Shown: positions 1-64,000 of the stretch, one piece after another | How the letters are laid out: every line of letters begins with the position of its first letter | Numbering within the stretch: position 1 is the first letter of the stretch | NCBI GenBank assembly: GCA_963720835.1 | Contig: CAVRHC010000007.1 | Coordinates: 109,177 to 173,176, forward strand | DNA length: 64,000 nt | Origin: an uncultured Pseudomonadota bacterium | GTDB taxonomy: Bacteria > Pseudomonadota > Alphaproteobacteria > Rhizobiales > Xanthobacteraceae | Direction: 5' to 3' | The notes under the pieces: generated by a model | The model's input: only the letters and a program-made list of their open reading frames with translations | What the model was told of the DNA's origin: nothing | Database searches by the model: none | Position numbers and translations under genes: made by a program

Positions 1-521
1 GCATCGAGGCGCTGAAGGCGCTGCTCGCGCCGCGCATGGCGAGCGAGTTGCCGAAAGGCGAGGGCACAGACTACACGATCTATCCCGAGCCGCTCGACGA
101 ACCCTACAAGGCGCGGCGGTTCGAGGTCGGCGAGCTGCTCTACAAGAGCATCGCCATTCCGCGCGAGGACAGACCGGCGCGTTACACGCAATATGCGCGC
201 AATTACCGGTTCTTCGACGCGCCGGTGGCGCTGTTCTTCGCGCGCGAAAAGGCGCATGGGCCCGCGCAATGGGCCGACATCGGCGGCTATCTGCAAACCG
301 TCTGCCTGCTCGCGCGGGGGCACGGTCTGCACACCTGCCCGCAGCAGGCCTGGGTTTCCTTCCACAAGACTGTCCGGTCGTTCCTCGATCTCCCTGACAA
401 CCTGATGATCTATTCCGGTATGGCGCTCGGCCATGCCGACAAGTCTGCGCCGATCAATCAATGGCGCGCGCCGCGCGAGGCGGTGGATGCGTTCGCGACG
501 TTCGAGGGATTCGAAAGCTGA
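1..521 (+). CDS. nitroreductase family protein, 5' end cut by window edge
   Basis: The reading frame is open from the window start to the stop at 519-521. The translated C-terminal part (FFDAPVALFF...HTCPQQAW...GMALGHAD) looks like the NAD(P)H-flavin nitroreductase fold. The listed ATG at 36 is probably internal. Confidence 0.7.
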   Translation, partial: IEALKALLAPRMASELPKGEGTDYTIYPEPLDEPYKARRFEVGELLYKSIAIPREDRPARYTQYARNYRFFDAPVALFFAREKAHGPAQWADIGGYLQTVCLLARGHGLHTCPQQAWVSFHKTVRSFLDLPDNLMIYSGMALGHADKSAPINQWRAPREAVDAFATFEGFES

Positions 522-533
522 GCCGATGTCTCG

Positions 534-2006
534 CTATCTGGTGCCGAAGTTGTAGTTCACGCCGACGCGCATGATGTGATCGTGAAACTCGCTCGACAGA
601 ATGAACGGAACTGACCCGGTCGGGTAGGTGACGGGATCGCTGAAAGTGCCCAAGTCGACGTAGAGATATTCGGCTTTCGCGCTCCAGCCATTGCCGAGTT
701 GCGTTTCGATGCCGCCGCCGGCTGTCCAACCTGACCTGGTATACGCGAACGCCGCCTTGTAGATGCCGCCGGCATTGAGGTCGGTCGTGAGGGTCTCGGT
801 GATACGTCCGATGGCCCAGCCGCCGGTGCCGTAGAAAAGCGTCGCTCCATTGGTCCAGCCCAGGCGGCCGCGCACGGTGCCAAACCAGGACAGCGTCTGG
901 TCGACCTGGGTTAAAAACGCGCTTGGGGCGGGTGGGGGAATGCACCCTGTCACGCAGTTCGCGCGCGCCGACTGACCGCTGCCTTGGATGTCGGCCTCGA
1001 TGCCGGCAACCCACATGGGTGCAAATTGCCAATTGAATCCGATCTGGCCGCCGGCAATGGCGCCGCGCGGCACCAGATCGAAGGTGTCGTAAACGATGAG
1101 CGGCTTTTGCGCGACGAACCCGCTTGCATTGGCGGCAATGCCGTAGCCGGCATTGCCGCCAACGTAAAGGCCTGACCAATTCGCTGATGGTGCCGGCGCA
1201 GCCATCGGATAGTCCGCCCCTGGCGCACCGAAACTGTAGTTCAGTCCGGCTCTGACGACGTGGTTATGGATATCGCTCGACGTGACGAATGTCGCATTGA
1301 AGTTTGATGCGAGAAATTGCGCGTTGATGGTGCCGAGATCGACGTAAAGATATTCGACCTTCGCGGTCCAGTTGCCGAAGACCTGGGACTCGACGCCGCC
1401 GCCGAGTGTCCAGCCCGATTTGTCTTCCCGGTAGTTGACCGTAAGAATTGTGTTGCCGGCGATCTGGGTTGTGCTGATGTCGGTCTCGATACGGCCATAG
1501 GCCCAGCCGGCGGTGACGTAAAACAACGTCGGTCCGTTGGTGACACCGACGCGTCCGCGGACCGTGCCGAACCAGGGCAGTCTTTGCATGTACTGCGAAA
1601 TAGCGGGACTCGGTCCTGATACTCTGCACCGCGAGACGCAGGTCGCCGAGTCGGTTTGTCCGCTGGCCTGGAAGTCGGCCTCAATGCCCAGCACGAAATT
1701 GAGTGCCGGTTGCCAATTGTAGCCAATCTGTCCGCCGCCAATGACTCCATCCGGGCCGATGTCGAATGCTTCGATGCCGCCGTTGAGTGCGCCGCCGACA
1801 TAGCGACCATGGCTGGTGCGATCGAGCGACACGCCGTAGCCGACATTGGCGCCGATATAGGGCCCGGTCCACGAATAGGTTTCCGGTGCGACTGGTGCCA
1901 TCGATTTGCCGGGCCGCTCGCGCTCTATACCCGAAGCCGGCGATGCAACGGCGATGCCGGTCGCGATGGCGACGCCACCGGCGCATATAAAGAGTAAATG
2001 ACGCAC
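534..2006 (-). CDS. outer-membrane beta-barrel protein (OmpA-like/porin-family OMP_b-brl), tandem-duplicated domain
   Basis: 490 aa with an N-terminal signal peptide (MRHLLFICAGGVAIATGIAVA). It has two homologous halves, each with G-x-Y-x-G-x-N-x-GY, IEADxQ, WFGTVRGR, AKxEYLYVDLG and a terminal H-x-x-R-x-G-x-NY-x-FG motif. Confidence 0.8.
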   Translation of the reverse strand: MRHLLFICAGGVAIATGIAVASPASGIERERPGKSMAPVAPETYSWTGPYIGANVGYGVSLDRTSHGRYVGGALNGGIEAFDIGPDGVIGGGQIGYNWQPALNFVLGIEADFQASGQTDSATCVSRCRVSGPSPAISQYMQRLPWFGTVRGRVGVTNGPTLFYVTAGWAYGRIETDISTTQIAGNTILTVNYREDKSGWTLGGGVESQVFGNWTAKVEYLYVDLGTINAQFLASNFNATFVTSSDIHNHVVRAGLNYSFGAPGADYPMAAPAPSANWSGLYVGGNAGYGIAANASGFVAQKPLIVYDTFDLVPRGAIAGGQIGFNWQFAPMWVAGIEADIQGSGQSARANCVTGCIPPPAPSAFLTQVDQTLSWFGTVRGRLGWTNGATLFYGTGGWAIGRITETLTTDLNAGGIYKAAFAYTRSGWTAGGGIETQLGNGWSAKAEYLYVDLGTFSDPVTYPTGSVPFILSSEFHDHIMRVGVNYNFGTR

Positions 2007-2182
2007 GATATCGCCCCCGAAACCTTTTTGGTATTGCCCAAATCCTTGAGCGATTTTGCGGGCTTCGGGTCAAATCGGGTTGTCCGTTTTGGCACCCGAA
2101 TTGACTTCTCAAGCAGGCATCCTCTGTTTGTCGCGGACTGTGATCCTCCCGCAACGATGTAGACGCTTGGCAGGCGCCCGAA

Positions 2183-3271
2183 TTGCTTTGCCAGGCATTC
2201 AGCGGCTATTCTCTGCTGCGGCGGGGGGCTGCTTTGATGGTCGACGACGGATCGGCCGGTGACGGCGCGACGCGTGCGCCACTCAGAATTGTTTTTTCAT
2301 CGGACGAGTTGCCCGACGGTTTGAACAACCGGGCGCGGCTGTCGCTTTGGCGCGATCTTTACGCCGAACGCTTTGGCGCCTGCGATGCCTATTGCGATCC
2401 GGAGCGGCCATTTATGGCGCGGTCGGAAATTGCGCTGTTCGGCGACGTCGGCTTCGCCCAATTCGAGGGCACGATCGACCGCTTCGTGCGGACGCAACAG
2501 CAAGTCGCGTCCGATCCGGCCGGCGATATGTTTTTTCTCGGCTTCAACCGCGGCCGTTCCGGCGCGCTAATCGCGCATCGCAGCCGGGAGGTCATGTTCG
2601 CGCCGCGCGGCGCGGTATTCATGAACGGCTCCGAGCCGACCGATACGACTGGACCGGCTTTGGATCCATGGGCATGGCTCAGCGTCAGCTTGCCGCGCGC
2701 GCAGTTGCTCAACGTCGTGCCCAACGCAGAAGATCTGGTGATGTCGAAATTCGACATCGACGCTCCTGCGATGCGGCATCTGCGCCGCTATCTTGACATC
2801 TTGCAAGAGCTCGACGCCGCTGCCAGCGGTTCGCTGCTGGGCGAACGGATTGGCACAATCATTTTCGATCTTGTTGCCCTTGCCTTGGGTGCCAACGGTG
2901 ATTCGGCAGAGATCGCGCGCATGCGCGGACTGCGCGCAGCGCGGACGCGGGAAATTCTCGTAGAGATCGATCGGTATTTTACAAGTGCCGACTTCACCTC
3001 GGGAAAAATTGCGCAAAAGCTCGGGCTATCGCGACGCTACGTAAACGACCTCCTGGCCGAAACGGGCGTGAATTTTACCGAGCGTGTGATCGAATTACGG
3101 TTGCAAAAAACGCTGTCGATGCTGGCGGACCCGCGCTACGACCGCCTCCGCGTGAGCGAAATCGCCGAAGCCGCCGGTTTCAACGAGGTCTCTTATTTCA
3201 ACCGCTGCTTCCGCCGTCGGTTCGGTGCCTCGCCGATGCAATTCCGCGGCCGCGGCGGTAATGGCGGATAG
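2183..3271 (+). CDS. AraC family transcriptional regulator
   Basis: C-terminal dual HTH typical of AraC/XylS (IAQKLGLSRRYVNDLL ... SEIAEAAGFNEVSYFNRCFRRRFGASPMQFR). The start is uncertain; an internal ATG near 2237 is possible. Confidence 0.85.
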   Translation: MLCQAFSGYSLLRRGAALMVDDGSAGDGATRAPLRIVFSSDELPDGLNNRARLSLWRDLYAERFGACDAYCDPERPFMARSEIALFGDVGFAQFEGTIDRFVRTQQQVASDPAGDMFFLGFNRGRSGALIAHRSREVMFAPRGAVFMNGSEPTDTTGPALDPWAWLSVSLPRAQLLNVVPNAEDLVMSKFDIDAPAMRHLRRYLDILQELDAAASGSLLGERIGTIIFDLVALALGANGDSAEIARMRGLRAARTREILVEIDRYFTSADFTSGKIAQKLGLSRRYVNDLLAETGVNFTERVIELRLQKTLSMLADPRYDRLRVSEIAEAAGFNEVSYFNRCFRRRFGASPMQFRGRGGNGG

Positions 3272-3342
3272 GCTGCGGCGAGCCATGCGCCCGCCTATTC
3301 GCATTCACTTGACGTTCACCGGCACGTCGCTATTCCCCCTCC

Positions 3343-3660
3343 ATGCCGGTGCTTTCCCAACTCACCATCTTCCTGCTGCTCGGCCTTGCCGCCGGTTCGG
3401 CGCAAGCCGCCGATCCCCCGCACCACGCTTGCCTGAGCAAGGCCGAACAGCGCGCGGCGGTCGCCAGCCATCGGGCGGTTTCGCTTGCCCAGGCCGTCAA
3501 GGCGGCCAAGGGACACCATCGCCGCAGCGAGCTGTTGCGGGCGCGACTTTGCCGTCACGGCGAGGGGCTCGCCTACGAGCTCACGCTGCTGGGCCACAAC
3601 GGCAAGGTCAAACGCGTCGCCGTTGACGCCGAAAACGGCAGGCTTATTAGTCTCCGCTAG
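3343..3660 (+). CDS. PepSY domain-containing secreted protein
   Basis: 105 aa with a signal peptide (LLLGLAAGSAQA). The C-terminal pattern (LTLLGHNGKVKRVAVDAENGRLI) is typical of small PepSY proteins found upstream of OmpR/HK pairs. Confidence 0.65.
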   Translation: MPVLSQLTIFLLLGLAAGSAQAADPPHHACLSKAEQRAAVASHRAVSLAQAVKAAKGHHRRSELLRARLCRHGEGLAYELTLLGHNGKVKRVAVDAENGRLISLR

Positions 3661-3689
3661 ACTTCGGTTTCGCCCTTCGATTTGCCGTA

Positions 3690-4433
3690 TTGTCGGAGGA
3701 GGAACCGCCCGCCCCGCAGGCCCGAAATCGTCGGACCAATGGCCGGAGCTTGAGAGACACCGCCTTGCGCCTCCTCGTTGTCGAGGACGACCCCGATCTC
3801 AACCGCCAGCTTGCGTCAGCGCTTGCCGGCGCGGGCTACGTCGTCGACCGCGCCTTCGACGGCGAAGAAGGCCATTACCTCGGCGAGCAGGAACCCTACG
3901 ACGCCGTCATTCTCGACATCGGTCTGCCGAAGATGGACGGCATCGCCGTGCTGGAGGCGTGGCGACGCGCCGGCCGCGCCATGCCGGTATTGATGCTGAC
4001 GGCGCGCGACCGCTGGAGCGACAAGGTGCAGGGCTTCGACGCCGGCGCCGACGACTACGTTGCCAAGCCGTTTCATCTGGAGGAAGTGCTGGCGCGGGTG
4101 CGTGCCTTGCTGCGCCGGTCCGCCGGGCACGCCAAGAGCGAACTTAGCTGCGGTCCGGTGCGGCTCGACACCCGCACCGGTCGCGTCTCGCTCAACGGCA
4201 ATGCGGTGAAGCTCACCAGCCACGAATACCGGCTGCTGGCCTACCTCATGCACCATAGCGGACGCGTGGTCTCGCGCACCGAACTGGTCGAGCACCTCTA
4301 CGACCAGGACTTCGATCGCAACTCCAATACGATCGAAGTGTTCATCGGACGCATCCGCAAGAAGCTCGGTGTCGAGATCATCCAGACCGTGCGCGGGCTC
4401 GGCTATCTGCTGTCGGCGCCCGACCCGCGATAA
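3690..4433 (+). CDS. OmpR-family response regulator (receiver + winged helix)
   Basis: Motifs LLVVEDD, ILDIGLPKMDG, LTARD, DDYVAKPF, then a winged-helix tail (LTSHEYRLLAYLM ... TVRGLGYLL). The true start may be the TTG near 3765 (LRLLVVEDD). Confidence 0.9.
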   Translation: MSEEEPPAPQARNRRTNGRSLRDTALRLLVVEDDPDLNRQLASALAGAGYVVDRAFDGEEGHYLGEQEPYDAVILDIGLPKMDGIAVLEAWRRAGRAMPVLMLTARDRWSDKVQGFDAGADDYVAKPFHLEEVLARVRALLRRSAGHAKSELSCGPVRLDTRTGRVSLNGNAVKLTSHEYRLLAYLMHHSGRVVSRTELVEHLYDQDFDRNSNTIEVFIGRIRKKLGVEIIQTVRGLGYLLSAPDPR

Positions 4434-4434
4434 T

Positions 4435-4483
4435 GGGCATGACCCCGAAAAGTGGAGACCGGTTTTCGGGCCAGATCATGCGC
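4435..4483. repeat. REP-like palindromic intergenic element, copy A
   Basis: gggcatgacc...accggttttcgggccagatcatgcgc. It shares a 32-nt core with only 4 mismatches with copy B at 9253-9301. It contains an internal CCCGAAAA/TTTTCGGG inverted repeat and sits immediately after the response-regulator stop codon. Confidence 0.6.
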
Positions 4484-4500
4484 TCACTTAAAAAACTCTA

Positions 4501-5865
4501 ATGCGCGCCAATTCGCTCGCGCTGCGCCTGTTTCTTTCCGCCACCGCCTGGGCGGTGATCATCCTGCTCATCACCTCTATCGTCCTGTCGTCTCTCTACC
4601 GCCATAGCGTCGAGCGCGCCTTCGATCGTCGCCTCGGCGTTTATCTGCGAACCTTGGTCGCCGATCTCGCCGCGCCCGAGGAGGGCGCGAACGCGAAGTT
4701 TCCGCAATCAATCGGTGAGCCGCTGTTCGAATTGCCGCTGTCGGGCTGGTACTGGCAAGTCACGCGGCTCGACGGCGCAGCGCATGACGTGCGCTCATCG
4801 CGTTCGCTGTGGGATCGCGGGCTGCCGCATCTTGACAGCGTGGCGACGGATGCCGATGGCACGCGCGATGGCTATGTCGACGGCCCCGAGGGACAGCATC
4901 TGCGGCTCGTCGAGCGCACCATCGATCTCGGCGCGGATGGTCATTTCCTCGTTTCGGTGGCCGGCAATTCCGCCGAGATCGCGCAGGAGACGCGCGCCTT
5001 TGACCAGACCTTGGCGATTACGTTTTCGCTGCTGGCCGCGGTCTTGCTGCTGACCACCATGTTCCAGGTGCGTTTCGGGTTGGCGCCGCTCAAGCGCATC
5101 ACCGACAGCCTTGCCGCCATCCGCGCCGGCAAGGCCGAGAAGCTTGCCGGGCGTTTTCCCGACGAAATCGCACCGCTCGCGCGCGAGACTAACGCCTTGA
5201 TCGAAGCCAACAAGGAAGTCGTCGAGCGCGCGCGCACCCATGTCGGCAATCTCGCGCACGCGCTGAAGACGCCGTTGTCGGTCATGGTCAACGAGGCGGC
5301 CGCGCACAAGCGCGATCCATTCGCCGCCAAGGTGCTGGAGCAGGCCGAGATCATGCGCGACCAGATCGGGCGTCATCTCGAGCGCGCGCGTATCGCCGCG
5401 CGGCAGACGGTGGTCGGCTCGGTGAGCGAGGTCGAGCCGGTGGTGAGCGCGCTCGCGCGCACCATGGAGAAGATTCACCGTGACCGCCATATCGCCATCG
5501 CGGTGCGCGCCGACAAGCAGGCGCGCTTTCGCGGCGAGCGGCCTGATCTCGAAGAAATGGTCGGCAACCTGGTGGACAATGCCTGCAAGTGGGCGGTTTC
5601 GCGCGTGTCGATCGAGGTTGCGCGCGAGCACCGCCCCGAGTCCGACATCGTGCGCATCGTCGTCGACGATGACGGCCGCGGCTTGTCGGCGGCCGAGCGC
5701 GAGCAGGCGGGCAAGCGCGGCGGGCGGCTCGACGAAAGCAAGCCGGGTTCGGGTCTCGGCCTGTCCATCGTGCTTGAGCTTGCCCGTCTTTATGATGGCG
5801 AGCTCAATCTCGGCAGCGCGCCGATCGGCGGTTTGCGCGCCGAACTGGTGCTGCCGGCGGCATAA
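4501..5865 (+). CDS. sensor histidine kinase (two TM segments, HAMP, HisKA, HATPase_c)
   Basis: H-box VGNLAHALKTPLS, N-box NLVDNACKWA, G-boxes DDDGRG and GSGLGLSIV. It lies directly downstream of the response regulator. Confidence 0.9.
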   Translation: MRANSLALRLFLSATAWAVIILLITSIVLSSLYRHSVERAFDRRLGVYLRTLVADLAAPEEGANAKFPQSIGEPLFELPLSGWYWQVTRLDGAAHDVRSSRSLWDRGLPHLDSVATDADGTRDGYVDGPEGQHLRLVERTIDLGADGHFLVSVAGNSAEIAQETRAFDQTLAITFSLLAAVLLLTTMFQVRFGLAPLKRITDSLAAIRAGKAEKLAGRFPDEIAPLARETNALIEANKEVVERARTHVGNLAHALKTPLSVMVNEAAAHKRDPFAAKVLEQAEIMRDQIGRHLERARIAARQTVVGSVSEVEPVVSALARTMEKIHRDRHIAIAVRADKQARFRGERPDLEEMVGNLVDNACKWAVSRVSIEVAREHRPESDIVRIVVDDDGRGLSAAEREQAGKRGGRLDESKPGSGLGLSIVLELARLYDGELNLGSAPIGGLRAELVLPAA

Positions 5866-5964
5866 GAAAAGTCAGAGTGGCCGCGTGCGCCGGACTTTTG
5901 CCCCATTCCTCCCTTTTCGATAGGCGGATTGTCTTTCTTCATTTGTCGAATCCCCGGGGGACGC

Positions 5965-6450
5965 ATGTCCGTAGTTAAAGTCGCCGCCGTCACCGCATTC
6001 GCATTGGCGCTTGCCGCTTGCGCCGGCGATCCGGAAAGCGGACGCGGTCCGCATGAAAACACCGGCACGCTGGTCGGCGGCATCGCAGGCGCGGCCATCG
6101 GCTCGCAGTTCGGCGGTGGCGTCGGCGGCCATATCGCGGGAGCGGCAGTCGGCGCCGGCCTCGGTGCACTGATTGGTAATCGCATCGGCGCGTCGATGGA
6201 CGACGATGACCGCCGGCGCGCCTACGACGCTCAGATCAGCGCGCTCGATGACGGCTCGCCCGGCGCGCCGGTGTCCTGGAACAATCCCGATTCCGGCCGG
6301 CATGGCACGGTGGTGCCGGGGCCCTATTACGAGGCGCAAGGCAAGCGCTGCCGCTCCTACACACATACCATTTATATTGAAGGCCGCCCCGAAACGGCCC
6401 GCGGCACCGCCTGCCGCAACCCGGATGGGACCTGGAGTCCCTTGAGCTAG
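5965..6450 (+). CDS. surface-antigen-type lipoprotein with glycine-zipper domain
   Basis: Lipobox LALAAC after a signal peptide, a glycine zipper (GGIAGAAIGSQFGGGVGGHIAGAAVGAGLGALIG) and a Cys-containing C-terminal domain (RCRSYTH...GTACRNPDGTW). The start is taken at ATG 5965, preceded by GGGGGA. Confidence 0.7.
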   Translation: MSVVKVAAVTAFALALAACAGDPESGRGPHENTGTLVGGIAGAAIGSQFGGGVGGHIAGAAVGAGLGALIGNRIGASMDDDDRRRAYDAQISALDDGSPGAPVSWNNPDSGRHGTVVPGPYYEAQGKRCRSYTHTIYIEGRPETARGTACRNPDGTWSPLS

Positions 6451-6551
6451 CTGGTTTTACCGCCGGGCGGACGGCTGTCCTTTATGCTTAATGCATTGTT
6501 AACGCCCGCGGCGCTATCAAACCGTGTGAAGAAGACGCGGAAAACGCGGAG

Positions 6552-7962
6552 ATGGCGGGCGCCGAGACTATCGAACGGCTGCGGCAATACCTGAGCGAGC
6601 TCTCGCCGCGGGCGCGCGCCCTGCTGATCGGCGAGTTCGAACGCAATCTCCTGGGCGGCGATGAAGCCGCCGGCATTGATCTCGTTCTCAGCCAGCTGCG
6701 CGGCATTGCGCGCGAGCAACGCGACGGCTCTCCGCGCATCGGCCATTGCGCGCGGCTGTTCTTCAAACCGCTCGAGCCATTCATGGTCGACGACCAGGCT
6801 GAGCACAATCATCCCGGCCGGATCGCGCGCGCCTCGCTGGAGACGCTGTGGACCTGGATCAGGCGTGATTTGTTGCCCGACGAGACCAAGACATTGGCCG
6901 ATGAAGTGACCGACGCGCTTCTCAAAGGCGATACAGATTTGGCCGAGCGTCTCACCCGCAAATTTCAGGACAAGGCGGCTGTCGCGATGCAAGCCGGCTT
7001 TGAGGCTGCGGCGGAGGACGAAAGAAGCCGCCGCCGCATGCTGGCGCAGATCGGTACGGCGCGCCCCGCCGAAGATGCCATGACGTTGAAATGCGTGATG
7101 GCCGGCCGCGATCAACTCGCAGGCTTGGCAAGCAAACTGCCATTGCGCATCGTCGATCTCAGCAACGGGCAGCTCGACGAGTGCAAGAAACTGATCGAGG
7201 ATCTCTCCGCCGATAACGGTGAGCTATTCCTTTATGCGTTGCTGACGGTGATGAGCCGCCTGGCTTCGCCTTGGCAGATCGTACGCTTCGGCATCACGGG
7301 CGGCGGCGAGCGACGTCGCCGCGCGCGTCGCCGAAACCCACTACGGCGTGGCGATCACCATCGTGCTGGCCGAACTTGACCGGCTGATCGGCGAATTGCG
7401 CAACGATCTGCGCAGCGGGCGCGGCGTGGCGGTGGGGGCGCTGCTCAAAATCATTCACGATATCGCGCGCGGTTTGCGCACCGAGCTCGATTTGCCGATC
7501 GACAGCACGTGGGGCCGTGCGCTGGCCGCTTCACGCGCGCAAACCGCCGAACTTCTGCGCGCCGAAATCGAATCGGCGCCCGGCCGGGTGCGGCGCCTGC
7601 TGCGGCCGCGGCCGTCCCACGAAATTCGCGCGAATTCCGCGCTCGATCCCGACGACGTCGCGGAGACCGAGGCCCTGCTCGATTTCGTCGGCAATTGCCG
7701 TTATTTTGCCGGTGAGCTTGCGCTTAACGAAATAACGCAGCGGACCTTCACGGTGATCCAGCAATATCTCGACAGCGCGACGCGCGCACTGCTCGACGGG
7801 CTGCGCCACGCCGGCGAAGGCGACCGCAGCTTCCGCCAGAGCCAGGTGGACGCTTCGGTGCGTTTTAGCGCCAAAGTGTTCGGGCAGGATTACGCGGGCT
7901 TGCTCGCCAAGGCGCGCGACGTGGCCGGCGCCGCCGACCGCCGTTCCCGGCAAGCCGTTTAG
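6552..7962 (+). pseudogene. conserved hypothetical protein, apparently split by a 1-nt frameshift near 7295-7310
   Basis: ORF 6552-7379 ends in an Arg-rich out-of-frame-looking tail (GGGERRRRARRRNPLRRGDHH). The +1 frame upstream of ORF 7348-7962 reads sensibly (AAASDVAARVAETHYGVAITIVLAEL) starting from about 7300. Confidence 0.5.
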
Positions 7963-8094
7963 ACCCCGCGAAACGCCGATTTCGCCGTTTCCGCATGCCG
8001 GTGGCGTGATATTGCGCATTGCCGCCACGATTGGGCCTGATGTATGCCCCCTGTCGCGCCTGTTGGGGCGCCGTTGGCCCGGTAGAATGGCTCC

Positions 8095-9252
8095 ATGACC
8101 CTGTGGCTGGTATTTGCGCTGATGACGGCGGCGGCGATTTTCGCCGTGCTCTGGCCGCTTGGCCGCCGCTCAGATGGGCGCGGCGGCAGCGATGTCGTCG
8201 TCTACCGCGACCAGCTCGACGAGATTCAGCGCGACCGCAATTCTGGGCTGATCGGAGAAACGGAGGCGGACGCGGCACGGGTCGAAGTCTCGCGCCGGCT
8301 GATTGCCGCCGCGGATGCGGCCGACACGGAGAAGCCGTCGAGCGTCGGCTCGCCGCTGTGGCGACGGCGACTGACCGCCGTTGCCGGTTTGGTGCTGGTG
8401 CCGATCGGCGCGGCTGCGCTTTATCTCATGGTCGGCTCGCCGCAATTGCCTGGCGAGCCGCTGCAAGCGCGCATGCGTGCTATCCATAACGACAAATCGA
8501 TCTCCAGCTTGGTGGTGCAAGTCGAGCAGCATCTCGCGCGCAACCCGAACGACGTGCGCGGCTATGCCGTGCTGGCGCCGGTTTATCTTCAGCTCGGGCG
8601 CTTTGCCGATGCGGTACGAGCGCGGCGCAAGGTGCTCGCACTCGCCGGCGAAAACGCCGAGCGACAGGCCGATCTCGGCGAAGCAATCGTCGCGGAAGCA
8701 AACGGCATCGTCACCGCCGACGCCAAGAGCGCTTTCACGCGCGCGCTCGCGCTCGACGCCAACGAGATGAAGGCAAAGTTCTTCGTCGGTCTCGCCGCCG
8801 AACAGGATGGCGACCGCCGCAGGGCGGCAGAGGTCTGGCGCAGCATGCTGAAAGGCGCGCCCGCCGACGCGCCGTGGGTTGCGACCGTGCGCGAAGCATT
8901 GTCACGCATCGGCGCCGAGGTGCCGGCGGTTGCCGCAGCACCGTCGACGTCAGTGCCGCCGATCGCTGGCAATGCCGGACCGAGCGCCGCCGATGTCAAC
9001 GCGGCGGCGCAGATGAGCGAGCAGGACCGCAACACCATGATCCGCAGCATGGTGGCGCGGCTCGCCGACCGGCTGAAACAAAACGGCGACGATATCGATG
9101 GTTGGCAGCGCCTGCTGCGCGCCTATATGGTGCTCAACGAGCGCGACAAGGCGCATGCGGCGGCCGGCGATGCGCGCAAGGCGCTGGCCAACGATCCGGG
9201 CAAGCTGCGCCGGATCGAGGACACCATCAAAAGCCTGGGGCTCGAGAGTTAA
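8095..9252 (+). CDS. ccmI: cytochrome c-type biogenesis protein CcmI (CycH)
   Basis: N-terminal MTLWLVFALMTAAAIFAVLWPL membrane anchor, a second TM segment and a TPR-like periplasmic domain. It lies upstream of ccmE-ccmF-ccmH. Confidence 0.85.
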   Translation: MTLWLVFALMTAAAIFAVLWPLGRRSDGRGGSDVVVYRDQLDEIQRDRNSGLIGETEADAARVEVSRRLIAAADAADTEKPSSVGSPLWRRRLTAVAGLVLVPIGAAALYLMVGSPQLPGEPLQARMRAIHNDKSISSLVVQVEQHLARNPNDVRGYAVLAPVYLQLGRFADAVRARRKVLALAGENAERQADLGEAIVAEANGIVTADAKSAFTRALALDANEMKAKFFVGLAAEQDGDRRRAAEVWRSMLKGAPADAPWVATVREALSRIGAEVPAVAAAPSTSVPPIAGNAGPSAADVNAAAQMSEQDRNTMIRSMVARLADRLKQNGDDIDGWQRLLRAYMVLNERDKAHAAAGDARKALANDPGKLRRIEDTIKSLGLES

Positions 9253-9301
9253 GCGCATGATCACGCAATGTGGGCACCGGTTTTCGGACAAGATCATGCG
9301 C
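9253..9301. repeat. REP-like palindromic intergenic element, copy B
   Basis: gcgcatgatc ... accggttttcggacaagatcatgcgc with perfect 10-bp terminal inverted repeats (9253-9262 / 9292-9301). The same core is present at 4435-4483. Confidence 0.6.
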
Positions 9302-9312
9302 AAGGAAGCGGC

Positions 9313-9780
9313 ATGACGCGCAAGCAGCGACGGCTCGTTCTGATCGGCGGCAGCGGCGCCGTGCTGGCGGTCGCGGTTGGGCTGGTGCTCAACGCCATGA
9401 GCGGCTCGATCGTGTTCTTTCAATCCCCCACGGAAGTGGCGGAAAAACACATCGCGCCCGGTACGCGCATCCGCATCGGCGGGCTGGTCAAGCCCGGCAG
9501 CGTCGAGCGCGGCGCCGATCTGCGGATCAAGTTCGAGGTGACCGACGGCAACAAGGACGTCCCGGTCCGCTATCAGGGCATCGTTCCGGACCTGTTTCGC
9601 GAGGGCCAAGGCGTCGTGGCGGAAGGTAAGCTCGAGCCTGAGGGTTACGTTGCGGCCGACACCGTGCTCGCCAAACATGACGAGCGCTACATGCCAAAGG
9701 AAGTGGTCGACGCGCTGAAGAAATCCGGCCGTTGGCAGGAAGGCAGCGTGGATGGCGCCGCCGGGATGGCGAAGAAGTGA
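9313..9780 (+). CDS. ccmE: cytochrome c maturation heme chaperone CcmE (CycJ)
   Basis: MTRKQRRL... TM anchor, RIGGLV, and [10 protein letters not shown] containing the heme-binding His. The start is taken at the internal ATG 9313 of ORF 9268-9780. Confidence 0.95.
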
Positions 9781-11756
9781 TCCCGGAGCTCGGCCACTAT
9801 GCGCTGGTGCTGGCGCTGGCGCTTGGGTTGATGCAGTCGGTGGTGCCGCTGGTCGGTGCGCAGCGGCGCGACGCCACGCTGATGAGCCTCGGTAATTCCA
9901 CCGCGCTTGCGCAGTTCTTTTTCGTCGCGCTGTCCTTTGCAGCGCTGACAACCTGTTACGTCACCTCCGACTTCTCGGTCCGCACCGTGTTCGAGAACTC
10001 GCACTCGCAGATGCCGCTCATCTACAAGATGACGAGCGTATGGGGGAACCACGAGGGCTCCATGTTGTTGTGGGTCCTCATTTTGTCGGTGTTCGGCGCC
10101 ATGGTGGCGGCGTTCGGCCTCAACCTGCCGGCGACACTGAAAGCCAATGTGCTGGCGGTGCAGTCGTGGATCGCCTGCGCTTTCTATCTCTTTATTCTGC
10201 TGACCTCGAATCCGTTCCTGCGTCTGCATCCGGCGCCGTTCGAAGGCCGCGATCTTAATCCGATTTTGCAGGACCCTGGTCTCGCCATTCATCCGCCGCT
10301 GCTCTATCTCGGCTATGTCGGGTTCTCGATCGCCTTTTCGTTCGCGATCGCCGCGCTGATCGAAGGCCGTATCGATGCCGCCTGGGCGCGCTGGGTGCGG
10401 CCGTGGACGCTGTTGGCCTGGATGTTTCTGACGCTCGGCATCGCCATGGGCTCGTACTGGGCCTATTACACGCTCGGCTGGGGCGGCTTCTGGTTCTGGG
10501 ACCCGGTTGAAAACGCATCCTTGATGCCGTGGCTTGCCGGCACCGCGCTGTTGCATTCGGCGGTGGTGATGGAAAAGCGCAACGCGCTGAAGATCTGGAC
10601 CATCCTGCTCGCCATTCTCACTTTCTCGCTGTCGCTGATCGGCACCTTCCTGGTGCGCTCCGGCGTGCTTACCTCGGTGCATTCCTTCGCCAGCGATCCA
10701 CGCCGCGGCGTCTTTATCCTCGCCATTCTGTTGCTGTTCATCGGCGGCGGGCTGACCTTGTTTGCCGCGCGCGCTTCCACGCTCAAGCAGGGCGGGCTGT
10801 TCGCGCCGGTCTCGCGCGAAGGCGCGCTGGTGTTCAACAATCTCTTTCTCACCACGTCGTGCCTGACCGTGCTGACCGGCACGCTTTATCCGTTGGCGCT
10901 CGAGGCGCTGACCGGCGCCAAGATCACGGTGGGCGGGCCGTTCTATAATTTGACCTTCGGTCCGCTATTTCTGACGCTGATGGTTGCGATGCCGTTCGGG
11001 CCGCTGTTGGCGTGGAAGCGTGGCGATATGCTGGGCGCGGCGCAGCGGCTAATGGCGGCGTTCGGCGTCGGCCTCGTTGCGGTCGGCGTTGCCTTCGCCA
11101 TCGAAGGCGGCAATTCAGTGCTGGCGCCGTTTGGTGTCGGACTTGCTTTCTATGTGATGGTCGGCGCACTGGTCGATCTGACCGAGCGCACCGGATTGTT
11201 CCGTTCGCCGTTCGCGACCGTACGCGCACGCGCTTTCGGTTTGCCGCGCTCGATCTGGGGAACGGCGGTTGCGCATTTCGGCATTGCACTGACGCTGCTC
11301 GGCATCGTCTGTGCCGGCACCTGGGGCACCGAGCGCATCGTCGCGGTGAAGCCGGGGCAGGGCGTGTCGCTCTCCGGTTATGATCTTACCTTTGACCGAC
11401 TGGTCGAGCGGCCGGGTCCGAATTACGCCGAGCAGGCTGCACTTTTCACCGTGCGTGCAGGCGGCACCGTGATCGGCATCATGGCGCCGTCCAAGCGGCG
11501 TTTCACCGCGCGCGGCATGGACAAGAATGAAGCCGCATTGATGATCCGTGGCCTCGGCCAGCTTTATCTGTCGCTCGGCGACACCAACTCGGACGGCTCC
11601 GTTGCCATCCGGCTCTATTACAAGCCGATGGTGCTGCTGATCTGGATCGGCGCGGTGGTGATGATGCTGGGCGGCGCGCTTTCGCTTTCCGACCGGCGCC
11701 TGCGCGTCGGTGCGCCAAAGCCCGCGGCGAAATCCACGTTGCAGGCAGCGGAGTAG
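9777..11756 (+). CDS. ccmF: heme lyase CcmF (CycK)
   Basis: Polytopic protein with the [12 protein letters not shown] tryptophan-rich heme-handling motif. The GTG at 9777 overlaps the ccmE stop (GTGA). Confidence 0.95.
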
Positions 11757-11761
11757 GGGAT

Positions 11762-12217
11762 ATGCGCCGCTTTGCGTTTCTCGCCGTGCTGGCCGCGTTG
11801 CTTGCGCCGGCCGCGCACGCCGTAACGCCGGACGAAATGCTCAAAGATCCGGCGCTGGAAGCGCGCGCGCGGCAGCTATCGCAAGAGCTGCGCTGTATGG
11901 TCTGTCAGAACCAGGATATCGACGATTCGAATGCGCCATTGGCGCACGATTTGCGCGTACTGGTGCGCGAGCGCTTGAAAGCCGGCGATTCCAACCGGCA
12001 GGTGCTCGACTATCTGGTCGCCCGTTACGGCGAATTTATTCTGCTCAAGCCGCGCTTCGAACTGCACACTTTGCTGCTCTGGGGGCTGCCGCCGCTCGTT
12101 TTGATTGCGGGCGCGGCCGGACTCATCGCCGCGATGCGCCGGCGCAAGGGCGCCGCAGCGGAACCGGCGCCTTTGAGCGAGGCCGAGCAACGCCGGCTTT
12201 CGACTTTGGTGGAATAA
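11762..12217 (+). CDS. ccmH: cytochrome c-type biogenesis protein CcmH (CycL)
   Basis: Signal peptide, LRCMVCQNQ (the LRCxxC motif) and a C-terminal TM segment. Confidence 0.9.
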
Positions 12218-12366
12218 AGACCCGATGAATCCTTGTTCAAGCTATTGATTTTTCATAAAAAGTTTTTTCCCCACCTTACAAAAGTTTAATCCCGCCGACA
12301 GGACGCCGTAAGGCTCGTCCCCCCATCTTCAGGTTCGAAGCGCGCGACGCGCAAAACCGAATCCAG

Positions 12367-13941
12367 ATGGGAGTTTTCCTGATGAACCCGAGCGTCACCC
12401 AAGCCCCTCAAGCTCCGCAAAAGCGACGGGTGCTTTCCGTCCGGCGCGTTGCCTTGCTTGCCACGACCATTGCCGGCCTCGGCGCCGCAGCGTTTGTCGT
12501 GGCGCCCGACGTCAATTTGTCGGCTCACTATCCGACCGCGCTTGCGCAGAACCTGACCGAGCAGGCCGCCAAGATGCCGGCTCCGGTCGGCTTTGCCGAC
12601 ATCGTCGCCAAAGTGAAGCCGGCGGTGATTTCGGTCCGCGTCAAGGTCGATGGCGGTTCCGCCACCACCGGCAGCGGCAATGTGCAGGACCTTCCTCCGG
12701 GCCTGCGTGAATTCTTCCGCCGCTTCGGCATGCCCGACAACATGCCCAATGGTCCCATGCCGCGCGGTCGCGGCGGCCACAACATCATCATGGGCCAGGG
12801 CTCCGGCTTCTTCATTTCGGCGGATGGCTATGCGGTCACGAACAACCACGTGGTCGAGAAAGCCGAAAGCGTTGAGGTGAAGACCGACGACGGCAAGACC
12901 CACAAGGCGAAGGTCATCGGCACCGACCCGCGCACCGATCTTGCGCTGATCAAGGTGGACGACGGTCCGTTCCCCTATGTGAAGCTGTCGGAGAAGACCC
13001 CGCGCATCGGTGACTGGGTACTCGCGGTCGGCAATCCGTTCGGCCTCGGCGGTACAGTGACGGCCGGCATCGTCTCGGCGCGCGGCCGTGACATCGGTGC
13101 CAACGCCTACGACGACTTCATCCAGATCGACGCGCCGGTCAACAAAGGCAATTCCGGCGGCCCGAGCTTCGATACCGAAGGTAATGTGATCGGCGTCAAT
13201 ACGGCGATCTTCTCGCCGTCGGGCGGTTCGGTCGGCATCGCCTTCGACATCCCGGCCGATACCGTCAAGACCGTGATCGCCCAGCTTCGTGAGCATGGCC
13301 ACGTCACGCGCGGCTGGATCGGTGTGCAGATCCAACCGGTGACCAAGGACATTGCCGACAGCCTTGGTATGAAGTCCGCGGAAGGCGCGCTTGTCGCCGA
13401 ACCGCAGCCGAATAGCCCGGCGACCAAAGCCGGCATCGTGGCCGGCGACGTCATCACCGCGGTTAACGGCAAGCCGGTGAAGGATGCCCGCGATCTCGCC
13501 AAGACGATCGGTGCCATGCAGCCGAAGGCGGACGTCAAGCTCTCGGTCCTGCACAAGGGCTCCGAGAAAACCATCAACCTCACGCTCGGCCAATTGCCGT
13601 CGAAGGAGATGGCCAGCAACAAGTCGTCGAATAATGGCGACACGGACAACGGCACCGATCTCGCCAAGCTCGGTCTGACGCTCGCGCCGGCCGATCACGT
13701 TGCCGGAGCAGGCCATGAGGGTGTCGTCGTTACCGGCGTCGACTCCTCGGGTGTTGCCGCCGACCACGGGTTTGCGACCGGAGACGTCATTCTCGAAGTC
13801 GCCGGCAAATCGGTCTCCAACCCTGCCGAGGTCCGCAAGATGGTCAATGAGGCCCGCTCGGACGGCAAGCGCACAGTGCTGATGCGCGTGAAGAAGGGTG
13901 GCAACGCCCGCTTCGTCGCACTGCCGGTCAAGCGAGGCTGA
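12367..13941 (+). CDS. degP: DegP/HtrA (Do-family) periplasmic serine endoprotease with two PDZ domains
   Basis: Catalytic triad context (TNNHVV, DLALIKV, GNSGGP) followed by two PDZ-like segments. The true start may be ATG 12382. Confidence 0.9.
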   Translation: MGVFLMNPSVTQAPQAPQKRRVLSVRRVALLATTIAGLGAAAFVVAPDVNLSAHYPTALAQNLTEQAAKMPAPVGFADIVAKVKPAVISVRVKVDGGSATTGSGNVQDLPPGLREFFRRFGMPDNMPNGPMPRGRGGHNIIMGQGSGFFISADGYAVTNNHVVEKAESVEVKTDDGKTHKAKVIGTDPRTDLALIKVDDGPFPYVKLSEKTPRIGDWVLAVGNPFGLGGTVTAGIVSARGRDIGANAYDDFIQIDAPVNKGNSGGPSFDTEGNVIGVNTAIFSPSGGSVGIAFDIPADTVKTVIAQLREHGHVTRGWIGVQIQPVTKDIADSLGMKSAEGALVAEPQPNSPATKAGIVAGDVITAVNGKPVKDARDLAKTIGAMQPKADVKLSVLHKGSEKTINLTLGQLPSKEMASNKSSNNGDTDNGTDLAKLGLTLAPADHVAGAGHEGVVVTGVDSSGVAADHGFATGDVILEVAGKSVSNPAEVRKMVNEARSDGKRTVLMRVKKGGNARFVALPVKRG

Positions 13942-13960
13942 CAAGGCTAGGGGCGTTCCA

Positions 13961-14146
13961 CCGGCATCCGTCGCCCCCGCTGGTGGTCCGACCTCACGGG
14001 GCAGGCCTTCGGGCCTGCCCCGGCTCTCAAGAGGAAAGCGGCCGGTCGCTGTGGCCGTTTTCCGATCCGGGACTCCAACCCTGGCATCCGTCGCCCCCGC
14101 TGGGGTGGGGTCGTGGAGGGGGTGGCGGGCCAAATCCGCCACCCCC
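13961..14146. repeat. intergenic repeat/hairpin cluster downstream of degP
   Basis: A 21-nt direct repeat ggcatccgtcgcccccgctgg occurs at 13963-13983 and 14083-14103. GC-rich hairpins lie at 13998-14021 (GGGGCAGGCC ttcg GGCCTGCCCC) and 14118-14146 (GGGGGTGGCGG ... CCGCCACCCCC). Confidence 0.6.
13998..14021 (+). terminator. possible degP terminator hairpin (no T-tract)
   Basis: Perfect 10-bp GC stem with a TTCG loop 57 nt after the degP stop. There is no U-run, so intrinsic termination is uncertain. Confidence 0.35.
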
Positions 14147-14310
14147 TCGCGTAAAGAGGGGCTTACAAATCGGGGAATATGAAAAGCAGCCGGCCATTCG
14201 ACCGGCATTCGAATCGACTGGACTTGGTGTGACCGATGCCCACTTATGCAAATATTCACGTTGCTCGCCCTTCTAGCCGCACGGCCGAGGCGCAACCGGA
14301 TCGGACCACC

Positions 14311-14991
14311 ATGCGCATTCTGGTGATCGAGGATGACCGCGACGCGGCCGACTATCTGGTCAAGGCCTTCCGCGAGGTCGGCCATGTCGCCGACGCCGCC
14401 ACCGACGGCGAAGATGGTCTGGCGATGGCACTCGACGGCCAATACGACGTGCTTATCGTCGATCGCATGTTGCCCAAGCGTGACGGGCTGTCGGTGATCG
14501 GCACGTTGCGCGAGAAAGGTATCGAGACGCCGGCGCTGATCCTCTCCGCGCTCGGCCAGGTCGATGACCGGGTCAAGGGCCTGCGCGCCGGCGGCGACGA
14601 TTATCTGCCCAAGCCTTATTCGTTCTCCGAGCTGTTGGCCCGGGTCGAGGTGCTCTCGCGCCGGCGCGGCAGCCGCGCCGAGGAGACCGTGCTGCGTGTC
14701 GGCAATCTCGAACTCGACCGGCTATCGCACCAGGTGCGCCGCGGCGAAGACGAGATTTCCCTGCAACCGCGCGAATTCCGGCTGCTCGAATACCTCATGC
14801 AGCACGCCGGTCAGGTGGTGACCCGCACCATGCTGCTGGAAAACGTGTGGGATTACCATTTCGATCCGCAGACCAACGTGATCGACGTACACATCTCGCG
14901 TTTACGCTCGAAAATCGATAAAGGTTTCTCCCAGCCGCTTTTGCATACGGTTCGCGGCGCGGGATACATGATCCGTGACGGCGCTCGGTAA
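14311..14991 (+). CDS. OmpR-family response regulator
   Basis: MRILVIEDD, LIVDRMLPKRDG, LSALG, DDYLPKPY, and a winged helix (LQPREFRLLEYLM ... TVRGAGYMI). The start is taken at ATG 14311. Confidence 0.9.
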   Translation: MRILVIEDDRDAADYLVKAFREVGHVADAATDGEDGLAMALDGQYDVLIVDRMLPKRDGLSVIGTLREKGIETPALILSALGQVDDRVKGLRAGGDDYLPKPYSFSELLARVEVLSRRRGSRAEETVLRVGNLELDRLSHQVRRGEDEISLQPREFRLLEYLMQHAGQVVTRTMLLENVWDYHFDPQTNVIDVHISRLRSKIDKGFSQPLLHTVRGAGYMIRDGAR

Positions 14992-16399
14992 GCTTTTTCG
15001 CACCACCACATTCAAGCTGACGCTGGTCTATTTGACCGTGTTCGCGCTGTTTGCGGTTTTTCTGCTCGGCTATTTTGCGCTCAACACCCGCCGTCTGATC
15101 ACCGAACAGATCACCGATACCGTCAATGCGGAGATCACCGGCCTGTCGGAACAATACCGCCAGGGCGGCATCCGGCGGCTGGTGATCGCGGTTGATGCGC
15201 GCGCGCGCAGGCCGGGCTCCAGTCTTTATCTCGTCACCACCTTCAACGGCGATTCGCTGGCCGGGAACGTCACCGCGCTCGCGCCCGGTATCCTCGAGGT
15301 CCCGGGCTGGACCGAAACCGCTTACCGCCGGCTTGACGAAGCCGAAAACCAGACCCGTCCGGAGCATCTGGCGCTGGTGCGGGTGTTTCAATTGCCCGGC
15401 GGTTTCCGGCTCCTGGTCGGTCGCGATCTGGAAGAGCGCGAACGGCTCTATCACATCGTGCTCTCGGCCGGCCGCTGGTCGGTCGCGATCGTGATCGTGC
15501 TCGGCCTGGTCGGCGGATTGTTCGTGACGCGACGCGTCTTGCGCCGCGTCGACGCCATGACGGAGACGACCAAGACGATCATGGCCGGCGATCTCAGCGG
15601 GCGGCTGCCGGTTGCCGGTAGCGGCGACGAGATCGACCGCTTGGCGCAGAACCTCAATGCCATGCTCGAGCGCATCGAGGCCCTGATGCAGGGGCTCAAG
15701 GAAGTCTCCGACAACATCGCGCACGATCTGAAGACGCCGCTTACGCGGCTGCGCAACCGTGCCGAACAGGCGCTGCGCTCCGCGCACAGCGAGGCCGAAT
15801 ACCGCGCGGCGATCGAAGGCACGATCGAGGAGTCGGACGGTTTGATCCGCACCTTCAACGCGCTGTTGATGATCGCGCGGGCTGAATCGGGGCAGGCGCG
15901 CGACAACATGAACGAATTCGACGCCTCCGAAATCGCGCACGACATCGGCGAGCTTTACGAGCCGCTGGCGGAGGAAAAGGGCATCGAACTCAAGGTCGAA
16001 GCCGAAACGCCGGCGCGGCTGAAAGGAAACCGCGAACTCATCAGCCAGGCGCTCGCCAACCTGGTCGACAACGCCATCAAATATGCCGAACGGCCAAAAG
16101 GGGCGGTCAACGGCGCTGCGCCCGAAATCATCGTGCGCGCGCTCGATTCCGGCGACCGCATCCTGCTCACAGTCGCCGATACCGGACCTGGGATACCGGA
16201 GGCCGACCGCTCCCGCGTGGTGGAACGCTTCGTACGCCTCGAGCAGAGCCGGTCGCAGCCTGGCTCAGGCCTGGGCCTGAGCCTTGCCTCGGCGGTGGCG
16301 CGGCTGCATGGCGGCGAATTGACGCTTGAGGACAACCAGCCGGGCTTGAAAGGCATCATTGCCTTGCCGCGGGGAGGGCCGGTACAGAGTGCGGGATGA
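14975..16399 (+). CDS. sensor histidine kinase (TM-periplasmic-TM, HAMP, HisKA, HATPase_c)
   Basis: H-box VSDNIAHDLKTPLT, N-box NLVDNAIKYA, DTGPGIP, GSGLGLSL. It overlaps the response-regulator stop. Confidence 0.9.
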   Translation: MTALGKLFRTTTFKLTLVYLTVFALFAVFLLGYFALNTRRLITEQITDTVNAEITGLSEQYRQGGIRRLVIAVDARARRPGSSLYLVTTFNGDSLAGNVTALAPGILEVPGWTETAYRRLDEAENQTRPEHLALVRVFQLPGGFRLLVGRDLEERERLYHIVLSAGRWSVAIVIVLGLVGGLFVTRRVLRRVDAMTETTKTIMAGDLSGRLPVAGSGDEIDRLAQNLNAMLERIEALMQGLKEVSDNIAHDLKTPLTRLRNRAEQALRSAHSEAEYRAAIEGTIEESDGLIRTFNALLMIARAESGQARDNMNEFDASEIAHDIGELYEPLAEEKGIELKVEAETPARLKGNRELISQALANLVDNAIKYAERPKGAVNGAAPEIIVRALDSGDRILLTVADTGPGIPEADRSRVVERFVRLEQSRSQPGSGLGLSLASAVARLHGGELTLEDNQPGLKGIIALPRGGPVQSAG

Positions 16400-19335
16400 T
16401 GTTGTCCCAGACTTTGGCCGGGCGGATCGCGCGGGCGCCGTACCTTACCGATAAAGAGGCTGCGCGCGCGCGGGTTGCCGAATGGCGCAGCGGGCTGACG
16501 GCGGATGTCGGCAAGCCGCTGGCAGCGCTCCTGGCCGCGTCTTCCACCGTGACCATCCTGCTTGAAAGCCTCAGCGAAAGCTCGCCGTTTCTATGGGAGT
16601 TGGCGAGCCGCGAGCCCGAGCGGCTGCTGCGGCTCCTGAGCACCGATCCCGACGCGCATTTTGCGTCGCTATTGTCCGAGAGCGGCCGCGCCGCGGCTGC
16701 GGCAACCGATGAAGCCGAAGCCATGCGGGTCTTGCGCCGCATGAAATCGGAAGCAGCGCTTTTGATCGCGCTCGCCGACATCGGCGGCGTCTGGCCGGTG
16801 ATGCGTACGACGCACGCGCTCACCGATCTTGCCGATACGGCGGTCGATGCCGCGGTCGGCTTTGCGCTGGCGGAGGCCGCGCGTGCCGGCCGCCTTCGGC
16901 CCATGAACACGGAGCGCCCCCAGGACGGCAGCGGCTACAGCGTGGTCGCGATGGGCAAGATGGGCGCGTTCGAACTCAATTATTCGAGCGATATCGACCT
17001 CATCGTTTTCTACGATCCGAATTCACCGATCCTGCCCAAGGACACCGCGGCCGCACCGGTGTTCGTGCGGATCACCCAGCGGCTGGTGAAGTTGCTGCAG
17101 GCGCGCACTGCCGACGGCTATGTATTCCGCACCGATTTGCGGCTGCGGCCGGATCCGGCTTCGACCGCGATTGCCATTTCGACGCCGGCGGCGCTCGCCT
17201 ATTACGAGAGCGCGGGGCAGAACTGGGAGCGCGCCGCGATGATCAAGGCACGCGCCTGCGCCGGCGACATCGCGGCAGGCGAGGCGCTGCTGGGCGAACT
17301 CTCGCCCTTCGTCTGGCGAAAATATCTCGATTACGTTGCGCTCGCAGACGTGCACGCCATGAAGCGGCAGATCAACGCGTATCGCGGGCACGGCGAGATC
17401 GCAGTAGAAGGTCACAACATCAAGCTTGGCCGCGGCGGCATTCGCGAGATCGAGTTTTTCGCGCAGACGCAGCAACTGATTGCCGGCGGCCGCACCCCGC
17501 ACTTGCGCGATCGCGACACGCTCACCACGCTCGACAAGCTCGCGCACGATCGCTGGATCGATCAGGACGCTTGCGACGACATGAAGGCGGCCTATTGCTT
17601 CCTGCGCGAGGTCGAGCACCGGCTGCAAATGGTCGATGACGAACAGACGCAGGTGCTGCCGGCGGACCGCGACGGCGTCGAGCGCTTTGCGCGTTTCCTT
17701 GGGTTTGCGGACCGCGATGCCTTCGCCAAGGTGCTGGTCGGATACCTCGGCAAGGTACAGCGCCATTACGCGCGTCTGTTCGAAAAGGCGGCTGCCCCCG
17801 ACCAGCCGGCCTTGTTGTTTCCCGCCGATGCCGACGACCGCAAGACCCTCGACCGCCTGGCGGAGCTCGGCTACCGCAAGCCGCTGGAAGCCTCGACGAC
17901 CGTGCGCAATTGGCTGGCCGGTGATTTCGTTTCGCTCAAAGGCGAGACCGCGCGCGGGCATCTGATGCATTTGCTGCCGGCACTGCTCGAGCAATTGGCG
18001 CGCACCGACAATCCCGACGCGGCCGTCATCTCGTTCGACCGGTTTCTGTATAATCTGCATGGCGCCGCGCGGCTGCTGTCCCTCCTGCGGCAAAATCCCG
18101 ATCTGATTGCGCTGCTGGCGCTGGTGCTCGGTATCGCGCCGCGGCTTGCCGATACGCTGGCTCGCTATCCGCAGGTGATGGACGCGCTGGTCGATCCGAG
18201 CTTTTTCGGACCGTTGCCCGATGACGCCGAGCTCGACCGCCGCCTTGACGCCTCGCTGGCGCAGACGCACCACGACCAGGACCTGCTCGAAGGCATCCGG
18301 GTGTTCGGGCTGGAATACATGTTCCTGATTGGCGTGCGCATCCTGTCCGGGACCGTGACGGCGCGGCAGGCGGGCGAAGCTTTCGCTCGCCTTGCCGATG
18401 CGGTGATTCGGGCGGTGCACCGCTCGGTAGCCGACCACTTTGTGGCGACGCATGGCCGCATCCAAGGCGCCGAAACCGCCGTGCTCGCGATGGGCAAGCT
18501 CGGCGGCTACGAGATGACGGCAAGCTCAGATCTCGATTTGATCCTGATGTACACTTTCGACGGGGACCATCCGGAGTCGGATGGCAAACGCCCCCTTTAT
18601 GGCGGGCAATATTTCGCGCGGCTGACACAACGATTGATCAATGCGCTCACCGCGCAGACCAATTACGGCGCGCTCTATCAGGTCGATATGCGCTTGCGTC
18701 CGTCCGGCCGCGCCGGACCTCTGGCGACCCACCTCGAAGCCTTTGCCGACTACCAGGAGAGCGAAGCCTGGACCTGGGAACACTTGGCGCTGACCCGCGC
18801 GCGGGTGGTCTCGGCCTCGGCGGATTTCGGCGCGCGTGTTGAAAAAGTCATCGGCGAGACACTGTGCCGTCCGCGCGATCCCGCGGCGATTGCCGGTGAC
18901 GTGGTGGAGATGCGCGCTGCGATCGCCAAGGAGAAAGGTGACAAGGAGCGCTGGGATCTCAAATACGCTGCCGGCGGACTTGTCGATATCGAGTTCATCG
19001 CCCAGTATTTGCAGCTTGTGCACGCGCACGAGCGCCCGGAGATTCTCGATACCTCGACCGCCGGCGTGCTCGACAAGGCGCGTGCCTTGCGCGTGCTGCC
19101 GGTGGAGGACGCCGAGGTATTGCGGCCGGCGGTGCAGCTTTATCACGACCTCACGCAACTTGTGCGATTGTGCCTCAGCGGGCCGTTCAATCCAAAGACG
19201 GCGGGCGCGGGGCTCTTGCGCCTGTTGGCGCGCGCCGCCGACGTGCCGGACTTCGCCTCGCTCGAGGCGACACTGAGCGAGACGCAGACGAAGGTGCGCG
19301 AAAGTTTCGTGCGAATTTTAGGTCGGGCGCCATAG
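16396..19335 (+). CDS. glnE: bifunctional glutamine synthetase adenylyltransferase/adenylyl-removing enzyme GlnE
   Basis: 979 aa with two nucleotidyltransferase halves (GKMGAFELNYSSDIDLIVFY and GKLGGYEMTASSDLDLILMY). ATGA overlap with the upstream kinase. Confidence 0.95.
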   Translation: MMLSQTLAGRIARAPYLTDKEAARARVAEWRSGLTADVGKPLAALLAASSTVTILLESLSESSPFLWELASREPERLLRLLSTDPDAHFASLLSESGRAAAAATDEAEAMRVLRRMKSEAALLIALADIGGVWPVMRTTHALTDLADTAVDAAVGFALAEAARAGRLRPMNTERPQDGSGYSVVAMGKMGAFELNYSSDIDLIVFYDPNSPILPKDTAAAPVFVRITQRLVKLLQARTADGYVFRTDLRLRPDPASTAIAISTPAALAYYESAGQNWERAAMIKARACAGDIAAGEALLGELSPFVWRKYLDYVALADVHAMKRQINAYRGHGEIAVEGHNIKLGRGGIREIEFFAQTQQLIAGGRTPHLRDRDTLTTLDKLAHDRWIDQDACDDMKAAYCFLREVEHRLQMVDDEQTQVLPADRDGVERFARFLGFADRDAFAKVLVGYLGKVQRHYARLFEKAAAPDQPALLFPADADDRKTLDRLAELGYRKPLEASTTVRNWLAGDFVSLKGETARGHLMHLLPALLEQLARTDNPDAAVISFDRFLYNLHGAARLLSLLRQNPDLIALLALVLGIAPRLADTLARYPQVMDALVDPSFFGPLPDDAELDRRLDASLAQTHHDQDLLEGIRVFGLEYMFLIGVRILSGTVTARQAGEAFARLADAVIRAVHRSVADHFVATHGRIQGAETAVLAMGKLGGYEMTASSDLDLILMYTFDGDHPESDGKRPLYGGQYFARLTQRLINALTAQTNYGALYQVDMRLRPSGRAGPLATHLEAFADYQESEAWTWEHLALTRARVVSASADFGARVEKVIGETLCRPRDPAAIAGDVVEMRAAIAKEKGDKERWDLKYAAGGLVDIEFIAQYLQLVHAHERPEILDTSTAGVLDKARALRVLPVEDAEVLRPAVQLYHDLTQLVRLCLSGPFNPKTAGAGLLRLLARAADVPDFASLEATLSETQTKVRESFVRILGRAP

Positions 19336-19376
19336 CTGGGCGCAGCTCGAAGCCGCAACCCGATTGTCACAGCCTG

Positions 19377-20163
19377 CTATTGTTCGGCCAGCCGGTGCTC
19401 ACTCAAAATAATATTCAACAAGGAACTGTGCACGTGGATTTGGCCGTTGTACTCGATGTATCCGAGTTTTCGAAACTTGGTCATGAACTGATTAATGCGC
19501 GACCGTGTCGTGCCCACCATGTTGGCGAGCATTTCTTGCGTGATCGGTACAGAGATCATGTGCGGTTGCGCATCAAGGCCGGCACTCGCCAGTGTCAGTA
19601 GAATACGTGCCAGGCGTTTTTCGCTGGAGTTGAATAACTGATCGACCAGGTCCGCCTGCAGCTTGTTATTACGATGAAGAACGAAGGATAAGAAAATTGA
19701 AGAAAATTCCGGGTCGATCTTTGAGCGCATTAAGCACTGTAGCCTGCTTGAGTCGGGCGATCTTCGCAGGCGTCGCGCACTTGATCGTTGTTCTCCGCAG
19801 CAGAATTCCGTCCACGCAGCCTTCGCCGAAAAAATCTCCATGCCCAAGAATGGCGATAACGGCCTCCTTGCCCTGCTCGGAGATTGTCGTGACGATAACG
19901 GTGCCGCTGATGATGTAAAAAAGCGCATCCGCGGGATCGCCTTGCGCGTAGATCACCTGATCAATTTCGTAGTCCGCTATTGTTGCGCCGTCGTGTTCGG
20001 CAATGAACACGCGGTAGTCAAAGTCTTGATGTCGACCGCCGTCACCATCTGGTAGGCTCAATTCTTCTTCCATGGTATTCCGCACTTCACGAAAATCGCG
20101 TTCAGCGAACCATTCGGCCGAAGATTGTAAAAGCATTTTTTCGTACTTTTTCGACGACGACAA
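19377..20163 (-). pseudogene. Crp/Fnr-family transcriptional regulator, split by a frameshift near 19719-19727
   Basis: ORF 19669-20163 carries the cNMP-binding beta-roll (IYAQGDPADALFYIISGTV...GHGDFFGEG). ORF 19377-19928 carries, in another frame, the C-terminal Crp HTH (DLVDQLFNSSEKRLARILL...ITQEMLANMVGTTRSRINQFMTKFRKLGYI). It lies in an AT-richer patch. Confidence 0.7.
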
Positions 20164-20364
20164 GCGGTGCTTTCATGCAAACAATTACCGTCTCGCCATT
20201 CGCCAAGGATGTGGTGAAATCGCAATAATTGCAGCGCCGAGGAATCGACAGGATAATTTACAGATTAGAAAATATAGATTGAGGCGGTATAAATATACCG
20301 TGTCGTGGGTCATTCGGTGCGGTGAGGAGGCACAACGCGTATGTTTCTTGCTTGTGCTGTGTCG

Positions 20365-22659
20365 TTACGCCGCTTCTTCCTTCGGCAAAGCGCAGTGCGG
20401 CTCAAGCGGCAGCCGCACAACGACCAGCGTGCCTTTGCCAGGTGTTGAGCGAATGCGCATACGCCCGCCATGCAGTTCGACCAGCGATTTGGAAATGGCG
20501 AGGCCAAGCCCTGAACCCTGATGGCTTTTGGTGAGCTGGCTTTCGACTTGCTCGAAGGGCCGGCCCAGCCGCTTAAGCGCATCACCGGTGATGCCAATGC
20601 CGGTATCGCCGATGCCGAGAACGATACAGCCGTCGGCCACGCGCCCGCGTACGGTCACGCGCCCGCCGGTCGGCGTGAACTTGACCGCGTTGGACAAGAG
20701 GTTGAGCGCAACCTGTTTGAGCGCGCGCCGGTCGGCGCGCAAGCGCAATTCCGGCGCGATGCGGGCGACGAGTTTCAGCCTCTTTTCCTGAGCGCGCGCG
20801 GAAACGACGCGCATGGCCTCTCCCAGCAGCGGGTCCAGCGCGAGGTCCTCGAAGTCGAGACGGATGCGTCCGGCCTCGATCTTGGCCATGTCGAGAATGT
20901 CGTTGATCACGTCAAGCAGGTATTGCCCGCTCGAATGGATGTCGCTGCAATATTCGTTGTATTTTTCCGCGCCGAGCGGGCCGAACATGCCGGACTCCAT
21001 GATCTCGGAAAAGCCGATGATGGCGTTGAGCGGCGTGCGTAGTTCGTGACTCATATTGGCAAGGAATTTCGATTTCGCCTGATTGGCCTCCTCGGCGCGG
21101 GTCTTTTCAGCGGCATACTTCTCGGCCATTTCCTGCGCGCGCTGTTGCGAGACGCGCAAGTCTGACACGCTCGCCATCAGCCGCTTTTCGCTGTCCATCA
21201 GCTTTTCTTCGTGGGTCTTGATCGTGGTGATGTCGGTGCCGACCGACACATAGCCACCGTCCTTGGTGCGGCGCTCGCTGATGTGCAGCCAGCGGCCGTC
21301 CTCGAGCTGCGCCTCGAAGGTGCGCGCGCCGGGAATGGCGGGGCCGTTATTGATGACCTTGTTAAGCACGACCGGCTTGCTGCCGGCGGCCACGACGGAT
21401 TCATAGGAGGCGCCGGCTGTAATGGCGTCGTCCGGCAGATCGTGCAGGTCCTGGAAATTGGAGTTGCACAAGACGAGGCGATTGTCGGCGTCCCACAACA
21501 CGAAGGCTTCCGGAATGGTTTCAATCGCGTCGCGCAGGCGCAGATCGGCGGCGACCGTTTTCTCCACAAGGTTTTTCTGTTCGGTGACGTCGACGGCGAT
21601 GCCGATCAGATGCGGTGCCGGCTCGCGGCGATGGCTCACCAGTTCGCAGCGCGCGCGTAGCCAGATCCAGTGGCCGTCGGCATGACGCATGCGGAATTCG
21701 TGGTCGATCACGCGCATCTTGGCGTCCGCGAGCTGGCGCGCAAGCTCATAGAGCTGCACGTCTTCCGGATGGACCAGCGCGCTTACCTCGCCGAATGGCA
21801 AGAGGTCGTCTTTGGCTTCGAGTCCGAGAATGTCGAACATGGATTGCGACCAGAAGATACGCCCGCGTGCGAGGTCCCAGTCCCACAGGCCGCAGCGGCC
21901 GCGATTGAGCGCGGTGTCGATGCGCGTTCGCACCGTTTCGTAGATCAGGTCGGCTTCGCGCGCGCGCGTTGCTTGCCAGTGAAAGGCAAAGCCGAGAATG
22001 AGCACCACGAAACCGGTCGTCGTTGACAGCGTGACCGTGAGCGTCGTCAGCGCGCGCCAGGTCGCGAGCGCCGCGTCGCGCGGCTGCACGACGGCGATCT
22101 GGCCGAATGGGGGCTTGAGCATACGCACGGTCGCGAGCGCGCGCGTTTCGTCCGGTAGCGTGATGTCCATGACGCCGGCGCCGGCGCCGAAGGTGGTAAG
22201 TGGTTGCGTCGGACCGAGCAGGTCGATCAGACGGCGGCCGGTCGGGGTGTCGGGGCTAGGCGTGGCGGCCGCAATCACGCCCTCCGTATTGGTCAGCAGA
22301 AAGCGCCGGCCAGCGGCGGTTGCCCACGGCGGCAAGGCTTGGATGAGAATTTCTTGCGGACGCTCGACAGCGTCCTTGGGATCGGAAAGTGGCTGTTGCA
22401 GCCGTTCTGAAGCGAGATCCGCAACGGCGTCGAGCGTGATCACCATATCGCCGAGCGTCTGCTCGCGATGATCGAGCGCCTGCACGATGGCACCGACGCA
22501 GATGGTGGCGAGAAATGCGATGATGAGCACCGGCACTGCCCGGCGCAACATAGGCTCGGCGGTCAGCAGCCTTCGATACGCCGGTTTGGCGATCGATTGC
22601 GCGAGGCCCTTGATAGAATCGGGATGTGCAGACGCACTCGCCGCCTCGGCGCGCGCCAT
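20365..22659 (-). CDS. PAS-domain sensor histidine kinase (PleC-like architecture)
   Basis: 764 aa: TM, periplasmic domain, TM, two PAS-like segments, a coiled linker, H-box FLANMSHELRTPLNAIIGFSE, N-box NLLSNAVKFT, GDTGIGI, GSGLGLAI. Confidence 0.85.
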   Translation of the reverse strand: MARAEAASASAHPDSIKGLAQSIAKPAYRRLLTAEPMLRRAVPVLIIAFLATICVGAIVQALDHREQTLGDMVITLDAVADLASERLQQPLSDPKDAVERPQEILIQALPPWATAAGRRFLLTNTEGVIAAATPSPDTPTGRRLIDLLGPTQPLTTFGAGAGVMDITLPDETRALATVRMLKPPFGQIAVVQPRDAALATWRALTTLTVTLSTTTGFVVLILGFAFHWQATRAREADLIYETVRTRIDTALNRGRCGLWDWDLARGRIFWSQSMFDILGLEAKDDLLPFGEVSALVHPEDVQLYELARQLADAKMRVIDHEFRMRHADGHWIWLRARCELVSHRREPAPHLIGIAVDVTEQKNLVEKTVAADLRLRDAIETIPEAFVLWDADNRLVLCNSNFQDLHDLPDDAITAGASYESVVAAGSKPVVLNKVINNGPAIPGARTFEAQLEDGRWLHISERRTKDGGYVSVGTDITTIKTHEEKLMDSEKRLMASVSDLRVSQQRAQEMAEKYAAEKTRAEEANQAKSKFLANMSHELRTPLNAIIGFSEIMESGMFGPLGAEKYNEYCSDIHSSGQYLLDVINDILDMAKIEAGRIRLDFEDLALDPLLGEAMRVVSARAQEKRLKLVARIAPELRLRADRRALKQVALNLLSNAVKFTPTGGRVTVRGRVADGCIVLGIGDTGIGITGDALKRLGRPFEQVESQLTKSHQGSGLGLAISKSLVELHGGRMRIRSTPGKGTLVVVRLPLEPHCALPKEEAA

Positions 22660-22879
22660 GAAGGCCTCCGTTCGGAATTTCCCCTAACCACCCAGACCGG
22701 AAGGATGTGCCGCATCGCTGTCCGAATCAGTTTCGATTGGAATCGATGACCGGTGATTTGTCGAGAGTCCTTGCCACAATTATTGAAAAATTCTTACCGA
22801 CAATTTTACCAGCGCGACCAATAGTTAACAGCGGTCCCCGCGCGCGGCGCGGCCCAAATGAAGCGAACGATGCGGGCTT

Positions 22880-25519
22880 TCAGGCCGGCGTGAGTGCGCG
22901 CTCGACGATGTCGGAAAGGTCGCGCGAGAGGCCTGCCGTCGCCTTGATCCGTTGCAGGGCCGCTTCTGCCTTGCCGCGGCGACCGTCCTCCAGCGTGCGC
23001 CAGGTGCGAAAGGCGGTCGCCAGTCGTGCTGCAAGCTGCGGGTTTTTCGGGTCGAGCGCCAAGACCGTGCTGGCGACGAAATCGTAGCCCGCGCCGTCGG
23101 CGCGGTTGAACTGCGTCGGATTGCCTTGCGCGAAGACACCGATCAGTGCGCGCACGCGGTTGGGGTTGGCCATGGAAAACGCGGCATGGCCGGTGAGGGC
23201 GCGCACATGATCGAGCGTGTCGGCTTGCGGGGTCATGGCTTGCAGCGAGAACCATTTATCGATGACCAGCGCGTCGGCCGCATAGCGCTTGTAGAACTCA
23301 CCGAGCGCGCGCGCACGATCGGGGCCGTCGTGCTGCGAAAGTGTAATTAACGCGGCCATGCGATCCGTCATGTTGTCGGCGTCGTCGTATTGCCTTGCGG
23401 CGCGCGCGATGTCGGCGGGCGATCCGGTCGCTGCCATCAGATCGAGGCAGACATTGCGCAAGGCACGCCGGCCGGCAGCTGTTGAGTCGGGCGTAAAACC
23501 GCCGTGCACCGTCAAGCGGTCGTAGCGAGTCGACAAAACGGCGCTTAAGCGTTCGCCGACCTCTGTTCGCAGCGCCTTGCGGGCGCCGAAAATTGCATCG
23601 GGGTCGATGTTGTGGCCAATTTCGCGAGCGATGTCGCCTTCGCCCGGCAGCGCGAGCGCGAGCGCAACGAAAGCGGGCTCCAGCGCTTCGTCCTCGAGAA
23701 TTGTAGCGAGCGCCACGATGAGCTTTTCGTCGCTGCGCGGCGCCTCGCCGGCCCGCACCCGCCTTACATTGTCGATCAGGAGCCGCATTGAAATTGTCTG
23801 CAAGGCCTGCCAGCGGTTGAACGGATCGCTGTCATGGGCGGCGAGGAAGGCGAGGTCCTCTCCGGTGAGATCGGTCTCAAGCTTGATCGGTGCTGAAAAG
23901 CCGCGGTTGATCGACAGCACCGGGCGCTGCGTGATGCCGGTGAAGGTGACGCTTTGCTCCGGCTCGCGCAGCATCAACACGCCGTGTTCGACGTCGTTCG
24001 CCGGCGACAGCGGCAGGTCGCGGCCATCGCTGCCGACAAGCCCGAGCGCGAGCGGAACGATCATTGGCTCTTTCGCCGGTTGACCGGGTGTGGGTGGTAC
24101 GGATTGCTTGGCGTGGATCGTGAAGGTCTTGGCGGTAACGTCATAACGGCCTGAGACGGTGACCTGCGGCGTGCCGGCCTGGCTGTACCAACGCATGAAT
24201 TGCGTCATGTCGCGGCCGCTCACATCGGCAAAGCACTGGATAAATTGCTCGACGGTGGCGGCCTCGCCGTCATGGCGTTCGAAATAGAGATCCATCCCGG
24301 TGCGGAACGTCTCCGGGCCGATCAGGGTCTGCACCATGCGCACGACTTCCGCGCCTTTCTCGTAGACGGTCGACGTATAGAAGTTGTTGATCTCTTTATA
24401 GGTGTCGGGGCGGACGGGATGCGCGAGCGGTCCGGCGTCCTCGACGAACTGGGCGGCGCGAAGCCCGCGGACGTCGGAGATGCGCTTCACCGGACGCGAG
24501 CGCATGTCGCTGGTGAATTCCTGGTCACGGAAGACCGTGAGACCCTCTTTCAGACAAAGCTGAAACCAGTCGCGGCAGGTGATGCGGTTGCCGGTCCAGT
24601 TGTGGAAATATTCGTGTGCGATCACACCCTCGACGCCGGAATAGTCGCCGTCGGTCGCGGTCTCAGGCGAAGCCAGCACGTATTTGTCGTTGAAGACATT
24701 GAGGCCTTTGTTCTCCATCGCGCCCATGTTGAAGTCGGAGACGGCGACGATCATAAAAATATCGAGGTCGTATTCGCGGCCGAATTTTTCCTCGTCCCAG
24801 CGCATCGATCGCTTGAGGGCGTCCATGGCGTAATCGCAACGGCCTTCCTTGCCGTGCTCGACATAGATGCGCAGCACCACGTCGCGGCCCGACATCGTGC
24901 GGAAGGTGTCTTCGACGCAGGCAAGATCGCCGCCGACGAGCGCGAACAGATATGACGGCTTGGGATGCGGATCGTGCCAGACCGCGAAGTGGCGCCCGTC
25001 CGGAAGGTCGCCGTGCTCGGTGAGATTGCCGTTGGCGAGCAGCACCGGCGCCTCTCGTCTGTCGGCTTCGATGCGCGTCGTGTAGACCGCCATCACGTCC
25101 GGCCGGTCCGGGAAATAAGTGATGCGGCGGAAGCCTTCCGCCTCGCATTGCGTGCAATAAGTGCCGCTCGAACGGTAAAGACCGGAGAGGTGGGTATTGG
25201 CCTGTGGATCGACGTCCGTTTCGATTTCCAGCGTGAACGGACCATTCGGCGGCTGCGCGATGGTCAAGCTACCCGGCGTCGCCACATAGTTTTCCGTCGG
25301 CAGTGCGGTCCCGTCGACCTTGAGGCCAACGAGCGCGATGCCGTCGCCGTCGAGCACCACGGGTGCCGCCGACGATTGCGGATTCGGCTTCATATGAAGC
25401 GTCGCGCGCACCCTGGTCTTTGTCGGGTGCAGCGAAAAATCAAGCGAGACCGCCTCCACCAGCCAGTCGGGCTGGCGGTAATCCTTGAGGCGAATGGGCT
25501 GGGCAATATCGGTGCGCAT
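22880..25519 (-). CDS. pepN: aminopeptidase N
   Basis: GAMEN exopeptidase motif and HEYFHNWTGNR-X-E zinc motif. The start is taken at ATG 25519 (MRTDIAQPIRLKDY). Confidence 0.95.
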   Translation of the reverse strand: MRTDIAQPIRLKDYRQPDWLVEAVSLDFSLHPTKTRVRATLHMKPNPQSSAAPVVLDGDGIALVGLKVDGTALPTENYVATPGSLTIAQPPNGPFTLEIETDVDPQANTHLSGLYRSSGTYCTQCEAEGFRRITYFPDRPDVMAVYTTRIEADRREAPVLLANGNLTEHGDLPDGRHFAVWHDPHPKPSYLFALVGGDLACVEDTFRTMSGRDVVLRIYVEHGKEGRCDYAMDALKRSMRWDEEKFGREYDLDIFMIVAVSDFNMGAMENKGLNVFNDKYVLASPETATDGDYSGVEGVIAHEYFHNWTGNRITCRDWFQLCLKEGLTVFRDQEFTSDMRSRPVKRISDVRGLRAAQFVEDAGPLAHPVRPDTYKEINNFYTSTVYEKGAEVVRMVQTLIGPETFRTGMDLYFERHDGEAATVEQFIQCFADVSGRDMTQFMRWYSQAGTPQVTVSGRYDVTAKTFTIHAKQSVPPTPGQPAKEPMIVPLALGLVGSDGRDLPLSPANDVEHGVLMLREPEQSVTFTGITQRPVLSINRGFSAPIKLETDLTGEDLAFLAAHDSDPFNRWQALQTISMRLLIDNVRRVRAGEAPRSDEKLIVALATILEDEALEPAFVALALALPGEGDIAREIGHNIDPDAIFGARKALRTEVGERLSAVLSTRYDRLTVHGGFTPDSTAAGRRALRNVCLDLMAATGSPADIARAARQYDDADNMTDRMAALITLSQHDGPDRARALGEFYKRYAADALVIDKWFSLQAMTPQADTLDHVRALTGHAAFSMANPNRVRALIGVFAQGNPTQFNRADGAGYDFVASTVLALDPKNPQLAARLATAFRTWRTLEDGRRGKAEAALQRIKATAGLSRDLSDIVERALTPA

Positions 25520-25566
25520 GAATTTGATCCAGGCTGTTGGGATTGGAATTGAAAGTATGGCTGCGA

Positions 25567-26151
25567 TCACCGCAAACCGTCGGTGCCCTTGATGTCATCC
25601 TTCTTCAGTCCGCCGACGCGCGGCAACGGCCGGCCGCCGGTCGTGACCGCGACGGCAACGACGATTTCATTCGCGCGCGGCGCATCGGGCACCGAAACCT
25701 GCATGCCGTCGAAATGGCTGCGCACGTAGGCTGCATCCTTGTGGCCGAGCGGGATATCAAGCTCCGCGCCGGGACCGCCGCGTTTCTTGGAGGAGGGGAT
25801 GAGCGCCGCGCCTTTCGCAAGCGTCTTGCGGACCGGCGTTCCCATCTTCGGATGCAGCAGCGCAGCGGCGTGTTCCATCTCGCCGTCAGCGCCGACAAGG
25901 GCCGCCTTGCCGTAACTTTCAGCTTTGGCGCCGTCGATGCCGAGAGCGGCAACCGCCCGCTCGGACAGGATCTTGCCGAGTTCCTCGCCCATGTCGATTA
26001 AGGGTGCAAGGTCTTCGACATAGCGGCCCGCAAAAGGGTTTTCGATCACGGCGATAGCGACAGCGCGGCGCACCGGCGGCGTCACCGCCTGGCCCATTTC
26101 GGTCAGCGTCTCATCGATGACCGTGACGAATTTGCGGATTTTGACGCTCAT
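25567..26151 (-). CDS. amino acid synthesis family protein (DUF1185-type)
   Basis: 194 aa with the N-terminus IRKFVTVIDETLTEMGQ... and ...AVAVTTGGRPLPRVGG, which I recognise as the AA_synth/DUF1185 family. The function is not established. Confidence 0.65.
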   Translation of the reverse strand: MSVKIRKFVTVIDETLTEMGQAVTPPVRRAVAIAVIENPFAGRYVEDLAPLIDMGEELGKILSERAVAALGIDGAKAESYGKAALVGADGEMEHAAALLHPKMGTPVRKTLAKGAALIPSSKKRGGPGAELDIPLGHKDAAYVRSHFDGMQVSVPDAPRANEIVVAVAVTTGGRPLPRVGGLKKDDIKGTDGLR

Positions 26152-26172
26152 CGCAGTTGGTACTCCGTCTGG

Positions 26173-27366
26173 TCAGCTTACCACTTCCGGCAAACGTTCG
26201 GCCGGCGGCGTGTTACGGCTGCGTCCGGTGCGCACGATACCGTCGATCACGGTCATGCCAATTCCGGGCAAATCGCCGAGGCGCACGCTTTCGAGCAAAT
26301 TGCTGCCGGCGGAATGCTGCGCCTTGTCCATCAACACAAAATCGGCGACGCGACCGACTTCGATCAGCCCGCAATCGAGCTTGCGCATGCGCGCGGTATT
26401 GCCGGTCGCGAAGCAGAACGCCTGTTCCGCCGGCACGTCGCCGAGCGACGACAGCATCGCGACCATGCGAATGATGCCGAGCGGCTGCACGCCGGAGCCG
26501 GCCGGGCCGTCGGTGCCGAGGATCACGCGGTCGAGCTGGTTCAACTCGCGCGCGACACGCAACGCGAACAGGGCGGCGCGTTCGTTGCCGTTGTGGACGA
26601 TTTCGAGGCCGCGCCGGCAGCCCTCGCAGATGCAGCGGATTTCCTTGTCCGGCAGGGCGGTGTGTCCGCCATTGATGTGGCCGATCACGTCGGTGTCGGC
26701 CTCGAGCACGACGTCGGCCCCAATCAGGCCGGAACCAGGAATGGAGGGACCGCCGGTGTGGATCGTGGACTGGATGCCATATTTGCGCGCCCAGGCGACC
26801 ATCTGCCGCGCATTGGCACCGTCCTTGACGCCGCCGAGGCCAACCTCGCCAAGCAGCTTGACGCCGGCGTCGGCGAGATCCTTGAAGTCCTGTTCGGTCA
26901 TGCCGGGTTCGAGTACCGGTGCGCCGGCGTGCAGTTTGACGCCTCCGAAGCGGAAATTGTGAAAGGAGCGTTGTGCGGCGATCGCGTGCGCCTTGAGACC
27001 GACAATGTCGCGCGGCCGGCCCGGATGATGCACTTCGCCCGCGGAGATCATGGTGGTGACACCGCCATGCAAAGATGAATCGATCCAACCCATTTGGTTC
27101 TGGCGTGGCGTCCAATCGCCAGCGACCGGATGGACGTGGCTGTCGATCAGACCGGGTGCCAGCACAGTGCCGCGCGCATCGACAACCACGGTGGCTCCCG
27201 AGGGATCCACGTCGCTCGCCTTGCCGATCGCGGCGATACGGCCATTCTCCGCCACGATCGTATCGGCGTCGAGAACCGGATTCTCGAGCGCTCCCGAAAG
27301 GACAACGCCGATATTGCGGATGACGAGTTTGGACGGCGTGGCTGCTGCGGCAGTGTCGTGCGCCAT
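26173..27366 (-). CDS. metal-dependent amidohydrolase (enamidase-like)
   Basis: PGLIDSHVHP metal motif, internal HTGG and HINGGH segments, and a C-terminal GRVADFVLMD motif typical of the amidohydrolase superfamily. The start is taken at ATG 27366. Confidence 0.7.
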   Translation of the reverse strand: MAHDTAAAATPSKLVIRNIGVVLSGALENPVLDADTIVAENGRIAAIGKASDVDPSGATVVVDARGTVLAPGLIDSHVHPVAGDWTPRQNQMGWIDSSLHGGVTTMISAGEVHHPGRPRDIVGLKAHAIAAQRSFHNFRFGGVKLHAGAPVLEPGMTEQDFKDLADAGVKLLGEVGLGGVKDGANARQMVAWARKYGIQSTIHTGGPSIPGSGLIGADVVLEADTDVIGHINGGHTALPDKEIRCICEGCRRGLEIVHNGNERAALFALRVARELNQLDRVILGTDGPAGSGVQPLGIIRMVAMLSSLGDVPAEQAFCFATGNTARMRKLDCGLIEVGRVADFVLMDKAQHSAGSNLLESVRLGDLPGIGMTVIDGIVRTGRSRNTPPAERLPEVVS

Positions 27367-27447
27367 GATGAACGGTCTCCAGCCTCGATGCGATGAGGAT
27401 ACACGCGTCGGAGCGAACATCAAAAGATGTCCGCGGGCGGAGGTGGT

Positions 27448-28824
27448 TTACTCCAGGCGCGCCGGTTCGGCGTGACCGATCACGCGCTTGATCGACGGCG
27501 AGCGCTCGCGAAGGGCGCGCTCCAACATGTCGACCTTTTCGTGCACCGATTGCACGGTCAGCGCCGGATCGACGTAGCAATGGAAATTGACGATCTCTCC
27601 GTCATCGGTTTCGCGCACGCGCACGTCGTGGACCTCGCGGATCGTTTTGCCGTCGGCGGCGAACTCCGCAAGCGTGATCTCGATGGCCTTGACCCGTTCG
27701 GGCGGCGCTTCGCGTCCGGCCGCCTCCTGTGGTTGCAAAGGCTCAATATGCGTCTCGACCTCGACATCGGCGCCGAGTTCAGCGGCGATGGCATTCTCCA
27801 GGCCGTCGGCCAAATCGTGAGCGGCGCGCAGCGAGAGCTTTCCGTCGACTTCCAGATCGAGCGCGATCGCCAAGCGGTCCCTCAACGCGTGTACCGTGAC
27901 GTGATGCACGGCGAGCGCCCGGTTGCGCGCGATCACCATGACGCGGTCAAGCACCGTTTCATTGCTGAGCGCCACGGGATCGGTGGTCACCACCGGCTCG
28001 GCGCCCAATATGTTCTTGCGCAACGCTTCGGTCACGGCTTCCTTGATTTCGCGCACGCGTTCGAGCGGCAAGGTGCGGCTGACCGCGACAGTGAGATCGA
28101 CGAAAATTTTCTCGCCGACGGCGCGCGCGCGCACCTGTTCGACCGCGACCACGCCCGGCACCTTTGATGCGGTCGTGGTGATGCTGGCAGTAGCGCCCGG
28201 AGGCGCCACGTCGGTAAGCGCATCGATGGTACGGCGGCCGAGCCGCCAGCCGGCGATGCAGACGACGATCGCGACCGCAAGCGCCGCCGCCGAATCCGCC
28301 CACCACACGCCGAAGCGCACGCCAAAAAGCCCGATCAACACCGCGAGCGAAGCCCACAGGTCGGAGGAAAAATGCAACGCGTCGGCTTCCAGCGCCTGGC
28401 TCGATGTCTTTTCGGCCGTGCGTTTGAGCGCGCGCGATCGCACGAAGTCGACGACGATCGAAACGGCCATAACGCCAAACGCCCAGATATTGGCGTCGAC
28501 GGCGTGCGCCTCGTGCTCGATCAGCCGCTTGCCCGCTTCCCAGATCACGAGGCCTGAGAGCAAGAACAATAATGCTGTTTCCGCTAGCGCAGAGACGTTT
28601 TCGAACTTTCCGTGACCGAACTGATGTTCGGCGTCGGCCGGTTTCCCGGCGACACGCACGGCGGCATAGGTGATTACCGTGGCACCGAGATCGATCAACG
28701 AATGCCCGGCTTCGGAAAGAATCGCGAGCGAGCCGGTAGCAAAGCCGACAAGACCTTTTGCGATTGTCAGTCCTGCCGAGGCGGTAATCGAGGTGAGCGC
28801 GACCTGCTCCTTTTCATTCTGCAT
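27448..28824 (-). CDS. cation diffusion facilitator (CDF) transporter with extended C-terminus
   Basis: TM domain with SLAILSEAGHSLIDL and FGHGKFE CDF signatures. At 458 aa it is about 150 aa longer than the CDFs I know, and the tail looks like three tandem ZT_dimer-like domains. Confidence 0.85.
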   Translation of the reverse strand: MQNEKEQVALTSITASAGLTIAKGLVGFATGSLAILSEAGHSLIDLGATVITYAAVRVAGKPADAEHQFGHGKFENVSALAETALLFLLSGLVIWEAGKRLIEHEAHAVDANIWAFGVMAVSIVVDFVRSRALKRTAEKTSSQALEADALHFSSDLWASLAVLIGLFGVRFGVWWADSAAALAVAIVVCIAGWRLGRRTIDALTDVAPPGATASITTTASKVPGVVAVEQVRARAVGEKIFVDLTVAVSRTLPLERVREIKEAVTEALRKNILGAEPVVTTDPVALSNETVLDRVMVIARNRALAVHHVTVHALRDRLAIALDLEVDGKLSLRAAHDLADGLENAIAAELGADVEVETHIEPLQPQEAAGREAPPERVKAIEITLAEFAADGKTIREVHDVRVRETDDGEIVNFHCYVDPALTVQSVHEKVDMLERALRERSPSIKRVIGHAEPARLE

Positions 28825-28835
28825 GCGATGTCCGC

Positions 28836-29831
28836 CTAAGGCGTGACCGGTTTGCCGTCGGCCGCCGCCGAGCGTACGACCGCGTCGAGAATCCGGATGT
28901 TGGCCATGAGTTCATCCGTGGTGAAGCGATAAGGCGAACGGCCTTCGATGGCGTCGGCCCAGGCCTCGAAATTCATACGCACGGTATTGGCGTGATCGTA
29001 GCTGCGCGTCTCGCGCGTCCCGTCGGCCTTGCAATGCACGAAGCTCGACGGAATGCCCTGGTCGACATTGCCGCCTTCCTGTACCTCGACCCAGCCTTGG
29101 TCGCAAAGAATCGTAAAGCGCGCATAGAACGGTGGTGTCGAGAGGCACGTAATGCGTCCGCGCGCGCCGCTCTCGAATTCGATGTCGGCGGTGACGAAAT
29201 CCTCCGATGGCGGCGGAAAAATCTGCGAGGCCGTACGGGCGGCAACGCGCGAGGGCTTTCCCGCGAGCGAAACGAACATGTCGCCGAGGTGGATGCCGAG
29301 CGCGGTCCAGGCGCCGGCCGGCGCGTGCTTGGGATCGCGCCGCCAGTTCGACGGATCCATTTTGCGGAAATTGTTGTGGCTGACATTGGCGTCCATGAGC
29401 AGGATGCGACCGAGCGCGCCGCTGTCGAAGCGCCTGCGCATTTCTTCCAGCGCCGGCTCGTATCGGCGCTCGTGACCGATGCCGAGGACGCTGCCGGCTT
29501 TTTCGCACGCCGCCAGAATACGCTCGGCACTCGCTGCGGTAAGGGCGAGCGGCTTTTCGCAGAACACGTGCTTGCCGGCGGCGAAGGCGGTAACCGCCAT
29601 CTCTTCATGCAGCGCATGCGGGGTGACGACCGCGACCGCCTCAATCTCAGGGTGTTTCAGCAAGTCATGATAGTCTTCGATCAGATCGAAACCGTGCGCA
29701 GCCGCAAACGGTTCGGCCATGGCGACGTCGATGTCGCAGCCGGCGACGACATTGAAGCGGGGGCTGTCGGCGAGGCAGGTCACGATCTGCTTGCCCCACC
29801 AGCCGAGCCCGATGATGCCGATGTAAATCAT
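28836..29831 (-). CDS. Gfo/Idh/MocA family oxidoreductase
   Basis: N-terminal Rossmann motif IGIIGLGWWGK and EKP motif (VFCEKPLA). The start is taken at ATG 29831. Confidence 0.85.
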   Translation of the reverse strand: MIYIGIIGLGWWGKQIVTCLADSPRFNVVAGCDIDVAMAEPFAAAHGFDLIEDYHDLLKHPEIEAVAVVTPHALHEEMAVTAFAAGKHVFCEKPLALTAASAERILAACEKAGSVLGIGHERRYEPALEEMRRRFDSGALGRILLMDANVSHNNFRKMDPSNWRRDPKHAPAGAWTALGIHLGDMFVSLAGKPSRVAARTASQIFPPPSEDFVTADIEFESGARGRITCLSTPPFYARFTILCDQGWVEVQEGGNVDQGIPSSFVHCKADGTRETRSYDHANTVRMNFEAWADAIEGRSPYRFTTDELMANIRILDAVVRSAAADGKPVTP

Positions 29832-29936
29832 GGCGTCGTTATTCCCCTTGCGTCGCGCGCCGACAATGCGGGGCCGAACCGCGCTGCGCAATGCTGGAAG
29901 GCCGATGATTCAACGCGCGACATTTGGCTTGTGAAT

Positions 29937-29951
29937 GATATATAATATATC
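29937..29951. promoter_or_regulatory. perfect AT palindrome in the leader of the XRE/Ehr operon
   Basis: GATATAT-A-ATATATC (7-bp arms) inside a strongly AT-rich 130-bp gap. TATAAT hexamers lie at 29941-29946 and 29972-29977, and TTGACA at 29963-29968 with non-canonical spacing. Confidence 0.35.
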
Positions 29952-30019
29952 AATAATGATGCTTGACATTTTATAATGGCTGGCAAAAATATCATTTATC
30001 CCGAGTCTTGCCGGCCATC

Positions 30020-30277
30020 ATGATTACCTCCTCCCAGATGCGTGCCGCACGCGCCTTGCTTGGTATCGACCAGCGCGAGCTGGCGCAGCGCGCGCGGCTG
30101 TCGCTGCCGACCATCCAGCGCATGGAGGCGAGCAAGGGTGTCGTCCGCGGCAATGTCGAGTCGCTGATGAAGCTCGTCGACGCGCTTGCCGCCAACGGCG
30201 TTGAATTGATCGGGGAGGGCGCCGCTTCGTCGAGCGGCGGCCGCGGCGTGCGCATGAGAGGTGCGCCCGGATCATGA
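30020..30277 (+). CDS. XRE-family helix-turn-helix transcriptional regulator (85 aa)
   Basis: MITSSQMRAARALLGIDQRELAQRARLSLPTIQRMEAS is a typical Cro/C1-type HTH. Its stop overlaps the next start (ATGA at 30274-30277). Confidence 0.75.
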   Translation: MITSSQMRAARALLGIDQRELAQRARLSLPTIQRMEASKGVVRGNVESLMKLVDALAANGVELIGEGAASSSGGRGVRMRGAPGS

Positions 30278-32280
30278 CGGTGGCGTACGCGCTTTACGGC
30301 GTTGCCGCGTTGTTGGCGCTTGCGCCAATCGCGCTCGTCTTGGCACGCTCGCCCAGTGCCAGCGGCGTTGTCTATGGTGCGAGCCTGGTCGTGTCGTTGG
30401 CGCTTGGCGCGATTTCGCTGGTGAGCCTATTCAACGAACAGACGTCCACCATTGTCCTGCCGCTCGGCCTGCCGTGGCTGGGCGCTCATTTTCGCATCGA
30501 TGCGCTTGCCGCTTTTTTCCTCGTCGTCGTGAATCTCGGCGGCGCGGCGGCGAGCCTGTTTGCGCTCGGCTATGGCCGCCACGAAGAGACGCCGCAACGT
30601 GTGTTGCCCTTCTATCCCGTATATTTGGCGGCGATGAATCTCGTCGTCATGGCCGACGACGCGTTCAGCTTTCTGGTGGCGTGGGAGTTCATGTCGCTCT
30701 CGTCCTGGGCGCTTGTGATCTCGCATCACCAAGATCGCGAGAATGTGCGTGCCGGTTACGTTTATCTCTTGATGGCGAGCTTCGGCACGCTGGCGCTGCT
30801 GCTTGCCTTCGGGCTCCTGGCTGGCGCTGACGGCAACTACGCTTTCACCAGCATGCGCGAGTCTCATCCTTCCGCCGAACTCGCCGCGCTGGTGCTAATC
30901 CTCGCCGTTGTCGGTGCCGGTTCTAAATCCGGCGTGGTGCCGCTGCATGCCTGGCTGCCGCTCGCGCACCCGGCCGCGCCCAGCCATGTCTCCGCGCTGA
31001 TGAGCGGTGTGATGACCAAAGTCGCGGTCTACGGCTTCGTGCGCATCGTGTTTGATCTGCTCGGCACCCCGGACTGGTGGTGGAGCATGGTGGTGCTGGG
31101 CGTCGGCGGTATCACTGCGGTGATGGGCGTGCTGTACGCGCTGATGCAGAATGACATCAAGCGTGTGCTCGCTTACAGCACTATCGAGAACATCGGTATT
31201 ATTTACTCCGCGCTTGGGCTTGCCCTCGCATTCAAGGCCGAAGGCCTTTCGTTGGCTGCGGCGCTTGCGCTGACCGCCGGCCTGTTTCATGTGTTCAATC
31301 ACTCGCTCTTCAAGAGCCTGCTGTTTTTCGGCGCCGGCAACGTGCTCAACGCGACCGGCGAACGCGATATGGAGAAGCTGGGCGGGCTCATCCATCGCAT
31401 GCCGAAAACGAGCTTCGTGTTTCTGGTCGGCTGTGTGGCGATTTCGGCGCTACCGCCGTTCAACGGCTTCGTCTCGGAGTGGTTGACTTTCCAAGCCGTC
31501 TTGCTCAGCCCGCAAATTCCGTCCTGGGGCTTGAAGCTTCTGGTGCCGACGGTTGGTGCGCTTCTCGCTCTGTCGGCGGCGCTTGCGGCGGCGTGTTTCG
31601 TTCGTGCCTTCGGCATCACATTCCTTGGCCGGCCACGCACTGCCGCGGCGGGTAGGGCGCAGGAAAGCGATCGGTTTTCGCTGGCTGCGATGTACATCTT
31701 TGCTGCGCTGTGTCTGCTCGCCGGGATTTTCCCCGGTGTCTTCATCGATGCGCTGGCGCCGGTGTCGACGGCGCTCATTGGTGCGGCAATGCCGCATCAA
31801 ACAAACGTCGCATGGCTCTCGATCGTGCCGATCGCCGAGAGCCGCAGCTCTTATAATGGGCTCCTGGTCTTTCTCTTTGTGGTCGCCTCGGGTTCGATCG
31901 GCGCCTTCGTCATCCACCGCCTGGCCTCCGATCGACTGCGTCGGGGGCCAGCCTGGGATTGCGGCTATCCCGATCCAAGCCCGGCCACGCAATATACAGC
32001 GTCGAGCTTTGCCCAGCCGATCCGCCGCGTTTTCGGCACAGTAATTTTTCGCGTGCGCGAGATCGGCGCGATGCCGCCGCCAGGCTCGAGTGTGTCGGCC
32101 AAACTGACGGTCGAGGTCCATGATCAGATCTGGGAGGTGCTCTACGCGCCGATTTCCAATCTCATTGCTTTAACCGCCGAACGGCTCAACGTGCTCCAGT
32201 TTCTCACCATCCGCAGCTACCTGACCCTGGTGTTTGCTGCGCTCATCGTGTTGCTGCTCGTGTTGGCGATCTGGCCATGA
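30274..32280 (+). CDS. Ehr/hydrogenase-4 subunit B-like antiporter-type membrane subunit (NuoL/HyfB family)
   Basis: 668-aa polytopic protein with Mrp/NuoL-type motifs (WEFMSLSSW, GSKSGVVPLHAWLPLAHPAAPSHVSALMSG). Confidence 0.9.
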   Translation: MTVAYALYGVAALLALAPIALVLARSPSASGVVYGASLVVSLALGAISLVSLFNEQTSTIVLPLGLPWLGAHFRIDALAAFFLVVVNLGGAAASLFALGYGRHEETPQRVLPFYPVYLAAMNLVVMADDAFSFLVAWEFMSLSSWALVISHHQDRENVRAGYVYLLMASFGTLALLLAFGLLAGADGNYAFTSMRESHPSAELAALVLILAVVGAGSKSGVVPLHAWLPLAHPAAPSHVSALMSGVMTKVAVYGFVRIVFDLLGTPDWWWSMVVLGVGGITAVMGVLYALMQNDIKRVLAYSTIENIGIIYSALGLALAFKAEGLSLAAALALTAGLFHVFNHSLFKSLLFFGAGNVLNATGERDMEKLGGLIHRMPKTSFVFLVGCVAISALPPFNGFVSEWLTFQAVLLSPQIPSWGLKLLVPTVGALLALSAALAAACFVRAFGITFLGRPRTAAAGRAQESDRFSLAAMYIFAALCLLAGIFPGVFIDALAPVSTALIGAAMPHQTNVAWLSIVPIAESRSSYNGLLVFLFVVASGSIGAFVIHRLASDRLRRGPAWDCGYPDPSPATQYTASSFAQPIRRVFGTVIFRVREIGAMPPPGSSVSAKLTVEVHDQIWEVLYAPISNLIALTAERLNVLQFLTIRSYLTLVFAALIVLLLVLAIWP

Positions 32281-33227
32281 TCCGTGATTTGGCGTTGCAG
32301 GGAGGTGAGATGACGCTGGTGCTGTTGCTCAGCCCGCTGCTGACTGGATTCGTGCGCAAGGTGAAAGCCCGACTGTTGCGGCGGCAGGGGCCGCCGCTGT
32401 TGCAGCCCTATCGCGACCTCATCCGGTTGATGCGCAAGGATGTCGTGCTGGCCGAGAGCGCTTCGTGGCTGTTTCGCGTCATTCCATACATTATCTTCGG
32501 AGGGACTTGGGTTGCTGCTTCGCTCGTTCCGACCTTCCGTGGCGGTTTGCTGTTTTCCTGGTCGGCCGATCTCATCGCCATCATCGCGTTGCTCGGTAGC
32601 GCACGTTTTTTTCTCGCGCTCGCCGGTCTCGATGTCGGCACCAGCTTCGGCGGCATCGGTTCGAGCCGCGAGGTGATGATCGCCTCGCTCGCCGAGCCCG
32701 CGATGCTGATGATTGTTTTTGCCATCGCCTTGATCGCGGGCTCGACTCAACTTTCGACCATGGCGGCCTTTATGGCGTCGCCGCAGGTCGGCTTGCGCGT
32801 ATCGCTCGGGCTCGGGCTGATCGCGCTGATTATGGTGGCGATCGCGGAGAACGCGCGTATCCCAGTCGACAACCCGGCGACGCATCTTGAACTCACCATG
32901 GTGCACGAAGCTATGGTGCTCGAATATTCGGGCCGGCATCTGGCGTTGATCGAATTGTCCGCCTTTCTCAAACTGCTGCTCTACGTCTCGCTGATCGCAT
33001 GCCTGTTCGCGCCCTGGAGCACGGCGCGGCCTGACGCCGCGCCACAGGAGCTTGTCGTCGGCGTTGCGGCTTATGTCGTCAAACTCGCAGTCGGCGGCTT
33101 TCTGCTCGCTGTGTTCGAAACGTCGATCGCCAAGATGCGGGTTTTCCGCGTGCCGCAATTCCTCGGCGCCGCCTTGATGCTTGGCGTTGCTCGCGACGCT
33201 GCTGCTTTCGTGTCGGGGAGCTTCTAG
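32277..33227 (+). CDS. NuoH/HycD/HyfC-like membrane subunit
   Basis: 316-aa polytopic protein with the N-terminal KARLLRRQGPPLLQPYRDL motif typical of HycD/NuoH. It overlaps the upstream stop. Confidence 0.85.
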   Translation: MIRDLALQGGEMTLVLLLSPLLTGFVRKVKARLLRRQGPPLLQPYRDLIRLMRKDVVLAESASWLFRVIPYIIFGGTWVAASLVPTFRGGLLFSWSADLIAIIALLGSARFFLALAGLDVGTSFGGIGSSREVMIASLAEPAMLMIVFAIALIAGSTQLSTMAAFMASPQVGLRVSLGLGLIALIMVAIAENARIPVDNPATHLELTMVHEAMVLEYSGRHLALIELSAFLKLLLYVSLIACLFAPWSTARPDAAPQELVVGVAAYVVKLAVGGFLLAVFETSIAKMRVFRVPQFLGAALMLGVARDAAAFVSGSF

Positions 33228-33230
33228 CCG

Positions 33231-33893
33231 ATGCACGGACTTGAGTTCGATATTGCTCACCTGCTTGCCGGCTCTCTCGTGCTGGCGTCATTCCTGTTGC
33301 TTTATCAGGACCGACTCTACGCACTGCTAAACGTGTATGCGTTGCACGCCGTAGTACTCGCGGCTTCGGTCACCTGGCAGGCTTTCATACAGGATGCGCC
33401 GCATCTTTATATTACGGCTGCCATCGCACTCGGCTTCAAGGCCATCATCATTCCGGTAGCGCTCCACCGGATCATCGTGCGCCTCGGCATCCACCGCCAG
33501 ATCGAGACTGTGGTCGGCGTCGGTCCGGCGATGTTGCTCGGCATAGGCCTCGTTGCGTTGTCCATGGTGGTGATGCTGCGGGTGACGGTGGACGCCGATC
33601 CGCTCGCGCGTGAGGACCTCGCTTTCGCGCTTTCTGTCGTGCTGCTCGGTTTGCTGATCATGGTGACGCGGCGCAATGCGGTCAGCCAGGTGATCGGCTT
33701 CATGTCGCTCGAGAACGGCCTGGTGCTTGCCGCGACCGGCGCCAAGGGCATGCCGCTGGTGGTTGAAATCAGTGTCGCCTTTTCGGTGCTGATCGCCTTC
33801 ATCGTCATCGGCATCTTCCTGTTCCGAATTCGGGAAAGGTTCGACACCGTCGACCTGCACGCGCTCGATAAATTCCGTGGAGAGCGCCGATGA
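33231..33893 (+). CDS. HyfE-like (NuoK-related) membrane subunit
   Basis: 220 aa with a C-terminal GFMSLENGLVLAA motif characteristic of hydrogenase-4 component E. Confidence 0.8.
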   Translation: MHGLEFDIAHLLAGSLVLASFLLLYQDRLYALLNVYALHAVVLAASVTWQAFIQDAPHLYITAAIALGFKAIIIPVALHRIIVRLGIHRQIETVVGVGPAMLLGIGLVALSMVVMLRVTVDADPLAREDLAFALSVVLLGLLIMVTRRNAVSQVIGFMSLENGLVLAATGAKGMPLVVEISVAFSVLIAFIVIGIFLFRIRERFDTVDLHALDKFRGERR

Positions 33894-35329
33894 CGATCGA
33901 CGCGCTGACCGGCGTCTTGTTGATCCCTGCGGCCGCGGCCGCGCTGCTGGCCGTGCTGCCCGGCTATCGGCTGACCGCGCGGCTTAACGTGCTGGCGACG
34001 CTGGCGACGTTTCTCACAGCGGTGTCTCTGTTCTTCGTCGAGCCAAAGTCCGGCTCCTATTTGCTGGTGGACGATCTCAATAAGGTCTTCATCGTGTTGA
34101 CGACCTTCGTCGGCTTCACCACCAGCGCTTTCAGCGCAAGCTATATCAGCCACGAGATCGAAACGGGCAAGTTGACGCCGACTTTCGTGCGCTTTTATCA
34201 CGCTATGTACCAGGCGTTGATGTTCGCCATGAATCTCGCGCTGGTCGCCAACAATATCGGGCTGATGTGGGTGGCGATCGAGATGGCGACGCTGACCACC
34301 GTGCTGATGGTCGGCATCTACCGGACGCACGAGGCACTGGAAGCGGCCTGGAAATATTTCATCCTCGGCAGCGTCGGCATCGCGCTCGCCTTGTTCGGCA
34401 CCATTCTCGTCTATATGGCGGCACGGCCGGTGATCGGCGAGGGCCTCGACGCCATGGTGTGGACGGTGCTGATCAAGCGTGCCGACAGTTTCGACGCAGC
34501 GCTGCTCAATGTCGCCTTCGTATTTCTGCTGCTCGGCTACGGCACCAAAGTAGGACTGGCGCCGCTGCATGCATGGTTGCCCGACGCCCATGCCGAAGGC
34601 CCGACGCCCATCTCTGCGGTGCTCTCCGGCCTGCTGCTTAACGTCGCGCTCTATGCGCTGCTGCGCTTCAAAATGTTGCTGGCACTCAATCCGGCAGCGA
34701 TTGCGCCGGGCCCGCTGATGGTGACGATGGGGCTCATCTCCTGTGTGTTCGCCGCGTTCATGTTGTACCGCCGGCGCGACATCAAGCGACTGTTCGCCTA
34801 TTCCTCGATCGAACACATGGGCATCATCGTATTCGCCTTTGGCATGGGCGGACCGCTCGCCAATTTTGCCGGCCTCCTGCACATGACCATGCACTCGCTC
34901 ACCAAATCGGCGATCTTCTTTGCGGTCGGTCACATCTCTCAAGTCAAAGGCACGCAGAAGATTGCCGACATGGGCGGCCTGACGGTAAGCAATCCGGTGC
35001 TTGGTTGGGGCCTAGTACTGGGCGTGGTGGCGATTGCCGGCCTGCCGCCGCTCGGAATTTTCATGAGCGAATTTCTTGTGGTGAGCTCGACCTTTGCGCG
35101 TCAGCCTTGGCTCGCAATCATTCTGGTGTTCGGAATCTTGATTGCGCTCGGCGGCTTGTTCTATCGCCTCAACACCGTGGCCTTCGGCGAGCCACGCGGA
35201 TCGACGGCGCCGACGCATGCTTCCTACGTGCCGATGTTCGCCCATCTCGCGATCGTTTTTGTCGCGGGCTTTTATATGCCGCCGGCGTTGGTTCTCGGCT
35301 TCGAGAACGTCGCCAAGTTGCTAGGATAA
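33890..35329 (+). CDS. NuoN/HyfF-like antiporter-type membrane subunit
   Basis: 479 aa with GTKVGLAPLHAWLPDAHAEGPTPISAVLSG. ATGA overlap with the upstream gene. Confidence 0.9.
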   Translation: MTIDALTGVLLIPAAAAALLAVLPGYRLTARLNVLATLATFLTAVSLFFVEPKSGSYLLVDDLNKVFIVLTTFVGFTTSAFSASYISHEIETGKLTPTFVRFYHAMYQALMFAMNLALVANNIGLMWVAIEMATLTTVLMVGIYRTHEALEAAWKYFILGSVGIALALFGTILVYMAARPVIGEGLDAMVWTVLIKRADSFDAALLNVAFVFLLLGYGTKVGLAPLHAWLPDAHAEGPTPISAVLSGLLLNVALYALLRFKMLLALNPAAIAPGPLMVTMGLISCVFAAFMLYRRRDIKRLFAYSSIEHMGIIVFAFGMGGPLANFAGLLHMTMHSLTKSAIFFAVGHISQVKGTQKIADMGGLTVSNPVLGWGLVLGVVAIAGLPPLGIFMSEFLVVSSTFARQPWLAIILVFGILIALGGLFYRLNTVAFGEPRGSTAPTHASYVPMFAHLAIVFVAGFYMPPALVLGFENVAKLLG

Positions 35330-35334
35330 CGCCC

Positions 35335-36843
35335 ATGGCTTTGTTCAACGACATAAAGCATCGCGAGTATGCCAAGGCGCATCGGCCTTGGCCGCGGCTC
35401 ATTGTCGGCGACGAGGGTTGGAAGCAGGCGATCGATCTGTTGACGAGCGGGCGCTGCACGCTGCTCGGGCTTTGGGGTGATGCGCCCGATGTGCACATGG
35501 CACTGCTTGATGAAACCGCAGGCGACATTGCGGTGATCAGTTACGCTTGCGTCAACGGAAATTTTCCGAGCGTTGCCGCGCACCATCCGCCCGCGATCCG
35601 GCTTGAGCGCGCAATCCGCGATCTGTTCGGCCTCGAAGCGCTGGGCGCGCCCGATGCGCGGACCTGGCTCGACCTCGGCTTCTGGGATGTGCGGCATCCG
35701 CTCGGCAAGAAAAAGCGCGCGCAAAAACCGGCGCCTTACGAATTCTTGCCGGTGGAAGGCGAGGGGCTGCACCAGATTCCGGTCGGCCCCGTGCATGCCG
35801 GCATCATCGAGCCGGGGCATTTCCGTTTCACCGCCAATGGCGAATTCGTGGTGCGGCTGGAGCAGAGGCTCGGCTACGTGCACAAGGGCATCGAGTCCCT
35901 GATGGCCGGATCGACGTTGAGCGAAGCGGCCAAGCTCGCGGGCCGTACCTCCGGCGACAGCACCGTCGCTTACTCATATGCCTTTGCGCAGGCGGCCGAA
36001 GCGGCCTTGCAGGTGGACGTGCCGCCGCGCGCGGTCTACCTGCGCGCGTTGATGGCGGAGCTCGAGCGGCTCGCCAACCATTTCGGCGATATCGGCGCGA
36101 TCTGCAACGATGCTTCCTTTGCGCTGATGCATGCGCAAACAGGTATCCTGCGCGAACGCGTCCTGCGCGCGGCGCAGTTGTGTTTCGGCCACCGGCTAAT
36201 GATGGATGTGATCGTGCCAGGCGGCCTCGCGCGCGATCTTGCGCCGGACGGTGAAAAGGCATTGCGCGATTTGCTGTTCGAGGTACGCAAGGTTTTCCCG
36301 CGGCTGATCGAGCTTTACGACAAAACGGCATCTCTACAGGACCGCACGGTCACCACAGGCATCGCAAAACCGGACTATGTGCGCCAGTTCGGCGCCGGCG
36401 GCTATGTCGGCCGTGCCTCCGGCCGCGCATTCGATGCGCGTCGAAACCTCAACTATGCGCCGTACAACGATCTCAAATTCGAGGTGCCGGTACTGGACGC
36501 CGGCGACGTCAATGCCCGCGTCTGGATCCGCATCCGCGAGGTGGAGCAGAGCCTTGGGCTGATCGAGCAGATCCTCAGCCGCCTGCCGGACGGCAAGACT
36601 GACACGCCGATTAAAGCGAGCGGGCGAATCAGTGAAGGAGCGGCGCTGGTGGAAGCCTTCCGTGGTGACGTCTTGGTTTGGCTGCGGCTCGACGGCAAGG
36701 GGCGCGTGGCGCGCTGCCACTTGCGCGATGCGTCCTGGTTTCAATGGCCGCTCTTGGAGACCGCAATCGAAGACAACATCGTCGCGGATTTTCCGCTCTG
36801 CAACAAGTCGTTCAATTGTTCGTATTCGGGGCACGACCTCTGA
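35335..36843 (+). CDS. NuoC-NuoD fusion / HycE-like large subunit lacking the NiFe cysteine ligands
   Basis: VGPVHAGIIEPGHFRF and RLGYVHKGIE are typical of group-4 hydrogenase large subunits. Where RxCGxCxxxH is expected the sequence reads RTSGDSTVAY, and where DPCxxCxxR is expected it reads NCSYSGHDL followed by the stop. Confidence 0.9.
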   Translation: MALFNDIKHREYAKAHRPWPRLIVGDEGWKQAIDLLTSGRCTLLGLWGDAPDVHMALLDETAGDIAVISYACVNGNFPSVAAHHPPAIRLERAIRDLFGLEALGAPDARTWLDLGFWDVRHPLGKKKRAQKPAPYEFLPVEGEGLHQIPVGPVHAGIIEPGHFRFTANGEFVVRLEQRLGYVHKGIESLMAGSTLSEAAKLAGRTSGDSTVAYSYAFAQAAEAALQVDVPPRAVYLRALMAELERLANHFGDIGAICNDASFALMHAQTGILRERVLRAAQLCFGHRLMMDVIVPGGLARDLAPDGEKALRDLLFEVRKVFPRLIELYDKTASLQDRTVTTGIAKPDYVRQFGAGGYVGRASGRAFDARRNLNYAPYNDLKFEVPVLDAGDVNARVWIRIREVEQSLGLIEQILSRLPDGKTDTPIKASGRISEGAALVEAFRGDVLVWLRLDGKGRVARCHLRDASWFQWPLLETAIEDNIVADFPLCNKSFNCSYSGHDL

Positions 36844-37352
36844 TGCGCCGAATCCTGTTGCAAAGCCTCACGCGCGGTCCGCTCACGGAAGCCGCACCTG
36901 CGCCGGACGAGGCGGCGCTGGCGGAACTCGCCAAGAGCGTCGACCGCGTCGCGCGCGCCAGACTCGGCCGCTCGCTCTCCATTCGCCAGGTTGATGCCGG
37001 CTCCTGCAACGGCTGCGAACTGGAAATCCACGCACTCAGCAATGCCTTCTATGACCTCGAACGCTTTGGTTTTCATTTCGTCGCATCGCCGCGCCATGCC
37101 GACGTCCTGATGGTGACCGGTCCTGTGACCAAGAACATGCGCGAGGCGCTCGAGCGCACTTACAACGCGACGCCCGATCCGAAATGGGTGGTGGCCGTCG
37201 GTGGTTGCGCCGCCGACGGTGGCGCGTTTGCCGGCAGCTATGCGGTGGTCGGTGGCGTGAAAGACGTCATTCCAGTCGATTTGCACATTCGCGGCTGTCC
37301 ACCAACGCCGACCGATCTTCTCAGAGGGCTGCTCGCGCTGCTGACCGTTTGA
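36843..37352 (+). CDS. NuoB/HycG-like small subunit with intact 4-Cys [4Fe-4S] motif
   Basis: GSCNGCE, GGCA and GCPP cysteine motifs. The ATG overlaps the large-subunit stop by 1 nt. Confidence 0.9.
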   Translation: MRRILLQSLTRGPLTEAAPAPDEAALAELAKSVDRVARARLGRSLSIRQVDAGSCNGCELEIHALSNAFYDLERFGFHFVASPRHADVLMVTGPVTKNMREALERTYNATPDPKWVVAVGGCAADGGAFAGSYAVVGGVKDVIPVDLHIRGCPPTPTDLLRGLLALLTV

Positions 37353-37499
37353 TTAAACGCTGCATTTCTAAAGCTCGTCACGTGTGAAATCAGGTATCGC
37401 GTGGCCGCGGTATGAGTTTTCAATAATCATCGATCGAGCCTCAGCCGCACACCGGGCATTCACGACGGCATCGCTTCTGGAGAGTGGTGCTTCGTCGCT

Positions 37500-37527
37500 T
37501 TGACAATATTTGAGTCGCAGCTAGAAT
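37500..37527 (+). promoter_or_regulatory. sigma-70-like promoter upstream of the flavin reductase gene
   Basis: TTGACA (37500-37505), a 16-nt spacer, then TAGAAT (37522-37527). It is followed by the inverted repeat ATCATT-gaa-AATGAT (37526-37540). Confidence 0.4.
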
Positions 37528-37582
37528 CATTGAAAATGATGCCTTTATAAGGCACGCGCGCCAACGAGATGGAGAAACGGCC

Positions 37583-38092
37583 ATGAGCGCTATGGAAGCT
37601 CTTAGCGATGCTGTCGGCGCCGATTTCCGCGCCACGATGCGCCGGTTCCCCGCCACCGTGACCATCGTGACCGCCAATGACGGGACACGCGATCACGGCA
37701 TGACCGTATCGTCCGTCACGTCGGTATCAATGTCGCCGCCTTCTCTGATGGTCTGTCTGAACAATCGGACGCTGCTGCACGAAATGCTGCTGAGTCAGGC
37801 GAATTTCGCCGTCAACGTGCTCAGCCACGAGCATATGAGCTTGTCGGACGCCTTCAGCGGCCGCGTTGATCCGGAGGTTCGCTTCGCCGCAGGTGGTTGG
37901 GAGCGCGACGAGTTGGGCATGATGGTGCTGCCCTCGGCGCATGCCGTTGTGGTGTGTCGGCGGATGGCCGCTGTGCCCTATGGCACCCACACTATTTTCG
38001 TCGGCCAAGTCACGCGGGCGCGTGTCGATGACCGCACGCGACCGCTGCTATATGCCGAGGCCGCGTATTGCATTTCTCATCCTGCCACTTGA
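37583..38092 (+). CDS. flavin reductase (HpaC/HsaB-type NAD(P)H:flavin oxidoreductase component)
   Basis: 169 aa with FRATMRRFPATVTIVT...GMTVSSVTSVSMSPPSLMVCLN, typical of the flavin_reduct domain. Confidence 0.85.
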   Translation: MSAMEALSDAVGADFRATMRRFPATVTIVTANDGTRDHGMTVSSVTSVSMSPPSLMVCLNNRTLLHEMLLSQANFAVNVLSHEHMSLSDAFSGRVDPEVRFAAGGWERDELGMMVLPSAHAVVVCRRMAAVPYGTHTIFVGQVTRARVDDRTRPLLYAEAAYCISHPAT

Positions 38093-38141
38093 CGGACCGC
38101 GCTGTTAAGCGGCTGTCGCGCCGTTAGGGCCTTTGCCGAAG

Positions 38142-38173
38142 AAAAAATGGCCGGGGGGAGGAACCCGGCCATT
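38142..38173 (-). terminator. rho-independent terminator of the monooxygenase gene
   Basis: On the minus strand, AATGGCCGGG ... CCCGGCCATT forms a 10-bp stem followed by TTTTTT, 10 nt after the stop at 38183. Confidence 0.6.
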
Positions 38174-38182
38174 GTCCGCAAT

Positions 38183-39412
38183 TCAGAATATGCCTTGCGG
38201 TTGCAGTCCTAATTTGTGCGTTCCGTAGAGCGCCGACAGGGTATCCCAATCGATGCTTGCATGGAGTGCTGCGGTGTTGGCGTCGCGCCAGAAACGCTGC
38301 ACGCGATTCTTCTCGTCCGCAGCCGCCGCGCCAACCTTGGTGAAGAGATCGTTGACGACTTCCGACGAGGTCCGCGCGGCAAAGCCATGATTACGCCGGA
38401 TCCGCACACGCTGTTCGATATCGAGTGTACCGCCGTTGCAGACAATGTCCTGGCCTTCCTTAAGGCTGGTCACCATCAGGGTTTGCGCGGCATCGATCCG
38501 CGCGGAGGCCTGACCGATCAGGCTTTGAATGAGCTGCGATTCGGCGACCTTTTCGAAAACGCCGGGACGGGCCATGCGCTTTGCATCGCGAGCGGTTTCC
38601 GTAAAGGCGTCGATCGCCCCTTGCGCCATTCCAACGATGGGCGAAACCAGTGCGGTCGGCCCGAACGTCGGGTAGCCCATACGCGCTTGGCGGTTGCCCG
38701 GAACGTCAAGGCCCGGGACCTTGCCGGAAAAGATAGCGCTCAATGGCAACACGCGATGTTTCGGAACGAAGACCGGATCGACGATGCCAACCGTCTTCGA
38801 ACCGGTGCCCTGAAGTCCGCAAACGTTCCAGCTGTTGTGATCGACAACAACGTCGCTCACCGGTACCAGGCACCAGGCAAGCGCTGGCGGGCCTTCTTTA
38901 TTTGGGTTGGGCAATAGCGCGGCAAGGATCAGCCACGCGGCACTATCGACACCGCTTGCCCACGGCCAGTTGCCGGAGATCTTGTAACCGCCGTCGACCG
39001 CCTCGACCTTGGGTGTCGGCAAATATGAGACGGCGAGAAGGTTGTCCGGATCGTCCCAGACCTCCTGCTGCGCTTCGAGCGGAAAGAAGGCGGTCATCCA
39101 GCCAAAGCAGACTGCGAGGGTCCCGCACCAGCCGGTGCTGCCGCAGGCGCGGCCGAGCTCGAAGCCGATCTGCGCCAGTTCCGCGGGACCGTATTCATAG
39201 CCGCCGAAGCGTTCGGGCTGCATCACACGAAACACGTCCGCATCGCGCAAAGCGTCCATGGTCTCGGCGGGGACGCGTTTGGCTTTTTCGGTAGCGAGGG
39301 CGCGAGCATCGATTTCGGGGCGCAGTTTGCGGATGCGATCAAGGATCATGCTGAATTCCGGCCGCTGCGCCGCGCTAGCGGCGCCAACCGGGCGCAAAGC
39401 TTCCTTCTGCAT
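38183..39412 (-). CDS. acyl-CoA dehydrogenase-fold flavin-dependent monooxygenase, oxygenase component (HsaA/C2-HpaH-like)
   Basis: 409 aa with ACAD-type N, middle and C domains (RVMQPERFGGYEY ... ISGNWPWASG ... RFWRDANTAALH). It is convergent with the flavin reductase gene. Confidence 0.75.
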   Translation of the reverse strand: MQKEALRPVGAASAAQRPEFSMILDRIRKLRPEIDARALATEKAKRVPAETMDALRDADVFRVMQPERFGGYEYGPAELAQIGFELGRACGSTGWCGTLAVCFGWMTAFFPLEAQQEVWDDPDNLLAVSYLPTPKVEAVDGGYKISGNWPWASGVDSAAWLILAALLPNPNKEGPPALAWCLVPVSDVVVDHNSWNVCGLQGTGSKTVGIVDPVFVPKHRVLPLSAIFSGKVPGLDVPGNRQARMGYPTFGPTALVSPIVGMAQGAIDAFTETARDAKRMARPGVFEKVAESQLIQSLIGQASARIDAAQTLMVTSLKEGQDIVCNGGTLDIEQRVRIRRNHGFAARTSSEVVNDLFTKVGAAAADEKNRVQRFWRDANTAALHASIDWDTLSALYGTHKLGLQPQGIF

Positions 39413-39638
39413 TTTTTGTTGTCCTCCCTAGGTGTAACAGTCGTTACGGTTCGTAGTCTGCACCTTTGCGCCGCGTTTGACAAATCCATAGTTACGCCCC
39501 CTGGCGACACAGGATGCGGCGAAGACGTTTTTATTCGCAGTTATGCAGGGTTAGCGAAGAACGCCCACGGGTGCGGCAGGGATGGCGCCGCCGCTCCGGG
39601 GGAAACCACGCGGGCCCGAAAGTGGCGTTGATGTGCGG

Positions 39639-40325
39639 CTAGCGCTTCGGTCTATCCGTGCGGCAGCCTTGCAGGAAAACTTTCACGGCAAGCCGCACCG
39701 TGCGGTCGATGTTTTTAGTGCGGTCTTTTTCGCTCGCAGCGGAGGTAAGCCAGCTTAGCAGATGGTCGCCAATCAGCATGTCGTGAAATAGGACGGCAAG
39801 ACGGCGCGGGTCCTCGTCATCACGGATGTTTCCGGCGCGCTGTTGGGTTGCGATCCAGTCGGTAATGATCTGATAAACGGTGCGCGGACCAGTATCATAG
39901 AACAATTTGCCGACGGTCGGAAATGTACGTCCAATTGAGGTCACCAGGCGATGGAAACGCAGAATTTGTGGTGACAAAACCTTCGACAGGAATGAATGCG
40001 CGATCCGTGTGAGTTGCTCGTCGACGGTGCCGATCGGCCGGGTGTCGATCTGGATGGTGACGTCCTTGCACATCTGTTCGACCACGGCTTCGAACAGCTT
40101 CTCCTTGCTACCGAAATTGGAATAGATCGTACCCTTCGAGCCGCCGACCGCGTCGATGATGTCGTTGATCGAGACGCCGTCGTAGCCCTTCTCGAGGAAC
40201 AGTTTGGCGGCGGAACGGACGATCTTGTCGCGCTTGGTATCGGTGCGCTTTTGGCGCACGGCGGGGCGCGAAACATCGGTTGCTTTGGCTGGCACCCGCG
40301 GGGCCGCACGTTCTGCAGATTCCAT
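39639..40325 (-). CDS. TetR family transcriptional regulator
   Basis: N-terminal HTH IVRSAAKLFLEKGYDGVSINDIIDAVGGSKGTIYSNFGSKEKLF. The start is taken at ATG 40325. Confidence 0.9.
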   Translation of the reverse strand: MESAERAAPRVPAKATDVSRPAVRQKRTDTKRDKIVRSAAKLFLEKGYDGVSINDIIDAVGGSKGTIYSNFGSKEKLFEAVVEQMCKDVTIQIDTRPIGTVDEQLTRIAHSFLSKVLSPQILRFHRLVTSIGRTFPTVGKLFYDTGPRTVYQIITDWIATQQRAGNIRDDEDPRRLAVLFHDMLIGDHLLSWLTSAASEKDRTKNIDRTVRLAVKVFLQGCRTDRPKR

Positions 40326-40395
40326 GGCGCCACCTATGACAATTATTGTTTGCTGACGCCAGCACAAAACCTTTTGACACAAGACGCCGGCTCCA

Positions 40396-40417
40396 GTACC
40401 GTAACATACGGTACGGT
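40396..40417. promoter_or_regulatory. candidate TetR operator in the divergent tetR/yciI-like promoter region
   Basis: GTACCGTA-aca-TACGGTAC (8-bp perfect arms) followed by an overlapping TACGGTACGGT. The same GTACCGTA and TACGGTACGGT words recur at 46974-46990. Confidence 0.5.
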
Positions 40418-40465
40418 TTAAAGATAAAACATCAACCTCATCAATGCCGTATCGGAGGAAAGCGC

Positions 40466-40834
40466 ATGCCGCCGGAATTCGATGCCCGCACGAAAGCGCT
40501 CATCTCACGCATGTGGGGCAAGAAGGTATGGGTCGTGCTGTCGAAGGGCAGCGGTCAGGATATCGTTCCGCATCTCGCCGAGCATCTTGACTACCTGCTA
40601 GCGCTCGAAGCTAAAGGCAAGATCTTCGCGTCCGGGCCCATGAACGTGCCAGGATCTGGCGATGGCATGACGGTGCTCAAGGTCGATACCGAAGAACAAG
40701 CGCGCGCAATCGCCGAAGCGGACCCGCTCGTCAAGAATGCGGGGCGGACCTTCACTCTTCATCCGTGGACGCTGAATGAAGGCCAGATGACGGTGACGGT
40801 CTCCTTCTCGCAAATGGGCTTAAAGCTTGGCTGA
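40466..40834 (+). CDS. YciI-like family protein
   Basis: 122 aa: HLAEHLDYLLALEAKGKIFASGP ... EEQARAIAEADPLVKNAGRTFTLHPW. The start is taken at ATG 40466. Confidence 0.65.
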   Translation: MPPEFDARTKALISRMWGKKVWVVLSKGSGQDIVPHLAEHLDYLLALEAKGKIFASGPMNVPGSGDGMTVLKVDTEEQARAIAEADPLVKNAGRTFTLHPWTLNEGQMTVTVSFSQMGLKLG

Positions 40835-40925
40835 AATCTGAAGGGCCGCGTGTGAGAGATCGGCCGCGACCCGATGAATTGATGAAACGTTGATACCGAC
40901 GACAAGCGAGAGAACGGAGGAAGCT

Positions 40926-41729
40926 ATGATCAAAGTCTCAAGGCGCATTCCGGTGAACGAGCCCGGCCAACCAACGCTCACGCGCGCAGATGTATGGCAG
41001 GGGCTGGTGATGAAGGCGGACAACGCGCTGCCTTTCGTGCCGGGGATGAGCCATTGCGAGGTTCTCAACCGCGAAAGCGACAAGGTCTTCGTGCGCGAGA
41101 TCGAGTTTCGTGGCGAACGCTGCCGTGAGCGGATCACGCTTACACCGCAGGAGCGGGTGAAGTTCGAACGTCTGGATGGCTCAGTGCTGGGCACGATCCT
41201 CAATGAGATCGAAGAAGACGCCGATGGGCTCGGCCTGCGCTTCAGCTTCGAACTGAGCCTGGAAGGGGCGCCGGATGGCAGCCCGGCGGAGAAAGAATAC
41301 GGCGCGATCGTCGAGAAGGATTATCTGAAGGCCGTCGATGCGACGCTCGCCGCCATCCGCAGGCTAAAGTCCGATCGCGACGCGTTGATCAAGCGCTATT
41401 ACGAGACTGTTGATTCCATGAATCTCGAAGCCTTCAAGGCCATGCACAGCAAGAACGCAAAGGTGAAATTCGCCAATTTTCCGGCAGCAGAGGGGCCCGA
41501 TCAAATTGCCGGTGCCATCGGTCAGTTCTGGTCCACGATCGGTGGTCTCAAGCACAATTTCGTCAATCGCTGGGATAATCCCGAAGAGTTGATCCTCGAG
41601 GTGGCGGTCGATTACACACGCAAAGATGGTAAATCGGTGACGATTCCTTGCGTCTCGATTCTCAAGCCCGAAGGCGATAAGGTTGGCGAACTGCGCGTCT
41701 TCATCGACGTGGCGCCGCTCTACGCCTGA
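40926..41729 (+). CDS. DUF1857 (SRPBCC/AtaL-like) - SnoaL/NTF2-like fusion protein
   Basis: The N-terminal half (VNEPGQPTLTRADVWQGLVMKADNALPFVPGMSHCEVL) matches my recollection of DUF1857. The C-terminal half (IKRYYETVDSMNLEAFKAMHSKNAKVKFANFP...ELRVFIDVAPLY) is SnoaL-like. GGAGGA lies upstream of ATG 40926. Confidence 0.55.
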   Translation: MIKVSRRIPVNEPGQPTLTRADVWQGLVMKADNALPFVPGMSHCEVLNRESDKVFVREIEFRGERCRERITLTPQERVKFERLDGSVLGTILNEIEEDADGLGLRFSFELSLEGAPDGSPAEKEYGAIVEKDYLKAVDATLAAIRRLKSDRDALIKRYYETVDSMNLEAFKAMHSKNAKVKFANFPAAEGPDQIAGAIGQFWSTIGGLKHNFVNRWDNPEELILEVAVDYTRKDGKSVTIPCVSILKPEGDKVGELRVFIDVAPLYA

Positions 41730-41755
41730 GCGGCGTCGCTGCTAACGAGGCCCTG

Positions 41756-42625
41756 ATGAGCGTCACCTACCGAGATCTCCGCTATTTGCGCGTCGAGGTG
41801 GATGACCTCGACGCGGCAACGCGGTTTGCCGCGGAGCTTTTCGGTCTGCAGCCTGCGGATCGGGACGACACCCATGCCATGTTCCGATCCGACGCGCGCA
41901 ACTACGCGATCTGCTTCTCGCGCGCGAACGAAGGCGAGGCGGTGGCCTTGACGGTGGCGACCCTTGCAGAACTCGACCAAGTAGCTGAGCGGCTAAAGTT
42001 GAATGGCTACAAGTCGCATCGCCTCGATGCGAACGCGGCGGCTGTGCGGCAGGCGAAAGAGGTACTCGCCGTGACGGCGCCGAATGGAGTGATAGTCGAA
42101 ATCGTCTGGCGGCCCATGACCTCCGGCTGGCGTTATCACGGACCGCGCGATGCCGGCATCGTTGACTTACAGTCGGTGTCGCTTGTCACAACCGACATCG
42201 CGGCCGATGAGGCGTTCTGGACCGAGGGGCTTGGCCTCAGGGTCACCGACTGGGCAGGCGATACCGCCTATCTCGCGCTCGATGACATGCATCATCGGGT
42301 GGCACTTTATCCGTCCAAACGCAACGGTATCCTCGGCGCGACCTGGGCGGTGGAGGGAAAAGACAACGTTATGACGAATTGGTATTTCCTGCAAAAAGCG
42401 CAGGCGCCGATCGTCGCGGGACCGGGACACCAGCCGGCTTCGAATGCCATGTTCCTGACCACGCGCGGTCCACGCGGTCTGCTGATGACCTACGCTGCTG
42501 AAACAAACTCGGGCCCGCACATCGCCGCACGCGGTCCGCGCCAGTTTTCCGATTCGGCGAGCTCGCACTGTGCATGGGGCTCGCCGACGGAGCAGCCCGA
42601 ATTTCTTGGAGGAGATCGCCCATGA
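41756..42625 (+). CDS. VOC-superfamily extradiol dioxygenase paralog, apparently lacking two metal ligands
   Basis: Two-domain glyoxalase/BphC-like protein that aligns along its length with the next gene. It reads LQSVSL where the partner has FSHVGL, and LLMTY where the partner has MTFEY. Confidence 0.7.
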   Translation: MSVTYRDLRYLRVEVDDLDAATRFAAELFGLQPADRDDTHAMFRSDARNYAICFSRANEGEAVALTVATLAELDQVAERLKLNGYKSHRLDANAAAVRQAKEVLAVTAPNGVIVEIVWRPMTSGWRYHGPRDAGIVDLQSVSLVTTDIAADEAFWTEGLGLRVTDWAGDTAYLALDDMHHRVALYPSKRNGILGATWAVEGKDNVMTNWYFLQKAQAPIVAGPGHQPASNAMFLTTRGPRGLLMTYAAETNSGPHIAARGPRQFSDSASSHCAWGSPTEQPEFLGGDRP

Positions 42626-43491
42626 TCGAACTCAATGATGTCGTGTATTGCCGCCTTGGGACCACCGACCTCACAGGCGCGGAGTGGTATGCGGTCAATA
42701 TTCTTGGGCTTGAAATCGCCGAGCAGCGCAAGGGAGCGACTTATTTCAAGTCCGACAACCGTGCGCATACGCTTTGCTATTTTGAAGGCGATCCTGAAGA
42801 CCAAGCGACCGGCTTCGAGCTCGGTCGCAATGAGGACCTGCAGGCGGCTGGCGCGACGTTGGAAAAACTTGGCCACGATGTCCACTACGGTACAGCTGAC
42901 GAATGCGAGGCTCGCCGCGTGCGCGAGTTCATTCGTTTCAAGGATCCGAGCGGCAATACGATTGAGTTTGTTGTGCGTCCTGAAACCACCGGCCAGCGTT
43001 ACCACGGCACGCGCGACGCTGGCATTACCGGATTTTCTCACGTCGGGCTCTGCACCACGGACGCCGCGCGCGACGAAGAGTTCTGGACCACCGTGTGCAA
43101 TGCGCGGGTCTCCGATCGTATTGGCGATGCACCGCTGATGCGGCTCGGCACCATCCACCATTCGATCGCGCTGTTTCCGTTCCATAAGGCCGGCATTCAG
43201 CATATCAATCACCAGGTCGGCGGAACCGACGACATCCAGCGTAGCTTCAATTTCGTACGCGAAAATCAGGTGAAGATTACTTTCGGTCCGGGCCGTCATC
43301 CGACCTCATCGGCGCAGTTTCTCTATTTTACCGGGCCGGAGGGCATGACGTTCGAATACTCGACCGGCGTGCGCCAAATCTATGACGAGCCAGCATGGCG
43401 CGATCGTCAGTTCCACTTCGCGCCGAAAGGATTTTGCCAGTGGGGTGCGGCGCCGCAGATCGCCGCCTTCACGGATAAAAAATCCGCGTGA
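42622..43491 (+). CDS. type I extradiol ring-cleavage dioxygenase (BphC/HsaC-like)
   Basis: FSHVGLCTTD, IHHSIALFP and GPGRHPTSSAQFLYFTGPEGMTFEY, i.e. the His/His/Glu triad context. ATGA overlap with the upstream paralog. Confidence 0.8.
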   Translation: MIELNDVVYCRLGTTDLTGAEWYAVNILGLEIAEQRKGATYFKSDNRAHTLCYFEGDPEDQATGFELGRNEDLQAAGATLEKLGHDVHYGTADECEARRVREFIRFKDPSGNTIEFVVRPETTGQRYHGTRDAGITGFSHVGLCTTDAARDEEFWTTVCNARVSDRIGDAPLMRLGTIHHSIALFPFHKAGIQHINHQVGGTDDIQRSFNFVRENQVKITFGPGRHPTSSAQFLYFTGPEGMTFEYSTGVRQIYDEPAWRDRQFHFAPKGFCQWGAAPQIAAFTDKKSA

Positions 43492-44162
43492 ACGACCTAT
43501 CCCGGACGGTCCGCGTCGCCGCCCGCGCACTCGGCCGGGCCGGCTTGGTGCATGCCTATGGTCATTGTTCGGCGCGTATCGACGCGAACCGCTTTCTTGT
43601 CTGTCCGCCCATGCCCATGGGCCTGACGCCGGTTGGGGCGCCGTGCACCGAGGTCCCGGTGAAGGGCCCTTTGCCCGAAGGCGTACTCGGCGAGGTGCGG
43701 TTGCATCAGCGCATCTATGCGAGCCGGCCAGAGGCAGGCGGCGTCGTGCGTTTCATGGGGCCGCAGATGATGGCGCTCGCCGCGCTAAGCCGCGTGCCGA
43801 AGATGCGGCACGGCTTTGGAACTTATTTTTTGCCGGGCGTCGGATTTTGGGGCGATATCCAATTGATCCGCGACGATGCCTTGGCCGATGGCGCGATTGC
43901 CGCGATGGGCGAAAGCGCAGGTCTGATCATGCGCGGCAATGGCGCGGTGACGGCGGGCAGGAGCCTTGAAGAGGCCGTGGTGCTGGCCTGGTATCTGGAA
44001 GATGCCTGCCGGGTGGAGCTTGCTGCGCTCGCAGCTGGACTGGACGATGCGCCGACGATCGCGCCCGACGCGGCGGCACAACGAGCCACCAAGGCTGGAC
44101 TCATCATCGAACGCATGTGGGATTACCTGACCGCCGGCGACCCCGAGTGCGGTGCAAAGTAG
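43488..44162 (+). CDS. class II aldolase/adducin-domain protein (atypical, His ligands not evident)
   Basis: 224 aa with family-like segments (GLVHAYGHCSARID, GLIMRGNGAVTAGRSLEEAVVLAWYLE). The usual HxH segment reads VVRFMGP. It overlaps the upstream stop. Confidence 0.65.
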   Translation: MNDLSRTVRVAARALGRAGLVHAYGHCSARIDANRFLVCPPMPMGLTPVGAPCTEVPVKGPLPEGVLGEVRLHQRIYASRPEAGGVVRFMGPQMMALAALSRVPKMRHGFGTYFLPGVGFWGDIQLIRDDALADGAIAAMGESAGLIMRGNGAVTAGRSLEEAVVLAWYLEDACRVELAALAAGLDDAPTIAPDAAAQRATKAGLIIERMWDYLTAGDPECGAK

Positions 44163-44184
44163 GGTTTATGGAGACTCTACGAGT

Positions 44185-44739
44185 TCAGGCTTGCCGCGTC
44201 TTCTCGATCCATGCGGCAAACGTGGCCAGGAAACCCTTGAGCAGGTCGCGCGTTCCGTCATTGAGCTTGCCAGCCTGATCGAACAACGTGGACACATGGC
44301 TGATATAGACTTCCGGCTGCTGTAACGTTGGCATGTTCACGAAGGTGAGCGACTGCCGCAGGTGGTGTGTGGCGCCGAAGCCGCCGATAGCGCCAAGCGA
44401 GGCGCTGGCTATAGCGGCGGGTTTGCCGCTCCAGACGCTCTTGCCATAGGGCCGCGAGCCGACGTCGAGCGCGTTCTTGAGAGCAGCGGGTACCGAGCGG
44501 TTGTATTCCGGCGTGACGAACAGTACGGCGTCGGCCTTTGCGACGCGGGCGCGGAAATCGACCCATTCCGCGGGCGGCGTCGCCTCCAGATCCTCATTGA
44601 AGAGCGCGAGGCGGCCGATCTCGAGGATATCGAATTTGAGGCCGGCCGGGGCAAGCGCGATCATCTCTTGCGCGATCTTCCGATTGAACGAATCCTTGCG
44701 CAAGCTGCCGATAAGGATTGCGACGTTTCTGGCGGTCAT
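44185..44739 (-). CDS. NAD(P)H-dependent FMN reductase family protein
   Basis: MTARNVAILIGSLRKDSFNRK ... FVTPEYNRSVPAALKNALD is typical of the FMN_red family. Confidence 0.85.
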   Translation of the reverse strand: MTARNVAILIGSLRKDSFNRKIAQEMIALAPAGLKFDILEIGRLALFNEDLEATPPAEWVDFRARVAKADAVLFVTPEYNRSVPAALKNALDVGSRPYGKSVWSGKPAAIASASLGAIGGFGATHHLRQSLTFVNMPTLQQPEVYISHVSTLFDQAGKLNDGTRDLLKGFLATFAAWIEKTRQA

Positions 44740-44778
44740 GTTTTTCCTCGTTGGGATACTCGTCCAGGAGTTGCGTGA

Positions 44779-45756
44779 TCAGAAGGCATCGAGGTCGTTG
44801 GCGACACTGATAGGACCGTGATAGCTCCTCGCAATTTCACCGTGATAGCGCGCAATGTCGGCGATCTTGTGCGAACCGGGGCCGATATGCGTGACCACCA
44901 GCCGTTTGACGCCGGCTGCGGCGGCGAGCTTGCCGACGTTTTCAGGCGAGAGATGATGGTCGTTGAGATGCTTGGCCACTTCGGCGATGCGTGATGGTGG
45001 TTGAGAGGCGAGCGCCACCTTGATGACGGCGACCTGGGCGTCAAGATCCAGCATTTCGCTGACCAGTAAGTCGGCGCCCTTGGCGAGCTTCTCCACTGCT
45101 TCGGAAGGACCGGTGTCGCCGGTAAAGACGATCGATCGATCCGGCATATCGAAGCGATACGAGAGGGATTTGTTACGACTTTCGGGGCTGCCGGGCTTGA
45201 AGGCAAAATGGCTGTTCTCGGCCGCGGTGACTTTTAATGTCCCAAGCTGGACCTGAGAGCCGCCCGTTATTTCCACGGCCTTGAAGGAGTCTTCGGGGCG
45301 CGGAATTTTAGGCCGTGAAAGCCCCGAGCCAATTTCAGCAATAGGGTGGAGGGCCTCTACAAGGCCTTCGACCAATCGCTTGGTACCGGGCGGCCCGTAA
45401 ATAGTGACGGGCTTGAGCATTTTAAGTTGTATGCGCAAGCCCATGATCGCAGCCAACCCGCCGGTATGATCGAAATGGAGGTGGCTTAGAAAGATCGTGC
45501 TGATCGCGTTAAGCGATACGCCGACTTTGGACAATTGCTCGGCCGTGCCGTCACCGGTGTCGACAAGGATCGCTTCCGAGCCACGCATCAAGAGATTGGC
45601 CGGCTGTGATCGCGTCGGATTGGCGAGCGGTCCGGCTTGAGTACCGAGTGTAACCCATAGACTGGTAGAAGCCGTTGGCTCCTGCGCGAGCGCGGCGAGC
45701 GGCAAGCCCGTGATTATTGCAGCAATCAAGATAGCCCGCACGGTAATTCTCTGCAT
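44779..45756 (-). CDS. secreted MBL-fold metallo-hydrolase
   Basis: Signal peptide (ILIAAIITGLPLAALAQE) and HLHFDHTGG metal motif. The start is taken at ATG 45756. Confidence 0.8.
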   Translation of the reverse strand: MQRITVRAILIAAIITGLPLAALAQEPTASTSLWVTLGTQAGPLANPTRSQPANLLMRGSEAILVDTGDGTAEQLSKVGVSLNAISTIFLSHLHFDHTGGLAAIMGLRIQLKMLKPVTIYGPPGTKRLVEGLVEALHPIAEIGSGLSRPKIPRPEDSFKAVEITGGSQVQLGTLKVTAAENSHFAFKPGSPESRNKSLSYRFDMPDRSIVFTGDTGPSEAVEKLAKGADLLVSEMLDLDAQVAVIKVALASQPPSRIAEVAKHLNDHHLSPENVGKLAAAAGVKRLVVTHIGPGSHKIADIARYHGEIARSYHGPISVANDLDAF

Positions 45757-45878
45757 GTAGACGCCATCCGAGTTCCGGCGACAGAAGTCGGCGATGTATG
45801 GACACGATGGGTCGCTGTAGAGGCCGCGCGCCAAAGGCTGCGCGCGACCAATCTTCGGTATTGCAGGACGAGTCTCAG

Positions 45879-46910
45879 CTATTTCTGGCGCTGCGACATT
45901 TGCTGTTTCGGAGGAATGACGGTGACCTTGTCTCCGACTTCGAAACTCATCAGGTCGACGCCCGCGACCAGCGGGCCCTTATAGGTCTTGCGCGTCTGCG
46001 CGATGAGATCATCTACCGTCGGCGCCGGCAGCGGCACCTTGAACGCCGGCGCGCCCATCAGCACGATGTGTGTATAGGCGGCGAGCTTCGGCTTGTCCTG
46101 CGCGAAGACCTCACCGCATTGTTCCGGCGAAGTGTGCAGGTTGAAGATATTCTTCAGCGGCGGGATCTTTTCCAAGAGCGCTGGATTGACCGCGAGAACC
46201 TCGTGGATCAATAGGTCAACGCCTTTTCCATACTTGATGACGTTTTCATTGTAGCGTGTGTCACCGGAAATCAGCACCGAATGCCCATTATAGTCGATGC
46301 GGTATCCGACGGCAGGTTTGGCAGGACCGTGGTCCACCGTGAAGGCGGTCACCTTAACACCGTTGCGGTCTAGCACGACGCCGTCTTTGTCGAAATCGTG
46401 ACCGACGAGGTCGATTTTCGGTTGGCGCGGTCGCGCGCCGACATCCGGTTGATACGCTTTTGCAATGTTGGCGACGAACTGTTCGGTGCCGTGCGGTCCG
46501 ATGACGTCCATTGCCTTTTTGCGATTGCCCCAGGCAAGTGTCAGCCGGCTGGTCAGCCAGAGATCGGGCAAGCCGACCGTGTGGTCGGAATGAAAGTGAG
46601 TGAGGAAGACGGATGTGATGTCCTTGCCCTCGACACCGGCCTGCGAGAGACGCTGCACCACGCCGCGGCCGGCATCGAACAGCAACACTTCATCGCCGGC
46701 CTTGACCAGCGTCATCGCGTTCATGCGGTCGCTCGGCGACACCGGCACCAGTCGGCCTGGCTCGGGAATCGGCGAGCCAGTGCCGAGCAGGGTGACCAGG
46801 ATGTCGCCTTTCTTTTGATCTTGCGCCGCAGCGGGCAGGCAATAGATCGCGCCGCCGAGGCATGACGCCAGCAGGGCACAAGCCAGACTTTTCCACGTAA
46901 TGGACGGCAT
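45879..46910 (-). CDS. secreted MBL-fold metallo-hydrolase (paralog)
   Basis: Signal peptide (LACALLASCLGGAIYCLPAAAQ) and HFHSDHTVG motif. The start is taken at ATG 46910; the long upstream extension of ORF 45879-47318 looks non-coding. Confidence 0.8.
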   Translation of the reverse strand: MPSITWKSLACALLASCLGGAIYCLPAAAQDQKKGDILVTLLGTGSPIPEPGRLVPVSPSDRMNAMTLVKAGDEVLLFDAGRGVVQRLSQAGVEGKDITSVFLTHFHSDHTVGLPDLWLTSRLTLAWGNRKKAMDVIGPHGTEQFVANIAKAYQPDVGARPRQPKIDLVGHDFDKDGVVLDRNGVKVTAFTVDHGPAKPAVGYRIDYNGHSVLISGDTRYNENVIKYGKGVDLLIHEVLAVNPALLEKIPPLKNIFNLHTSPEQCGEVFAQDKPKLAAYTHIVLMGAPAFKVPLPAPTVDDLIAQTRKTYKGPLVAGVDLMSFEVGDKVTVIPPKQQMSQRQK

Positions 46911-46973
46911 CGTTTTCCTCCCAGAAAGCTTTTTAAATTTTTTCGGGCTCGCCGCAGCGTCTCCGCCACAACA

Positions 46974-46990
46974 GTACCGTACGGTACGGT
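46974..46990. promoter_or_regulatory. candidate TetR operator upstream of the MBL-hydrolase operon
   Basis: GTACCGTACGGTAC is a perfect 14-bp palindrome, extended to TACGGTACGGT, 64-80 nt upstream of the 46910 start. It shares words with the site at 40396-40417. Confidence 0.5.
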
Positions 46991-47474
46991 ATTTTAATCT
47001 TTGGACAAAGGCAAACGGAATAGCTGACACGGCCAAACCGCCAGAAATAGCCTCATACGTGCAAATTTCGGCCGTCCCGACGAGAAGCGGCAAGCTGGGC
47101 GGCGTTCGTGCCAGCAAGAGATCGTGATCGGCCGGTAACGTCCTGCGCGTGCCGCAAATGTATCCGGCTGCCGGTTGATCGAAAATCAAGCAAACCTGTC
47201 GTGGGATTAAAGGTATTTGTAGACTTGTCAGTTGGACGGTCGTCGATCCGCTCCGGTCCCCGAAATCGCTGGAGGCAGAAACTTTTTGCCTTGCAGCCGA
47301 GCGAAAGACAGGATGCATCGATATCGCTCACCATTGAGCAAGCCGGACACATTCATTGCCGTCCGTTGGGCAGGCTGCATCACCAATATGTCCGGAATTG
47401 ATCTACGACAGGGACAACTACCTGCCCATATGCAACCCGCATTGGGTCAGTCCGGTTAGTTTGGATTGATCCTG

Positions 47475-48365
47475 TTAAAAATTTGGCAATGGCAGCCCGG
47501 CCTGCATAGACCCAGCGCGCAGTGTATTAAGTAGCAAACAGGCAATTGTCATCGGGCCTACACCGCCCGGCACCGGCGTGATGGCACCGGCGACTTGCAA
47601 TGCGTCCGCATATGCCACGTCACCGACGATGCGCGGCTTGCCGCCTTCGCCCGGCACGCGGTTAATACCGACATCAATTACCGTCGCTCCGCGCTTGATC
47701 CAGTCGCCGCGCACCATCTCAGGTTTGCCGATAGCAGCGACCAGCAAGTCGGCGCGCCGGCACACTGCCGGCAGATCGTGCGTTTTGGAATGGCAAATGG
47801 TCACCGTCGCGTTCTCGGCTAGCAGCAACTGCGCGACCGGCTTGCCGACGATGTTGGAGCGGCCGATCACCACCGCCTCCATGCCCGCGAGCGACTCATG
47901 AACGGTCTTCGCCAACAGCACGCACCCCAGCGGCGTACACGGCACCAACGCGGGCAATCCGCTGGCGAGACGACCGACGTTGAGCGGATGAAAGCCGTCC
48001 ACGTCCTTGGCGGGATCAATGGCGGCGATCACCTTCTGTGGATCGATCTGCTTGGGAAGCGGCAACTGCACCAGAATGCCACTTACGGAGGTGTCGGCAT
48101 TGAGCGCGCGGATGAGTTCGAGTAATTCGCCTTCGCTGGTGTTCGCCGGCCGCTTGTGGTCGAACGCTCGCATGCCGGCTTCCGCCACCGCCTTTGATTT
48201 AGTGCGCACGTAAACGCTGCTCGCCGGATCCTCGCCGACAAGCACCACGGCGATACCCGGCGTAAGTCCGTTAGCGCTTTTAAGTCGGGCGACCTCGCCG
48301 GCAATTTTTTTGCGCAGCTCCGCTGCGACTGCTTTACCGTCGATGGTAACGGAGGTGATGGTCAT
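47475..48365 (-). CDS. folD: bifunctional methylenetetrahydrofolate dehydrogenase/methenyltetrahydrofolate cyclohydrolase
   Basis: 296 aa: [50 protein letters not shown]. Confidence 0.95.
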
Positions 48366-49165
48366 GTTTTAGTGAGCGCCGGCTAATTGACGATGCAATA
48401 GACACGCGCCTTTTCCATCTTCCACGTGCAGGAGTCGCGGTCGTAGGGTGTAAGTGCGAAGCAGTGTCAATGATTGTGCAACTATCACGACCAAAATAGC
48501 GGTGACTGTCACGTAAGCTTGCACGATTGCTGGCGGCACGGTTGCCGAAAGCTCAGCGAACGGATTTGTGATGAACATGAGAGTCCCCCAATTTCGGGCC
48601 AGTTCTTAATCGTTGTCGAAATAAAAACCGGGACCGAATGGAAGCGACAAATAGCACAAGTAAAAATCTTTAAGCCATTGACTTGAATCTATCGCGCAAT
48701 AGACGGTGCAAAACAAACGACGTCATCGCAAAAAGCGAGTGCCGCCGACAGTGGCGCTTGCCGCATAGGCTCAAACTGAACAGCCCGATTCGGCCGCGTC
48801 TCGAGTCATCACCACCATCGTGGGCGAATTGCTCGAGATTCCCAACAAAGTTGTCGCCTTTCGGGGGGTATATGGCAGCCATCCCGCAACTCGCAGCCTT
48901 CGCAAATAAAGCGTGACAGATTTCGTTGCGTCGCGATGGCAGTCGCAAACTGTGACATCAACTTACGGAGCATGCTCATGTCAGCCTCTCGTTCGTCAGT
49001 TCCATCGAAATATAAATAATTTCAATCCAAGAACATTGTTGGGCTATTGAGGTAAATCAAAATATGCAGACCAGGCAGCAGAGGATTTGCTATAGCGAAA
49101 AAGATCGTTTTGTTCTATTTTCTTCAATAAGTACTGGGCTTTAGGCGCCTCGCCAGAGAACGACC

Positions 49166-49790
49166 ATGGATATCTTCAAGCCGGTGAAAATCGAAGGCGC
49201 GCGCGTCATGCTTGAGCCGTTGTCGCTGCGGCATCTTGATGATCTCGCGGCTGCCGGCGCCGACGGATCCATCTGGCATTGGCTGCCGAGCGCGCACCAT
49301 TTGCCGGGCTCAATGGCCGAATTCATTGAGTCTGCTTTGGCCGCATATGAGCGGCGCTCCGCCCTGCCTTTCGCGACGATCGATCGCGTGTCGAAAAAAG
49401 CTGTTGGCTCGAACTCGCTTCCACCATATCGAAATCGAACATCGACGCCTTGAAATCGGGGTGACCTGGATTGGAACTGCTTTCCAACGGTCATATGTCA
49501 ACACTGAAACTAAGTTCCTGCAGCTTTGGTACTGTTTTGAAATCCTGAATTGTCGACGGGTCGAGTTCAAAGCGGATGTCGACAACAAAAAATCAATCAA
49601 CGCGATATCGCGGCTCGGCGCCACGAAAGAGGGGCTTTTTCGAAAGCATATGCTGTATGCGGACGGTCGAAACCGCGATAATGTTTATTTTTCAATAATT
49701 GACGACGAGTGGCCCGCTATCCAGGCGCAGCTTCAGGCGAAGCTTAGCTACGCAGTCTCCCCTCGCGTCATCGAAGTGAAGGCGGCATGA
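49166..49790 (+). pseudogene. GNAT (RimJ/RimL-like) N-acetyltransferase with a 1-nt frameshift at about 49412
   Basis: ORF 49166-49453 gives the N-terminal part (...ATIDRVSKKAVGS). The +1 frame continues with TRFHHIEIEHRRLEIGVTWIGTAFQRSYVNTE...RVEFKADVDNKKSINAISRLGATKEGLFRKH from 49413. Confidence 0.7.
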
Positions 49791-49803
49791 GCGCCCACGC
49801 GCC

Positions 49804-50694
49804 TCAATCCTTGCTGACACGTTTTGCGTAAGCGTCAATAAAATCAGCGGCAGCTTTGCTTCCTCGAGCAAAAGATTTCATCGCTTCCTCATGGAGCAAA
49901 TTCAACGCTTGCATTTTTATTGCATTCGCTTCGTCGCTCTCGGTGATGTTCTCAGCGTTGCGCGGGCGAGGTAAATTGACTTCAATGACAGAACGAACAC
50001 GCGTTGGAATATTTGACATGATCAAGATGCGATCGGCCAAAAAAATTGCTTCGTCGATGTCTGTCGTGACGAAAAACGTCGTGCGCCTGAATTCGTTATA
50101 GAGGTTTGCGTAGTATTCCTGCATCAGCCGTTTGGTCATGGCATCCAGACCGCGGAACGGCTCGTCCAGGATCATAATCGCCGGTTTGTTAATCATGGAG
50201 CGAGCAAGTTCAGCGCGACGTTGCATGCCTCCGGAAAGCTGCGACGGATACTTTTTACGGAATGCTGCGAGCCCCACCTTCTGCAGCAACGCTTCGGCGA
50301 AATCGCGCATCTCCGGCGTGTCTTCGCCGCGTGCACGCGGCCCGTACATGATGTTGTCGTAAGTGGTCATCCAGGGGAAAAGTGCGGTCTCCTGGAAACA
50401 GACCAAACGATCGACCCCCGGACCTGTTACCGGCTTGTCGTCGAAAATAACCGTCCCGCTATTGGGACGTTCGAAACCCGCCAAAAGCCGTATCAGCGTG
50501 CTTTTGCCGCATCCGGACGGTCCGATCATAACGGTCAATTTGCTGCGTTCGATCGTAAAGCTGCAGTTCTGCACGACATGCTTAGTAAAAACGTCGGTGC
50601 CGTAAGACTTGCTGACGTTCTTGACAACGATTTCGCTGCCGAAGGCGGTAGACGTGCCGGCTTGAGCTGACAAGTTGTGGGTCATTTCCTGCAT
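49804..50694 (-). CDS. ABC transporter ATP-binding protein (NitT/TauT family), second ATPase of the operon
   Basis: Walker A GPSGCGKST, signature LSGGMQRR, Walker B ILDEPF. Confidence 0.9.
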   Translation of the reverse strand: MQEMTHNLSAQAGTSTAFGSEIVVKNVSKSYGTDVFTKHVVQNCSFTIERSKLTVMIGPSGCGKSTLIRLLAGFERPNSGTVIFDDKPVTGPGVDRLVCFQETALFPWMTTYDNIMYGPRARGEDTPEMRDFAEALLQKVGLAAFRKKYPSQLSGGMQRRAELARSMINKPAIMILDEPFRGLDAMTKRLMQEYYANLYNEFRRTTFFVTTDIDEAIFLADRILIMSNIPTRVRSVIEVNLPRPRNAENITESDEANAIKMQALNLLHEEAMKSFARGSKAAADFIDAYAKRVSKD

Positions 50695-50711
50695 ATTTTT
50701 TTCTCGCGTTT

Positions 50712-51560
50712 TTACCCTTCAGCGAGCCATGGAGTCAGAAATTCCCCTAACCTGCGTATGGCGGCGCTCGAAATATAGCCAGCGATGCCGATGCTGATCA
50801 TGCCGGCGACGATTTGGGTATAGGAACCGCCGACGTATGAATTCCAGATGAAGAAGCCGAGGCCGCCGCCTGCCGCTCCGCCCATCGAACCGGCGCTTCC
50901 GCCGCCGGAAATCATTTCCGCCGCGACCACCACCGCCCATGTAATGCCGATGCCGACGGTCGCGCCGACGACGATGGACGGCAAAGTTCCCGGCAGAATA
51001 ATGCGCCGAAAAATGTCCCATGTGGACGAGCCCATAGATCGCGCCGCCTGGAAGTAACGGACATCGATGGCCCGCGCGCCGCCGATCACGTTGATGACGA
51101 TCGTGAAAAATGCTCCGAGGAACGTAACAAAGGCGATTGAGAGCTCCTGCGTTGGCCAAAAAATGATGGCTGCCGGCACCCAGGCGAGGGGAGGTATCGG
51201 GCGCAACACTTCGAAGACGGGAAAAGTGATGCCGTAGAACGTACGGCTGACAGCCATGGCAAGGCCAAGCGGGATACCTATGATCATCGCCGCGATGAAG
51301 CCTTCAAAGACCCGCAAGGTGCTAAGATAGGCGCTTTGCCAAAAGCTGGGCTCTTGAATGAGTTTGAGCATCTCCAACAAGACGGCACTCGGCGCGGGGA
51401 TCTGCGATACCCAGGGAAAGGCAATTCCGAACCACGCCTCCGATCGCGATCCGATTTCCCATAAAATGAAAAATACGATGATGGCGACCACACCGCGCCA
51501 GACTGCCTCATCCGTGATAAGGCTTGCGGCCTTCATAAAGATTGCCTCGCTCCGATTCAT
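50712..51560 (-). CDS. msmH: ABC transporter permease (NitT/TauT family)
   Basis: BPD_transp_1-type permease (six TM-like segments; EAA-like loop AARSMGSSTWDIFRRIILPG). The symbol is assigned only from gene order relative to the published msmEFGH operon. Confidence 0.75.
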   Translation of the reverse strand: MNRSEAIFMKAASLITDEAVWRGVVAIIVFFILWEIGSRSEAWFGIAFPWVSQIPAPSAVLLEMLKLIQEPSFWQSAYLSTLRVFEGFIAAMIIGIPLGLAMAVSRTFYGITFPVFEVLRPIPPLAWVPAAIIFWPTQELSIAFVTFLGAFFTIVINVIGGARAIDVRYFQAARSMGSSTWDIFRRIILPGTLPSIVVGATVGIGITWAVVVAAEMISGGGSAGSMGGAAGGGLGFFIWNSYVGGSYTQIVAGMISIGIAGYISSAAIRRLGEFLTPWLAEG

Positions 51561-51562
51561 GA

Positions 51563-52477
51563 TCAGCGTTCCTTTTCACCGGCGTCGAAGGCCTTGATCG
51601 CTTCCTCATGCACGGCCGCGGATGTTTCCTCCATGAAGGCGCGAAAGCGTTTGGTCGTGAGCACGCTATAGTCGCGAGGATGGGGAATATCGATGTCGAG
51701 TATCTTCTTCGGTCGACACGGTCTTGTCGTCATAATTACCACGCGGTGTCCGAGAAAAATGGCCTCTTCGAGATCATGCGTGATGAAGAAAATCGTGACG
51801 CGATTCTTATAAAAAATCTCAAGCAACGCCTCATGCATGACCGATTTCGTCAGCGAATCGAGTGCGCGATATGGCTCGTCGAGCAATAGGATTTTTGGGT
51901 CGTTCATGAGCGCGCGGACAATCTCGACGCGACGGCGAACGCCAGACGAAATTTCACCAGGATAGCTATCTGCAATGCCACGTAACCCGGCATCGGCCAT
52001 CATGCTGTGTGCTTTTTCATAAGCTTCCGCACGCGACATCGTCCCCTGCATTACCGGCCCGAATGCCACGTTATCGAGGTTAGTCTTCCACGGAAACAAC
52101 GCACCGTTTTGAAAGACCACGATACGGTCGGGACCCGGCTCCGCTTTGAGTTTTCCCGGTCCACACAACATTTCGTCGTCGAGATAAATGCTGCCGGAAC
52201 TGAGACTGTGAAAACCGGCAATGGCATTGAGAAGCGTCGTTTTTCCGCAACCCGAGGGGCCGACGACGACGGTGATCTCCCCGGCTGGAACGTCGAAGGT
52301 GCAATGGTCGACGGCCAAAACACCGGCGCCATGTACGCCGTATGTCTTGACGGCATCGATGATGCGTACGCCGCCTTTGTGCGAATTTGTTGAACGTTCC
52401 CTCTGCGATGGCGCAGAGGGAGCTTCCATTGTTGTTTGCACTATCGTTCTCCCAGCGCCAGCTCTCGGGTCCGCCAC
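51563..52477 (-). CDS. msmG: ABC transporter ATP-binding protein (NitT/TauT family)
   Basis: Walker A GPSGCGKTT, signature ISSGVRRR, Walker B LLDEPY. The start may be ATG 52429 (MEAPSAP). Confidence 0.8.
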   Translation of the reverse strand: MADPRAGAGRTIVQTTMEAPSAPSQRERSTNSHKGGVRIIDAVKTYGVHGAGVLAVDHCTFDVPAGEITVVVGPSGCGKTTLLNAIAGFHSLSSGSIYLDDEMLCGPGKLKAEPGPDRIVVFQNGALFPWKTNLDNVAFGPVMQGTMSRAEAYEKAHSMMADAGLRGIADSYPGEISSGVRRRVEIVRALMNDPKILLLDEPYRALDSLTKSVMHEALLEIFYKNRVTIFFITHDLEEAIFLGHRVVIMTTRPCRPKKILDIDIPHPRDYSVLTTKRFRAFMEETSAAVHEEAIKAFDAGEKER

Positions 52478-53379
52478 TGCATCATATAGTCACCGAGCAG
52501 TCGAATGGCGGCGCTCGTAACGTAGCCGACGATTCCCAACGTCACCATGCCGATAATAATCGTGGGATACCGCACCATGGTGTAAGATGTGTTGATTACG
52601 TAACCCAACCCGTATTGTCCCGATACCATTTCACCGGCGACCAACGAAAACCACGCAACGCCGACTGAAATCTGCAAACCGGTGAAGATAAAGGGCAATG
52701 CTCCCGGCGCGATGATATGCCGAAACACTTGCCAGCGTTTCGCACCGAGACAACTTGCCGCACGGGTATAAGACACATCGATCGATTCGACACCCAACAT
52801 CGTGTTGAGGGCAGTCGCATAGAACGACGCAAGAAACGTCAAAAAGATAACCGGCGTTTCGGATCCACGAAACATGACAATCGCTAGTGGGACCCACGCT
52901 AGTGGCGGTATGGGCCGCAGCAGTTCGAAGACCGGGAAAACGTATTGTTTGAAGCGTGGCGACCAGCCGAGAAACAGCCCGAGCGGTACACCAATTCCGG
53001 TCGCCAGAAAGAAGGCAATCGCGATACGCCGGGTGCTGACCCAGATGTGCAGGTAATATTCCGGTACGAAGATCGACAATCCATAGACGGGATCGCGACT
53101 CAACCACTCTGTAAAGACCTGTGTCGGCCCCGGCATTTCGGCAAAGCGCGGCAGTTTCCACACCTCTACCGAAAAATACCAAAAGCCGAGAAAGCAAGCG
53201 AGGCCGATCAACATCAGATATGGCCGCGGACTTTGCAGCCACAGCGACGTCCGGTGCATTGCCAATGCCCAGGAGGTCATGCTTCGGGCATTGTCGCCAA
53301 TCACATCTTGAGGGGAGTCTATCGTGCGAATGTCGCTCAGTTCAGTTTCGGTCATTGCTGCGCCTTTGTGAGGCTCCAT
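52441..53379 (-). CDS. msmF: ABC transporter permease (NitT/TauT family)
   Basis: Polytopic permease with the EAA-like loop AASCLGAKRWQVFRHIIAPG. The symbol is assigned from gene order only. Confidence 0.75.
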   Translation of the reverse strand: MEPHKGAAMTETELSDIRTIDSPQDVIGDNARSMTSWALAMHRTSLWLQSPRPYLMLIGLACFLGFWYFSVEVWKLPRFAEMPGPTQVFTEWLSRDPVYGLSIFVPEYYLHIWVSTRRIAIAFFLATGIGVPLGLFLGWSPRFKQYVFPVFELLRPIPPLAWVPLAIVMFRGSETPVIFLTFLASFYATALNTMLGVESIDVSYTRAASCLGAKRWQVFRHIIAPGALPFIFTGLQISVGVAWFSLVAGEMVSGQYGLGYVINTSYTMVRYPTIIIGMVTLGIVGYVTSAAIRLLGDYMMQWRTRELALGER

Positions 53380-53423
53380 GCCTTTTTAAGGCATGGAGCC
53401 GCGTTGACGTCGTCGTGCGTACG

Positions 53424-54611
53424 TCACTTGCCGGTGTAAGCGGAGTCCGGCAGCGCTTTAACTTCGCCCACAGGCGCCTTCAAATTGCGGGCTTTCAGAA
53501 TGTCCTCGGTCAGATTCGACATAACCGCCTCGGGACGAATTTCGGCCTTGATGCTCTTGATCTCGAGAAGGAATGTCGAGGCCTTGTGCACAAGGTCCAT
53601 TACCTGCGGCGTGAAAGTATACGGCAACGTGATACGAATATCGGTGCCTCCTTCCGATTTGGGCGTCTGACCATAAGCGGATGCCCACAGCGCCTTTTCC
53701 GGGAAGCCGGTGGTCTGCGATGCCGCCATTTTCGCGACCTCCATCGCATGCTTGGAGTCGGCGAAATATAGTTCGGCATCAAGCTCGGCTTCGAGCCAGC
53801 CCTTCACGACATCTGGGCGCTGCTTAATAAGAGCCTCCGGCATGACCAGGAAGGCGCCATCGTTTTCGTTGACCGATGCACCCGTCGCGACCTTGCGTGC
53901 GAGTTTGTCGTGAACCAGGCGTGAAGCCGTCGGCTCCCAAATAACGGCGGCGTCTAGTTTTTTCGCGCGGAAGCCGCTCGTGATCACTTCGATGCTTTGG
54001 TTTAGATATTCGGCCGGCTTGATGTTGAAGCGCTTGAACACGGCCCGCGCAAAACGATCGGAACAAGCACCCTTCGGCACCGCCACGTGCTTGCCGTCCA
54101 TCCACTTAATTGCTTCTTCCGGCGATTTGAACTTGGGCGCATCGGTGCGAACGAGGAAGTTATTGCACTGATCCTGACCCAGGCCGACAGCCGCCACCAT
54201 TCGGACGTCGCGCACTTCGGCGTGGCTGGTCGATACGATCGCAGGCATGTCACCGACGTAACCAACATCCACTTTGCCGGCGAGCATGCCGTTGACAATG
54301 ATTGCGCCCTGCAAGCCAATCTGGAATTCGACTTTTGACCCCTTCGGGAGATATTTTTCGTAGAATTTCTTGTCGCGCATAACGACGCCCGACCACGATT
54401 CCGTATAGTAGGGCTGATAGCCAATAACCAAGTTGATTGCTTCACCGGGCTTTCCGTAGTCCTTGACTGCCGCTGCGGAAGCCGGCGAAGACGTCATCGC
54501 AAAGACGGCGAACCCGGCAGCCGCAACAGCTAGAGATTTGGCGGCGACTGAAAATCGGTTGACGCCATGCTGACGTAGGCCGCGCGGCTCTTTCCCTGTG
54601 TCCAAGTGCAT
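53424..54611 (-). CDS. msmE: periplasmic substrate-binding protein (NMT1/SsuA/TauA-like) of the sulfonate-type ABC importer
   Basis: Signal peptide (AVAAAGFAVFAMTSSPASAAA) and strong RBS GGGAGGA. It is divergent from the msmA-like gene, as reported for Methylosulfonomonas msmEFGH/msmABCD. Confidence 0.8.
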   Translation of the reverse strand: MHLDTGKEPRGLRQHGVNRFSVAAKSLAVAAAGFAVFAMTSSPASAAAVKDYGKPGEAINLVIGYQPYYTESWSGVVMRDKKFYEKYLPKGSKVEFQIGLQGAIIVNGMLAGKVDVGYVGDMPAIVSTSHAEVRDVRMVAAVGLGQDQCNNFLVRTDAPKFKSPEEAIKWMDGKHVAVPKGACSDRFARAVFKRFNIKPAEYLNQSIEVITSGFRAKKLDAAVIWEPTASRLVHDKLARKVATGASVNENDGAFLVMPEALIKQRPDVVKGWLEAELDAELYFADSKHAMEVAKMAASQTTGFPEKALWASAYGQTPKSEGGTDIRITLPYTFTPQVMDLVHKASTFLLEIKSIKAEIRPEAVMSNLTEDILKARNLKAPVGEVKALPDSAYTGK

Positions 54612-55078
54612 TTTGAATCCTCCCTAGCGTGTTTGGTTTTTATACGAAACTCATCGTCTGATTTTCGTGGAACGTCACGTTTCCTTTCTGGATTGCCCCT
54701 TGGTGTCAATTTGCAGTCTATCGCGGCTGCGAGCTGGTCCACCTATTAGCTTAGCGATTTTCGCCGCGTTGCTTTCCGACAGAATGACAGCACCAATTCT
54801 TAATGAGAAAATTGTTCCTCCTAATAGCCCAATAGAAGACCACTATTACCCGCTGGCTTTGGACCGGTGCGAACGCCGTTCTGGTCAGTTGAACGAAAAA
54901 TAGGCAGGTTTTAAGCGCACTTCCGGGCCCAATGCGGGTCGCTTTGAGCTATTGCTCAATCTATTGATATATAACTATTTTCGATATTCTGTGATCTGGT
55001 GAATTCAGGCTGGGCGCTGATATCATCAGTACAACCATACGAGTCTAATCACACTCGACTTTCGGAGGGACAATCATC

Positions 55079-56329
55079 GTGGCAGCAAAGAATCATCGCG
55101 AATGGGTCGCGGAACCCGGCCTAAAGCCGTCAGAATGGGTCGATAGTCGCATTTATTCCGACCCGGAGATTTTCGAGGAAGAGCTCGAGAAGATCTTTAA
55201 GAAGAGTTGGATTCCAGTTTGTCATGAGTCCGAATTATCGAAGCCCTACGATTTCCGCACGATGTCGATCGCGCGTGAGCCGATCGTCGTCTGCCGCGGA
55301 CCGGACAATCAAGTCCGCGCCTTCCTGAACGTCTGTCCGCATCGGGGCATGATCATCGAGCGTCGACCGTCCGGGAGTTTTCTCGAAGGCCAGCCGTCAG
55401 GAAATCCGAAGCGGATGACCTGCATGTTCCATGCTTGGCAATACGACATGCGCGGCAATTGCGTTTACATCAGCCGCGAAAAGGAAGGTTTCCAAGAGCG
55501 CCTGTGCAAGGAGAACGTCGGTTTGCGGCGCTTGCGCTGTGAAGTGAAATTCGGTGGATTTGTCTGGGTCAGTCTCGAGGACAACCCGTCCGTTTCCCTT
55601 GAAGACTGGGGCGCAGAGGCTTTTGCTTGCCTGCGCAAGACTCTCGATGCTGAGCCGCTTGAGGTGTTTCACTATCACAAGGCGATTGTGAATGCTAACT
55701 ACAAGCTTTGGCACGATACAAACTGTGAATTTTACCACGACTTCATGCACTACCATAATCGCGTCACTGGCTTTAACGACGCTTACTTCGCGCGGAAGAA
55801 CGACGCCTTCGATCATGGCCACATTGTCGTCGGAACGTTTGAAGTGAACTACGAAAACTACGAAGGCGCCGAGAGTCGCGCAGAGCTTTCGTTCCCGTAC
55901 CTGCCGCCGAACCAGTGGTACATGATCGACCTTTTCCCGGGCATGAACTTCAACCTGCGTGGTTCCGCACTTCGGTGCGACATCGTGACGCCTTTAGGTC
56001 CGGATAAGGTGATGATCGAGTTCCGCGGGCTAGGCTTGAAGCGGGACACCGCTGAGGAGCGCGAGACGCGCATCAATCATCACAATTCAATATGGGGCCC
56101 ATTCGGCCGCAATTTGCACGAAGACCTGATTGGCGTTCAGGGGCAGGGCACCACGATGCTCACCGGCTCAGAACCGCGGCATATCCTGCATGGTCGCCAT
56201 GAGAACCAGACGATTTATGACGAAAATGGCATGCGGCACTACTACGATGAGTGGGGTCGCTGGATGAATTGGCTGCCGAGTAACCCCGAGAAGCCGTTCT
56301 CGGAGCGGATGTCGGTCGCCGCGGAATAG
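55079..56329 (+). CDS. msmA: methanesulfonate monooxygenase hydroxylase large subunit (Rieske oxygenase alpha)
   Basis: The Rieske motif is CPH (res 86-88) ... CMFH (res 115-118), with 26 residues between the His and the next Cys. This is the unusual CXH-X26-CXXH spacing reported for MsmA. There is also a mononuclear-iron region NCEFYHDFMHYH. GTG start with GGAGGG RBS. Confidence 0.85.
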   Translation: MAAKNHREWVAEPGLKPSEWVDSRIYSDPEIFEEELEKIFKKSWIPVCHESELSKPYDFRTMSIAREPIVVCRGPDNQVRAFLNVCPHRGMIIERRPSGSFLEGQPSGNPKRMTCMFHAWQYDMRGNCVYISREKEGFQERLCKENVGLRRLRCEVKFGGFVWVSLEDNPSVSLEDWGAEAFACLRKTLDAEPLEVFHYHKAIVNANYKLWHDTNCEFYHDFMHYHNRVTGFNDAYFARKNDAFDHGHIVVGTFEVNYENYEGAESRAELSFPYLPPNQWYMIDLFPGMNFNLRGSALRCDIVTPLGPDKVMIEFRGLGLKRDTAEERETRINHHNSIWGPFGRNLHEDLIGVQGQGTTMLTGSEPRHILHGRHENQTIYDENGMRHYYDEWGRWMNWLPSNPEKPFSERMSVAAE

Positions 56330-56447
56330 GCAGCGGAGGAGAAAATTTGTAAGTCTCGCGCGCGCTTTTGCAGGTCATAGGGGCTGCAATCGCGCGCGCC
56401 AATTCAGCGCCGCATTGCGCCTCAATGCTAAAAAAGGCGATTAGACC

Positions 56448-56930
56448 GTGGAACCTCAGGCTCTAGTTCGTGATGCGATTTATCGATCAACAATTCTGCT
56501 CGACAAGCAGGATTGGAATAGCTGGCTCGACCAGTGCGACGCAGAATTCCAATATGCGATACGCGCCTGGAGCCCCGAAATCAGCAAGGACATGACTTAT
56601 CTCTCATTGGACCGCAATGGTCTTGAAAATTTGGTCAACCTTTTGCCGAAGCACAACACAGATCATTCACCCCTGACGCGGCACACGTCAGTATATACCG
56701 TGGAGGTCGACGATAACGCCAATCGCGCCAATGCGGTCAGTTCGGTGATTGTTTATCAAAATCTTCTGGACGGTATCAATTCGCATATTGATGCCGGCGA
56801 GAGCCGTCTTTTCCTGGTCGGCAAATACATCGACAGCTTTAAGATCGACTCCGGCAAAGCGAAGTTTCTCAGCCGCGAGGTACGAATCGAAAACCGACGA
56901 TTGGACAAGGGTTCGCATTGGCCTATATGA
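56448..56930 (+). CDS. msmB: methanesulfonate monooxygenase hydroxylase small (beta) subunit, NTF2-like
   Basis: 160-aa ring-hydroxylating-beta/SnoaL_4-like protein (DKQDWNSWLDQCDAEFQY). It sits between the alpha subunit and the ferredoxin. A GTG start is forced by an in-frame TAG at 56442. Confidence 0.75.
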   Translation: MEPQALVRDAIYRSTILLDKQDWNSWLDQCDAEFQYAIRAWSPEISKDMTYLSLDRNGLENLVNLLPKHNTDHSPLTRHTSVYTVEVDDNANRANAVSSVIVYQNLLDGINSHIDAGESRLFLVGKYIDSFKIDSGKAKFLSREVRIENRRLDKGSHWPI

Positions 56931-57000
56931 CGAACGAGCCGTTTTTACGATCGGTGCTGGGGTGAGGCGCGGTGCCAAGAACAATACGACGAAGCCAAGA

Positions 57001-57369
57001 ATGACATGGAAACGCATCTGCGAGGCGGGAGACGTTGCTGAGAATTCCGTCAAGAAATTCGACGTCGGCGGGATCCCGATATTGCTGGTGAATTACGGCG
57101 CCGGCTACCGCGCAATTCCCCCTGTTTGCCCGCATATGGAAGAGCCTCTGGACAAATCGGCTGTCGTCGCTAGTTGTGTGCTGACTTGCACCAAGCACCT
57201 GTGGTCTTGGGACATGGCGACGCTCGACATGAAGGGTGAAACGGAAAAGCCCCTATTGACGTATGAAGTCAAACAGGAAAATGGCTCCATCTTCGCAAAT
57301 ATCGAACATGAATTGACTTACGAGTTTGAATCCGAGGACGGCGAAGACGACGACGATTTCTTCAAGTGA
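57001..57369 (+). CDS. msmC: Rieske-type [2Fe-2S] ferredoxin component
   Basis: CPHMEEPL ... CTKHLWSW Rieske motif and a very acidic C-terminus ([13 protein letters not shown]). The start is taken at ATG 57001. Confidence 0.8.
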
Positions 57370-57385
57370 GTCGATTGCCAGTGCC

Positions 57386-58417
57386 ATGAAAATCACGGTC
57401 CAGAGCAAGAGCGGGGACGTGACATTTCAATGCGGTGAAGGCGAGACGATTCTTCATGCCGGACTTCGTCAAGGTTTGCGCCTTCCCTATGAATGCGCCA
57501 CCGGTACCTGTGGAACTTGCCGCGCGCGCGTCATGAACGGCGAGATCGCAGTCCGATGGAAAACTGCTCCGGGTGGCGCGCGCCTTAAGCCTGAAAAAGG
57601 CGATGTGTTGATGTGCCAAACGCGGGCCCGCTCGGACTGCGTGCTCCGGGTGCCGTCTGAGGTAGGCGCTTCATCGATCCCCTGTCCAGCCTCGCGCCGC
57701 GGTGTCATTCGCGGTATTCGCGGCCTAACTCACGACGTTACGCATTTCGATATCGAACTGTCCGAACCAATCAGTTATGAGGCGGGCCAGTTTGTTGTGA
57801 TTGAAGCAAAAGATTTGGAAGGCGGCCGTGCATACTCGATGGTCAATTTCGACCAGGCGACCGATAGAATTGGGCTTGTGCTCAAACGCAAGCCAGGCGG
57901 CGGTTTCAGCAATTGGCTGGGCGACGAACGGGAAAACGTAGAAGTCGAGGTCTTCGGTCCACTTGGACGGGCGGTGTTCCGACCGCAGGAAGAAAAGCAT
58001 ATCATATGCATCGCCGGTGGCTCGGGCATTGCCGGAATGATGTCGATCCTCGCCCATGCCGTTGACCTTGACTACTTCCGCGACCATAAGGGTTCCGTTT
58101 TCTTCGGTGTTCGCACGCTCGCCGACACTTTCTACCTTGATCAGTTGTCCAGTTACGTCGATGCGTCACATGGTAATCTTGACGTAACCGTTGCGCTTTC
58201 CGATGAAGTCGCTGCTGCGGCAATTCATAACGAATTTTCCAAGTTGAAACTCGCGAGCGGTTTCGTTCACGAAGTTGCGATCAGAGCAATGAACGGCAGA
58301 TACGACAACGCGATCGCGTTTGTGGCGGGACCGCCCCCGATGGTTGATGCCACCATCCGCAGCCTGATCGTCGGCGGCATGGCAACAAAAGATATTCGAT
58401 ATGACAAGTTCGGTTGA
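57386..58417 (+). CDS. msmD: ferredoxin-NAD(P)H reductase component (plant-type 2Fe-2S + FNR-like FAD/NAD domains)
   Basis: [13 protein letters not shown] cluster motif, RAYSMVN flavin motif, [12 protein letters not shown] motif. The start is taken at ATG 57386. Confidence 0.8.
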
Positions 58418-59138
58418 CGCACTTTCGACGCTCAAGCCAAAGGCCGCCAATTGGCAACCGATATCATCGGCGGATGATGATGCATTGGCCCGTGCCCGGC
58501 GTGAAACCCTAAATATCGTGCAGTGGCTCGCGCGCATCGCAAACAGTTACGTTATGGCGCCACCACAGGAGCGGACAATACTGACATTTCTGCCTCAGGA
58601 TGTTGCTCTGGTGACGAAAACCTTCGAGGGCAATAAGTCGCTCCAAATGCGACTGCCGACGTTGGAAATGCAATTTCTCGAGCATGGTCGGCCGGTACCG
58701 CACATTTTCAATCCTGAGGAACACTCGCCGGCGAAGGCCGAAGCTTGGTTCTTAGTCGAGCTTCTTCATCGAGGTATCGATCGCGAAAAGTTTTCCAAGG
58801 ATCTGCCTTATGAGATTCCGAATTTGCTGAGCGGTGACGCTGAAGATTACTCGCCAAAATCTTGCAAAACGGGATTGGGGCAATTGACAGTTTGGTTTCA
58901 AAATGCCGCTGTGGCGTTCGCTACGGCGGGTCATGGCGAGACTTTCGAGTGCTCACCACAGACGCTTGATCTGACGGCCGCAAAAAGTGGATTTTCACTG
59001 GGCAGGGATGACAGCGTCGAGCCGTATTTTTACAAAACCGTGCAGGGTAAACAGTCTGTGCTGAAGGCGTCTCAGTTCGCGGGAGAACGAGATCCACTGG
59101 CGATGATCGTGGCTTTTCTCAACGCGCCCGCGAGTTGA
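58401..59138 (+). CDS. hypothetical protein, no family recognised, translationally coupled to msmD
   Basis: 245-aa ORF whose ATG lies 17 nt before the msmD stop. It has no TM segments or signal peptide and no motif I can assign. Confidence 0.5.
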
Positions 59139-60147
59139 CCGCGGAAATCCGCCGTTTTTCCGGAACTTTCGCAGCGTGCCTTTCGGCCGGCTTTTCGGCG
59201 GGAGGCGATTCGTCGTTGACCGCTTGTTCGCCGGCGAGACGTTTGCGCAGCTCACCGGACTTGTTGAGCTGCTGAACGACCGTGACGAATGCCTTGGCCA
59301 TCGGCAATACGATGTCGCCTTCTCCCCAGAACAAGCCAACGTCTTGGCTCGCCACAGGATCGACCAACGCGAGTGCGCGCGTGCCTCGGTGCAGTCCTGG
59401 GGCGTGAGCGAAATGCGACGGTATGATCGTGCAAAGCTCTGTGAATTGAACCTGAAACATGAGATGCAGGATCAATTCCAACTCAACGTGGGCTTCGGGC
59501 GCACATCCAACACTTTTGAAGACTTGATCGACGAAACGGCGTTCGTGCATTGACGGACGCAACATCGCCAGCGGAAGCTCGGCGGCTTCTTTCCATGTGA
59601 TGTTCGTACGATGCCGGAATTCCGGCTTGTCAGGGACAAGCAGACTCAATTGCTCAGTATAAATCGGCAATATGTTCTTGCGGCCGAGTTCTGCCTTGTC
59701 GAGGTAGGTCAGGGCGACATCGAGCGCGAATTCGTTGAGCCCCAGTTTCATCGCGTCGTTACCGATAAATTGTACGTCCACATGCACTGCGGGGTGTTTT
59801 TCTCGAAAAGGCTCAAGCATGGAAGGCAGGACCGGGGACATCGACGGCATGGCGCCCAAACGCAAACGGCCGGTCAGTTCCTTGCGCATCATCTCCACTT
59901 CTTTGCGCATGGCATCGCAGTAAGCCAGCACGCCGCGCGACCAATTCGCAACGCGTTCGCCCTCAGCGGTCAGTCCGTGAAATCGCTGGCCGCGGCCGCG
60001 AAGAAAAATCGGCACACCAAGTTCGAGTTCAAGCTGCTTGATGCCGCTGGACAGGCTAGGCTGAGTGACGTTGCAGCGCTGGGCGGCACGACCAAAGTGT
60101 CGTTCTTCGGTAACGGCGATCAAGTATCGGAATTGGCGAATGAACAT
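59119..60147 (-). CDS. LysR family transcriptional regulator
   Basis: MFIRQFRYLIAVTEERHFGRAAQRCNVTQPSLSSGIKQLE HTH and a LysR substrate-binding domain, with an extra C-terminal tail of about 45 aa. ATG 60147 is preceded by AGGTGA. Confidence 0.9.
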   Translation of the reverse strand: MFIRQFRYLIAVTEERHFGRAAQRCNVTQPSLSSGIKQLELELGVPIFLRGRGQRFHGLTAEGERVANWSRGVLAYCDAMRKEVEMMRKELTGRLRLGAMPSMSPVLPSMLEPFREKHPAVHVDVQFIGNDAMKLGLNEFALDVALTYLDKAELGRKNILPIYTEQLSLLVPDKPEFRHRTNITWKEAAELPLAMLRPSMHERRFVDQVFKSVGCAPEAHVELELILHLMFQVQFTELCTIIPSHFAHAPGLHRGTRALALVDPVASQDVGLFWGEGDIVLPMAKAFVTVVQQLNKSGELRKRLAGEQAVNDESPPAEKPAERHAAKVPEKRRISAVNSRAR

Positions 60148-60278
60148 GACCGTCACCTGCTTATCAGTTTATACGATAGTACTATTCGAAAATAGATACC
60201 ATCAAATGATTTCTATGATTCAACAGATCGTCCTTTTGGTGCATCGCGGTAAATCGAGTTGCGGCGCAGCATTGTTCG

Positions 60279-61061
60279 GTGCGGTCACGAGGTATCGCCG
60301 TGCCGATTTTTGAGTTGGGCTTGATTGCCATCCTAGGCCTCGTTTCCGGTTTGATGATCGGATGCATCGGGATTGGCGGAGTGATCTTGGTGCCTTCGCT
60401 TGTATTCCTCGCGGACGTTCCAATTCACGTCAGCATCCCGGCTGCGATGATGGCCTACATCCTCTCTGGCTTGGTCGCGACTACGGTCTTTGCGCGCAAG
60501 AAATCGATCGAGTGGCCGATGGCGATTTGGTTGTGTTCCGGCGCAATACCAACCGCTTTCATCGGCGCTTGGACGGTTAACGTTTTGAACCCGCGCATTC
60601 TGGAGGTCTGCATCGGATTTCTCACATTGCTGGCTGGGCTGAATGCACTGACGACACAGGCCGGGGGTGGCGCGGCTGCGCGTGCGGTTGTGCCAAAGAC
60701 AACGCTGGGCGTGGTTGGCGCTATCGCCGGATTTCTGTCGTCCCTGAGCGGAACCGGCGGGCCGTTGGTGCTAGTGCCTATCTTGATTACGATGAGTGTG
60801 CCGGTACTGACCGCGGTGGGCTTAAGCCAGGCAATCCAGCTCCCCATCGCTACAGCGGCGACATTTGGCAATGCGTTGTATGGCACGCTCAATTTGGAAC
60901 TTGGTGGTGTGCTTGCTCTTGCTCTGACCTTCGGATCATGGGGGGGAGCGCGACTCGCGCATGTGATGCCACGGACAATTTTGCGAAAAATCGTATCGGT
61001 CGTGCTGGTGGTGGTCGGCTTGTTTATTTTGGGCAACATTCTTTTCCGGCTGATGCGGTGA
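60279..61061 (+). CDS. TauE/SafE (DUF81) family sulfite-exporter-like membrane protein
   Basis: Polytopic protein with two repeated halves and a GIGGVILVPSL-type motif. The start may be GTG 60300 (preceded by GAGG). Confidence 0.8.
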   Translation: MRSRGIAVPIFELGLIAILGLVSGLMIGCIGIGGVILVPSLVFLADVPIHVSIPAAMMAYILSGLVATTVFARKKSIEWPMAIWLCSGAIPTAFIGAWTVNVLNPRILEVCIGFLTLLAGLNALTTQAGGGAAARAVVPKTTLGVVGAIAGFLSSLSGTGGPLVLVPILITMSVPVLTAVGLSQAIQLPIATAATFGNALYGTLNLELGGVLALALTFGSWGGARLAHVMPRTILRKIVSVVLVVVGLFILGNILFRLMR

Positions 61062-61068
61062 GGACAAC

Positions 61069-62073
61069 ATGGCGTTCGATGCCTCTGCCCTGACGCCGGA
61101 TTTCGGCGATCCGGCTGGCGAAGCGGAGGCATGCCGTGCCGATAGCGCACTCTTCGATTTCTCCTTTCTCGAGCGGGCTAGAATTTCAGGAAAAGGCGCG
61201 CTTGACTTTGTGTCGACATTCGCCGGGCGGCCGCTGATGCAAATGCGGCGAAACGAGATTGCTTATGCCGTGCGGGTTGATGTGGCAGGCCGCGCATTGT
61301 CGGATTTGACGATCTGGCGCATCGGCGACGAGACATTTGAAATCATGAGTGGCCGGCATCAAGACATTGCCGATCTGCACGGGTCGGCGGGTGCGGATAC
61401 CTTTGTCGATGACATAACAGAGGAAAGTGTTGTTTTTTCAGTGCAAGGCCCCAATGCGTTGAATTCCCTGCGTAAAATCGGTGACGTCAACGCCATCAAG
61501 CAGTTGCGTTACTTCAACTTTGGAAATGCGTGCTTGGGCGATGTCCCATGCACTATTGGTCGGCTGGGGTATACTGGAGAACCTGGCTTTGAGATCATCG
61601 CGAACAAAGCCAACGCTAAGGATCTTTGGCAGCGTTTAGCCGAAAATGCGCGGCCGGCAGGCTTCATCGCGGCGGATATTCTGCGCATTGAAGCCGGTTT
61701 CGTTTTATTCGCAAACGAATTTCTCTTGCCAGTCTCGCCCGCAGAAGCTGGGCTCGGCAGGTTTCATCTTGACGCAAAGCCCGCAAACACAACGATCAGA
61801 CTCGTCTCATTTCGTGCCGAGGCTGACAATCTAAGTTTCCCCTGGCGTCCGACTTCAAAGCTATATCGTCCCACTGAATTGAATTCGATTGTCGTGACGT
61901 CTGCATGCGACAGCATTGTCGCGGGAAGTATTCTCGGACTTGGATATGTTCCTGATGGCCACGATAATGCTACGCCGTTGCGTGACCCGACCGAGGCATT
62001 TCGCAATATCCGTCCAACGGCAATGCCATTTTACGACACGAAAAAGCATCGGCCGCGTCAACCGTGGACTTGA
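61069..62073 (+). CDS. GcvT-family (aminomethyltransferase-fold) folate-binding protein
   Basis: SFLERARISGKGALDF, GYTGEPGFEI and ILRIEAGF motifs of the GCV_T fold. Confidence 0.8.
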   Translation: MAFDASALTPDFGDPAGEAEACRADSALFDFSFLERARISGKGALDFVSTFAGRPLMQMRRNEIAYAVRVDVAGRALSDLTIWRIGDETFEIMSGRHQDIADLHGSAGADTFVDDITEESVVFSVQGPNALNSLRKIGDVNAIKQLRYFNFGNACLGDVPCTIGRLGYTGEPGFEIIANKANAKDLWQRLAENARPAGFIAADILRIEAGFVLFANEFLLPVSPAEAGLGRFHLDAKPANTTIRLVSFRAEADNLSFPWRPTSKLYRPTELNSIVVTSACDSIVAGSILGLGYVPDGHDNATPLRDPTEAFRNIRPTAMPFYDTKKHRPRQPWT

Positions 62074-62264
62074 AACAAGGCGCCGGAACGTGGCGGTTCA
62101 TGATGATCCGGGCACTTTCATAGCCCTTGGCGAATATACGATAGCCGTTGATTATTTGACTGAAACGCTGACGAAGCGGCCCAATGTGGCCTGGTTTGGG
62201 CTAGCCGGGGATGCTCGGCTGCTTTCCCAAACGATGAATAGGTACAGCAACAAAGGACCGGGAC

Positions 62265-63173
62265 ATGGCCGATAAGCCGGCGAGGAAAAAAGTCACCATC
62301 AACACCCTCAATAGCAAAATGAAAAAGGGTGAACCCATTACTCAGTTGGCTGCGTACGACTATCGTACGGCTGTCGTTGCCGACCGCCTTGGCATGGATA
62401 TTCTTTGTGTCTCTGATACTGGCGGAATGATTTTGTTCGGGCATCAGAGCACGGTCTCGGTAAGTTTCGATGAAGTGATGATGATGGCAAAGGCCATCGA
62501 CCGCGGCTCCAAATACGGCCTGCGGATGGTTGATATGCCGTATTGGAGCTTTCATGTGTCGCCGGAGCAGGCGGTCGCCAACGCCGGTCGCTTTGTGCAC
62601 GAAGCAAATGCCGAAGTGATGAAATGCGAGGGCAACAAGTATCACGCGAAGAATATTGAAGCCATCGTCCGCGCCGGCATTCCGGTGCAAGGGCATATTG
62701 GCATCACGCCGATGCGAATGCCGCAACTTGGGGGGTTCGTCGCGCAAGGCAAGACAGCCAAACGCGCCAAGGAAATGGTGGAAGATGCCAAGGCGATGGT
62801 CGACGCCGGCTGTTTCTCGATCTTATGCGAAGTGACCACTTCAGAGGTTGCCGAGTATCTGGCAGAAACCTTGCCCGTGCCGGTGATCAGTCTCGGTGCA
62901 GGTAATTGCGCGCACGGCGTGCATATTATCTCCTCCGACCTCTTCCATCTCTGGGAAGAGCATGTTCCGCGTCACTCGCGCATCTACACCGACCTCATTC
63001 CAATCATGGAAGATGTCATCACGCGTTACATGAAAGACGTGGTGAATCGAGATTATCCGGCCGCGAAAGAGACGGTTTTCATGGCCCCTGAGGAATCCCT
63101 CGCGTTTGCACAGGAAATGAAATGGGACCGCAAGGTCGACGAATTGCGTTCATCTAGCAAGAAAACCGCTTGA
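62265..63173 (+). CDS. PanB-family 3-methyl-2-oxobutanoate hydroxymethyltransferase homolog
   Basis: SDTGGM, VDMPY, MKCEG and ILCEV align by eye with E. coli PanB Asp45, Asp84, Lys112 and Glu181 contexts. At 302 aa it has a longer C-terminus than I expect for PanB. Confidence 0.75.
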   Translation: MADKPARKKVTINTLNSKMKKGEPITQLAAYDYRTAVVADRLGMDILCVSDTGGMILFGHQSTVSVSFDEVMMMAKAIDRGSKYGLRMVDMPYWSFHVSPEQAVANAGRFVHEANAEVMKCEGNKYHAKNIEAIVRAGIPVQGHIGITPMRMPQLGGFVAQGKTAKRAKEMVEDAKAMVDAGCFSILCEVTTSEVAEYLAETLPVPVISLGAGNCAHGVHIISSDLFHLWEEHVPRHSRIYTDLIPIMEDVITRYMKDVVNRDYPAAKETVFMAPEESLAFAQEMKWDRKVDELRSSSKKTA

Positions 63174-63290
63174 TTCGAGTTATCCGCTTTGGCGGTCACT
63201 GTTGACGGCATCGCTCCTGCCGTAAAATGGTGACCGCTGTTACCCAAATGTCCCCAGGACTCGCGGAACGTTACGCCGCAGGATTTGCCC

Positions 63291-64000
63291 ATGCCCGCCT
63301 CGCAACACCAAACGCCGAAGTCTGATATCGAGATTGCCCAGGCCGCCAAGATGCGGCCGATCATCGAACTCGCCAAGGAGAAGCTCGGTATCGCGGCGAA
63401 GGATCTCGAGCCTTACGGCCACTACAAGGCCAAGGTCTCGATGGATTACATCAAGTCGCTCGAGGGCAAGCCGAACGGCAAGATGATCCTGGTCACCGCG
63501 ATCACGCCGACGCCGGCGGGCGAGGGCAAGACCACAACGACCGTGGGCCTGACCGACGCGCTCAACTACATCGGCAAGAAGGCGATGCTGTGCCTGCGCG
63601 AAGCCTCGCTCGGCCCCTGCTTCGGCGTCAAAGGCGGCGCCGCCGGCGGCGGTTACGCCCAGGTCGTGCCGATGGAAGACATCAACCTGCACTTCACCGG
63701 CGACTTCCACGCCATCACCTCGGCGCACAATCTGCTCGCCGCGCTGATCGACAACCACATCTATTGGGGCAACGCGCTCGGCATCGACAGCCGCCGCGTC
63801 GCCTGGCGCCGCGTGATGGACATGAACGACCGCGCGCTGCGCGAAATCGTCTGCTCGCTCGGCGGCGTCGCCAACGGCTATCCGCGCGAGGCCGGCTTCG
63901 ACATTACCGTTGCTTCCGAGGTCATGGCGATCTTCTGCCTCGCCAAGAATCTCAACGACCTGCGCGAGCGGCTCGGCAACATCATCGTCGCCTATACGCG
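63291..64000 (+). CDS. fhs: formate--tetrahydrofolate ligase, 3' end cut by window edge
   Basis: My own translation from ATG 63291 gives [24 protein letters not shown]...[17 protein letters not shown]...[31 protein letters not shown]. It is open to the end of the window, and is absent from the ORF track because no stop is present. Confidence 0.95.

Follow-up and report, generated by a model that had tools for sequence, protein, structure and literature searches.

The window, as we call the whole 64-kb stretch of DNA analysed here, carries seven co-oriented genes on the forward strand at 30020-37352 (Table 1). A gene for an XRE-type helix-turn-helix protein is followed at 30274-37352 by six structural genes in the order HyfB-, HyfC/NuoH-, HyfE-, HyfF-, NuoC+NuoD/HycE- and NuoB/HycG-like. 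All six structural genes start with ATG and each junction of the operon is an overlap or a gap of at most 5 nt, with ATGA overlaps at 30274-30277, 32277-32280 and 33890-33893 and a 1-nt overlap at 36843. Gene order, co-orientation and overlapping or near-abutting junctions, which the original prediction had described, agree with the open reading frame coordinates and with the Pfam and NCBIfam matches. Its count of six genes holds for the structural genes, but 30020-30277 is a separate seventh gene (HTH_3/XRE-type) that had been left unnamed. The assignment to an ehrABCDLS-type locus was likewise upheld by the membrane arm, the Cys-less large subunit and the lack of hyp, fdh and endopeptidase genes nearby. 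A Pfam scan of about 67 open reading frames in the 64 kb gave no Hyp protein, HycI endopeptidase or molybdopterin formate dehydrogenase, in line with the predicted absence of formate dehydrogenase, hyp and maturation endopeptidase genes. Neither ferredoxin subunits of the HyfA/HyfH (HycB/HycF) type nor hyp and hycI maturation genes were found in the operon, in the window or adjoining the operon in relatives.

Table 1. Genes, control elements and key codons of the locus (positions in the window)
Feature	Position	Strand	Description
Putative control region	29936-29990	+	palindrome, half-site, promoter-like elements
Perfect palindrome TGATATATAATATATCA	29936-29952	+	sequence read
TGATG half-site	29957-29961	+	adjoins -35-like TTGACA
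-35-like TTGACA	29963-29968	+	promoter-like match
-10-like AAAAAT	ends 29990	+	promoter-like match
hyqR-like	30020-30277	+	85 aa, XRE-type helix-turn-helix; Pfam HTH_3
hyqB / ehrA	30274-32280	+	668 aa, HyfB/NuoL-like antiporter-type membrane subunit
hyqC / ehrB	32277-33227	+	316 aa, HyfC/HycD/NuoH-like membrane subunit
hyqE / ehrC	33231-33893	+	220 aa, HyfE-like membrane subunit
hyqF / ehrD	33890-35329	+	479 aa, HyfF/NuoM/N-like antiporter-type membrane subunit
hyqG / ehrL	35335-36843	+	502 aa, fused NuoC + NuoD/HycE-like large subunit, without NiFe ligands
HyqG S206 codon	35950-35952	+	
HyqG D208 codon	35956-35958	+	
HyqG S209 codon	35959-35961	+	
HyqG C257 codon	36103-36105	+	
HyqG C489 codon	36799-36801	+	
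HyqG C495 codon	36817-36819	+	
HyqG S496 codon	36820-36822	+	
HyqG G499 codon	36829-36831	+	
hyqI / ehrS	36843-37352	+	169 aa, NuoB/HycG-like small subunit
HyqI C55 codon	37005-37007	+	
HyqI C58 codon	37014-37016	+	
HyqI C122 codon	37206-37208	+	
HyqI C152 codon	37296-37298	+	

Judged by their sequences, the six structural proteins make up a minimal complex-I/hydrogenase-4-like machine, whose membrane arm would consist of the antiporter-type subunits HyqB and HyqF together with HyqE and the NuoH-like HyqC. HyqB was matched by the NCBIfam model for hydrogenase 4 subunit B (893 bits, cut-off 667) and also by Pfam Proton_antipo_M, and HyqF by the model for hydrogenase 4 subunit F (866 bits, cut-off 533). 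Both keep the conserved Glu and Lys residues according to alignment and orthologue conservation. The charged residues of HyqB are invariant in WEFMS, GSKSG..PLHAWLP, MTKVA, NHSLFKSLLF and GFVSEW among 63 orthologues, and from knowledge of these motifs we take them to lie at channel positions. When HyqF was aligned to E. coli NuoM, a Lys was found at K234, a Glu at E407 and an Asn at K265, the latter being invariant in 76 orthologues. HyqC matched Pfam NADHdh (E = 8.1e-39) and its stretch AEN.R.P.DNPaTHLELTMVHEAMvLEYSgRHLA is at least 90% conserved nearly throughout and mostly invariant in 68 orthologues. HyqE, the best-conserved subunit among the relatives (mean identity 84.7%), gave no match in the Pfam scan and hit the NCBIfam hydrogenase 4 membrane subunit with E = 9.5e-25 and 87.7 bits, which is under the cut-off of 136.

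The large subunit HyqG combines the Pfam domains Complex1_30kDa and Complex1_49kDa, and its AlphaFold2 model (pLDDT 95.5) has HycE as top structural match (TM 0.93). In the alignment with E. coli HycE (7z0s_E, E = 2.7e-57) RTSGDS stands opposite RVCGIC and NCSYSG opposite DPCYSC, with S206, S209, S496 and G499 aligned to C241, C244, C531 and C534. Residue by residue, HyqG contains neither of the group 4 [NiFe]-hydrogenase motifs L1 (RxCGxCxxxH) and L2 (DPCxxCxx[RH]). The loss was also seen in a MAFFT alignment with true hydrogenases carrying RxCGxC and ELCYSCxDR. On this alignment evidence HyqG is a HycE-fold protein in whose pocket Ser/Asp/Ser and Ser/Gly substitute for the four NiFe cysteines, and the ligand loss predicted at 35944-35973 and 36814-36840 is confirmed, including its codons. 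Moreover, HyqG ends three residues past the last ligand position and therefore has no C-terminal peptide for a maturation endopeptidase. Across 82 sequences, SGDS and ADFPlCNKSFNCSYsG.Dl show no or almost no variation, and Cys 257, 489 and 495 are invariant. Besides, the EPGHFR motif typical of hydrogenases is retained in the beta1-beta2 loop, with at least 90% conservation. Of the quinone ligands of complex I, the Tyr of R-L-D-Y is replaced by Gly207 and the His of the beta1-beta2 loop by Ile (alignment with 8ba0_D). The small subunit HyqI belongs to Pfam Oxidored_q6 (E = 3.4e-34), and C55, C58, C122 and C152 all lie opposite Cys in HycG (7z0s_G, E = 3.4e-36). Three of them are invariant in 78 sequences and C122 is at least 90% conserved; the four are predicted to serve a single N2-type [4Fe-4S] cluster.

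Relatives of the operon were found at no fewer than 595 places in a one-genome-per-species collection, and the six structural genes were colinear in 67 of 67 relatives. Those with 65-72% identity belong to Bradyrhizobium, Rhodopseudomonas, Rhizobium (including R. johnstonii 3841 pRL11) and Beijerinckiaceae; Bradyrhizobium, Rhodopseudomonas and Rhizobium species and Beijerinckia are also named as hyq carriers in papers on Azorhizobium caulinodans. No conserved neighbour gene of any kind was seen beside the operon in 82 relatives. Further relatives occur in genera such as Sphingopyxis, Pseudolabrys and Methyloceanibacter, none of which is known to be diazotrophic, so the complex may serve another purpose here than recycling the H2 of nitrogenase. 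In a rough neighbour-joining tree of 84 large subunits (74 Cys-less, 10 with four Cys, no bootstrap) the HyqG of the window falls into a clade with the signature SSSG/CCC nested among Cys-less sequences, and the 10 representatives that have the four Cys group together in a clade apart. In this tree the large subunit lies outside the true-hydrogenase clade, and alignment did not restore its ligands. The CCC signature (257, 489, 495) was present in only 12 of the 84 aligned sequences, all within the window's own clade. Most of the wider Cys-less family lacks these three Cys, so that they cannot form a universal catalytic centre. Most of the 74 Cys-less representatives share R-x-SGD[ST] and the C-terminal NKSF-N-x-SY[SA]G-x-DL.

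The same gene set has been studied genetically in A. caulinodans ORS571, where hyqRBCEFGI (AZC_4361-4355; GenBank FJ378904) was analysed between 2009 and 2012 by deletion mutants, reporter fusions and H2 measurements (PMC2650096, PMC2930871, PMC3357923). The claim that this family is known only from comparative genomics therefore has to be dropped. Orthologues named in these papers include those of Bradyrhizobium japonicum USDA110 (blr6338-6344), Rhodopseudomonas palustris BisB5, Xanthobacter autotrophicus Py2, Beijerinckia indica and Rhodocista centenaria. By published layout, sizes and Cys positions, the A. caulinodans operon and that of the window share seven genes in the order regulator/hyfB/hyfC/hyfE/hyfF/hyfG/hyfI-like with overlapping junctions, no homologues of hyfA, hyfD or hyfH, and no hyp dependence or linkage. 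HyqG is in both a NuoC::NuoD fusion without either CxxC (502 aa in the window, 504 aa in A. caulinodans). Its conserved Cys are found at 257, 489 and 495 in the window and at 258, 491 and 497, published as completely conserved, in A. caulinodans, the second and third lying 13 and 7 residues from the C-terminus in both. For HyqI, Cys 55, 58, 122 and 152 of the window compare with 55, 58, 112 and 152 as printed, Cys-112 possibly being a misprint in the paper. The start of A. caulinodans hyqR, ATGATCACC (M-I-T; from the published primer Hyq-B), also matches the M-I-T of the window gene.

The product of the hyqR-like gene matched Pfam HTH_3 with 24.8 bits (cut-off 23). In 59 of 65 relatives a co-oriented helix-turn-helix gene immediately precedes the structural genes; its mean identity of 73.6% is on a level with the structural subunits, and it is annotated as 'helix-turn-helix transcriptional regulator' on pRL11 of R. 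johnstonii 3841. Upstream of hyqR the promoter-like TTGACA-16-AAAAAT scores 10/12. TGATG-N7-CATCA palindromes with at most one mismatch were detected in 19 of 60 relatives' upstream regions versus 0.33 expected from shuffles, and in these 60 regions they mostly overlap TTGACA or TTGAAA. From the conservation of this motif we infer a putative operator over the -35 region, at which HyqR probably autoregulates the operon. In A. caulinodans the operon is part of the nif regulon and is preceded by a NifA box and a sigma-54 promoter; the window and 59 relatives show neither and have a sigma-70-like -35 element inside the palindrome instead. The host of the window's operon appears to be an uncultured Pseudolabrys-like member of the Hyphomicrobiales. 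A NifA box together with a sigma-54 promoter occurred in none of these 60 upstream regions of 200 nt, and single elements were at chance level (sigma-54-like, 5 versus 3.9 expected; TGT-N10-ACA, 2 versus 2.6 expected). From these upstream regions, the operon in the window's lineage is probably outside NifA control. NifA/sigma-54 control characterises the operon of A. caulinodans and does not serve as a structural criterion of Hyq membership.

In A. caulinodans, nodule H2 evolution for the hup hyq double mutant was reported as 27 versus 0.3 umol per g per h, and each single mutant recycles H2. Recycling continues when the 20-gene hup/hyp region is deleted, and this Hyp-independence fits the absence of NiFe ligands and hyp genes in the window. 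About 80% of microaerobic H2 evolution is hyq-dependent and persists in a nifK mutant; loss of hyq slows diazotrophic growth. The hyq deletion also takes out the regulator hyqR. A NiFe site in Hyq was called 'uncertain, if not unlikely' by the A. caulinodans authors, and all functional evidence on Hyq was obtained in vivo, by one laboratory and in one organism. The original prediction regarded substrate, partner and ion of the family as uncharacterised. This is corrected for the substrate, as the A. caulinodans genetics link Hyq to H2, but the redox partner and the pumped ion, like the catalytic site, are not established biochemically because no such complex has been purified.

We see about an even chance for the combined reading that the window carries an orthologue of the hyqRBCEFGI operon of Alphaproteobacteria and that its complex works as an H2:quinone oxidoreductase. 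The quinone pool of the membrane would exchange electrons with a low-potential couple in the HyqG pocket on the cytoplasmic side, and ion translocation would be coupled reversibly to electron transfer via the HyqI cluster. Following the A. caulinodans genetics, the couple would be H2/2H+; H2 would be taken up when O2 is available and, with a highly reduced quinone pool, evolved at a cost in proton-motive force, and the activity would be independent of the Hyp maturation system. The Glu and Lys residues kept in HyqB and HyqF speak for an ability to pump, and the conserved HyqI Cys for redox activity. The absence of all four canonical NiFe ligands argues against an H2:quinone oxidoreductase, as do the complex-I quinone ligands not kept in HyqG. 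A single FeS cluster and a single pocket also make it difficult to accommodate an H2 site as well as one for quinone. Moreover, the missing NifA/sigma-54 signature in 60 upstream regions argues against an A. caulinodans-like H2 role here. A speculative and rather unlikely extension holds that Hyq complexes are genuine H2 converters with a non-Cys4, Hyp-independent centre, in which Cys257, Cys489, Cys495 and the Ser-Gly-Asp-Ser pocket might take part, and that aerobic soil Alphaproteobacteria commonly carry them, under their own HTH control, whether or not they fix nitrogen. If so, hydrogenase surveys requiring NiFe cysteines would miss a widespread soil route of H2 uptake or release. The Hyq/Ehr family and the mutant link to H2 recycling in Azorhizobium were already known; new are the occurrence at 595 or more places, the unconserved flanks, the lack of the NifA/sigma-54 signature in 60 regions and the TGATG-N7-CATCA palindrome.

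As an alternative of low probability, the complex may have no dealings with H2 and act as a ferredoxin (or flavodoxin):quinone oxidoreductase, binding quinone via non-canonical residues in a cavity of HyqG, HyqI and HyqC. The complex-I-like set, which has one N2-type cluster and lacks HyfA/HyfH/HycB/HycF homologues, the absent NiFe ligands and the intact antiporter-type subunits are consistent with it. Without a NuoI/HycF-type subunit the HyqI cluster would be exposed, and a soluble low-potential carrier would give electrons to it or take them from it without an intermediary. In the reverse direction the proton-motive force would drive electron transfer from quinol to ferredoxin. Such a donor feeding nitrogenase would explain why A. 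caulinodans hyq belongs to the nif regulon and why its loss slows diazotrophic growth, and the published H2 phenotypes would be indirect effects of low-potential electron supply. However, hupSL mutants and the 20-gene hup/hyp deletion still recycle all their H2, an ability that is lost when hyq is deleted too; recycling without another hydrogenase makes an indirect explanation hard. The hyq-dependent H2 evolution in the nifK mutant, the lack of the quinone-binding Tyr and His of NuoD and the conserved EPGHFR motif of hydrogenase type also speak against it.

A formate link has been proposed for Ehr of Geobacter, of Mycobacterium tuberculosis (Rv0081-0087) and of Riflemargulisbacteria. Ehr subunits of Geobacter sulfurreducens peak in abundance on formate, FDH-Ehr complexes were hypothesised for candidate phyla, and HyqG has its top match, in sequence as in structure, in HycE of formate hydrogenlyase. 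Nevertheless, we consider it very unlikely that the complex is the membrane module of a formate-linked system to which a formate dehydrogenase encoded elsewhere docks, yielding formate:quinone or formate hydrogenlyase-like chemistry: there is no fdh gene in the 64 kb and no conserved neighbour in the 82 relatives, the connecting HycB/HycF-type ferredoxin subunits are absent, and the HyqG of the window sits in its own SSSG/CCC clade. A redox-independent or purely regulatory Mrp-like cation/proton antiporter, with the peripheral module as a structural relic, would agree with two Mrp/Nuo antiporter-type subunits carrying conserved charged residues and with a large subunit lacking recognisable catalytic metal ligands. 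We judge it very improbable, as the HyqI [4Fe-4S] cysteines are invariant or at least 90% conserved (78 sequences) and the Pfam and NCBIfam matches of the seven genes include no other Mrp subunit (B, C, E, F, G). In the HyqG pocket, SGDS and NKSFNCSY likewise show little or no variation (82 sequences), which argues against a relic.

Compared with known systems, the window complex shares with respiratory complex I (NuoA-N) homologues of NuoB, NuoC, NuoD, NuoH and NuoL/M/N, the N2-type cluster and antiporter-type subunits with conserved Glu and Lys. It differs in that its operon lacks the N-module (NuoEFG), NuoI and separate NuoA, NuoJ and NuoK and in that Gly207 and Ile of HyqG replace the quinone-ligand Tyr and His of NuoD; on these grounds it was rejected as a complex I. 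The best sequence and structural match was E. coli hydrogenase-4 (hyfABCDEFGHIJR)/formate hydrogenlyase-1 (HycBCDEFG; PDB 7Z0S), with the HyfB and HyfF NCBIfam models passed and the EPGHFR loop kept. However, the four NiFe Cys and the C-terminal maturation peptide are missing, HyfA/HyfH (HycB/HycF) and HyfD are absent from the operon, and the window holds no fdhF, hyp or hycI gene. A group 4 [NiFe]-hydrogenase (Hyf/FHL) was therefore rejected as well, as Cys ligands, ferredoxin subunits and, in the window, hyp and hycI are absent. With Ehr, whose subunit names were confirmed in the Geobacter paper, the complex shares the ehrABCDLS order of NuoL-like, NuoH-like, HyfE-like, NuoN/M-like, large and small subunits, a large subunit without NiFe cysteines and a small subunit in which the proximal cluster is retained. 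In Geobacter the structural genes number seven (GSU0739-45), against six in the window, M. tuberculosis has Rv0081 whereas the window has its own XRE-type regulator gene, and the window's clade has three extra conserved Cys (CCC at 257, 489 and 495). The Hyq 'endo-hydrogenase' is an alphaproteobacterial subgroup of the Ehr family.

The cluster consists of seven same-strand ORFs at 30020-37352 (+ strand), for which we use the hyqRBCEFGI names, Hyq being the alphaproteobacterial subgroup of the Ehr family (complexes related to energy-converting hydrogenases). Three junctions are ATGA overlaps (30274-30277, 32277-32280 and 33890-33893), a further one is a 1-base overlap at 36843 and the remaining two intergenic gaps measure 3 and 5 nt. 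The original prediction had listed exactly these overlaps, and every one was found again in the ORF coordinates. However, it had counted six genes, leaving the HTH_3/XRE-type gene at 30020-30277 undescribed. Its reading of the cluster as Ehr-type was right, and we consider membership of the Hyq/Ehr family highly probable. The HyfE-like ORF gave no Pfam match.

Features of the hyq-like operon and of its surroundings in the window
Feature	Position	Strand	Product and start	Match or content
Upstream region as a whole	29936-29990
Palindrome TGATATATAATATATCA	29936-29952
TGATG adjoining TTGACA	29957-29968
hyqR-like	30020-30277	+	85 aa, ATG	HTH_3/XRE-type (Pfam); separate gene
hyqB-like	30274-32280	+	668 aa, ATG	Hydrogenase 4 subunit B (NCBIfam), 893 bits, cut-off 667
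hyqC-like	32277-33227	+	316 aa, ATG	NuoH/NADHdh
hyqE-like	33231-33893	+	220 aa, ATG	Hydrogenase 4 membrane subunit HyfE, 87.7 bits, below the cut-off of 136
hyqF-like	33890-35329	+	479 aa, ATG	Hydrogenase 4 subunit F, 866 bits, cut-off 533
hyqG-like	35335-36843	+	502 aa, ATG	Complex1_30kDa + Complex1_49kDa fusion
hyqI-like	36843-37352	+	169 aa, ATG	NuoB/Oxidored_q6
Upstream neighbours		other strand		GFO/IDH/MocA oxidoreductase, CDF cation-efflux protein, amidohydrolase, M1 peptidase, PAS histidine kinase
Promoter-like site of the flavin reductase	37500-37527			TTGACA-16-TAGAAT
Flavin reductase	37583-38092	+		downstream neighbour
Further downstream neighbours				acyl-CoA-dehydrogenase-type gene (other strand), TetR regulator
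Two-component monooxygenase-like pair	37583-39412			flavin reductase and opposite-strand acyl-CoA-dehydrogenase-type gene
Cytochrome c maturation genes	8086-11756			CcmH/I-like TPR protein, CcmE, CcmF; followed by DegP-type protease, two-component system, GlnE
Crp/Fnr-type regulator, apparently split	19377-20163	-		cNMP_binding 19669-20163, HTH_Crp_2 19377-19928, overlapping frames
Low-G+C stretch	~48000-64000			ABC transporter with NMT1-like binding protein, Rieske ring-hydroxylating oxygenase + reductase, LysR regulator, TauE, GcvT-like protein, PanB, formate-tetrahydrofolate ligase (incomplete at window end)

In the PDB sequence search the large subunit HyqG matched E. coli HycE best (7z0s_E, E = 2.7e-57); MbhL came second, with NuoD/49-kDa subunits below it. 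In the alignment with HycE, RTSGDS faces RVCGIC and NCSYSG faces DPCYSC. Therefore, S206, S209, S496 and G499 stand in place of the four NiFe ligands, which we take to be C241, C244, C531 and C534 in native HycE numbering, the PDB chain numbering being offset by 12. The protein ends only 3 residues past the last ligand position and has no C-terminal peptide for a maturation endopeptidase. The quinone-ligand Tyr of complex I (R-L-D-Y) lies opposite Gly207 and the loop His opposite Ile, and the hydrogenase-type EPGHFR loop is retained. AlphaFold2, run on an alignment of 84 sequences, gave a confident model (pLDDT 95.5, pTM 0.95), for which HycE was again the closest structural match (TM 0.93, rmsd 2.8 A) and E. 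coli NuoCD ranked lower. Among 82 orthologues Cys257 is invariant, and the motifs SGDS and ADFPlCNKSFNCSYsG.Dl show no or almost no variation. In a wider set of 50%-identity cluster representatives from a 1.8-billion-protein library (84 sequences, aligned by MAFFT with faster settings) the Cys quartet was missing in 74 of the 84. Most of these 74 share R-x-SGD[ST] and the C-terminus NKSF-N-x-SY[SA]G-x-DL, and Asp208 is present in 67/84. The ten representatives with RxCGxC and ELCYSCxDR formed one separate clade in a rough neighbour-joining tree, in which the clade of the window HyqG is characterised by SSSG in place of the ligands, together with cysteines 257, 489 and 495. The proposed loss of the NiFe ligands thus survives the comparison, as the alignment restores none of them and HyqG falls outside the true hydrogenase clade.

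In the alignment of the small subunit HyqI with HycG (E = 3.4e-36) each of the four cluster cysteines (C55, C58, C122 and C152) faces a Cys; among 78 sequences three of them are invariant and C122 is at least 90% conserved. In the membrane arm, HyqB retains the conserved charged residues that a NuoM-like antiporter subunit should have; located in the motifs WEF, GSK..PLHAWLP, MTKVA, FKSLLF and GFVSEW, these are invariant in 63 orthologues. For HyqF the PDB search gave no match at E <= 1e-40, and the alignment was taken at 1e-15. Compared with E. coli NuoM, HyqF has kept the Lys opposite K234 and the Glu opposite E407. Opposite K265, the central TM8 lysine, it has an Asn (motif LSGLLLNVALY) that is invariant in 76 orthologues, whereas HyqB has Lys at the matching position. 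The acidic loop of the NuoH-like subunit is retained.

By exact look-up in the contig collection no identical copy of the window HyqG was found, and close homologues were used for comparison. HyqG has thousands of close homologues in soil and groundwater metagenomes; each of the best 120 reaches an identity of at least 79%, and some carry the label Pseudolabrys. A one-genome-per-species scan yielded at least 595 related places. The carriers among the matches listed comprise MAGs labelled Pseudolabrys, Hyphomicrobiales or Xanthobacteraceae, several Bradyrhizobium species, Rhodopseudomonas, Methyloceanibacter, Rhizobium, Neorhizobium, Ciceribacter and Sphingopyxis. We compared the neighbourhoods of 82 fetched loci carrying relatives of the operon (designated by L numbers). 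The six structural genes were colinear in all 67 loci that hold all six, and the HTH gene lay directly upstream on the same strand in 59/65. Mean identity among relatives was as high for the HTH protein (73.6%) as for the large subunit (70.5%). In the 82 loci no flanking gene of the window was conserved beside the operon, and the genes around L001, L002 and the Rhizobium johnstonii 3841 pRL11 locus are different in each case. With its colinearity, conserved HTH gene and unconserved flanks, the unit is a self-contained seven-gene cassette.

Some loci depart from this layout. In L049 and L059 the HTH gene is found downstream of the operon on the opposite strand (match ~12135-12377, - strand), and no HTH homologue was found upstream of the operon in L015, L045, L062 and L067. 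L045 also has much more divergent HyqE (43% identity) and HyqF (37%) with otherwise normal subunits, which suggests a mosaic operon. L083 places the operon in a well-studied strain, R. johnstonii 3841 (plasmid pRL11, record 320214-327673), where the large subunit has the RefSeq name 'NADH-quinone oxidoreductase subunit C'. Elsewhere in the records the same protein is called 'hydrogenase expression protein HypE' or 'nickel-dependent hydrogenase large subunit'. The family is not annotated consistently in public records.

We compared the 200 nt upstream of hyqR in the window and 59 relatives. The hyq operon of Azorhizobium caulinodans depends on NifA; upstream of its hyqR lie a NifA box and a sigma-54 site. 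In contrast, the two elements occurred together in 0/60 of the regions compared here, each singly being at chance level. A palindrome, TGATG-N7-CATCA with at most 1 mismatch, was present in 19/60 regions versus 0.33 expected from shuffles, usually wrapping a -35-like TTGACA or TTGAAA upstream of the HTH gene. Besides the window it occurs in L002, L007, L008, L012, L018, L020, L021, L036, L044, L052 and others; a second group (L001, L003, L010, L013, L017, L025, L060) instead has CATCAATAG...CTAT..TGATG. We rejected an FNR/FixK box, as the half-sites are TGAT-N9-ATCA and not TTGAT-N4-ATCAA. Judged from the sequences, the palindrome is probably the operator of the HTH protein, and HyqR probably autoregulates the operon at this putative site. 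In the window's lineage the operon probably lies outside any nif regulon.

The neighbours of the operon are unrelated to it. A Pfam scan of about 67 ORFs across the 64 kb detected no Hyp protein, HycI-type endopeptidase or molybdopterin formate dehydrogenase, which bears out their absence as originally predicted. The flavin reductase was rejected as electron partner, since it has its own promoter-like site and lies beside the operon in 0/82 relatives; it probably pairs with the opposite-strand acyl-CoA-dehydrogenase-type gene, with which it resembles a two-component flavin-dependent monooxygenase. Nor were the GFO/IDH/MocA oxidoreductase and the CDF transporter accepted as partners, since neither is conserved beside the operon in relatives. 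Farther away, the cytochrome c maturation genes are ordinary alphaproteobacterial chromosomal context. The overlapping frames of the split Crp/Fnr-type regulator suggest a frameshift, either a pseudogene or a sequencing error. From about 48000 the G+C content falls from ~0.62 to 0.53-0.55 and stays low almost to the window end (0.58 in the last 2 kb); this stretch may be a horizontally acquired block.

In the literature the Ehr class is described as hydrogenase-related and Cys-less, its function being regarded as unknown, and a paper on complex I evolution pointed to 'hyq' in alphaproteobacterial diazotrophs. For the Hyq subgroup, the initial view that knowledge ends with comparative genomics is wrong, since mutant studies of the seven-gene hyqRBCEFGI operon of A. 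caulinodans have been published in three papers from one laboratory (PMC2650096, PMC2930871, PMC3357923). Single hup or hyq mutants still recycled nitrogenase H2 in nodules, and nodules of the hup hyq double mutant showed an H2 evolution of 27 vs 0.3 umol per g per h. Recycling also persisted after deletion of the entire 20-gene hup/hyp region. Similarly, H2 is recycled in Rhodocista, where hyq is present and hup/hyp absent. Below 1 uM O2 about 80% of the very high H2 output of A. caulinodans was hyq-dependent, and this output persisted in a nifK mutant. The authors inferred a reversible H2:quinone oxidoreductase coupled to proton-motive force and called a NiFe site in HyqG 'uncertain, if not unlikely'. 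This functional support was obtained in vivo by one laboratory in one organism; the enzyme has never been purified, and the hyq deletion also takes out hyqR.

We propose that the complex would act as a reversible, ion-translocating oxidoreductase, in which one N2-type cluster would connect the quinone pool with a couple of low potential at the HyqG pocket. According to the published A. caulinodans genetics this couple would be H2/2H+. We give this explanation as a whole, H2 function included, an even chance. The main alternative, a ferredoxin or flavodoxin:quinone oxidoreductase, seems rather unlikely to us. With one FeS cluster and one pocket, it is hard to explain where H2 and quinone would each find a site. 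The question posed is whether a Hyp-independent hydrogenase-4/complex-I relative can turn over H2 without the NiFe cysteines and, if not, which role a six-subunit 'core complex I' that has just one FeS cluster would play.

The papers name as carriers Bradyrhizobium japonicum (blr6338-6344), Rhodopseudomonas palustris, Rhizobium leguminosarum bv. viciae, Beijerinckia, Xanthobacter, Azospirillum and Rhodocista. The Bradyrhizobium, Rhodopseudomonas and Rhizobium loci recovered here have 65-72% identity and the same layout as the window. The operon's distribution extends far beyond the eight diazotrophic genera first listed, and its restriction to diazotrophic microaerophiles, as claimed in the papers, is at odds with the range of carriers recovered here. 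Most relatives appear from their upstream regions to have no nif-type promoter at all. Together with the wide spread and the unconserved flanks, this makes the published recycling of nitrogenase H2 unlikely as the general function of the operon. Cultured carriers (Bradyrhizobium, Rhodopseudomonas, R. johnstonii 3841 pRL11 and Azorhizobium) open the question to experiment. The biochemical puzzle is real and long recognised, and cultured model organisms are better suited to solving it than the window.

The window brings no new kind of system; the cluster is a further Hyq/Ehr member in what seems to be an uncultured Pseudolabrys-like bacterium. Orthology to A. caulinodans Hyq rests on matches to the published description and to a primer. 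HyqG is a NuoC::NuoD fusion in both organisms (504 aa in A. caulinodans, 502 aa in the window) that lacks both CxxC motifs and has conserved cysteines at 258, 491 and 497 in A. caulinodans and at 257, 489 and 495 in the window. The HyqI cysteines are published as 55, 58, 112 and 152 and are found here at 55, 58, 122 and 152. Homologues of hyfA and hyfD are absent from the A. caulinodans operon as well as from the window. Moreover, the A. caulinodans hyqR start, M-I-T as read from the published primer Hyq-B, is identical to that of the window gene.

Follow-up and report, generated by a model that had tools for sequence, protein, structure and literature searches.

A Hyq-type (Ehr-class) gene cluster whose large subunit lacks the NiFe-binding cysteines in an uncultured alphaproteobacterium

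Does a gene that reads as the large subunit of a group 4 [NiFe]-hydrogenase still specify a hydrogenase once the motif that holds the metal has been replaced? The question is raised by one gene in a 64,000-nucleotide stretch of contig CAVRHC010000007.1 (the window), in which a first-pass annotation had described a HycE-like large subunit with RTSGDSTVAY in place of the N-terminal NiFe-binding motif RxCGxCxxxH, here called L1. We found that the cysteine loss in this protein, HyqG, is real, and that it is already known as a published defining feature of the Hyq/Ehr family. The segment at 30020–37352 almost certainly codes for a Hyq-type (Ehr-class) complex, of the orthologue type of Azorhizobium caulinodans hyqRBCEFGI (Table 1), an identity that follows from a consistent alignment register, the gene order, 64–68% identity to orthologues, the cysteines of the family and the published absence of both CxxC motifs.

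Table 1 Features of the hyq cluster, with positions counted from the first nucleotide of the window.
Feature	Position	Strand	Size and basis
Promoter-like region 5' of hyqR, AT-rich intergenic	29917..29990	+	sigma-70-like consensus matches only
hyqR-like XRE-type helix-turn-helix regulator, small	30020..30277	+	85 aa; Pfam HTH_3 / HTH_31
hyqB, HyfB/NuoL-like antiporter-like membrane subunit	30274..32280	+	668 aa; Pfam Proton_antipo_M
hyqC, HycD/HyfC/NuoH-like membrane subunit	32277..33227	+	316 aa; Pfam NADHdh 8e-39
hyqE, HyfE-like small membrane subunit	33231..33893	+	220 aa; tblastn match to E. coli HyfE
hyqF, HyfF/NuoM-like antiporter-like membrane subunit	33890..35329	+	479 aa
hyqG, NuoC-NuoD fusion large subunit, HycE/HyfG type	35335..36843	+	502 aa; without NiFe ligands
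HyqG loop VGPVHAGIIEPGHFRF, residues 150-165, hydrogenase type, including E159	35782..35829	+	conservation
HyqG L1-equivalent RTSGDSTVAY, residues 204-213	35944..35973	+	alignment register; conservation
HyqG conserved Cys C257	36103..36105	+	96% in 80 orthologues
HyqG E440-A-F-R443-G444, hydrogenase 'EAPRG' equivalent, Arg retained	36652..36666	+	alignment
HyqG C-terminal segment C489-NKSFN-C495-SYSGHDL, L2-equivalent	36799..36840	+	alignment; conservation
hyqI, NuoB/HycG-like small subunit	36843..37352	+	169 aa; Pfam Oxidored_q6; four Cys

The hyqG frame opens with the ATG at 35335, and its stop codon closes at 36843. The best match of HyqG among PDB sequences was E. coli HycE (7z0s_E, E = 2.7e-57, phmmer), and phmmer set 'RtSGdStvaYs' of HyqG under 'RvCGiCgfaHs' of HycE and 'RmCGiCsfsHn' of P. 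furiosus MbhL, while a MAFFT alignment with E. coli HyfG gave the identical register (RVCGICGFAHS against RTSGDSTVAYS). Alignment to all three proteins thus puts RTSGDSTVAY on L1, where the first-pass annotation had placed it, and bears out its assignment of a HycE-like large subunit, with the quoted flanks VGPVHAGIIEPGHFRF and RLGYVHKGIE both present. The two cysteines of the motif are replaced by S206 and S209 and the histidine by a tyrosine (Y213). Across 80 orthologues at 54–81% identity, S206, G207 and D208 were found in every sequence (80/80), S209 in 76/80 and Y213 in 67/80, and SGD[ST] was still present in relatives down to ~36% identity. The S-x-x-S pattern, whose conservation had been proposed as a check, is therefore retained in orthologues, and strong purifying selection on the replacement residues agrees with the earlier reading of a specific substitution rather than random decay. 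Chance or sequencing error is excluded, because 120 close homologues have the same residues, as do 80 genome loci. Synonymous sites were saturated at the divergences that separate the orthologues.

The C-terminal motif, L2, is also replaced, a change that the first-pass annotation had missed: DPCYSCTDR reads NCSYSGHDL (phmmer and MAFFT; HyfG LDPCYSCTDR against HyqG FNCSYSGHDL), with S496 and G499 at the positions of its two cysteines. All four cysteine ligands of the NiFe site are accordingly lost from HyqG, with S206, S209, S496 and G499 in their place. The protein has seven cysteines (C41, C72, C257, C283, C461, C489 and C495), none of which forms a CxxC anywhere in its 502 residues, and the suggestion that the canonical motif might lie elsewhere in HyqG falls with this inventory. 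C489 and C495 are conserved in 97% and 96% of the 80 orthologues, respectively, and are specific to the Hyq clade, more distant Ehr relatives mostly having I/L/V and L at these two positions; the C257 column also holds cysteine in HycE, HyfG and a cysteine-containing relative (P0217). In a neighbour-joining tree, all Cys-less sequences grouped apart from the Cys-containing relatives.

Variation along HyqG was lowest around these same segments. DFPLCNKSFN, which leads into L2, was the least variable 10-residue window, the loop VGPVHAGIIEPGHFRF was the second least variable and nearly invariant in the 80 orthologues, and segments of L1, L2 and the EPGHFRF loop were all within the ten least variable non-overlapping windows. 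E440, R443 and G444, in a segment that aligns with 'eaPRGdd' of HycE and corresponds to 'eaPKGe' in the 49-kDa subunit of complex I, showed no variation among 26 diverse family members. Near-invariant in HyqG are R443 of FRG, D501, the EPGHFRF loop and the replacement residues, and the constraint on the last of these shows that the pocket retains a specific role. HyqG ends at the position of ...CTDR in HyfG and is without the 32-aa tail, that is, it has no C-terminal maturation extension. Its Pfam scores were 141.6 bits for Complex1_49kDa and 22.4 bits for NiFeSe_Hases, the latter under the cutoff of 25.8, and no NCBIfam model scored above its own cutoff for the protein. AlphaFold2, given 34 close homologues, returned a poor model of HyqG (mean pLDDT 48.9, pTM 0.53).

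The gene order R-B-C-E-F-G-I is the published hyq order, and that of the six structural genes was kept in every locus with enough sequence. The description of an otherwise intact operon stands as far as gene order is concerned and for a Hyq-type operon only, which has fewer genes than E. coli hyf: hyfA, hyfD, hyfH (the NuoI-like ferredoxin), hyfJ, hyfR and focB are absent, and E. coli HyfH and HyfA as tblastn queries had no match in the window. The regulator gene has an ATG at 30020 inside a mechanical open reading frame that begins at TTG 29963, and it shares 4 nt with hyqB; the ATG of hyqI overlaps the stop codon of hyqG (TGATG). NCBIfam models placed HyqB as 'hydrogenase 4 subunit B' (NF005086, 893 bits, cutoff 667) and HyqF as 'hydrogenase 4 subunit F' (NF005043, 866 bits, cutoff 533), HyqE matched 'hydrogenase 4 membrane subunit' under the cutoff of that model (NF008556, 9.5e-25), and tblastn gave HyqC 36% identity to E. 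coli HyfC. In the intergenic region 5' of hyqR, five promoter-like sites were present against 0.2 expected in shuffles, including the sigma-70-like pairs GCGACA-18-TATAAT at 29917–29946 and TTGACA-16-AAAAAT at 29963–29990. This region held no sigma-54 −24/−12 match, and such matches were at chance level across the whole window (30 against 31.9 expected).

We also assessed the neighbourhood of related loci, searching a one-genome-per-species collection with a 12-sequence alignment. At least 599 stretches matched, which makes Hyq widespread, and it is common in rhizobia, Bradyrhizobium, Rhodopseudomonas, Azospirillum and soil bacteria. Flank clustering found the HTH regulator to be the only recurring flanking gene (36 of the screened loci of at least 18 kb). 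In most loci it lies upstream of the cluster and shares its strand, and in Bradyrhizobium-type loci it is found downstream in the opposite orientation. None of the possible redox partners (fdh, nuoEF, nuoI, hyp or nif) recurred in the flanks of the screened loci, for which up to 10 kb on either side was covered. Within the annotated part of the window (1–48.4 kb) there were no hyp, fdh, HycF/HyfH-like or HyfA-like genes, nor did these recur within ~5 kb in related loci, and nif genes were likewise absent from the annotated part. Beside the cluster lie flavin reductase and acyl-CoA-DH-like genes, and a functional tie to them was rejected, as their adjacency is not conserved in other loci. The flavin reductase gene has a promoter-like site of its own.

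The electron-transferring and ion-translocating parts of the complex have kept their key residues. The cysteines of CNGC, GGCA and GCPP in HyqI align with those of HycG (7z0s_G) and MbhJ (6cfw_J); the four residues (C55, C58, C122 and C152) are 100% conserved in 49 orthologues and are predicted to serve a single N2-like [4Fe-4S] cluster. In the membrane arm, E138, K218, K249 and K347 of HyqB were invariant in 58/58 orthologues, as were E131, K220, N251, K339 and E394 of HyqF in 76/76, and 27 charged residues of HyqC were at least 97% conserved among 68 orthologues. Aligned with E. coli NuoM (7p61_M), HyqF retains the lysine of the NuoM KMPVVPLHGWLPDAH segment and the glutamate of GEFMIL, and has an asparagine at the lysine of the LLKTAAYG segment.

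Taken whole, the explanation that we consider best, a Hyq/Ehr complex performing redox-coupled ion translocation, is somewhat favoured by these results, and for the mechanism as proposed, a nickel-free six-subunit core of complex I, we judge the case to be evenly balanced. Such a complex could not assemble a canonical NiFe(CN)2CO site and would instead amount to the core of complex I, with one [4Fe-4S] cluster and an intact ion-translocating membrane arm. The HyqI cluster would exchange electrons with a substrate, most probably a membrane quinone or quinol, that would react in the remodelled pocket where HyqG, HyqI and HyqC meet, and HyqB, HyqF, HyqE and HyqC would translocate protons or cations in a coupling to this redox step that is probably reversible. 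Ser-Gly-Asp-Ser and Asn-Cys-Ser-Tyr-Ser-Gly might then form a polar lining of the coupling chamber rather than metal ligands. The HyqI cluster may have a cytoplasmic electron donor or acceptor, a partner that we infer entirely, and a soluble low-potential carrier could dock directly on the HyqI face, because no NuoI-like subunit covers its cytoplasmic side.

Support for this mechanism comes from the retained [4Fe-4S] ligands, from the invariant charged residues of the antiporter-like subunits, from the absence of NuoI/HycF, HyfA, fdh and hyp genes from the annotated 1–48.4 kb and the conserved neighbourhood, and from M. tuberculosis, which has an Ehr cluster and is reported to be without NiFe maturation genes. 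Against it, the tyrosine and histidine of NuoD correspond to G207 and I158 in the HMMER alignment, and HyqG therefore does not conserve a quinone site of the complex I kind; the loop alignment around I158 is uncertain by 1–2 residues, with no His/Tyr pair in HyqG either way. Genetics in A. caulinodans that tie Hyq to H2 also go unexplained by a simple reading of the complex as not a hydrogenase. Our literature search returned neither a biochemical nor a structural study of any Hyq/Ehr complex.

The same genetics speak for the view of Ludwig and co-workers that Hyq is a real hydrogenase with a non-canonical site, an 'endo-hydrogenase' acting as a reversible H2:ubiquinone oxidoreductase, which we regard as unlikely. 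In published work on A. caulinodans, diazotrophic growth is slower after in-frame deletion of hyq, H2 is evolved by nodules of hup hyq double mutants, which lose H2 recycling, and not by those of single mutants, which keep it, and H2 evolution at <1 µM O2 has been attributed to Hyq. Candidate metal ligands would be C257, C489, C495 and D208, with E159 and R443 in the second sphere, and consistent with this view the hydrogenase-type EPGHFRF loop, the arginine of FRG and D501 are all kept, and C495 lies one residue before the first cysteine position of L2. However, the four ligands that define [NiFe]-hydrogenases are all missing, HyqG has no C-terminal extension, and hyp genes are neither linked in the annotated part of the window nor recurrent near related loci. 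Ehr clusters also occur in M. tuberculosis, an organism reported to be without NiFe maturation genes. The wider Cys-less family, moreover, retains SGD[ST] while most of its members lack C489 and C495. The functional support comes entirely from in vivo genetics in A. caulinodans, and the Hyq authors themselves called a NiFe site 'uncertain, if not unlikely'. On a role in H2 metabolism, the in vivo genetics of Hyq/Ehr thus point to yes and sequence logic to no, and the window, as one more orthologue, brings no fresh leverage on the matter.

A related proposal takes the strictly conserved pocket (S206-G-D208-S209, C257, C489, C495, E159, R443 and D501) as an undescribed catalytic or metal-binding site, which seems rather improbable to us. 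Were it correct, the site could explain how H2 is taken up and evolved in a Hyq-dependent way, as published, with no need for NiFe ligation by four cysteines, or its substrate could be something else than H2; in both cases the hydrogenase/complex I superfamily would gain a new type of active site.

Equally doubtful is a redox-independent ion transporter, in which the complex would work as an Mrp-like cation/proton antiporter, with the HyqG/HyqI arm left as a relic of structural or regulatory use and the FeS cluster either sensing redox state or playing a structural part. In its favour, the Mrp/NuoL/M-like membrane subunits have all key charged residues, and neither an electron-input subunit nor a gene for a substrate-oxidising partner is linked. 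The constraint on HyqG and HyqI is nevertheless higher than a relic would show: the least variable parts of HyqG are the former active-site elements (the L2 flank, EPGHFRF loop, C257 helix and L1), and the four cluster cysteines of HyqI do not vary. Mrp antiporters, too, function without an arm of the HyqG/HyqI type, which also tells against this reading. That HyqG is a decaying pseudogene of a Hyf/Hyc hydrogenase, or carries its canonical CxxC elsewhere, has the missing cysteines alone in its favour and is refuted by conservation and the cysteine inventory (an intact 502-aa frame in the 120 close homologues and 80 genome loci, substituted residues invariant in orthologues, zero CxxC and the same register in three independent alignments), such that we give it virtually no weight.

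The missing cysteines bear on how such loci are labelled, and the window is a clean example of the risk of hydrogenase mislabelling. JGI names close homologues 'Ni,Fe-hydrogenase III large subunit', and in plasmid and RefSeq records the orthologue appears as 'NADH-quinone oxidoreductase subunit C' or even as 'HypE', with the genes beside it called 'hydrogenase 4 subunit B/F'. Because of these hydrogenase-type labels, metagenomic surveys can overcount H2 metabolism unless the L1 and L2 cysteines are checked.

Among known systems, the closest is the Hyq 'endo-hydrogenase' of A. caulinodans, hyqRBCEFGI (AZC_4360-4355; Ng 2009 PMC2650096, Ciccolella 2010 PMC2930871, Sprecher 2012 PMC3357923), for which Sprecher 2012 (PMC3357923) described a HyqG without both CxxC motifs and with three conserved cysteines, Cys-258, -491 and -497. 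These correspond to 257, 489 and 495 in the window, and the two systems share seven genes in the same order (small regulator, B, C, E, F, G, I), a NuoC-NuoD fusion of ~502–504 aa without either CxxC, and the absence of hyfA, hyfD and hyfH. For HyqI, the same paper (PMC3357923) numbers the cysteines -55, -58, -112 and -152, of which three stand at identical numbers here and the third is C122 against -112 as printed. Both organisms are in or near Xanthobacteraceae, the closest named relatives of the window organism being Pseudolabrys sp. Orthology rests on the Hyq-carrier genera named in the literature, with A. caulinodans compared through its published description. HyqG identity was 68% to Rhizobium johnstonii (R. 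leguminosarum bv. viciae) 3841 pRL11, where the gene order is as in the window, 66% to Bradyrhizobium, 65% to Azospirillum and 64% to R. palustris. The operon of A. caulinodans carries both a NifA box and a sigma-54 promoter, whereas only sigma-70-like matches lie upstream in the window; expression under NifA/sigma-54 control has been reported for A. caulinodans alone and probably does not extend to the whole family.

Ehr (energy-converting or Ech-hydrogenase-related) complexes are described, in later papers that cite Coppi 2005 and Marreiros 2013 (PMC6349859, PMC7894505, PMC6728331), as having large subunits without both CxxC motifs and as phylogenetically near group 4f, with Geobacter sulfurreducens GSU0739-45 and M. 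tuberculosis Rv0082-Rv0087 among the examples. The window cluster shares with them a group-4-hydrogenase-like large subunit without NiFe cysteines, a NuoB-like small subunit and NuoH-like, NuoL/M-like and HyfE-like membrane subunits. The class is broad, and within it the window cluster falls in an alphaproteobacterial Hyq subclade marked by C489/C495 and by tyrosine at the L1 histidine position, and some other Ehr clusters (Riflemargulisbacteria) are linked to fdhA/nuoEF, unlike that of the window.

Ten Cys-containing sequences are the nearest relatives that retain the ligands (P0185, P0200, P0209, P0217, P0218, P0230, P0241, P0264, P0265 and P0267; 37–42% identity) and are probably group 4f [NiFe]-hydrogenases, according to a statement in PMC10284858. 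They resemble HyqG in length, in the NuoC-NuoD fusion and in having no C-terminal extension; in most of them the VGPxHAGIIEPGHFRF loop is the same or one residue off. A matching PDFPLINKSF stretch leads into L2. They retain RxCGxCxxSH and ELCYSCxDR, which HyqG does not.

Compared with hydrogenase-4 (Hyf) and formate hydrogenlyase-1 (Hyc; cryo-EM structure 7Z0S) of E. coli, B, C, E, F, G and I are homologous at 32–44% identity (tblastn), with 30% between HyfG and HyqG in the MAFFT alignment, and the hydrogenase-type EPGHFR loop, the PRG/FRG arginine and the same four small-subunit cysteines are shared. HycE and HyfG, in contrast, have RxCGxCxxxH, DPCxxCxxR and a cleaved C-terminal extension, all missing from HyqG, and the hyc/hyf operons include HycF/HyfH (2x[4Fe-4S]), HycB/HyfA, maturation genes and a formate link that are absent from the window cluster. 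A canonical group 4 [NiFe]-hydrogenase (Hyc/Hyf/Ech/Mbh) was rejected on the missing L1 and L2 motifs, the absence of a NuoI-like subunit and the sub-cutoff NiFeSe_Hases score.

A NuoCD paralogue of complex I was rejected as well, with HyqG under all NuoD cutoffs (best NF004739, 208 bits against 360) and nearer to HycE. The window cluster differs from complex I in having no NuoI, NuoA, NuoJ/K set or N-module, and in the replacement of the NuoD quinone ligands in the ungapped HMMER alignment to the 49-kDa subunit. The best Pfam family of HyqG is nonetheless that of complex I, and with the complex I Q-module (NuoCD/NuoB) and P. furiosus MBS/Mbx (6U8Y) it shares a hydrogenase-derived pocket that no longer holds NiFe, adjoins a single N2-type cluster and is coupled to antiporter-like subunits.

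The large-subunit gene hyqG, read from its ATG, encodes a 502-residue HycE/HyfG-like protein (HyqG), and a longer frame in the mechanical ORF list begins at an upstream TTG. Among all PDB sequences (phmmer), HyqG matched E. coli formate hydrogenlyase HycE best (7z0s_E, E = 2.7e-57), followed by P. furiosus MbhL (6cfw_L, 3.1e-37) and then complex I 49-kDa/NuoD subunits (~1e-30). In these alignments residues 204-213 (35944-35973), R-t-S-G-d-S-t-v-a-Y, pair with R-v-C-G-i-C-g-f-a-H of HycE and R-m-C-G-i-C-s-f-s-H of MbhL, and MAFFT alignment with E. coli HyfG (from NC_000913) gave the identical register. The first-pass annotation had placed RTSGDSTVAY at this position and read it as replacement of both cysteines and the histidine of the N-terminal NiFe motif (L1, RxCGxCxxxH), which the three alignments confirm. 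Its account of motif loss was nevertheless incomplete, as the C-terminal motif (L2, DPCxxCxxR) is also replaced: HyfG L-D-P-C-Y-S-C-T-D-R aligns with HyqG F-N-C-S-Y-S-G-H-D-L, where HyqG ends, without the 32-residue extension of HyfG. A canonical CxxC elsewhere, which would have contradicted that annotation, is absent from HyqG, as none is formed by its seven cysteines (41, 72, 257, 283, 461, 489 and 495). Hydrogenase second-sphere residues are retained, namely E159 of EPGH, D501 and R443 of FRG, the last aligning with the PRG arginine of HycE where complex I has PKG.

The replaced residues are strongly conserved. GDSTVAY and NCSYSGHDL, or near variants, occur in 120/120 of the closest database homologues (79-99% identity), whose NCBI-named members are Pseudolabrys sp. 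One scan of a one-genome-per-species collection yielded at least 599 confirmed matches, and the best 80 loci (54-81% identity) include Bradyrhizobium, Mesorhizobium, Rhizobium, Rhodopseudomonas palustris, Azospirillum and some Beta- and Gammaproteobacteria. In these 80, S206, G207 and D208 are invariant (80/80), S209 is kept in 76 and Y213 in 67, such that the S-x-x-S pattern singled out in the first-pass annotation is maintained in most orthologues; conservation is 96-97% for C257, C489 and C495 and, across related loci, 100% for the four cysteines of the small subunit HyqI. When 10-residue windows of HyqG were ordered by column entropy, the lowest values were found for DFPLCNKSFN (the L2 lead-in), VGPVHAGIIE (the EPGHFRF loop) and RDASWFQWPL, then GDIGAICNDA, with RTSGDSTVAY among the ten least variable, indicating that former active-site elements rank with the most tightly constrained regions of HyqG. 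The homologues, loci and entropy ranking thus uphold the earlier view of a specific substitution rather than decay. That hyqG is a pseudogene, or carries its NiFe motifs elsewhere, is refuted by the invariance of the replaced residues and the lack of any CxxC.

Searched exhaustively, the 50%-identity representatives yielded 7483 relatives, of which we examined 95 near-full-length top matches (36-61% identity). Their consensus was R-x-S-G-D-[S/T]-x-V/F-A-[H/Y] at L1 and N-L/C-S-Y-S/A-G-x-D-L at L2. Ten sequences at 37-42% identity retain RxCGxCxxSH and ELCYSCxDR, and seven retain the first L1 cysteine alone (P0139, P0168, P0174, P0239, P0242, P0253 and P0256; R-x-C-G-D-S..., with an LAYAG-type L2). 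A rough neighbour-joining tree with HyfG as its root placed the cysteine-containing relatives basally and all the cysteine-less ones in one large cluster, within which the first-cysteine-only sequences were nested as two or three small groups. This topology suggests that the cysteines would have been lost early, before the cysteine-less group diversified, with the new residues under selection since. C489 and C495 are specific to the Hyq clade, being I/L/V and L, respectively, in most more distant cysteine-less relatives, whereas SGD[ST] is family-wide. C495, encoded with C489 within 36799-36819, lies one residue ahead of the first canonical L2 cysteine position, and the C257 column (36103-36105) holds cysteine in HycE, HyfG and the cysteine-containing relative P0217.

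The hyq genes form a compact cluster with most neighbours overlapping.

Genes of the hyq cluster and selected flanking genes
Feature	Position	Strand	Remarks
CDF transporter	27448-28824	-	458 aa; ZT_dimer cytoplasmic domain matched in three stretches (usually one)
hyqR, small XRE-type HTH gene	30020-30277	+	
hyqB, HyfB-like	30274-32280	+	NCBIfam 'hydrogenase 4 subunit B', 893 bits vs cutoff 667
hyqC, NuoH/HyfC-like	32277-33227	+	
hyqE, HyfE-like	33231-33893	+	
hyqF, HyfF-like	33890-35329	+	NCBIfam, 866 bits vs cutoff 533
hyqG, large subunit	35335-36843	+	ATG to end of stop codon; N-terminal NuoC-like domain also present
hyqI, NuoB/HycG-like small subunit	36843-37352	+	
Catabolic-looking set, first part	37583-44739 (whole set)		flavin reductase, acyl-CoA-dehydrogenase-fold protein, TetR regulator, YCII protein
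Catabolic-looking set, second part			AtaL+SnoaL fusion, two extradiol-dioxygenase-like genes, class II aldolase, FMN reductase

Four junctions have a start codon overlapping a stop codon: hyqR/B (30274-30277), B/C (32277-32280) and E/F (33890-33893), each by 4 nt (ATGA), and G/I by 1 nt (36843, TGATG). Translation may therefore be coupled all the way from the regulator through the structural genes. When all twelve E. coli hyf-locus proteins were compared with the window (tblastn), B, C, E, F, G and I had their own match, HyfD matched just the HyfB-like and HyfF-like genes, and HyfA, HyfH (the NuoI-like 2x[4Fe-4S] subunit), HyfJ, HyfR and FocB had none. The operon described as intact in the first-pass annotation is therefore complete as seven genes in the published hyq order, but not as a hyf locus. 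A very AT-rich spacer (29892-30019) separates hyqR from a divergent GFO/IDH/MocA oxidoreductase gene and holds five sigma-70-like consensus matches over its two strands, where 0.2 would be expected.

The flanks consist of ordinary chromosomal genes (cytochrome c maturation, two-component systems, GlnE, PepN, the CDF transporter, aromatic-ring dioxygenase-like genes and FolD), and no hyp, hup, fdh or nif genes were found in the annotated part of the window (to ~48.4 kb). The catabolic-looking genes did not recur beside hyq among the loci screened; their two extradiol-dioxygenase-like genes are adjacent, with ORFs overlapping by 52 nt. From ~49000 to 64000, a segment containing ABC-transporter-like genes, third-position GC of likely genes is ~0.60-0.70 vs 0.75-0.83 in the left 30 kb, and this segment may be of different origin.

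Judging from sequence, the Hyq complex is most likely a six-subunit core of complex I. HyqI keeps one [4Fe-4S] site, its four cysteines aligning with those of HycG and MbhJ, while HyqG lacks NiFe ligands and maturation tail; linked hyp genes, an electron-input ferredoxin subunit and a substrate dehydrogenase were not found in the annotated part of the window or the screened loci. In orthologue alignments E138, K218, K249 and K347 of HyqB and E131, K220, K339 and E394 of HyqF are invariant, as are many charged residues of the NuoH-like HyqC; K220 and E394 of HyqF fall on the conserved Lys and Glu of E. coli NuoM, with N251 in place of a NuoM Lys. Ion translocation would be coupled, probably reversibly, to a redox step linking the HyqI cluster with a substrate in a remodelled HyqG/HyqI/HyqC pocket, with polar Ser/Asp/Asn/Tyr residues predicted to line the coupling chamber. 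Quinone has been proposed as the substrate (Sprecher et al., PMC3357923). A weak point of this mechanism is that HyqG, by alignment, lacks the quinone ligands of NuoD (G207 under Tyr, I158 under His).

Genetics in Azorhizobium caulinodans would instead fit a genuine hydrogenase whose site is non-canonical, in that hyq deletion slows diazotrophic growth, nodule H2 recycling is lost only in hup hyq double mutants and H2 is evolved below 1 uM O2. We regard this as unlikely given that every defining NiFe ligand is absent, that SGD[ST] extends across the whole family but C489/C495 do not reach beyond the Hyq clade, and that Ehr clusters occur in organisms reported to lack hyp genes. An Mrp-like antiporter working independently of redox chemistry, its peripheral arm a relic, is quite improbable, since pocket and cluster ligands are extremely conserved. 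The complex I-type core remains our preferred reading.

Cysteine loss is itself a published hallmark of HyqG and Ehr large subunits, and the locus, one more orthologue of a cluster present in hundreds of species, would not surprise a specialist. Remaining interest lies in family function, on which the window gives no new handle, and in frequent mis-annotation of hyq genes as hydrogenases. HyqG orthologues on Rhizobium plasmids CP050084.1 and CP053209.2 are labelled 'hydrogenase expression protein HypE', a clear mis-annotation; a RefSeq label is 'NADH-quinone oxidoreductase subunit C'.

In several reports (PMC10284858, PMC7304191, PMC6349859, PMC4378227, PMC7894505), Ehr (energy-converting, or Ech-, hydrogenase-related) complexes are group-4-like with a large subunit lacking CxxC ligands, near group 4f and of unknown function; PMC6728331 places M. 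tuberculosis Rv0082-87 in the class. Degli Esposti 2015 names 'ehr' alongside 'hyq' among the group-4 subtypes without canonical Ni-Fe ligands. Window HyqG is 64-68% identical to large subunits of R. leguminosarum bv. viciae 3841, whose pRL11 carries the same seven genes, and of R. palustris, Azospirillum and Bradyrhizobium, all genera named as carriers in the Hyq literature. The order of the six structural genes is the same in all related loci of sufficient sequence, and the sole recurrent neighbour among the loci screened is the small HTH gene (36 loci), mostly upstream on the same strand and, in Bradyrhizobium-type loci, just downstream on the opposite strand (as at ~12180-12610 (-), directly after hyqI, in L011, L014, L017, L022, L024, L026 and L032). 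The hyqR-like regulator is thus linked to hyq without a fixed position.

The literature settles the identity of the window complex as Hyq/Ehr. The A. caulinodans hyqRBCEFGI operon comprises a regulator and six structural genes named after hyf homologues, without hyfA and hyfD counterparts; HyqG is a NuoC::NuoD fusion of 504 residues and HyqI a NuoB homologue with Cys-55, -58, -112 and -152 (Sprecher et al. 2012, PMC3357923). The A. caulinodans hyq promoter has a sigma-54 element, whereas the spacer upstream of the window hyqR has none. Gene order and subunit lengths are shared, and the conserved cysteines of the family are present in the window as C257, C489 and C495 of HyqG and C55, C58 and C152 of HyqI.

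Follow-up and report, generated by a model that had tools for sequence, protein, structure and literature searches.

What kind of complex is encoded by a locus whose large subunit resembles that of a [NiFe]-hydrogenase and ends without the cysteines that bind the metals? The gene in question lies in a 64,000-nucleotide stretch of DNA, analysed here as a whole and termed the window. It encodes a fused NuoC/NuoD-type protein of 502 aa without Ni-Fe ligands, which we assign to EhrL (35335-36843, forward strand, as are the other ehr genes and the HTH gene below; Pfam PF00329 and PF00346), and runs from an ATG at 35335 to a TGA stop at 36841-36843. The best PDB sequence match is HycE (7z0s_E, phmmer, E=2.7e-57). 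The AF2 model (pLDDT 95.6) retrieves the same chain as top match in Foldseek (TM 0.93, E=1.9e-37), so the predicted structure shows a hydrogenase large-subunit fold, that of HycE; a weak Pfam match to NiFeSe_Hases falls under the cut-off. Looking up the exact EhrL sequence returned no record, and its genomic context is drawn from relatives. As argued below, positions 36814-36840 very probably encode the C-terminus of the Ni-Fe-free large subunit of a working Ehr membrane complex, and this complex is not a hydrogenase.

The former C-terminal Ni-Fe motif and the protein end are encoded at 36787-36843 (+), which translates to DFPLCNKSFNCSYSGHDL and then the stop (D485-F-P-L-C489-N-K-S-F-N494-C495-S496-Y-S-G499-H500-D501-L502-stop). 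The last nine residues (N494-L502, 36814-36840) are the N-C-S-Y-S-G-H-D-L of a preliminary description, whose reading of the tail is borne out by this translation. The phmmer alignment to HycE is gap-free here, with D-F-P-L-C-N-K-S-F-N-C-S-Y-S-G over D-A-P-L-I-I-G-S-L-D-P-C-Y-S-C, and sets S496 on HycE C531, G499 on C534, C495 on P530 and N494 on D529, while L502, directly before the stop, falls on R537, the mature C-terminus of HycE (native HycE numbering; PMC9474812). On the N-terminal side, R204-T-S206-G207-D208-S209 (35944-35961, +) stands for R-x-C-G-x-C; with R-T-S-G-D-S under R-V-C-G-I-C, S206 replaces HycE C241 and S209 replaces C244. Neither hydrogenase signature is therefore present with its two ligand cysteines: for L1 (R-x-C-G-x-C-x3-H) EhrL reads R-T-S-G-D-S-T-V-A-Y and HycE R-V-C-G-I-C-G-F-A-H, and for L2 (D-P-C-x-x-C-x-x-H/R) EhrL reads N-C-S-Y-S-G-H-D-L and HycE D-P-C-Y-S-C-T-D-R. 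An independent anchor for the tail alignment comes from relatives of the same lineage that keep four cysteines and end in ...NKSF[EN]LCY[SA]Cx-D-R-stop. Searched alone against the PDB, the tail matched HycE only; neither MbsL nor MbhL was recovered.

These alignments confirm what had been proposed by eye, namely Ser and Gly at the two C-terminal ligand positions, a Cys displaced one position upstream, the lack of any C-terminal extension and the absence of all four canonical ligands. The converse possibility, that the ligand positions are taken by the two cysteines of CNKSFNC, was checked in the same way and is not borne out. Since S206, S209, S496 and G499 replace the Ni-Fe cysteines, the sequence indicates that EhrL cannot hold a canonical Ni-Fe centre and does not need C-terminal maturation cleavage. 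The preliminary description further drew attention to a protein end lying exactly where hydrogenase precursors are cleaved. The position is as described, but it is not special: the ends of MbhL (6cfw_L, 380 aa) and of the complex I 49-kDa subunit (8ba0_D, 428 aa) align with the EhrL end, and the four-Cys sister sequences likewise stop there, after ...D-R. An end at this point is shown in this way to be ancestral, and the EhrL lineage, its four-Cys sisters, MbhL and NuoD never had an extension.

The C-terminal motif had also been called degenerate, a term that proves misleading. In 80 orthologues (overall identity 57-81%) the 18-residue tail has a mean conservation of 0.974, against 0.643 for the whole protein, and is one of the four best-conserved of 485 sliding windows. 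S206, G207 and D208 are 100% conserved in this set, the stop position is identical in 81/81 loci, and codons vary freely among synonyms with the amino acids unchanged. Judged by these alignments, no part of EhrL is more strongly conserved than the former active-site elements, and the Ni-Fe site has been replaced rather than eroded. The replacement signature in EhrL and its orthologues reads S-G-D-[ST] on the N-terminal side and N-x-S-Y-[SA]-G-x-D-L on the C-terminal side, and D208 and G499 co-occur across the wider family (77-sequence alignment). Glu159, in the beta1-beta2 loop (GPVHAGIIEPGHFRF; codon 35809-35811, +), is the retained counterpart of the proton-relay Glu (HycE E193, MbhL E21), whose role has been described in FHL and MBH (PMC9474812, PMC7684303). 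It is conserved to at least 90% in the family alignment, and the canopy Arg443 is likewise kept.

The same 77 sequences include four-Cys relatives (C-G-x-C ... [EN]-L-C-Y-[SA]-C-x-D-R-stop) and one-Cys intermediates. In a rough NJ tree the four-Cys forms are basal and every Cys-less form falls in one derived group. The nearest Cys-bearing relatives of EhrL share a common six-gene layout and C-terminal context with it, and this placement, taken from the NJ tree only, agrees with PMC10284858. The Cys-less state is conserved in hundreds of relatives, and the family comprises more than 8000 close matches in metagenomes and 7481 representative clusters. The minimal six-subunit, single-cluster, complex-I-like Ehr machine is very common in aerobic soil Proteobacteria.

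The EhrL gene belongs to a translationally coupled cluster, ehrA-B-C-D-L-S, encoding homologues of HyfB, C, E, F, G and I. Ehr was first named in Geobacter sulfurreducens, from which the names EhrA, C, L and S are taken (PMC7894505); EhrB and EhrD are adopted here for the remaining two subunits. EhrA (668 aa, 30274-32280) is a HyfB-like, antiporter-type membrane subunit that passes the cut-off of NCBIfam NF005086 'hydrogenase 4 subunit B' (893 bits, cut-off 667), with E138, K218, K249, K347 and E402 invariant in 58 orthologues. It is followed by EhrB (316 aa, 32277-33227), a HycD/NuoH-like membrane anchor (Pfam PF00146 NADHdh, E=8.1e-39), and by EhrC (220 aa, 33231-33893), a HyfE-like membrane subunit that matches NF008556 'hydrogenase 4 membrane subunit' at E=9.5e-25, under the cut-off. 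EhrD (479 aa, 33890-35329), the HyfF-like antiporter-type membrane subunit, passes NF005043 'hydrogenase 4 subunit F' (866 bits, cut-off 533). Its K220, E394 and N251, all invariant in 78 orthologues, align with E. coli NuoM K234, E407 and K265, respectively. Both antiporter-like subunits thus keep invariant Glu and Lys residues; the EhrD channel, with an invariant Asn for the TM8 lysine K265 of NuoM, may work differently or not at all. The ATG of the last gene overlaps the EhrL stop (TGATG) and opens EhrS (169 aa, 36843-37352), a NuoB/HycG-type small subunit (Pfam PF01058, E=3.4e-34) whose best PDB match is HycG (7z0s_G, E=3.4e-36), with an identical C-N-G-C-E motif. Its C55, C58, C122 and C152 form a hydrogenase-type CxxC...C...C site, occur in 59/59 orthologues and are predicted to bind one [4Fe-4S] cluster. 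The operon has no NuoI/HycF-type two-cluster subunit, the component that wires every characterised relative. Of 80 genome loci from Alpha-, Beta- and Gammaproteobacteria and Terriglobia, all that are long enough to span the six-gene unit contain it.

A small XRE-type helix-turn-helix (HTH) protein (85 aa, 30020-30277; Pfam HTH_3, E=2.3e-5) is encoded immediately before ehrA, its stop overlapping the start of that first membrane-subunit gene (ATGA). A homologue adjoins the cluster in most of the 80 loci; where it lies just upstream it shares the strand of the cluster, and where it lies just downstream it is on the opposite one. When the ORFs in the 10-kb flanks of loci of at least 15 kb were clustered, this regulator was the sole recurrent flank gene; no conserved redox partner gene and no conserved Hyp or endopeptidase gene was found there. 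The palindrome GATATATAATATATC (29937-29951, no strand assigned), in an AT-rich promoter island, is a candidate operator for the HTH protein. Of 59 regions upstream of HTH homologues, 23 carry the pattern GATRY-N5-7-RYATC (mean in shuffles 0.4), and 29700-30400 holds five sigma-70-like sites where 0.2 are expected. Several neighbours were considered as partners and set aside. An ABC ATPase cluster seen in 12 loci shifts in position from one to the next and probably reflects coincidental paralogues, and adjacency to the cluster is unconserved for the flavin reductase, acyl-CoA-dehydrogenase-like protein and TetR regulator downstream as well as for the GFO/IDH/MocA oxidoreductase and CDF transporter upstream. 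The 64-kb window contains no ferredoxin motif, and its six-frame translation gave no Hyp or endopeptidase signature in what is a weak motif test.

Ehr complexes are defined by a large subunit homologous to that of group 4 hydrogenases without the Ni-Fe cysteines (PMC6349859, PMC10284858, PMC4378227). They have been described as lacking CxxC motifs, as close to group 4f and as of unknown function (PMC10284858, PMC6349859, PMC4378227, PMC10432482, PMC6728331). The cluster studied here has a group 4 large-subunit homologue without Ni-Fe-binding cysteines, genes for NuoL-like, NuoH-like, HyfE-like, second antiporter-like, large and small subunits side by side, and a position beside group 4 (4f) hydrogenases in the rough NJ tree. 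Ligand loss and the missing extension are textbook Ehr traits, already known; the former defines a class that has been described, and the earlier observation is therefore correct yet concerns a recognised class. In the literature that we found, there was no description of the S-G-D-[ST]...S-Y-[SA]-G-x-D-L-stop signature, of the clade-specific CNKSFNC pair or of the XRE-type regulator with its palindrome, and a search of it for functional or structural work on Ehr, hyfBCEFGI, H16_A2196-2201 or Rv0087 returned no study.

We infer that the Ehr complex is a working membrane machine, in which a redox or protonation event at the EhrS cluster and the EhrL pocket is most likely coupled to ion translocation. 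Its substrate would be neither H2/H+ nor a canonically bound quinone, and the polar pocket (Asp208, Ser, Asn, Glu159) would form the coupling or substrate site. The more specific proposal that the former Ni-Fe pocket, beside the fully ligated hydrogenase-type [4Fe-4S] cluster of EhrS and with proton-relay Glu and canopy Arg in place, is a live active or coupling site for new chemistry is advanced only tentatively, and we rate it as unlikely. Could EhrL instead be a functional [NiFe]-hydrogenase with non-canonical ligands? The HycE fold and the sub-cut-off NiFeSe_Hases match would suit this, but none of the four ligand cysteines is left, Gly499 is unable to ligate, hundreds of relatives share the Cys-less state, the motif test, weak as it is, gave no hyp or endopeptidase signature in the 64-kb window, and HydDB leaves Ehr out of the hydrogenases (PMC5037454, PMC7735108); such an enzyme is hardly conceivable. 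To regard the cluster as a decaying, pseudogene-like relic of a hydrogenase operon would accord with the lost catalytic ligands and with the 'incomplete operon' label in the Cupriavidus genome paper (PMC2864759). This, too, we hold to be almost certainly wrong, given intact and translationally coupled ORFs, six-gene synteny over 80 genomes, a tail that is the most conserved segment and is fixed at the amino acid level over free synonymous sites, and the abundance of homologues in metagenomes.

Two further readings keep the complex at work. Ehr might be a complex-I-like quinone reductase, with the EhrS cluster reducing quinone in an EhrL/EhrB cavity: the fold and subunit set resemble a Q module plus membrane arm, NuoD models match EhrL at E=1e-46 to 1e-61, and every host belongs to quinone-containing, largely aerobic Proteobacteria. 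The details fit poorly, however, and make this quite unlikely. The two ligands of the quinone head group are missing, since in the alignment with 8ba0_D Tyr87 of Nqo4 becomes Gly207 and His38 becomes an Ile in the beta1-beta2 loop (roles in PMC7684303); EhrS has C55-N-G-C58, as in HycG and MbhJ, and not the consecutive CC of complex I (PMC8165549); the NuoD equivalogs stay far below cut-off (NF004739, 208 versus 360 bits; TIGR01962, 158 versus 459); and no input module, whether for NADH or otherwise, recurs in the 10-kb flanks. In an alternative scenario without redox chemistry, Ehr would be an Mrp-like cation/proton antiporter capped by EhrL and EhrS, the cluster being structural or a redox sensor. 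A single predicted cluster with no wire leading to it, no conserved donor or acceptor gene nearby, intact antiporter residues and a dedicated small regulator all speak for this. Against it, conservation peaks in the former catalytic pocket and the beta1-beta2 loop, and the proton-relay Glu and canopy Arg are kept; a passive cap would need less, though coupling loops might also explain the conservation. We consider this scenario unlikely, and continue to favour a redox or protonation event coupled to ion translocation.

A separate question is whether the pair Cys489/Cys495 marks a new metal site. That the orthologues be checked for the CNKSFNC stretch had been suggested at the outset, and the outcome is divided: C489 and C495 each occur in 78/80 orthologues, with His500 in 64/80, and outside the proteobacterial clade of EhrL the cysteines are not kept. 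A pocket rebuilt for another metal or cofactor, with Cys489 and Cys495 as ligands together with His500 and/or Asp208 or Glu159, would be in line with these counts, with Asp208 being invariant and restricted to Cys-less forms, and with Cys495 directly adjoining a former ligand position. Yet beyond the closest clade the same operon type has Ile, Val or Leu at 489 and Leu or Gly at 495, hydrophobic swaps typical of packing positions, and in one orthologue (locus L039) both are reverted. His500 is itself variable (Q, V, A, C, S, P, N), the candidates do not co-occur as any coherent set of three or four ligands, and a pair six residues apart, placed by the model on a helix and the following loop, fits no known metal motif. 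A rebuilt metal pocket of this kind is accordingly very unlikely. We also considered a new four-Cys site, C257/C461/C489/C495, and rejected it: C257 is also present in HycE and the four-Cys forms, and C461 varies even where C489 and C495 persist. By the pattern of substitutions, Cys489 and Cys495 are most likely packing residues, not ligands. On the unlikely reading of a live pocket, the pair might add a redox-active dithiol or a metal site in the clade of the window.

Recognising Ehr has practical consequences. Annotation pipelines often label its genes 'Ni,Fe-hydrogenase III large subunit' or 'NADH-quinone oxidoreductase subunit C', and their recognition prevents a false inference of H2 metabolism in soil Alphaproteobacteria. 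Moreover, the most constrained part of the protein is the former active site, where an invariant Asp stands in for a metal centre, and this provides concrete residues to mutate, with D208, E159, S206, S496, C489 and C495 as candidates.

The window cluster can be compared with several known systems. Four-Cys sisters such as the one in CP001336.1 (GCA_000021925.1; protein P0267, locus L086), which we take to be Desulfitobacterium hafniense DCB-2, have the same six-gene order as the window and, at about 34-37% identity, the same C-terminal context (DFPL-x-NKSF-[EN]-L-...-D-R-stop) without extension. They differ in keeping C-G-x-C and C-Y-[SA]-C and in having V, A, M or S where EhrL has Asp208; in some, for example at locus L085, a ferredoxin-type gene separates those for the large and small subunits. 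Because Ehr has been described as close to group 4f (PMC10284858), these sisters are presumably group 4f-type [NiFe]-hydrogenases. With HycE/HycG (7Z0S) the window proteins share the NuoC-NuoD fusion, the loop motif EPGHFR, the canopy Arg and the small-subunit C-N-G-C-E. HycE, in contrast, has C241, C244, C531 and C534 and a 32-residue extension beyond R537, where EhrL has S, S, S and G and no extension, and its canopy Asp529 is Asn494 in EhrL. E. coli FHL further includes the ferredoxin subunits HycF and HycB and the formate dehydrogenase FdhF, whereas the window cluster has no ferredoxin or formate dehydrogenase partner.

With NuoD/NuoB of complex I the window complex shares its overall architecture, the loss of all four Ni-Fe cysteines and the aligned end (8ba0_D), but it has neither the quinone-ligand His and Tyr nor the CC motif of the complex I cluster, and no NuoEFGI input chain. 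The only hydrogenase-derived relative without a Ni-Fe centre, like Ehr, whose function is known is MBS of Pyrococcus furiosus (formerly Mbx; 6U8Y), a membrane-bound sulfane reductase with its chemistry at the proximal [4Fe-4S] cluster (PMC7684303). MbsL retains two of the four cysteines but not the proton-relay Glu, its pocket is hydrophobic, and the motif in MbsJ is shortened, so that one Fe lacks a Cys ligand; EhrL retains none of the four, keeps Glu159 and has a polar pocket, and EhrS has four cysteines at hydrogenase spacing. MBS is also an Mrp-type complex of 13 subunits, one of them NuoI-like (PMC7684303), against six in the window complex, which on these features (no retained Ni-Fe Cys, Glu159 kept, six subunits) does not group with MBS/Mbx. 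Complexes of the Ehr class have been reported from Sulfobacillus, Nitrospira, ammonia-oxidising archaea, Margulisbacteria and Mycobacterium tuberculosis (Rv0081-Rv0087), and in the last a regulator gene, Rv0081, heads the operon as in the window (PMC6728331). The gene layout is also that of hyfBCEFGI in Cupriavidus (PMC2864759) and in Acidithiobacillus, whose catalytic subunit is a non-hydrogenase according to HydDB (PMC7735108). The subunit set is the same as in the Ehr class at large and nothing essential differs, and the window cluster is one of its proteobacterial members.

EhrL, the large subunit of the energy-converting hydrogenase-related (Ehr) complex, is encoded at 35335-36843 on the + strand and combines the Pfam domains PF00329 (NuoC-type) and PF00346 (NuoD-type), with a further, sub-threshold match to NiFeSe_Hases. 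The ORF listing gave a longer frame with a TTG start (35005-36843), which we replaced by the ATG at 35335, 5 bases past the stop of the preceding gene. Taking this ATG as the real start gives a protein of 502 residues, and nearly all relatives are of equal length. Positions 36787-36843 translate to DFPLCNKSFNCSYSGHDL and a stop; thus, the nine codons at 36814-36840 represent N494-L502, followed by TGA, and the C-terminal N-C-S-Y-S-G-H-D-L of the preliminary description is literally correct. Among proteins of solved structure, HycE of the E. coli formate hydrogenlyase is the best sequence match (7z0s_E, E=2.7e-57); MbhL (6cfw_L) comes next, together with many 49-kDa subunits of complex I. HycE is again the top structural match (TM 0.93) of the AlphaFold2 model of EhrL, which is very confident (pLDDT 95.6; input, a 77-sequence alignment).

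The 581-residue HycE chain fits what we take to be a native length of 569 plus 12 extra residues. Native numbering was anchored on C534 and on the residues named in PMC9474812. The EhrL-HycE alignment is gap-free across both motifs. At the N-terminal one, the Ni-Fe ligands C241 and C244 of HycE fall on S206 and S209 of EhrL, with G242 and I243 on G207 and D208. At the C-terminal one, the ligands C531 and C534 fall on S496 and G499, and the surrounding P530, Y532, S533, T535 and D536 on C495, Y497, S498, H500 and D501. All four canonical ligands are therefore gone, as had been proposed by eye, including the Ser and Gly at the C-terminal ligand positions and the displaced Cys one residue upstream. 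The proton-relay Glu, E193, is matched by E159, and the canopy residues S283, R478 and D529 by N248, R443 and N494 (codon 36814-36816). This canopy Asp of the D-P-C motif is "strictly conserved" across the superfamily according to the FHL structure paper (PMC9474812). Its position holds Asn494 in EhrL and Glu or Asn in the relatives of this lineage with all four ligand cysteines (four-Cys forms), in which the Pro of the motif is replaced by Leu. R537, the mature C-terminus of HycE, aligns with L502, where EhrL stops, whereas the deposited HycE runs 32 residues further; the absence of a C-terminal extension is thus borne out. That the protein ends at the precursor cleavage point also holds by alignment, but not as a surprise, since the four-Cys relatives end there too, as do MbhL (380 residues) and the complex I 49-kDa subunit 8ba0_D (428 residues), both exactly at the position aligned with L502. 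EhrL is thus no [NiFe]-hydrogenase, and its C-terminus requires no processing.

Searching 1.84 billion representative proteins, we obtained 7481 relatives. MAFFT alignment of 95 long representatives (at least 440 aa), and then of a cleaned set of 76 relatives (three from a separate homolog search), distinguishes three states. Four-Cys forms, at ~34-37% identity, read E-R-x-C-G-x-C ... DFPL-x-NKSF-[EN]-L-C-Y-[SA]-C-x-D-R before the stop; one-Cys forms read R-x-C-G-D-S ... [SA]-Y-A-G-x-D-[LM]; and the Cys-less forms, which far outnumber the other two, have R-x-S-G-D-[STNE] ... N-[LCG]-S-Y-[SA]-G-x-D-L, the latter two likewise followed by the stop. Because the context DFPL-x-NKSF-x-x-x-Y-x-x-x-D is common to all three, the ligand positions are unambiguous, and because all three share the end position, the missing extension is older than the Cys loss. 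Across the family alignment Asp208 and Gly499 co-occur almost without exception, and no four-Cys form has Asp208. In a crude neighbor-joining tree rooted on HycE, four-Cys forms are basal and all Cys-less forms make up one derived group, a pattern consistent with, though only suggestive of, a single ligand loss followed by diversification. The one-Cys intermediates (P0139, P0174, P0168, P0257, P0253, P0242 and P0239) retain the first N-terminal ligand Cys, yet already possess Asp208 and Gly499; in this rough tree they nest within the Cys-less group.

A scan of one genome per species confirmed at least 598 loci, of which the 80 best (57-78% identity) were retained as orthologs. Most are alphaproteobacterial (Pseudolabrys, Bradyrhizobium, Mesorhizobium, Rhodopseudomonas palustris, Azospirillum, Rhizobium), and the remainder includes Beta- and Gammaproteobacteria and Terriglobia. 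Mean conservation reaches 0.974 in the 18-residue tail versus 0.643 for the whole of EhrL, and sliding windows starting at 481-485 occupy ranks 1-4 and 6 of 485. The beta1-beta2 loop comes next in conservation. At the former N-terminal ligand motif, S206, G207 and D208 are invariant in all 80. Synonymous sites of the tail codons vary freely among 81 loci: Gly499 is encoded by GGG (32), GGC (28), GGT (11) and GGA (10), Ser492 by both TCN and AGY, and the stop keeps an identical position in 81/81 with all three stop codons represented. EhrL is under strong purifying selection, most of all in its former Ni-Fe site, which has been replaced and has not decayed; the term "degenerate", previously applied to this motif, does not suit the segment with the highest conservation in EhrL.

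Nor do the cysteines of CNKSFNC, C489 and C495, occupy ligand positions, since they align with Ile and Pro of HycE. Within the ortholog clade their conservation is high (78/80 each; His500, 64/80), but across the Cys-less family at large residue 489 can equally be Ile, Val or Leu, and residue 495 is usually Leu and sometimes Gly. C495 is hardly ever seen without C489, and one ortholog (L039) has Ile at 489 and Leu at 495 together. In the AlphaFold2 model C489 lies within helix 483-493 and C495 in a short loop ahead of helix 497-501. For this pair, a role in packing is more probable than one as a clade-specific dithiol or metal site. A larger Cys set including C489 and C495 was discarded: C257 is also found in HycE and four-Cys forms, and C461 is variable.

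EhrL is the fifth gene of a tight + strand cluster with ATGA or TGATG start/stop overlaps. It follows EhrA (HyfB-like, 30274-32280; NF005086, above cut-off), EhrB (NuoH/HycD-like, 32277-33227; PF00146), EhrC (HyfE-like, 33231-33893; NF008556, below cut-off) and EhrD (HyfF-like, 33890-35329; NF005043, above cut-off), and precedes EhrS (NuoB/HycG-like, 36843-37352; PF01058). Every genome locus of sufficient length has the six genes in this order. An XRE-type HTH gene (85 aa, 30020-30277) overlaps EhrA, to which it is translationally coupled; its homolog adjoins the cluster in most loci, with no other conserved gene in the 10-kb flanks. A GATRY-N5-7-RYATC palindrome was found in 23/59 regions upstream of HTH genes versus 0.4 in shuffles, its copy in the window being GATATATAATATATC at 29937-29951, within an AT-rich island that holds five sigma-70-like sites. 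This candidate is probably an autoregulatory operator. Further upstream, 27448-28824 (- strand) encodes a 458-aa cation diffusion facilitator whose C-terminal region has three separate ZT_dimer matches, an unusually long cytoplasmic tail for the family. The genes downstream (37583-40382) encode a flavin reductase (+), a protein with acyl-CoA-dehydrogenase fold (-) and a TetR regulator (-), and as a group resemble a two-component flavin-dependent oxygenase unit; in other genomes they are not conserved beside the Ehr cluster.

A CxxCxxCxxxC ferredoxin motif is absent from all frames of the 64-kb window, and thus the Ehr complex is without a NuoI/HycF-type two-cluster (2x[4Fe-4S]) subunit. A four-Cys sister on CP001336.1 (L086), presumably Desulfitobacterium hafniense DCB-2, has the same six-gene layout, likewise without a ferredoxin gene; another (L085) carries a Fer4 gene, placed between those for the large and small subunits. 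The two-cluster subunit is present in MBH, MBS, FHL, NDH and complex I alike (PMC8165549).

EhrS matches HycG (E=3.4e-36) and MbhJ. Its motif is the hydrogenase-type C-N-G-C-E, where complex I has two adjacent cysteines, and the four EhrS cysteines are conserved in 59/59 orthologs. Aligning EhrD with E. coli NuoM places K220 on K234 (TM7 Lys), E394 on E407 (TM12 Glu) and N251 (codon 34640-34642) on K265, the central TM8 lysine, correspondences read from the alignment itself. N251 is Asn in 78/78 orthologs, in which K220, E394, E131 (TM5 Glu) and K339 are also invariant, as are E138, K218, K249, K347 and E402 of EhrA. For the EhrA residues and for E131 and K339 of EhrD, we assume helix assignments from complex I motif knowledge. 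Given that these cysteines and residues are kept, the single Fe-S cluster and the ion-translocation machinery look intact at the sequence level.

EhrL is most likely a peripheral subunit, "catalytic or coupling" in role, of a membrane complex with six subunits. This complex would couple ion passage via EhrA and EhrD to an event involving the [4Fe-4S] cluster and a polar pocket (D208, E159, R443, N248, N494 and the serines). Whether the Ehr complex here acts as a working ion-translocating redox module seems to us about evenly balanced. A non-redox antiporter bearing an EhrL/EhrS cap is a live alternative. So is an atypical quinone reductase, against which it counts that the quinone ligands Tyr and His of complex I are Gly207 and Ile in EhrL.

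The six-gene complex is the Ehr complex, and the observation, confirmed here with its interpretation supported, belongs to a phenomenon already known: the two features that had seemed surprising are class-defining or ancestral. Ehr was defined as group 4 hydrogenase relatives without Ni-Fe-binding residues, near group 4f by phylogeny and of unknown function (PMC6349859, PMC10284858, PMC4378227, PMC10432482), and HydDB was trained to leave it out (PMC5037454). The names EhrA (NuoL-like), EhrC (HyfE-like), EhrL and EhrS come from Geobacter (PMC7894505). A six-gene hyfBCEFGI cluster was reported in Cupriavidus metallidurans CH34 and C. necator H16, where a role in lithotrophy was judged unlikely (PMC2864759), and in Acidithiobacillus ferrooxidans, with a catalytic subunit classed as non-hydrogenase by HydDB (PMC7735108); the M. 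tuberculosis Rv0081-Rv0087 operon, headed by a regulator, is regarded as Ehr (PMC6728331). The literature searched contained no functional or structural study of any Ehr/hyfBCEFGI complex, and what is left to discover is the function of a very abundant complex. Close EhrL homologs are named "Ni,Fe-hydrogenase III large subunit" or "NADH-quinone oxidoreductase subunit C" in databases; both names mislead, EhrL having neither Ni-Fe nor quinone ligands. To this picture we add that the most conserved part of EhrL is the former site, with a definable replacement signature; that the CNKSFNC pair is clade-specific; that the cluster of the small subunit and the antiporter residues look intact; that the six genes are accompanied by a small regulator of their own, with its conserved palindrome; and that a ferredoxin-type subunit or partner is not encoded nearby. 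Finally, the EhrL pocket differs from both characterized Ni-free relatives: from complex I at the Tyr and His positions, and from MBS, which has kept two Cys and lost the Glu, with a hydrophobic pocket and an open Fe on the proximal cluster (PMC7684303), whereas EhrL retains the Glu and adds an Asp, and the EhrS cluster is predicted to be fully ligated.
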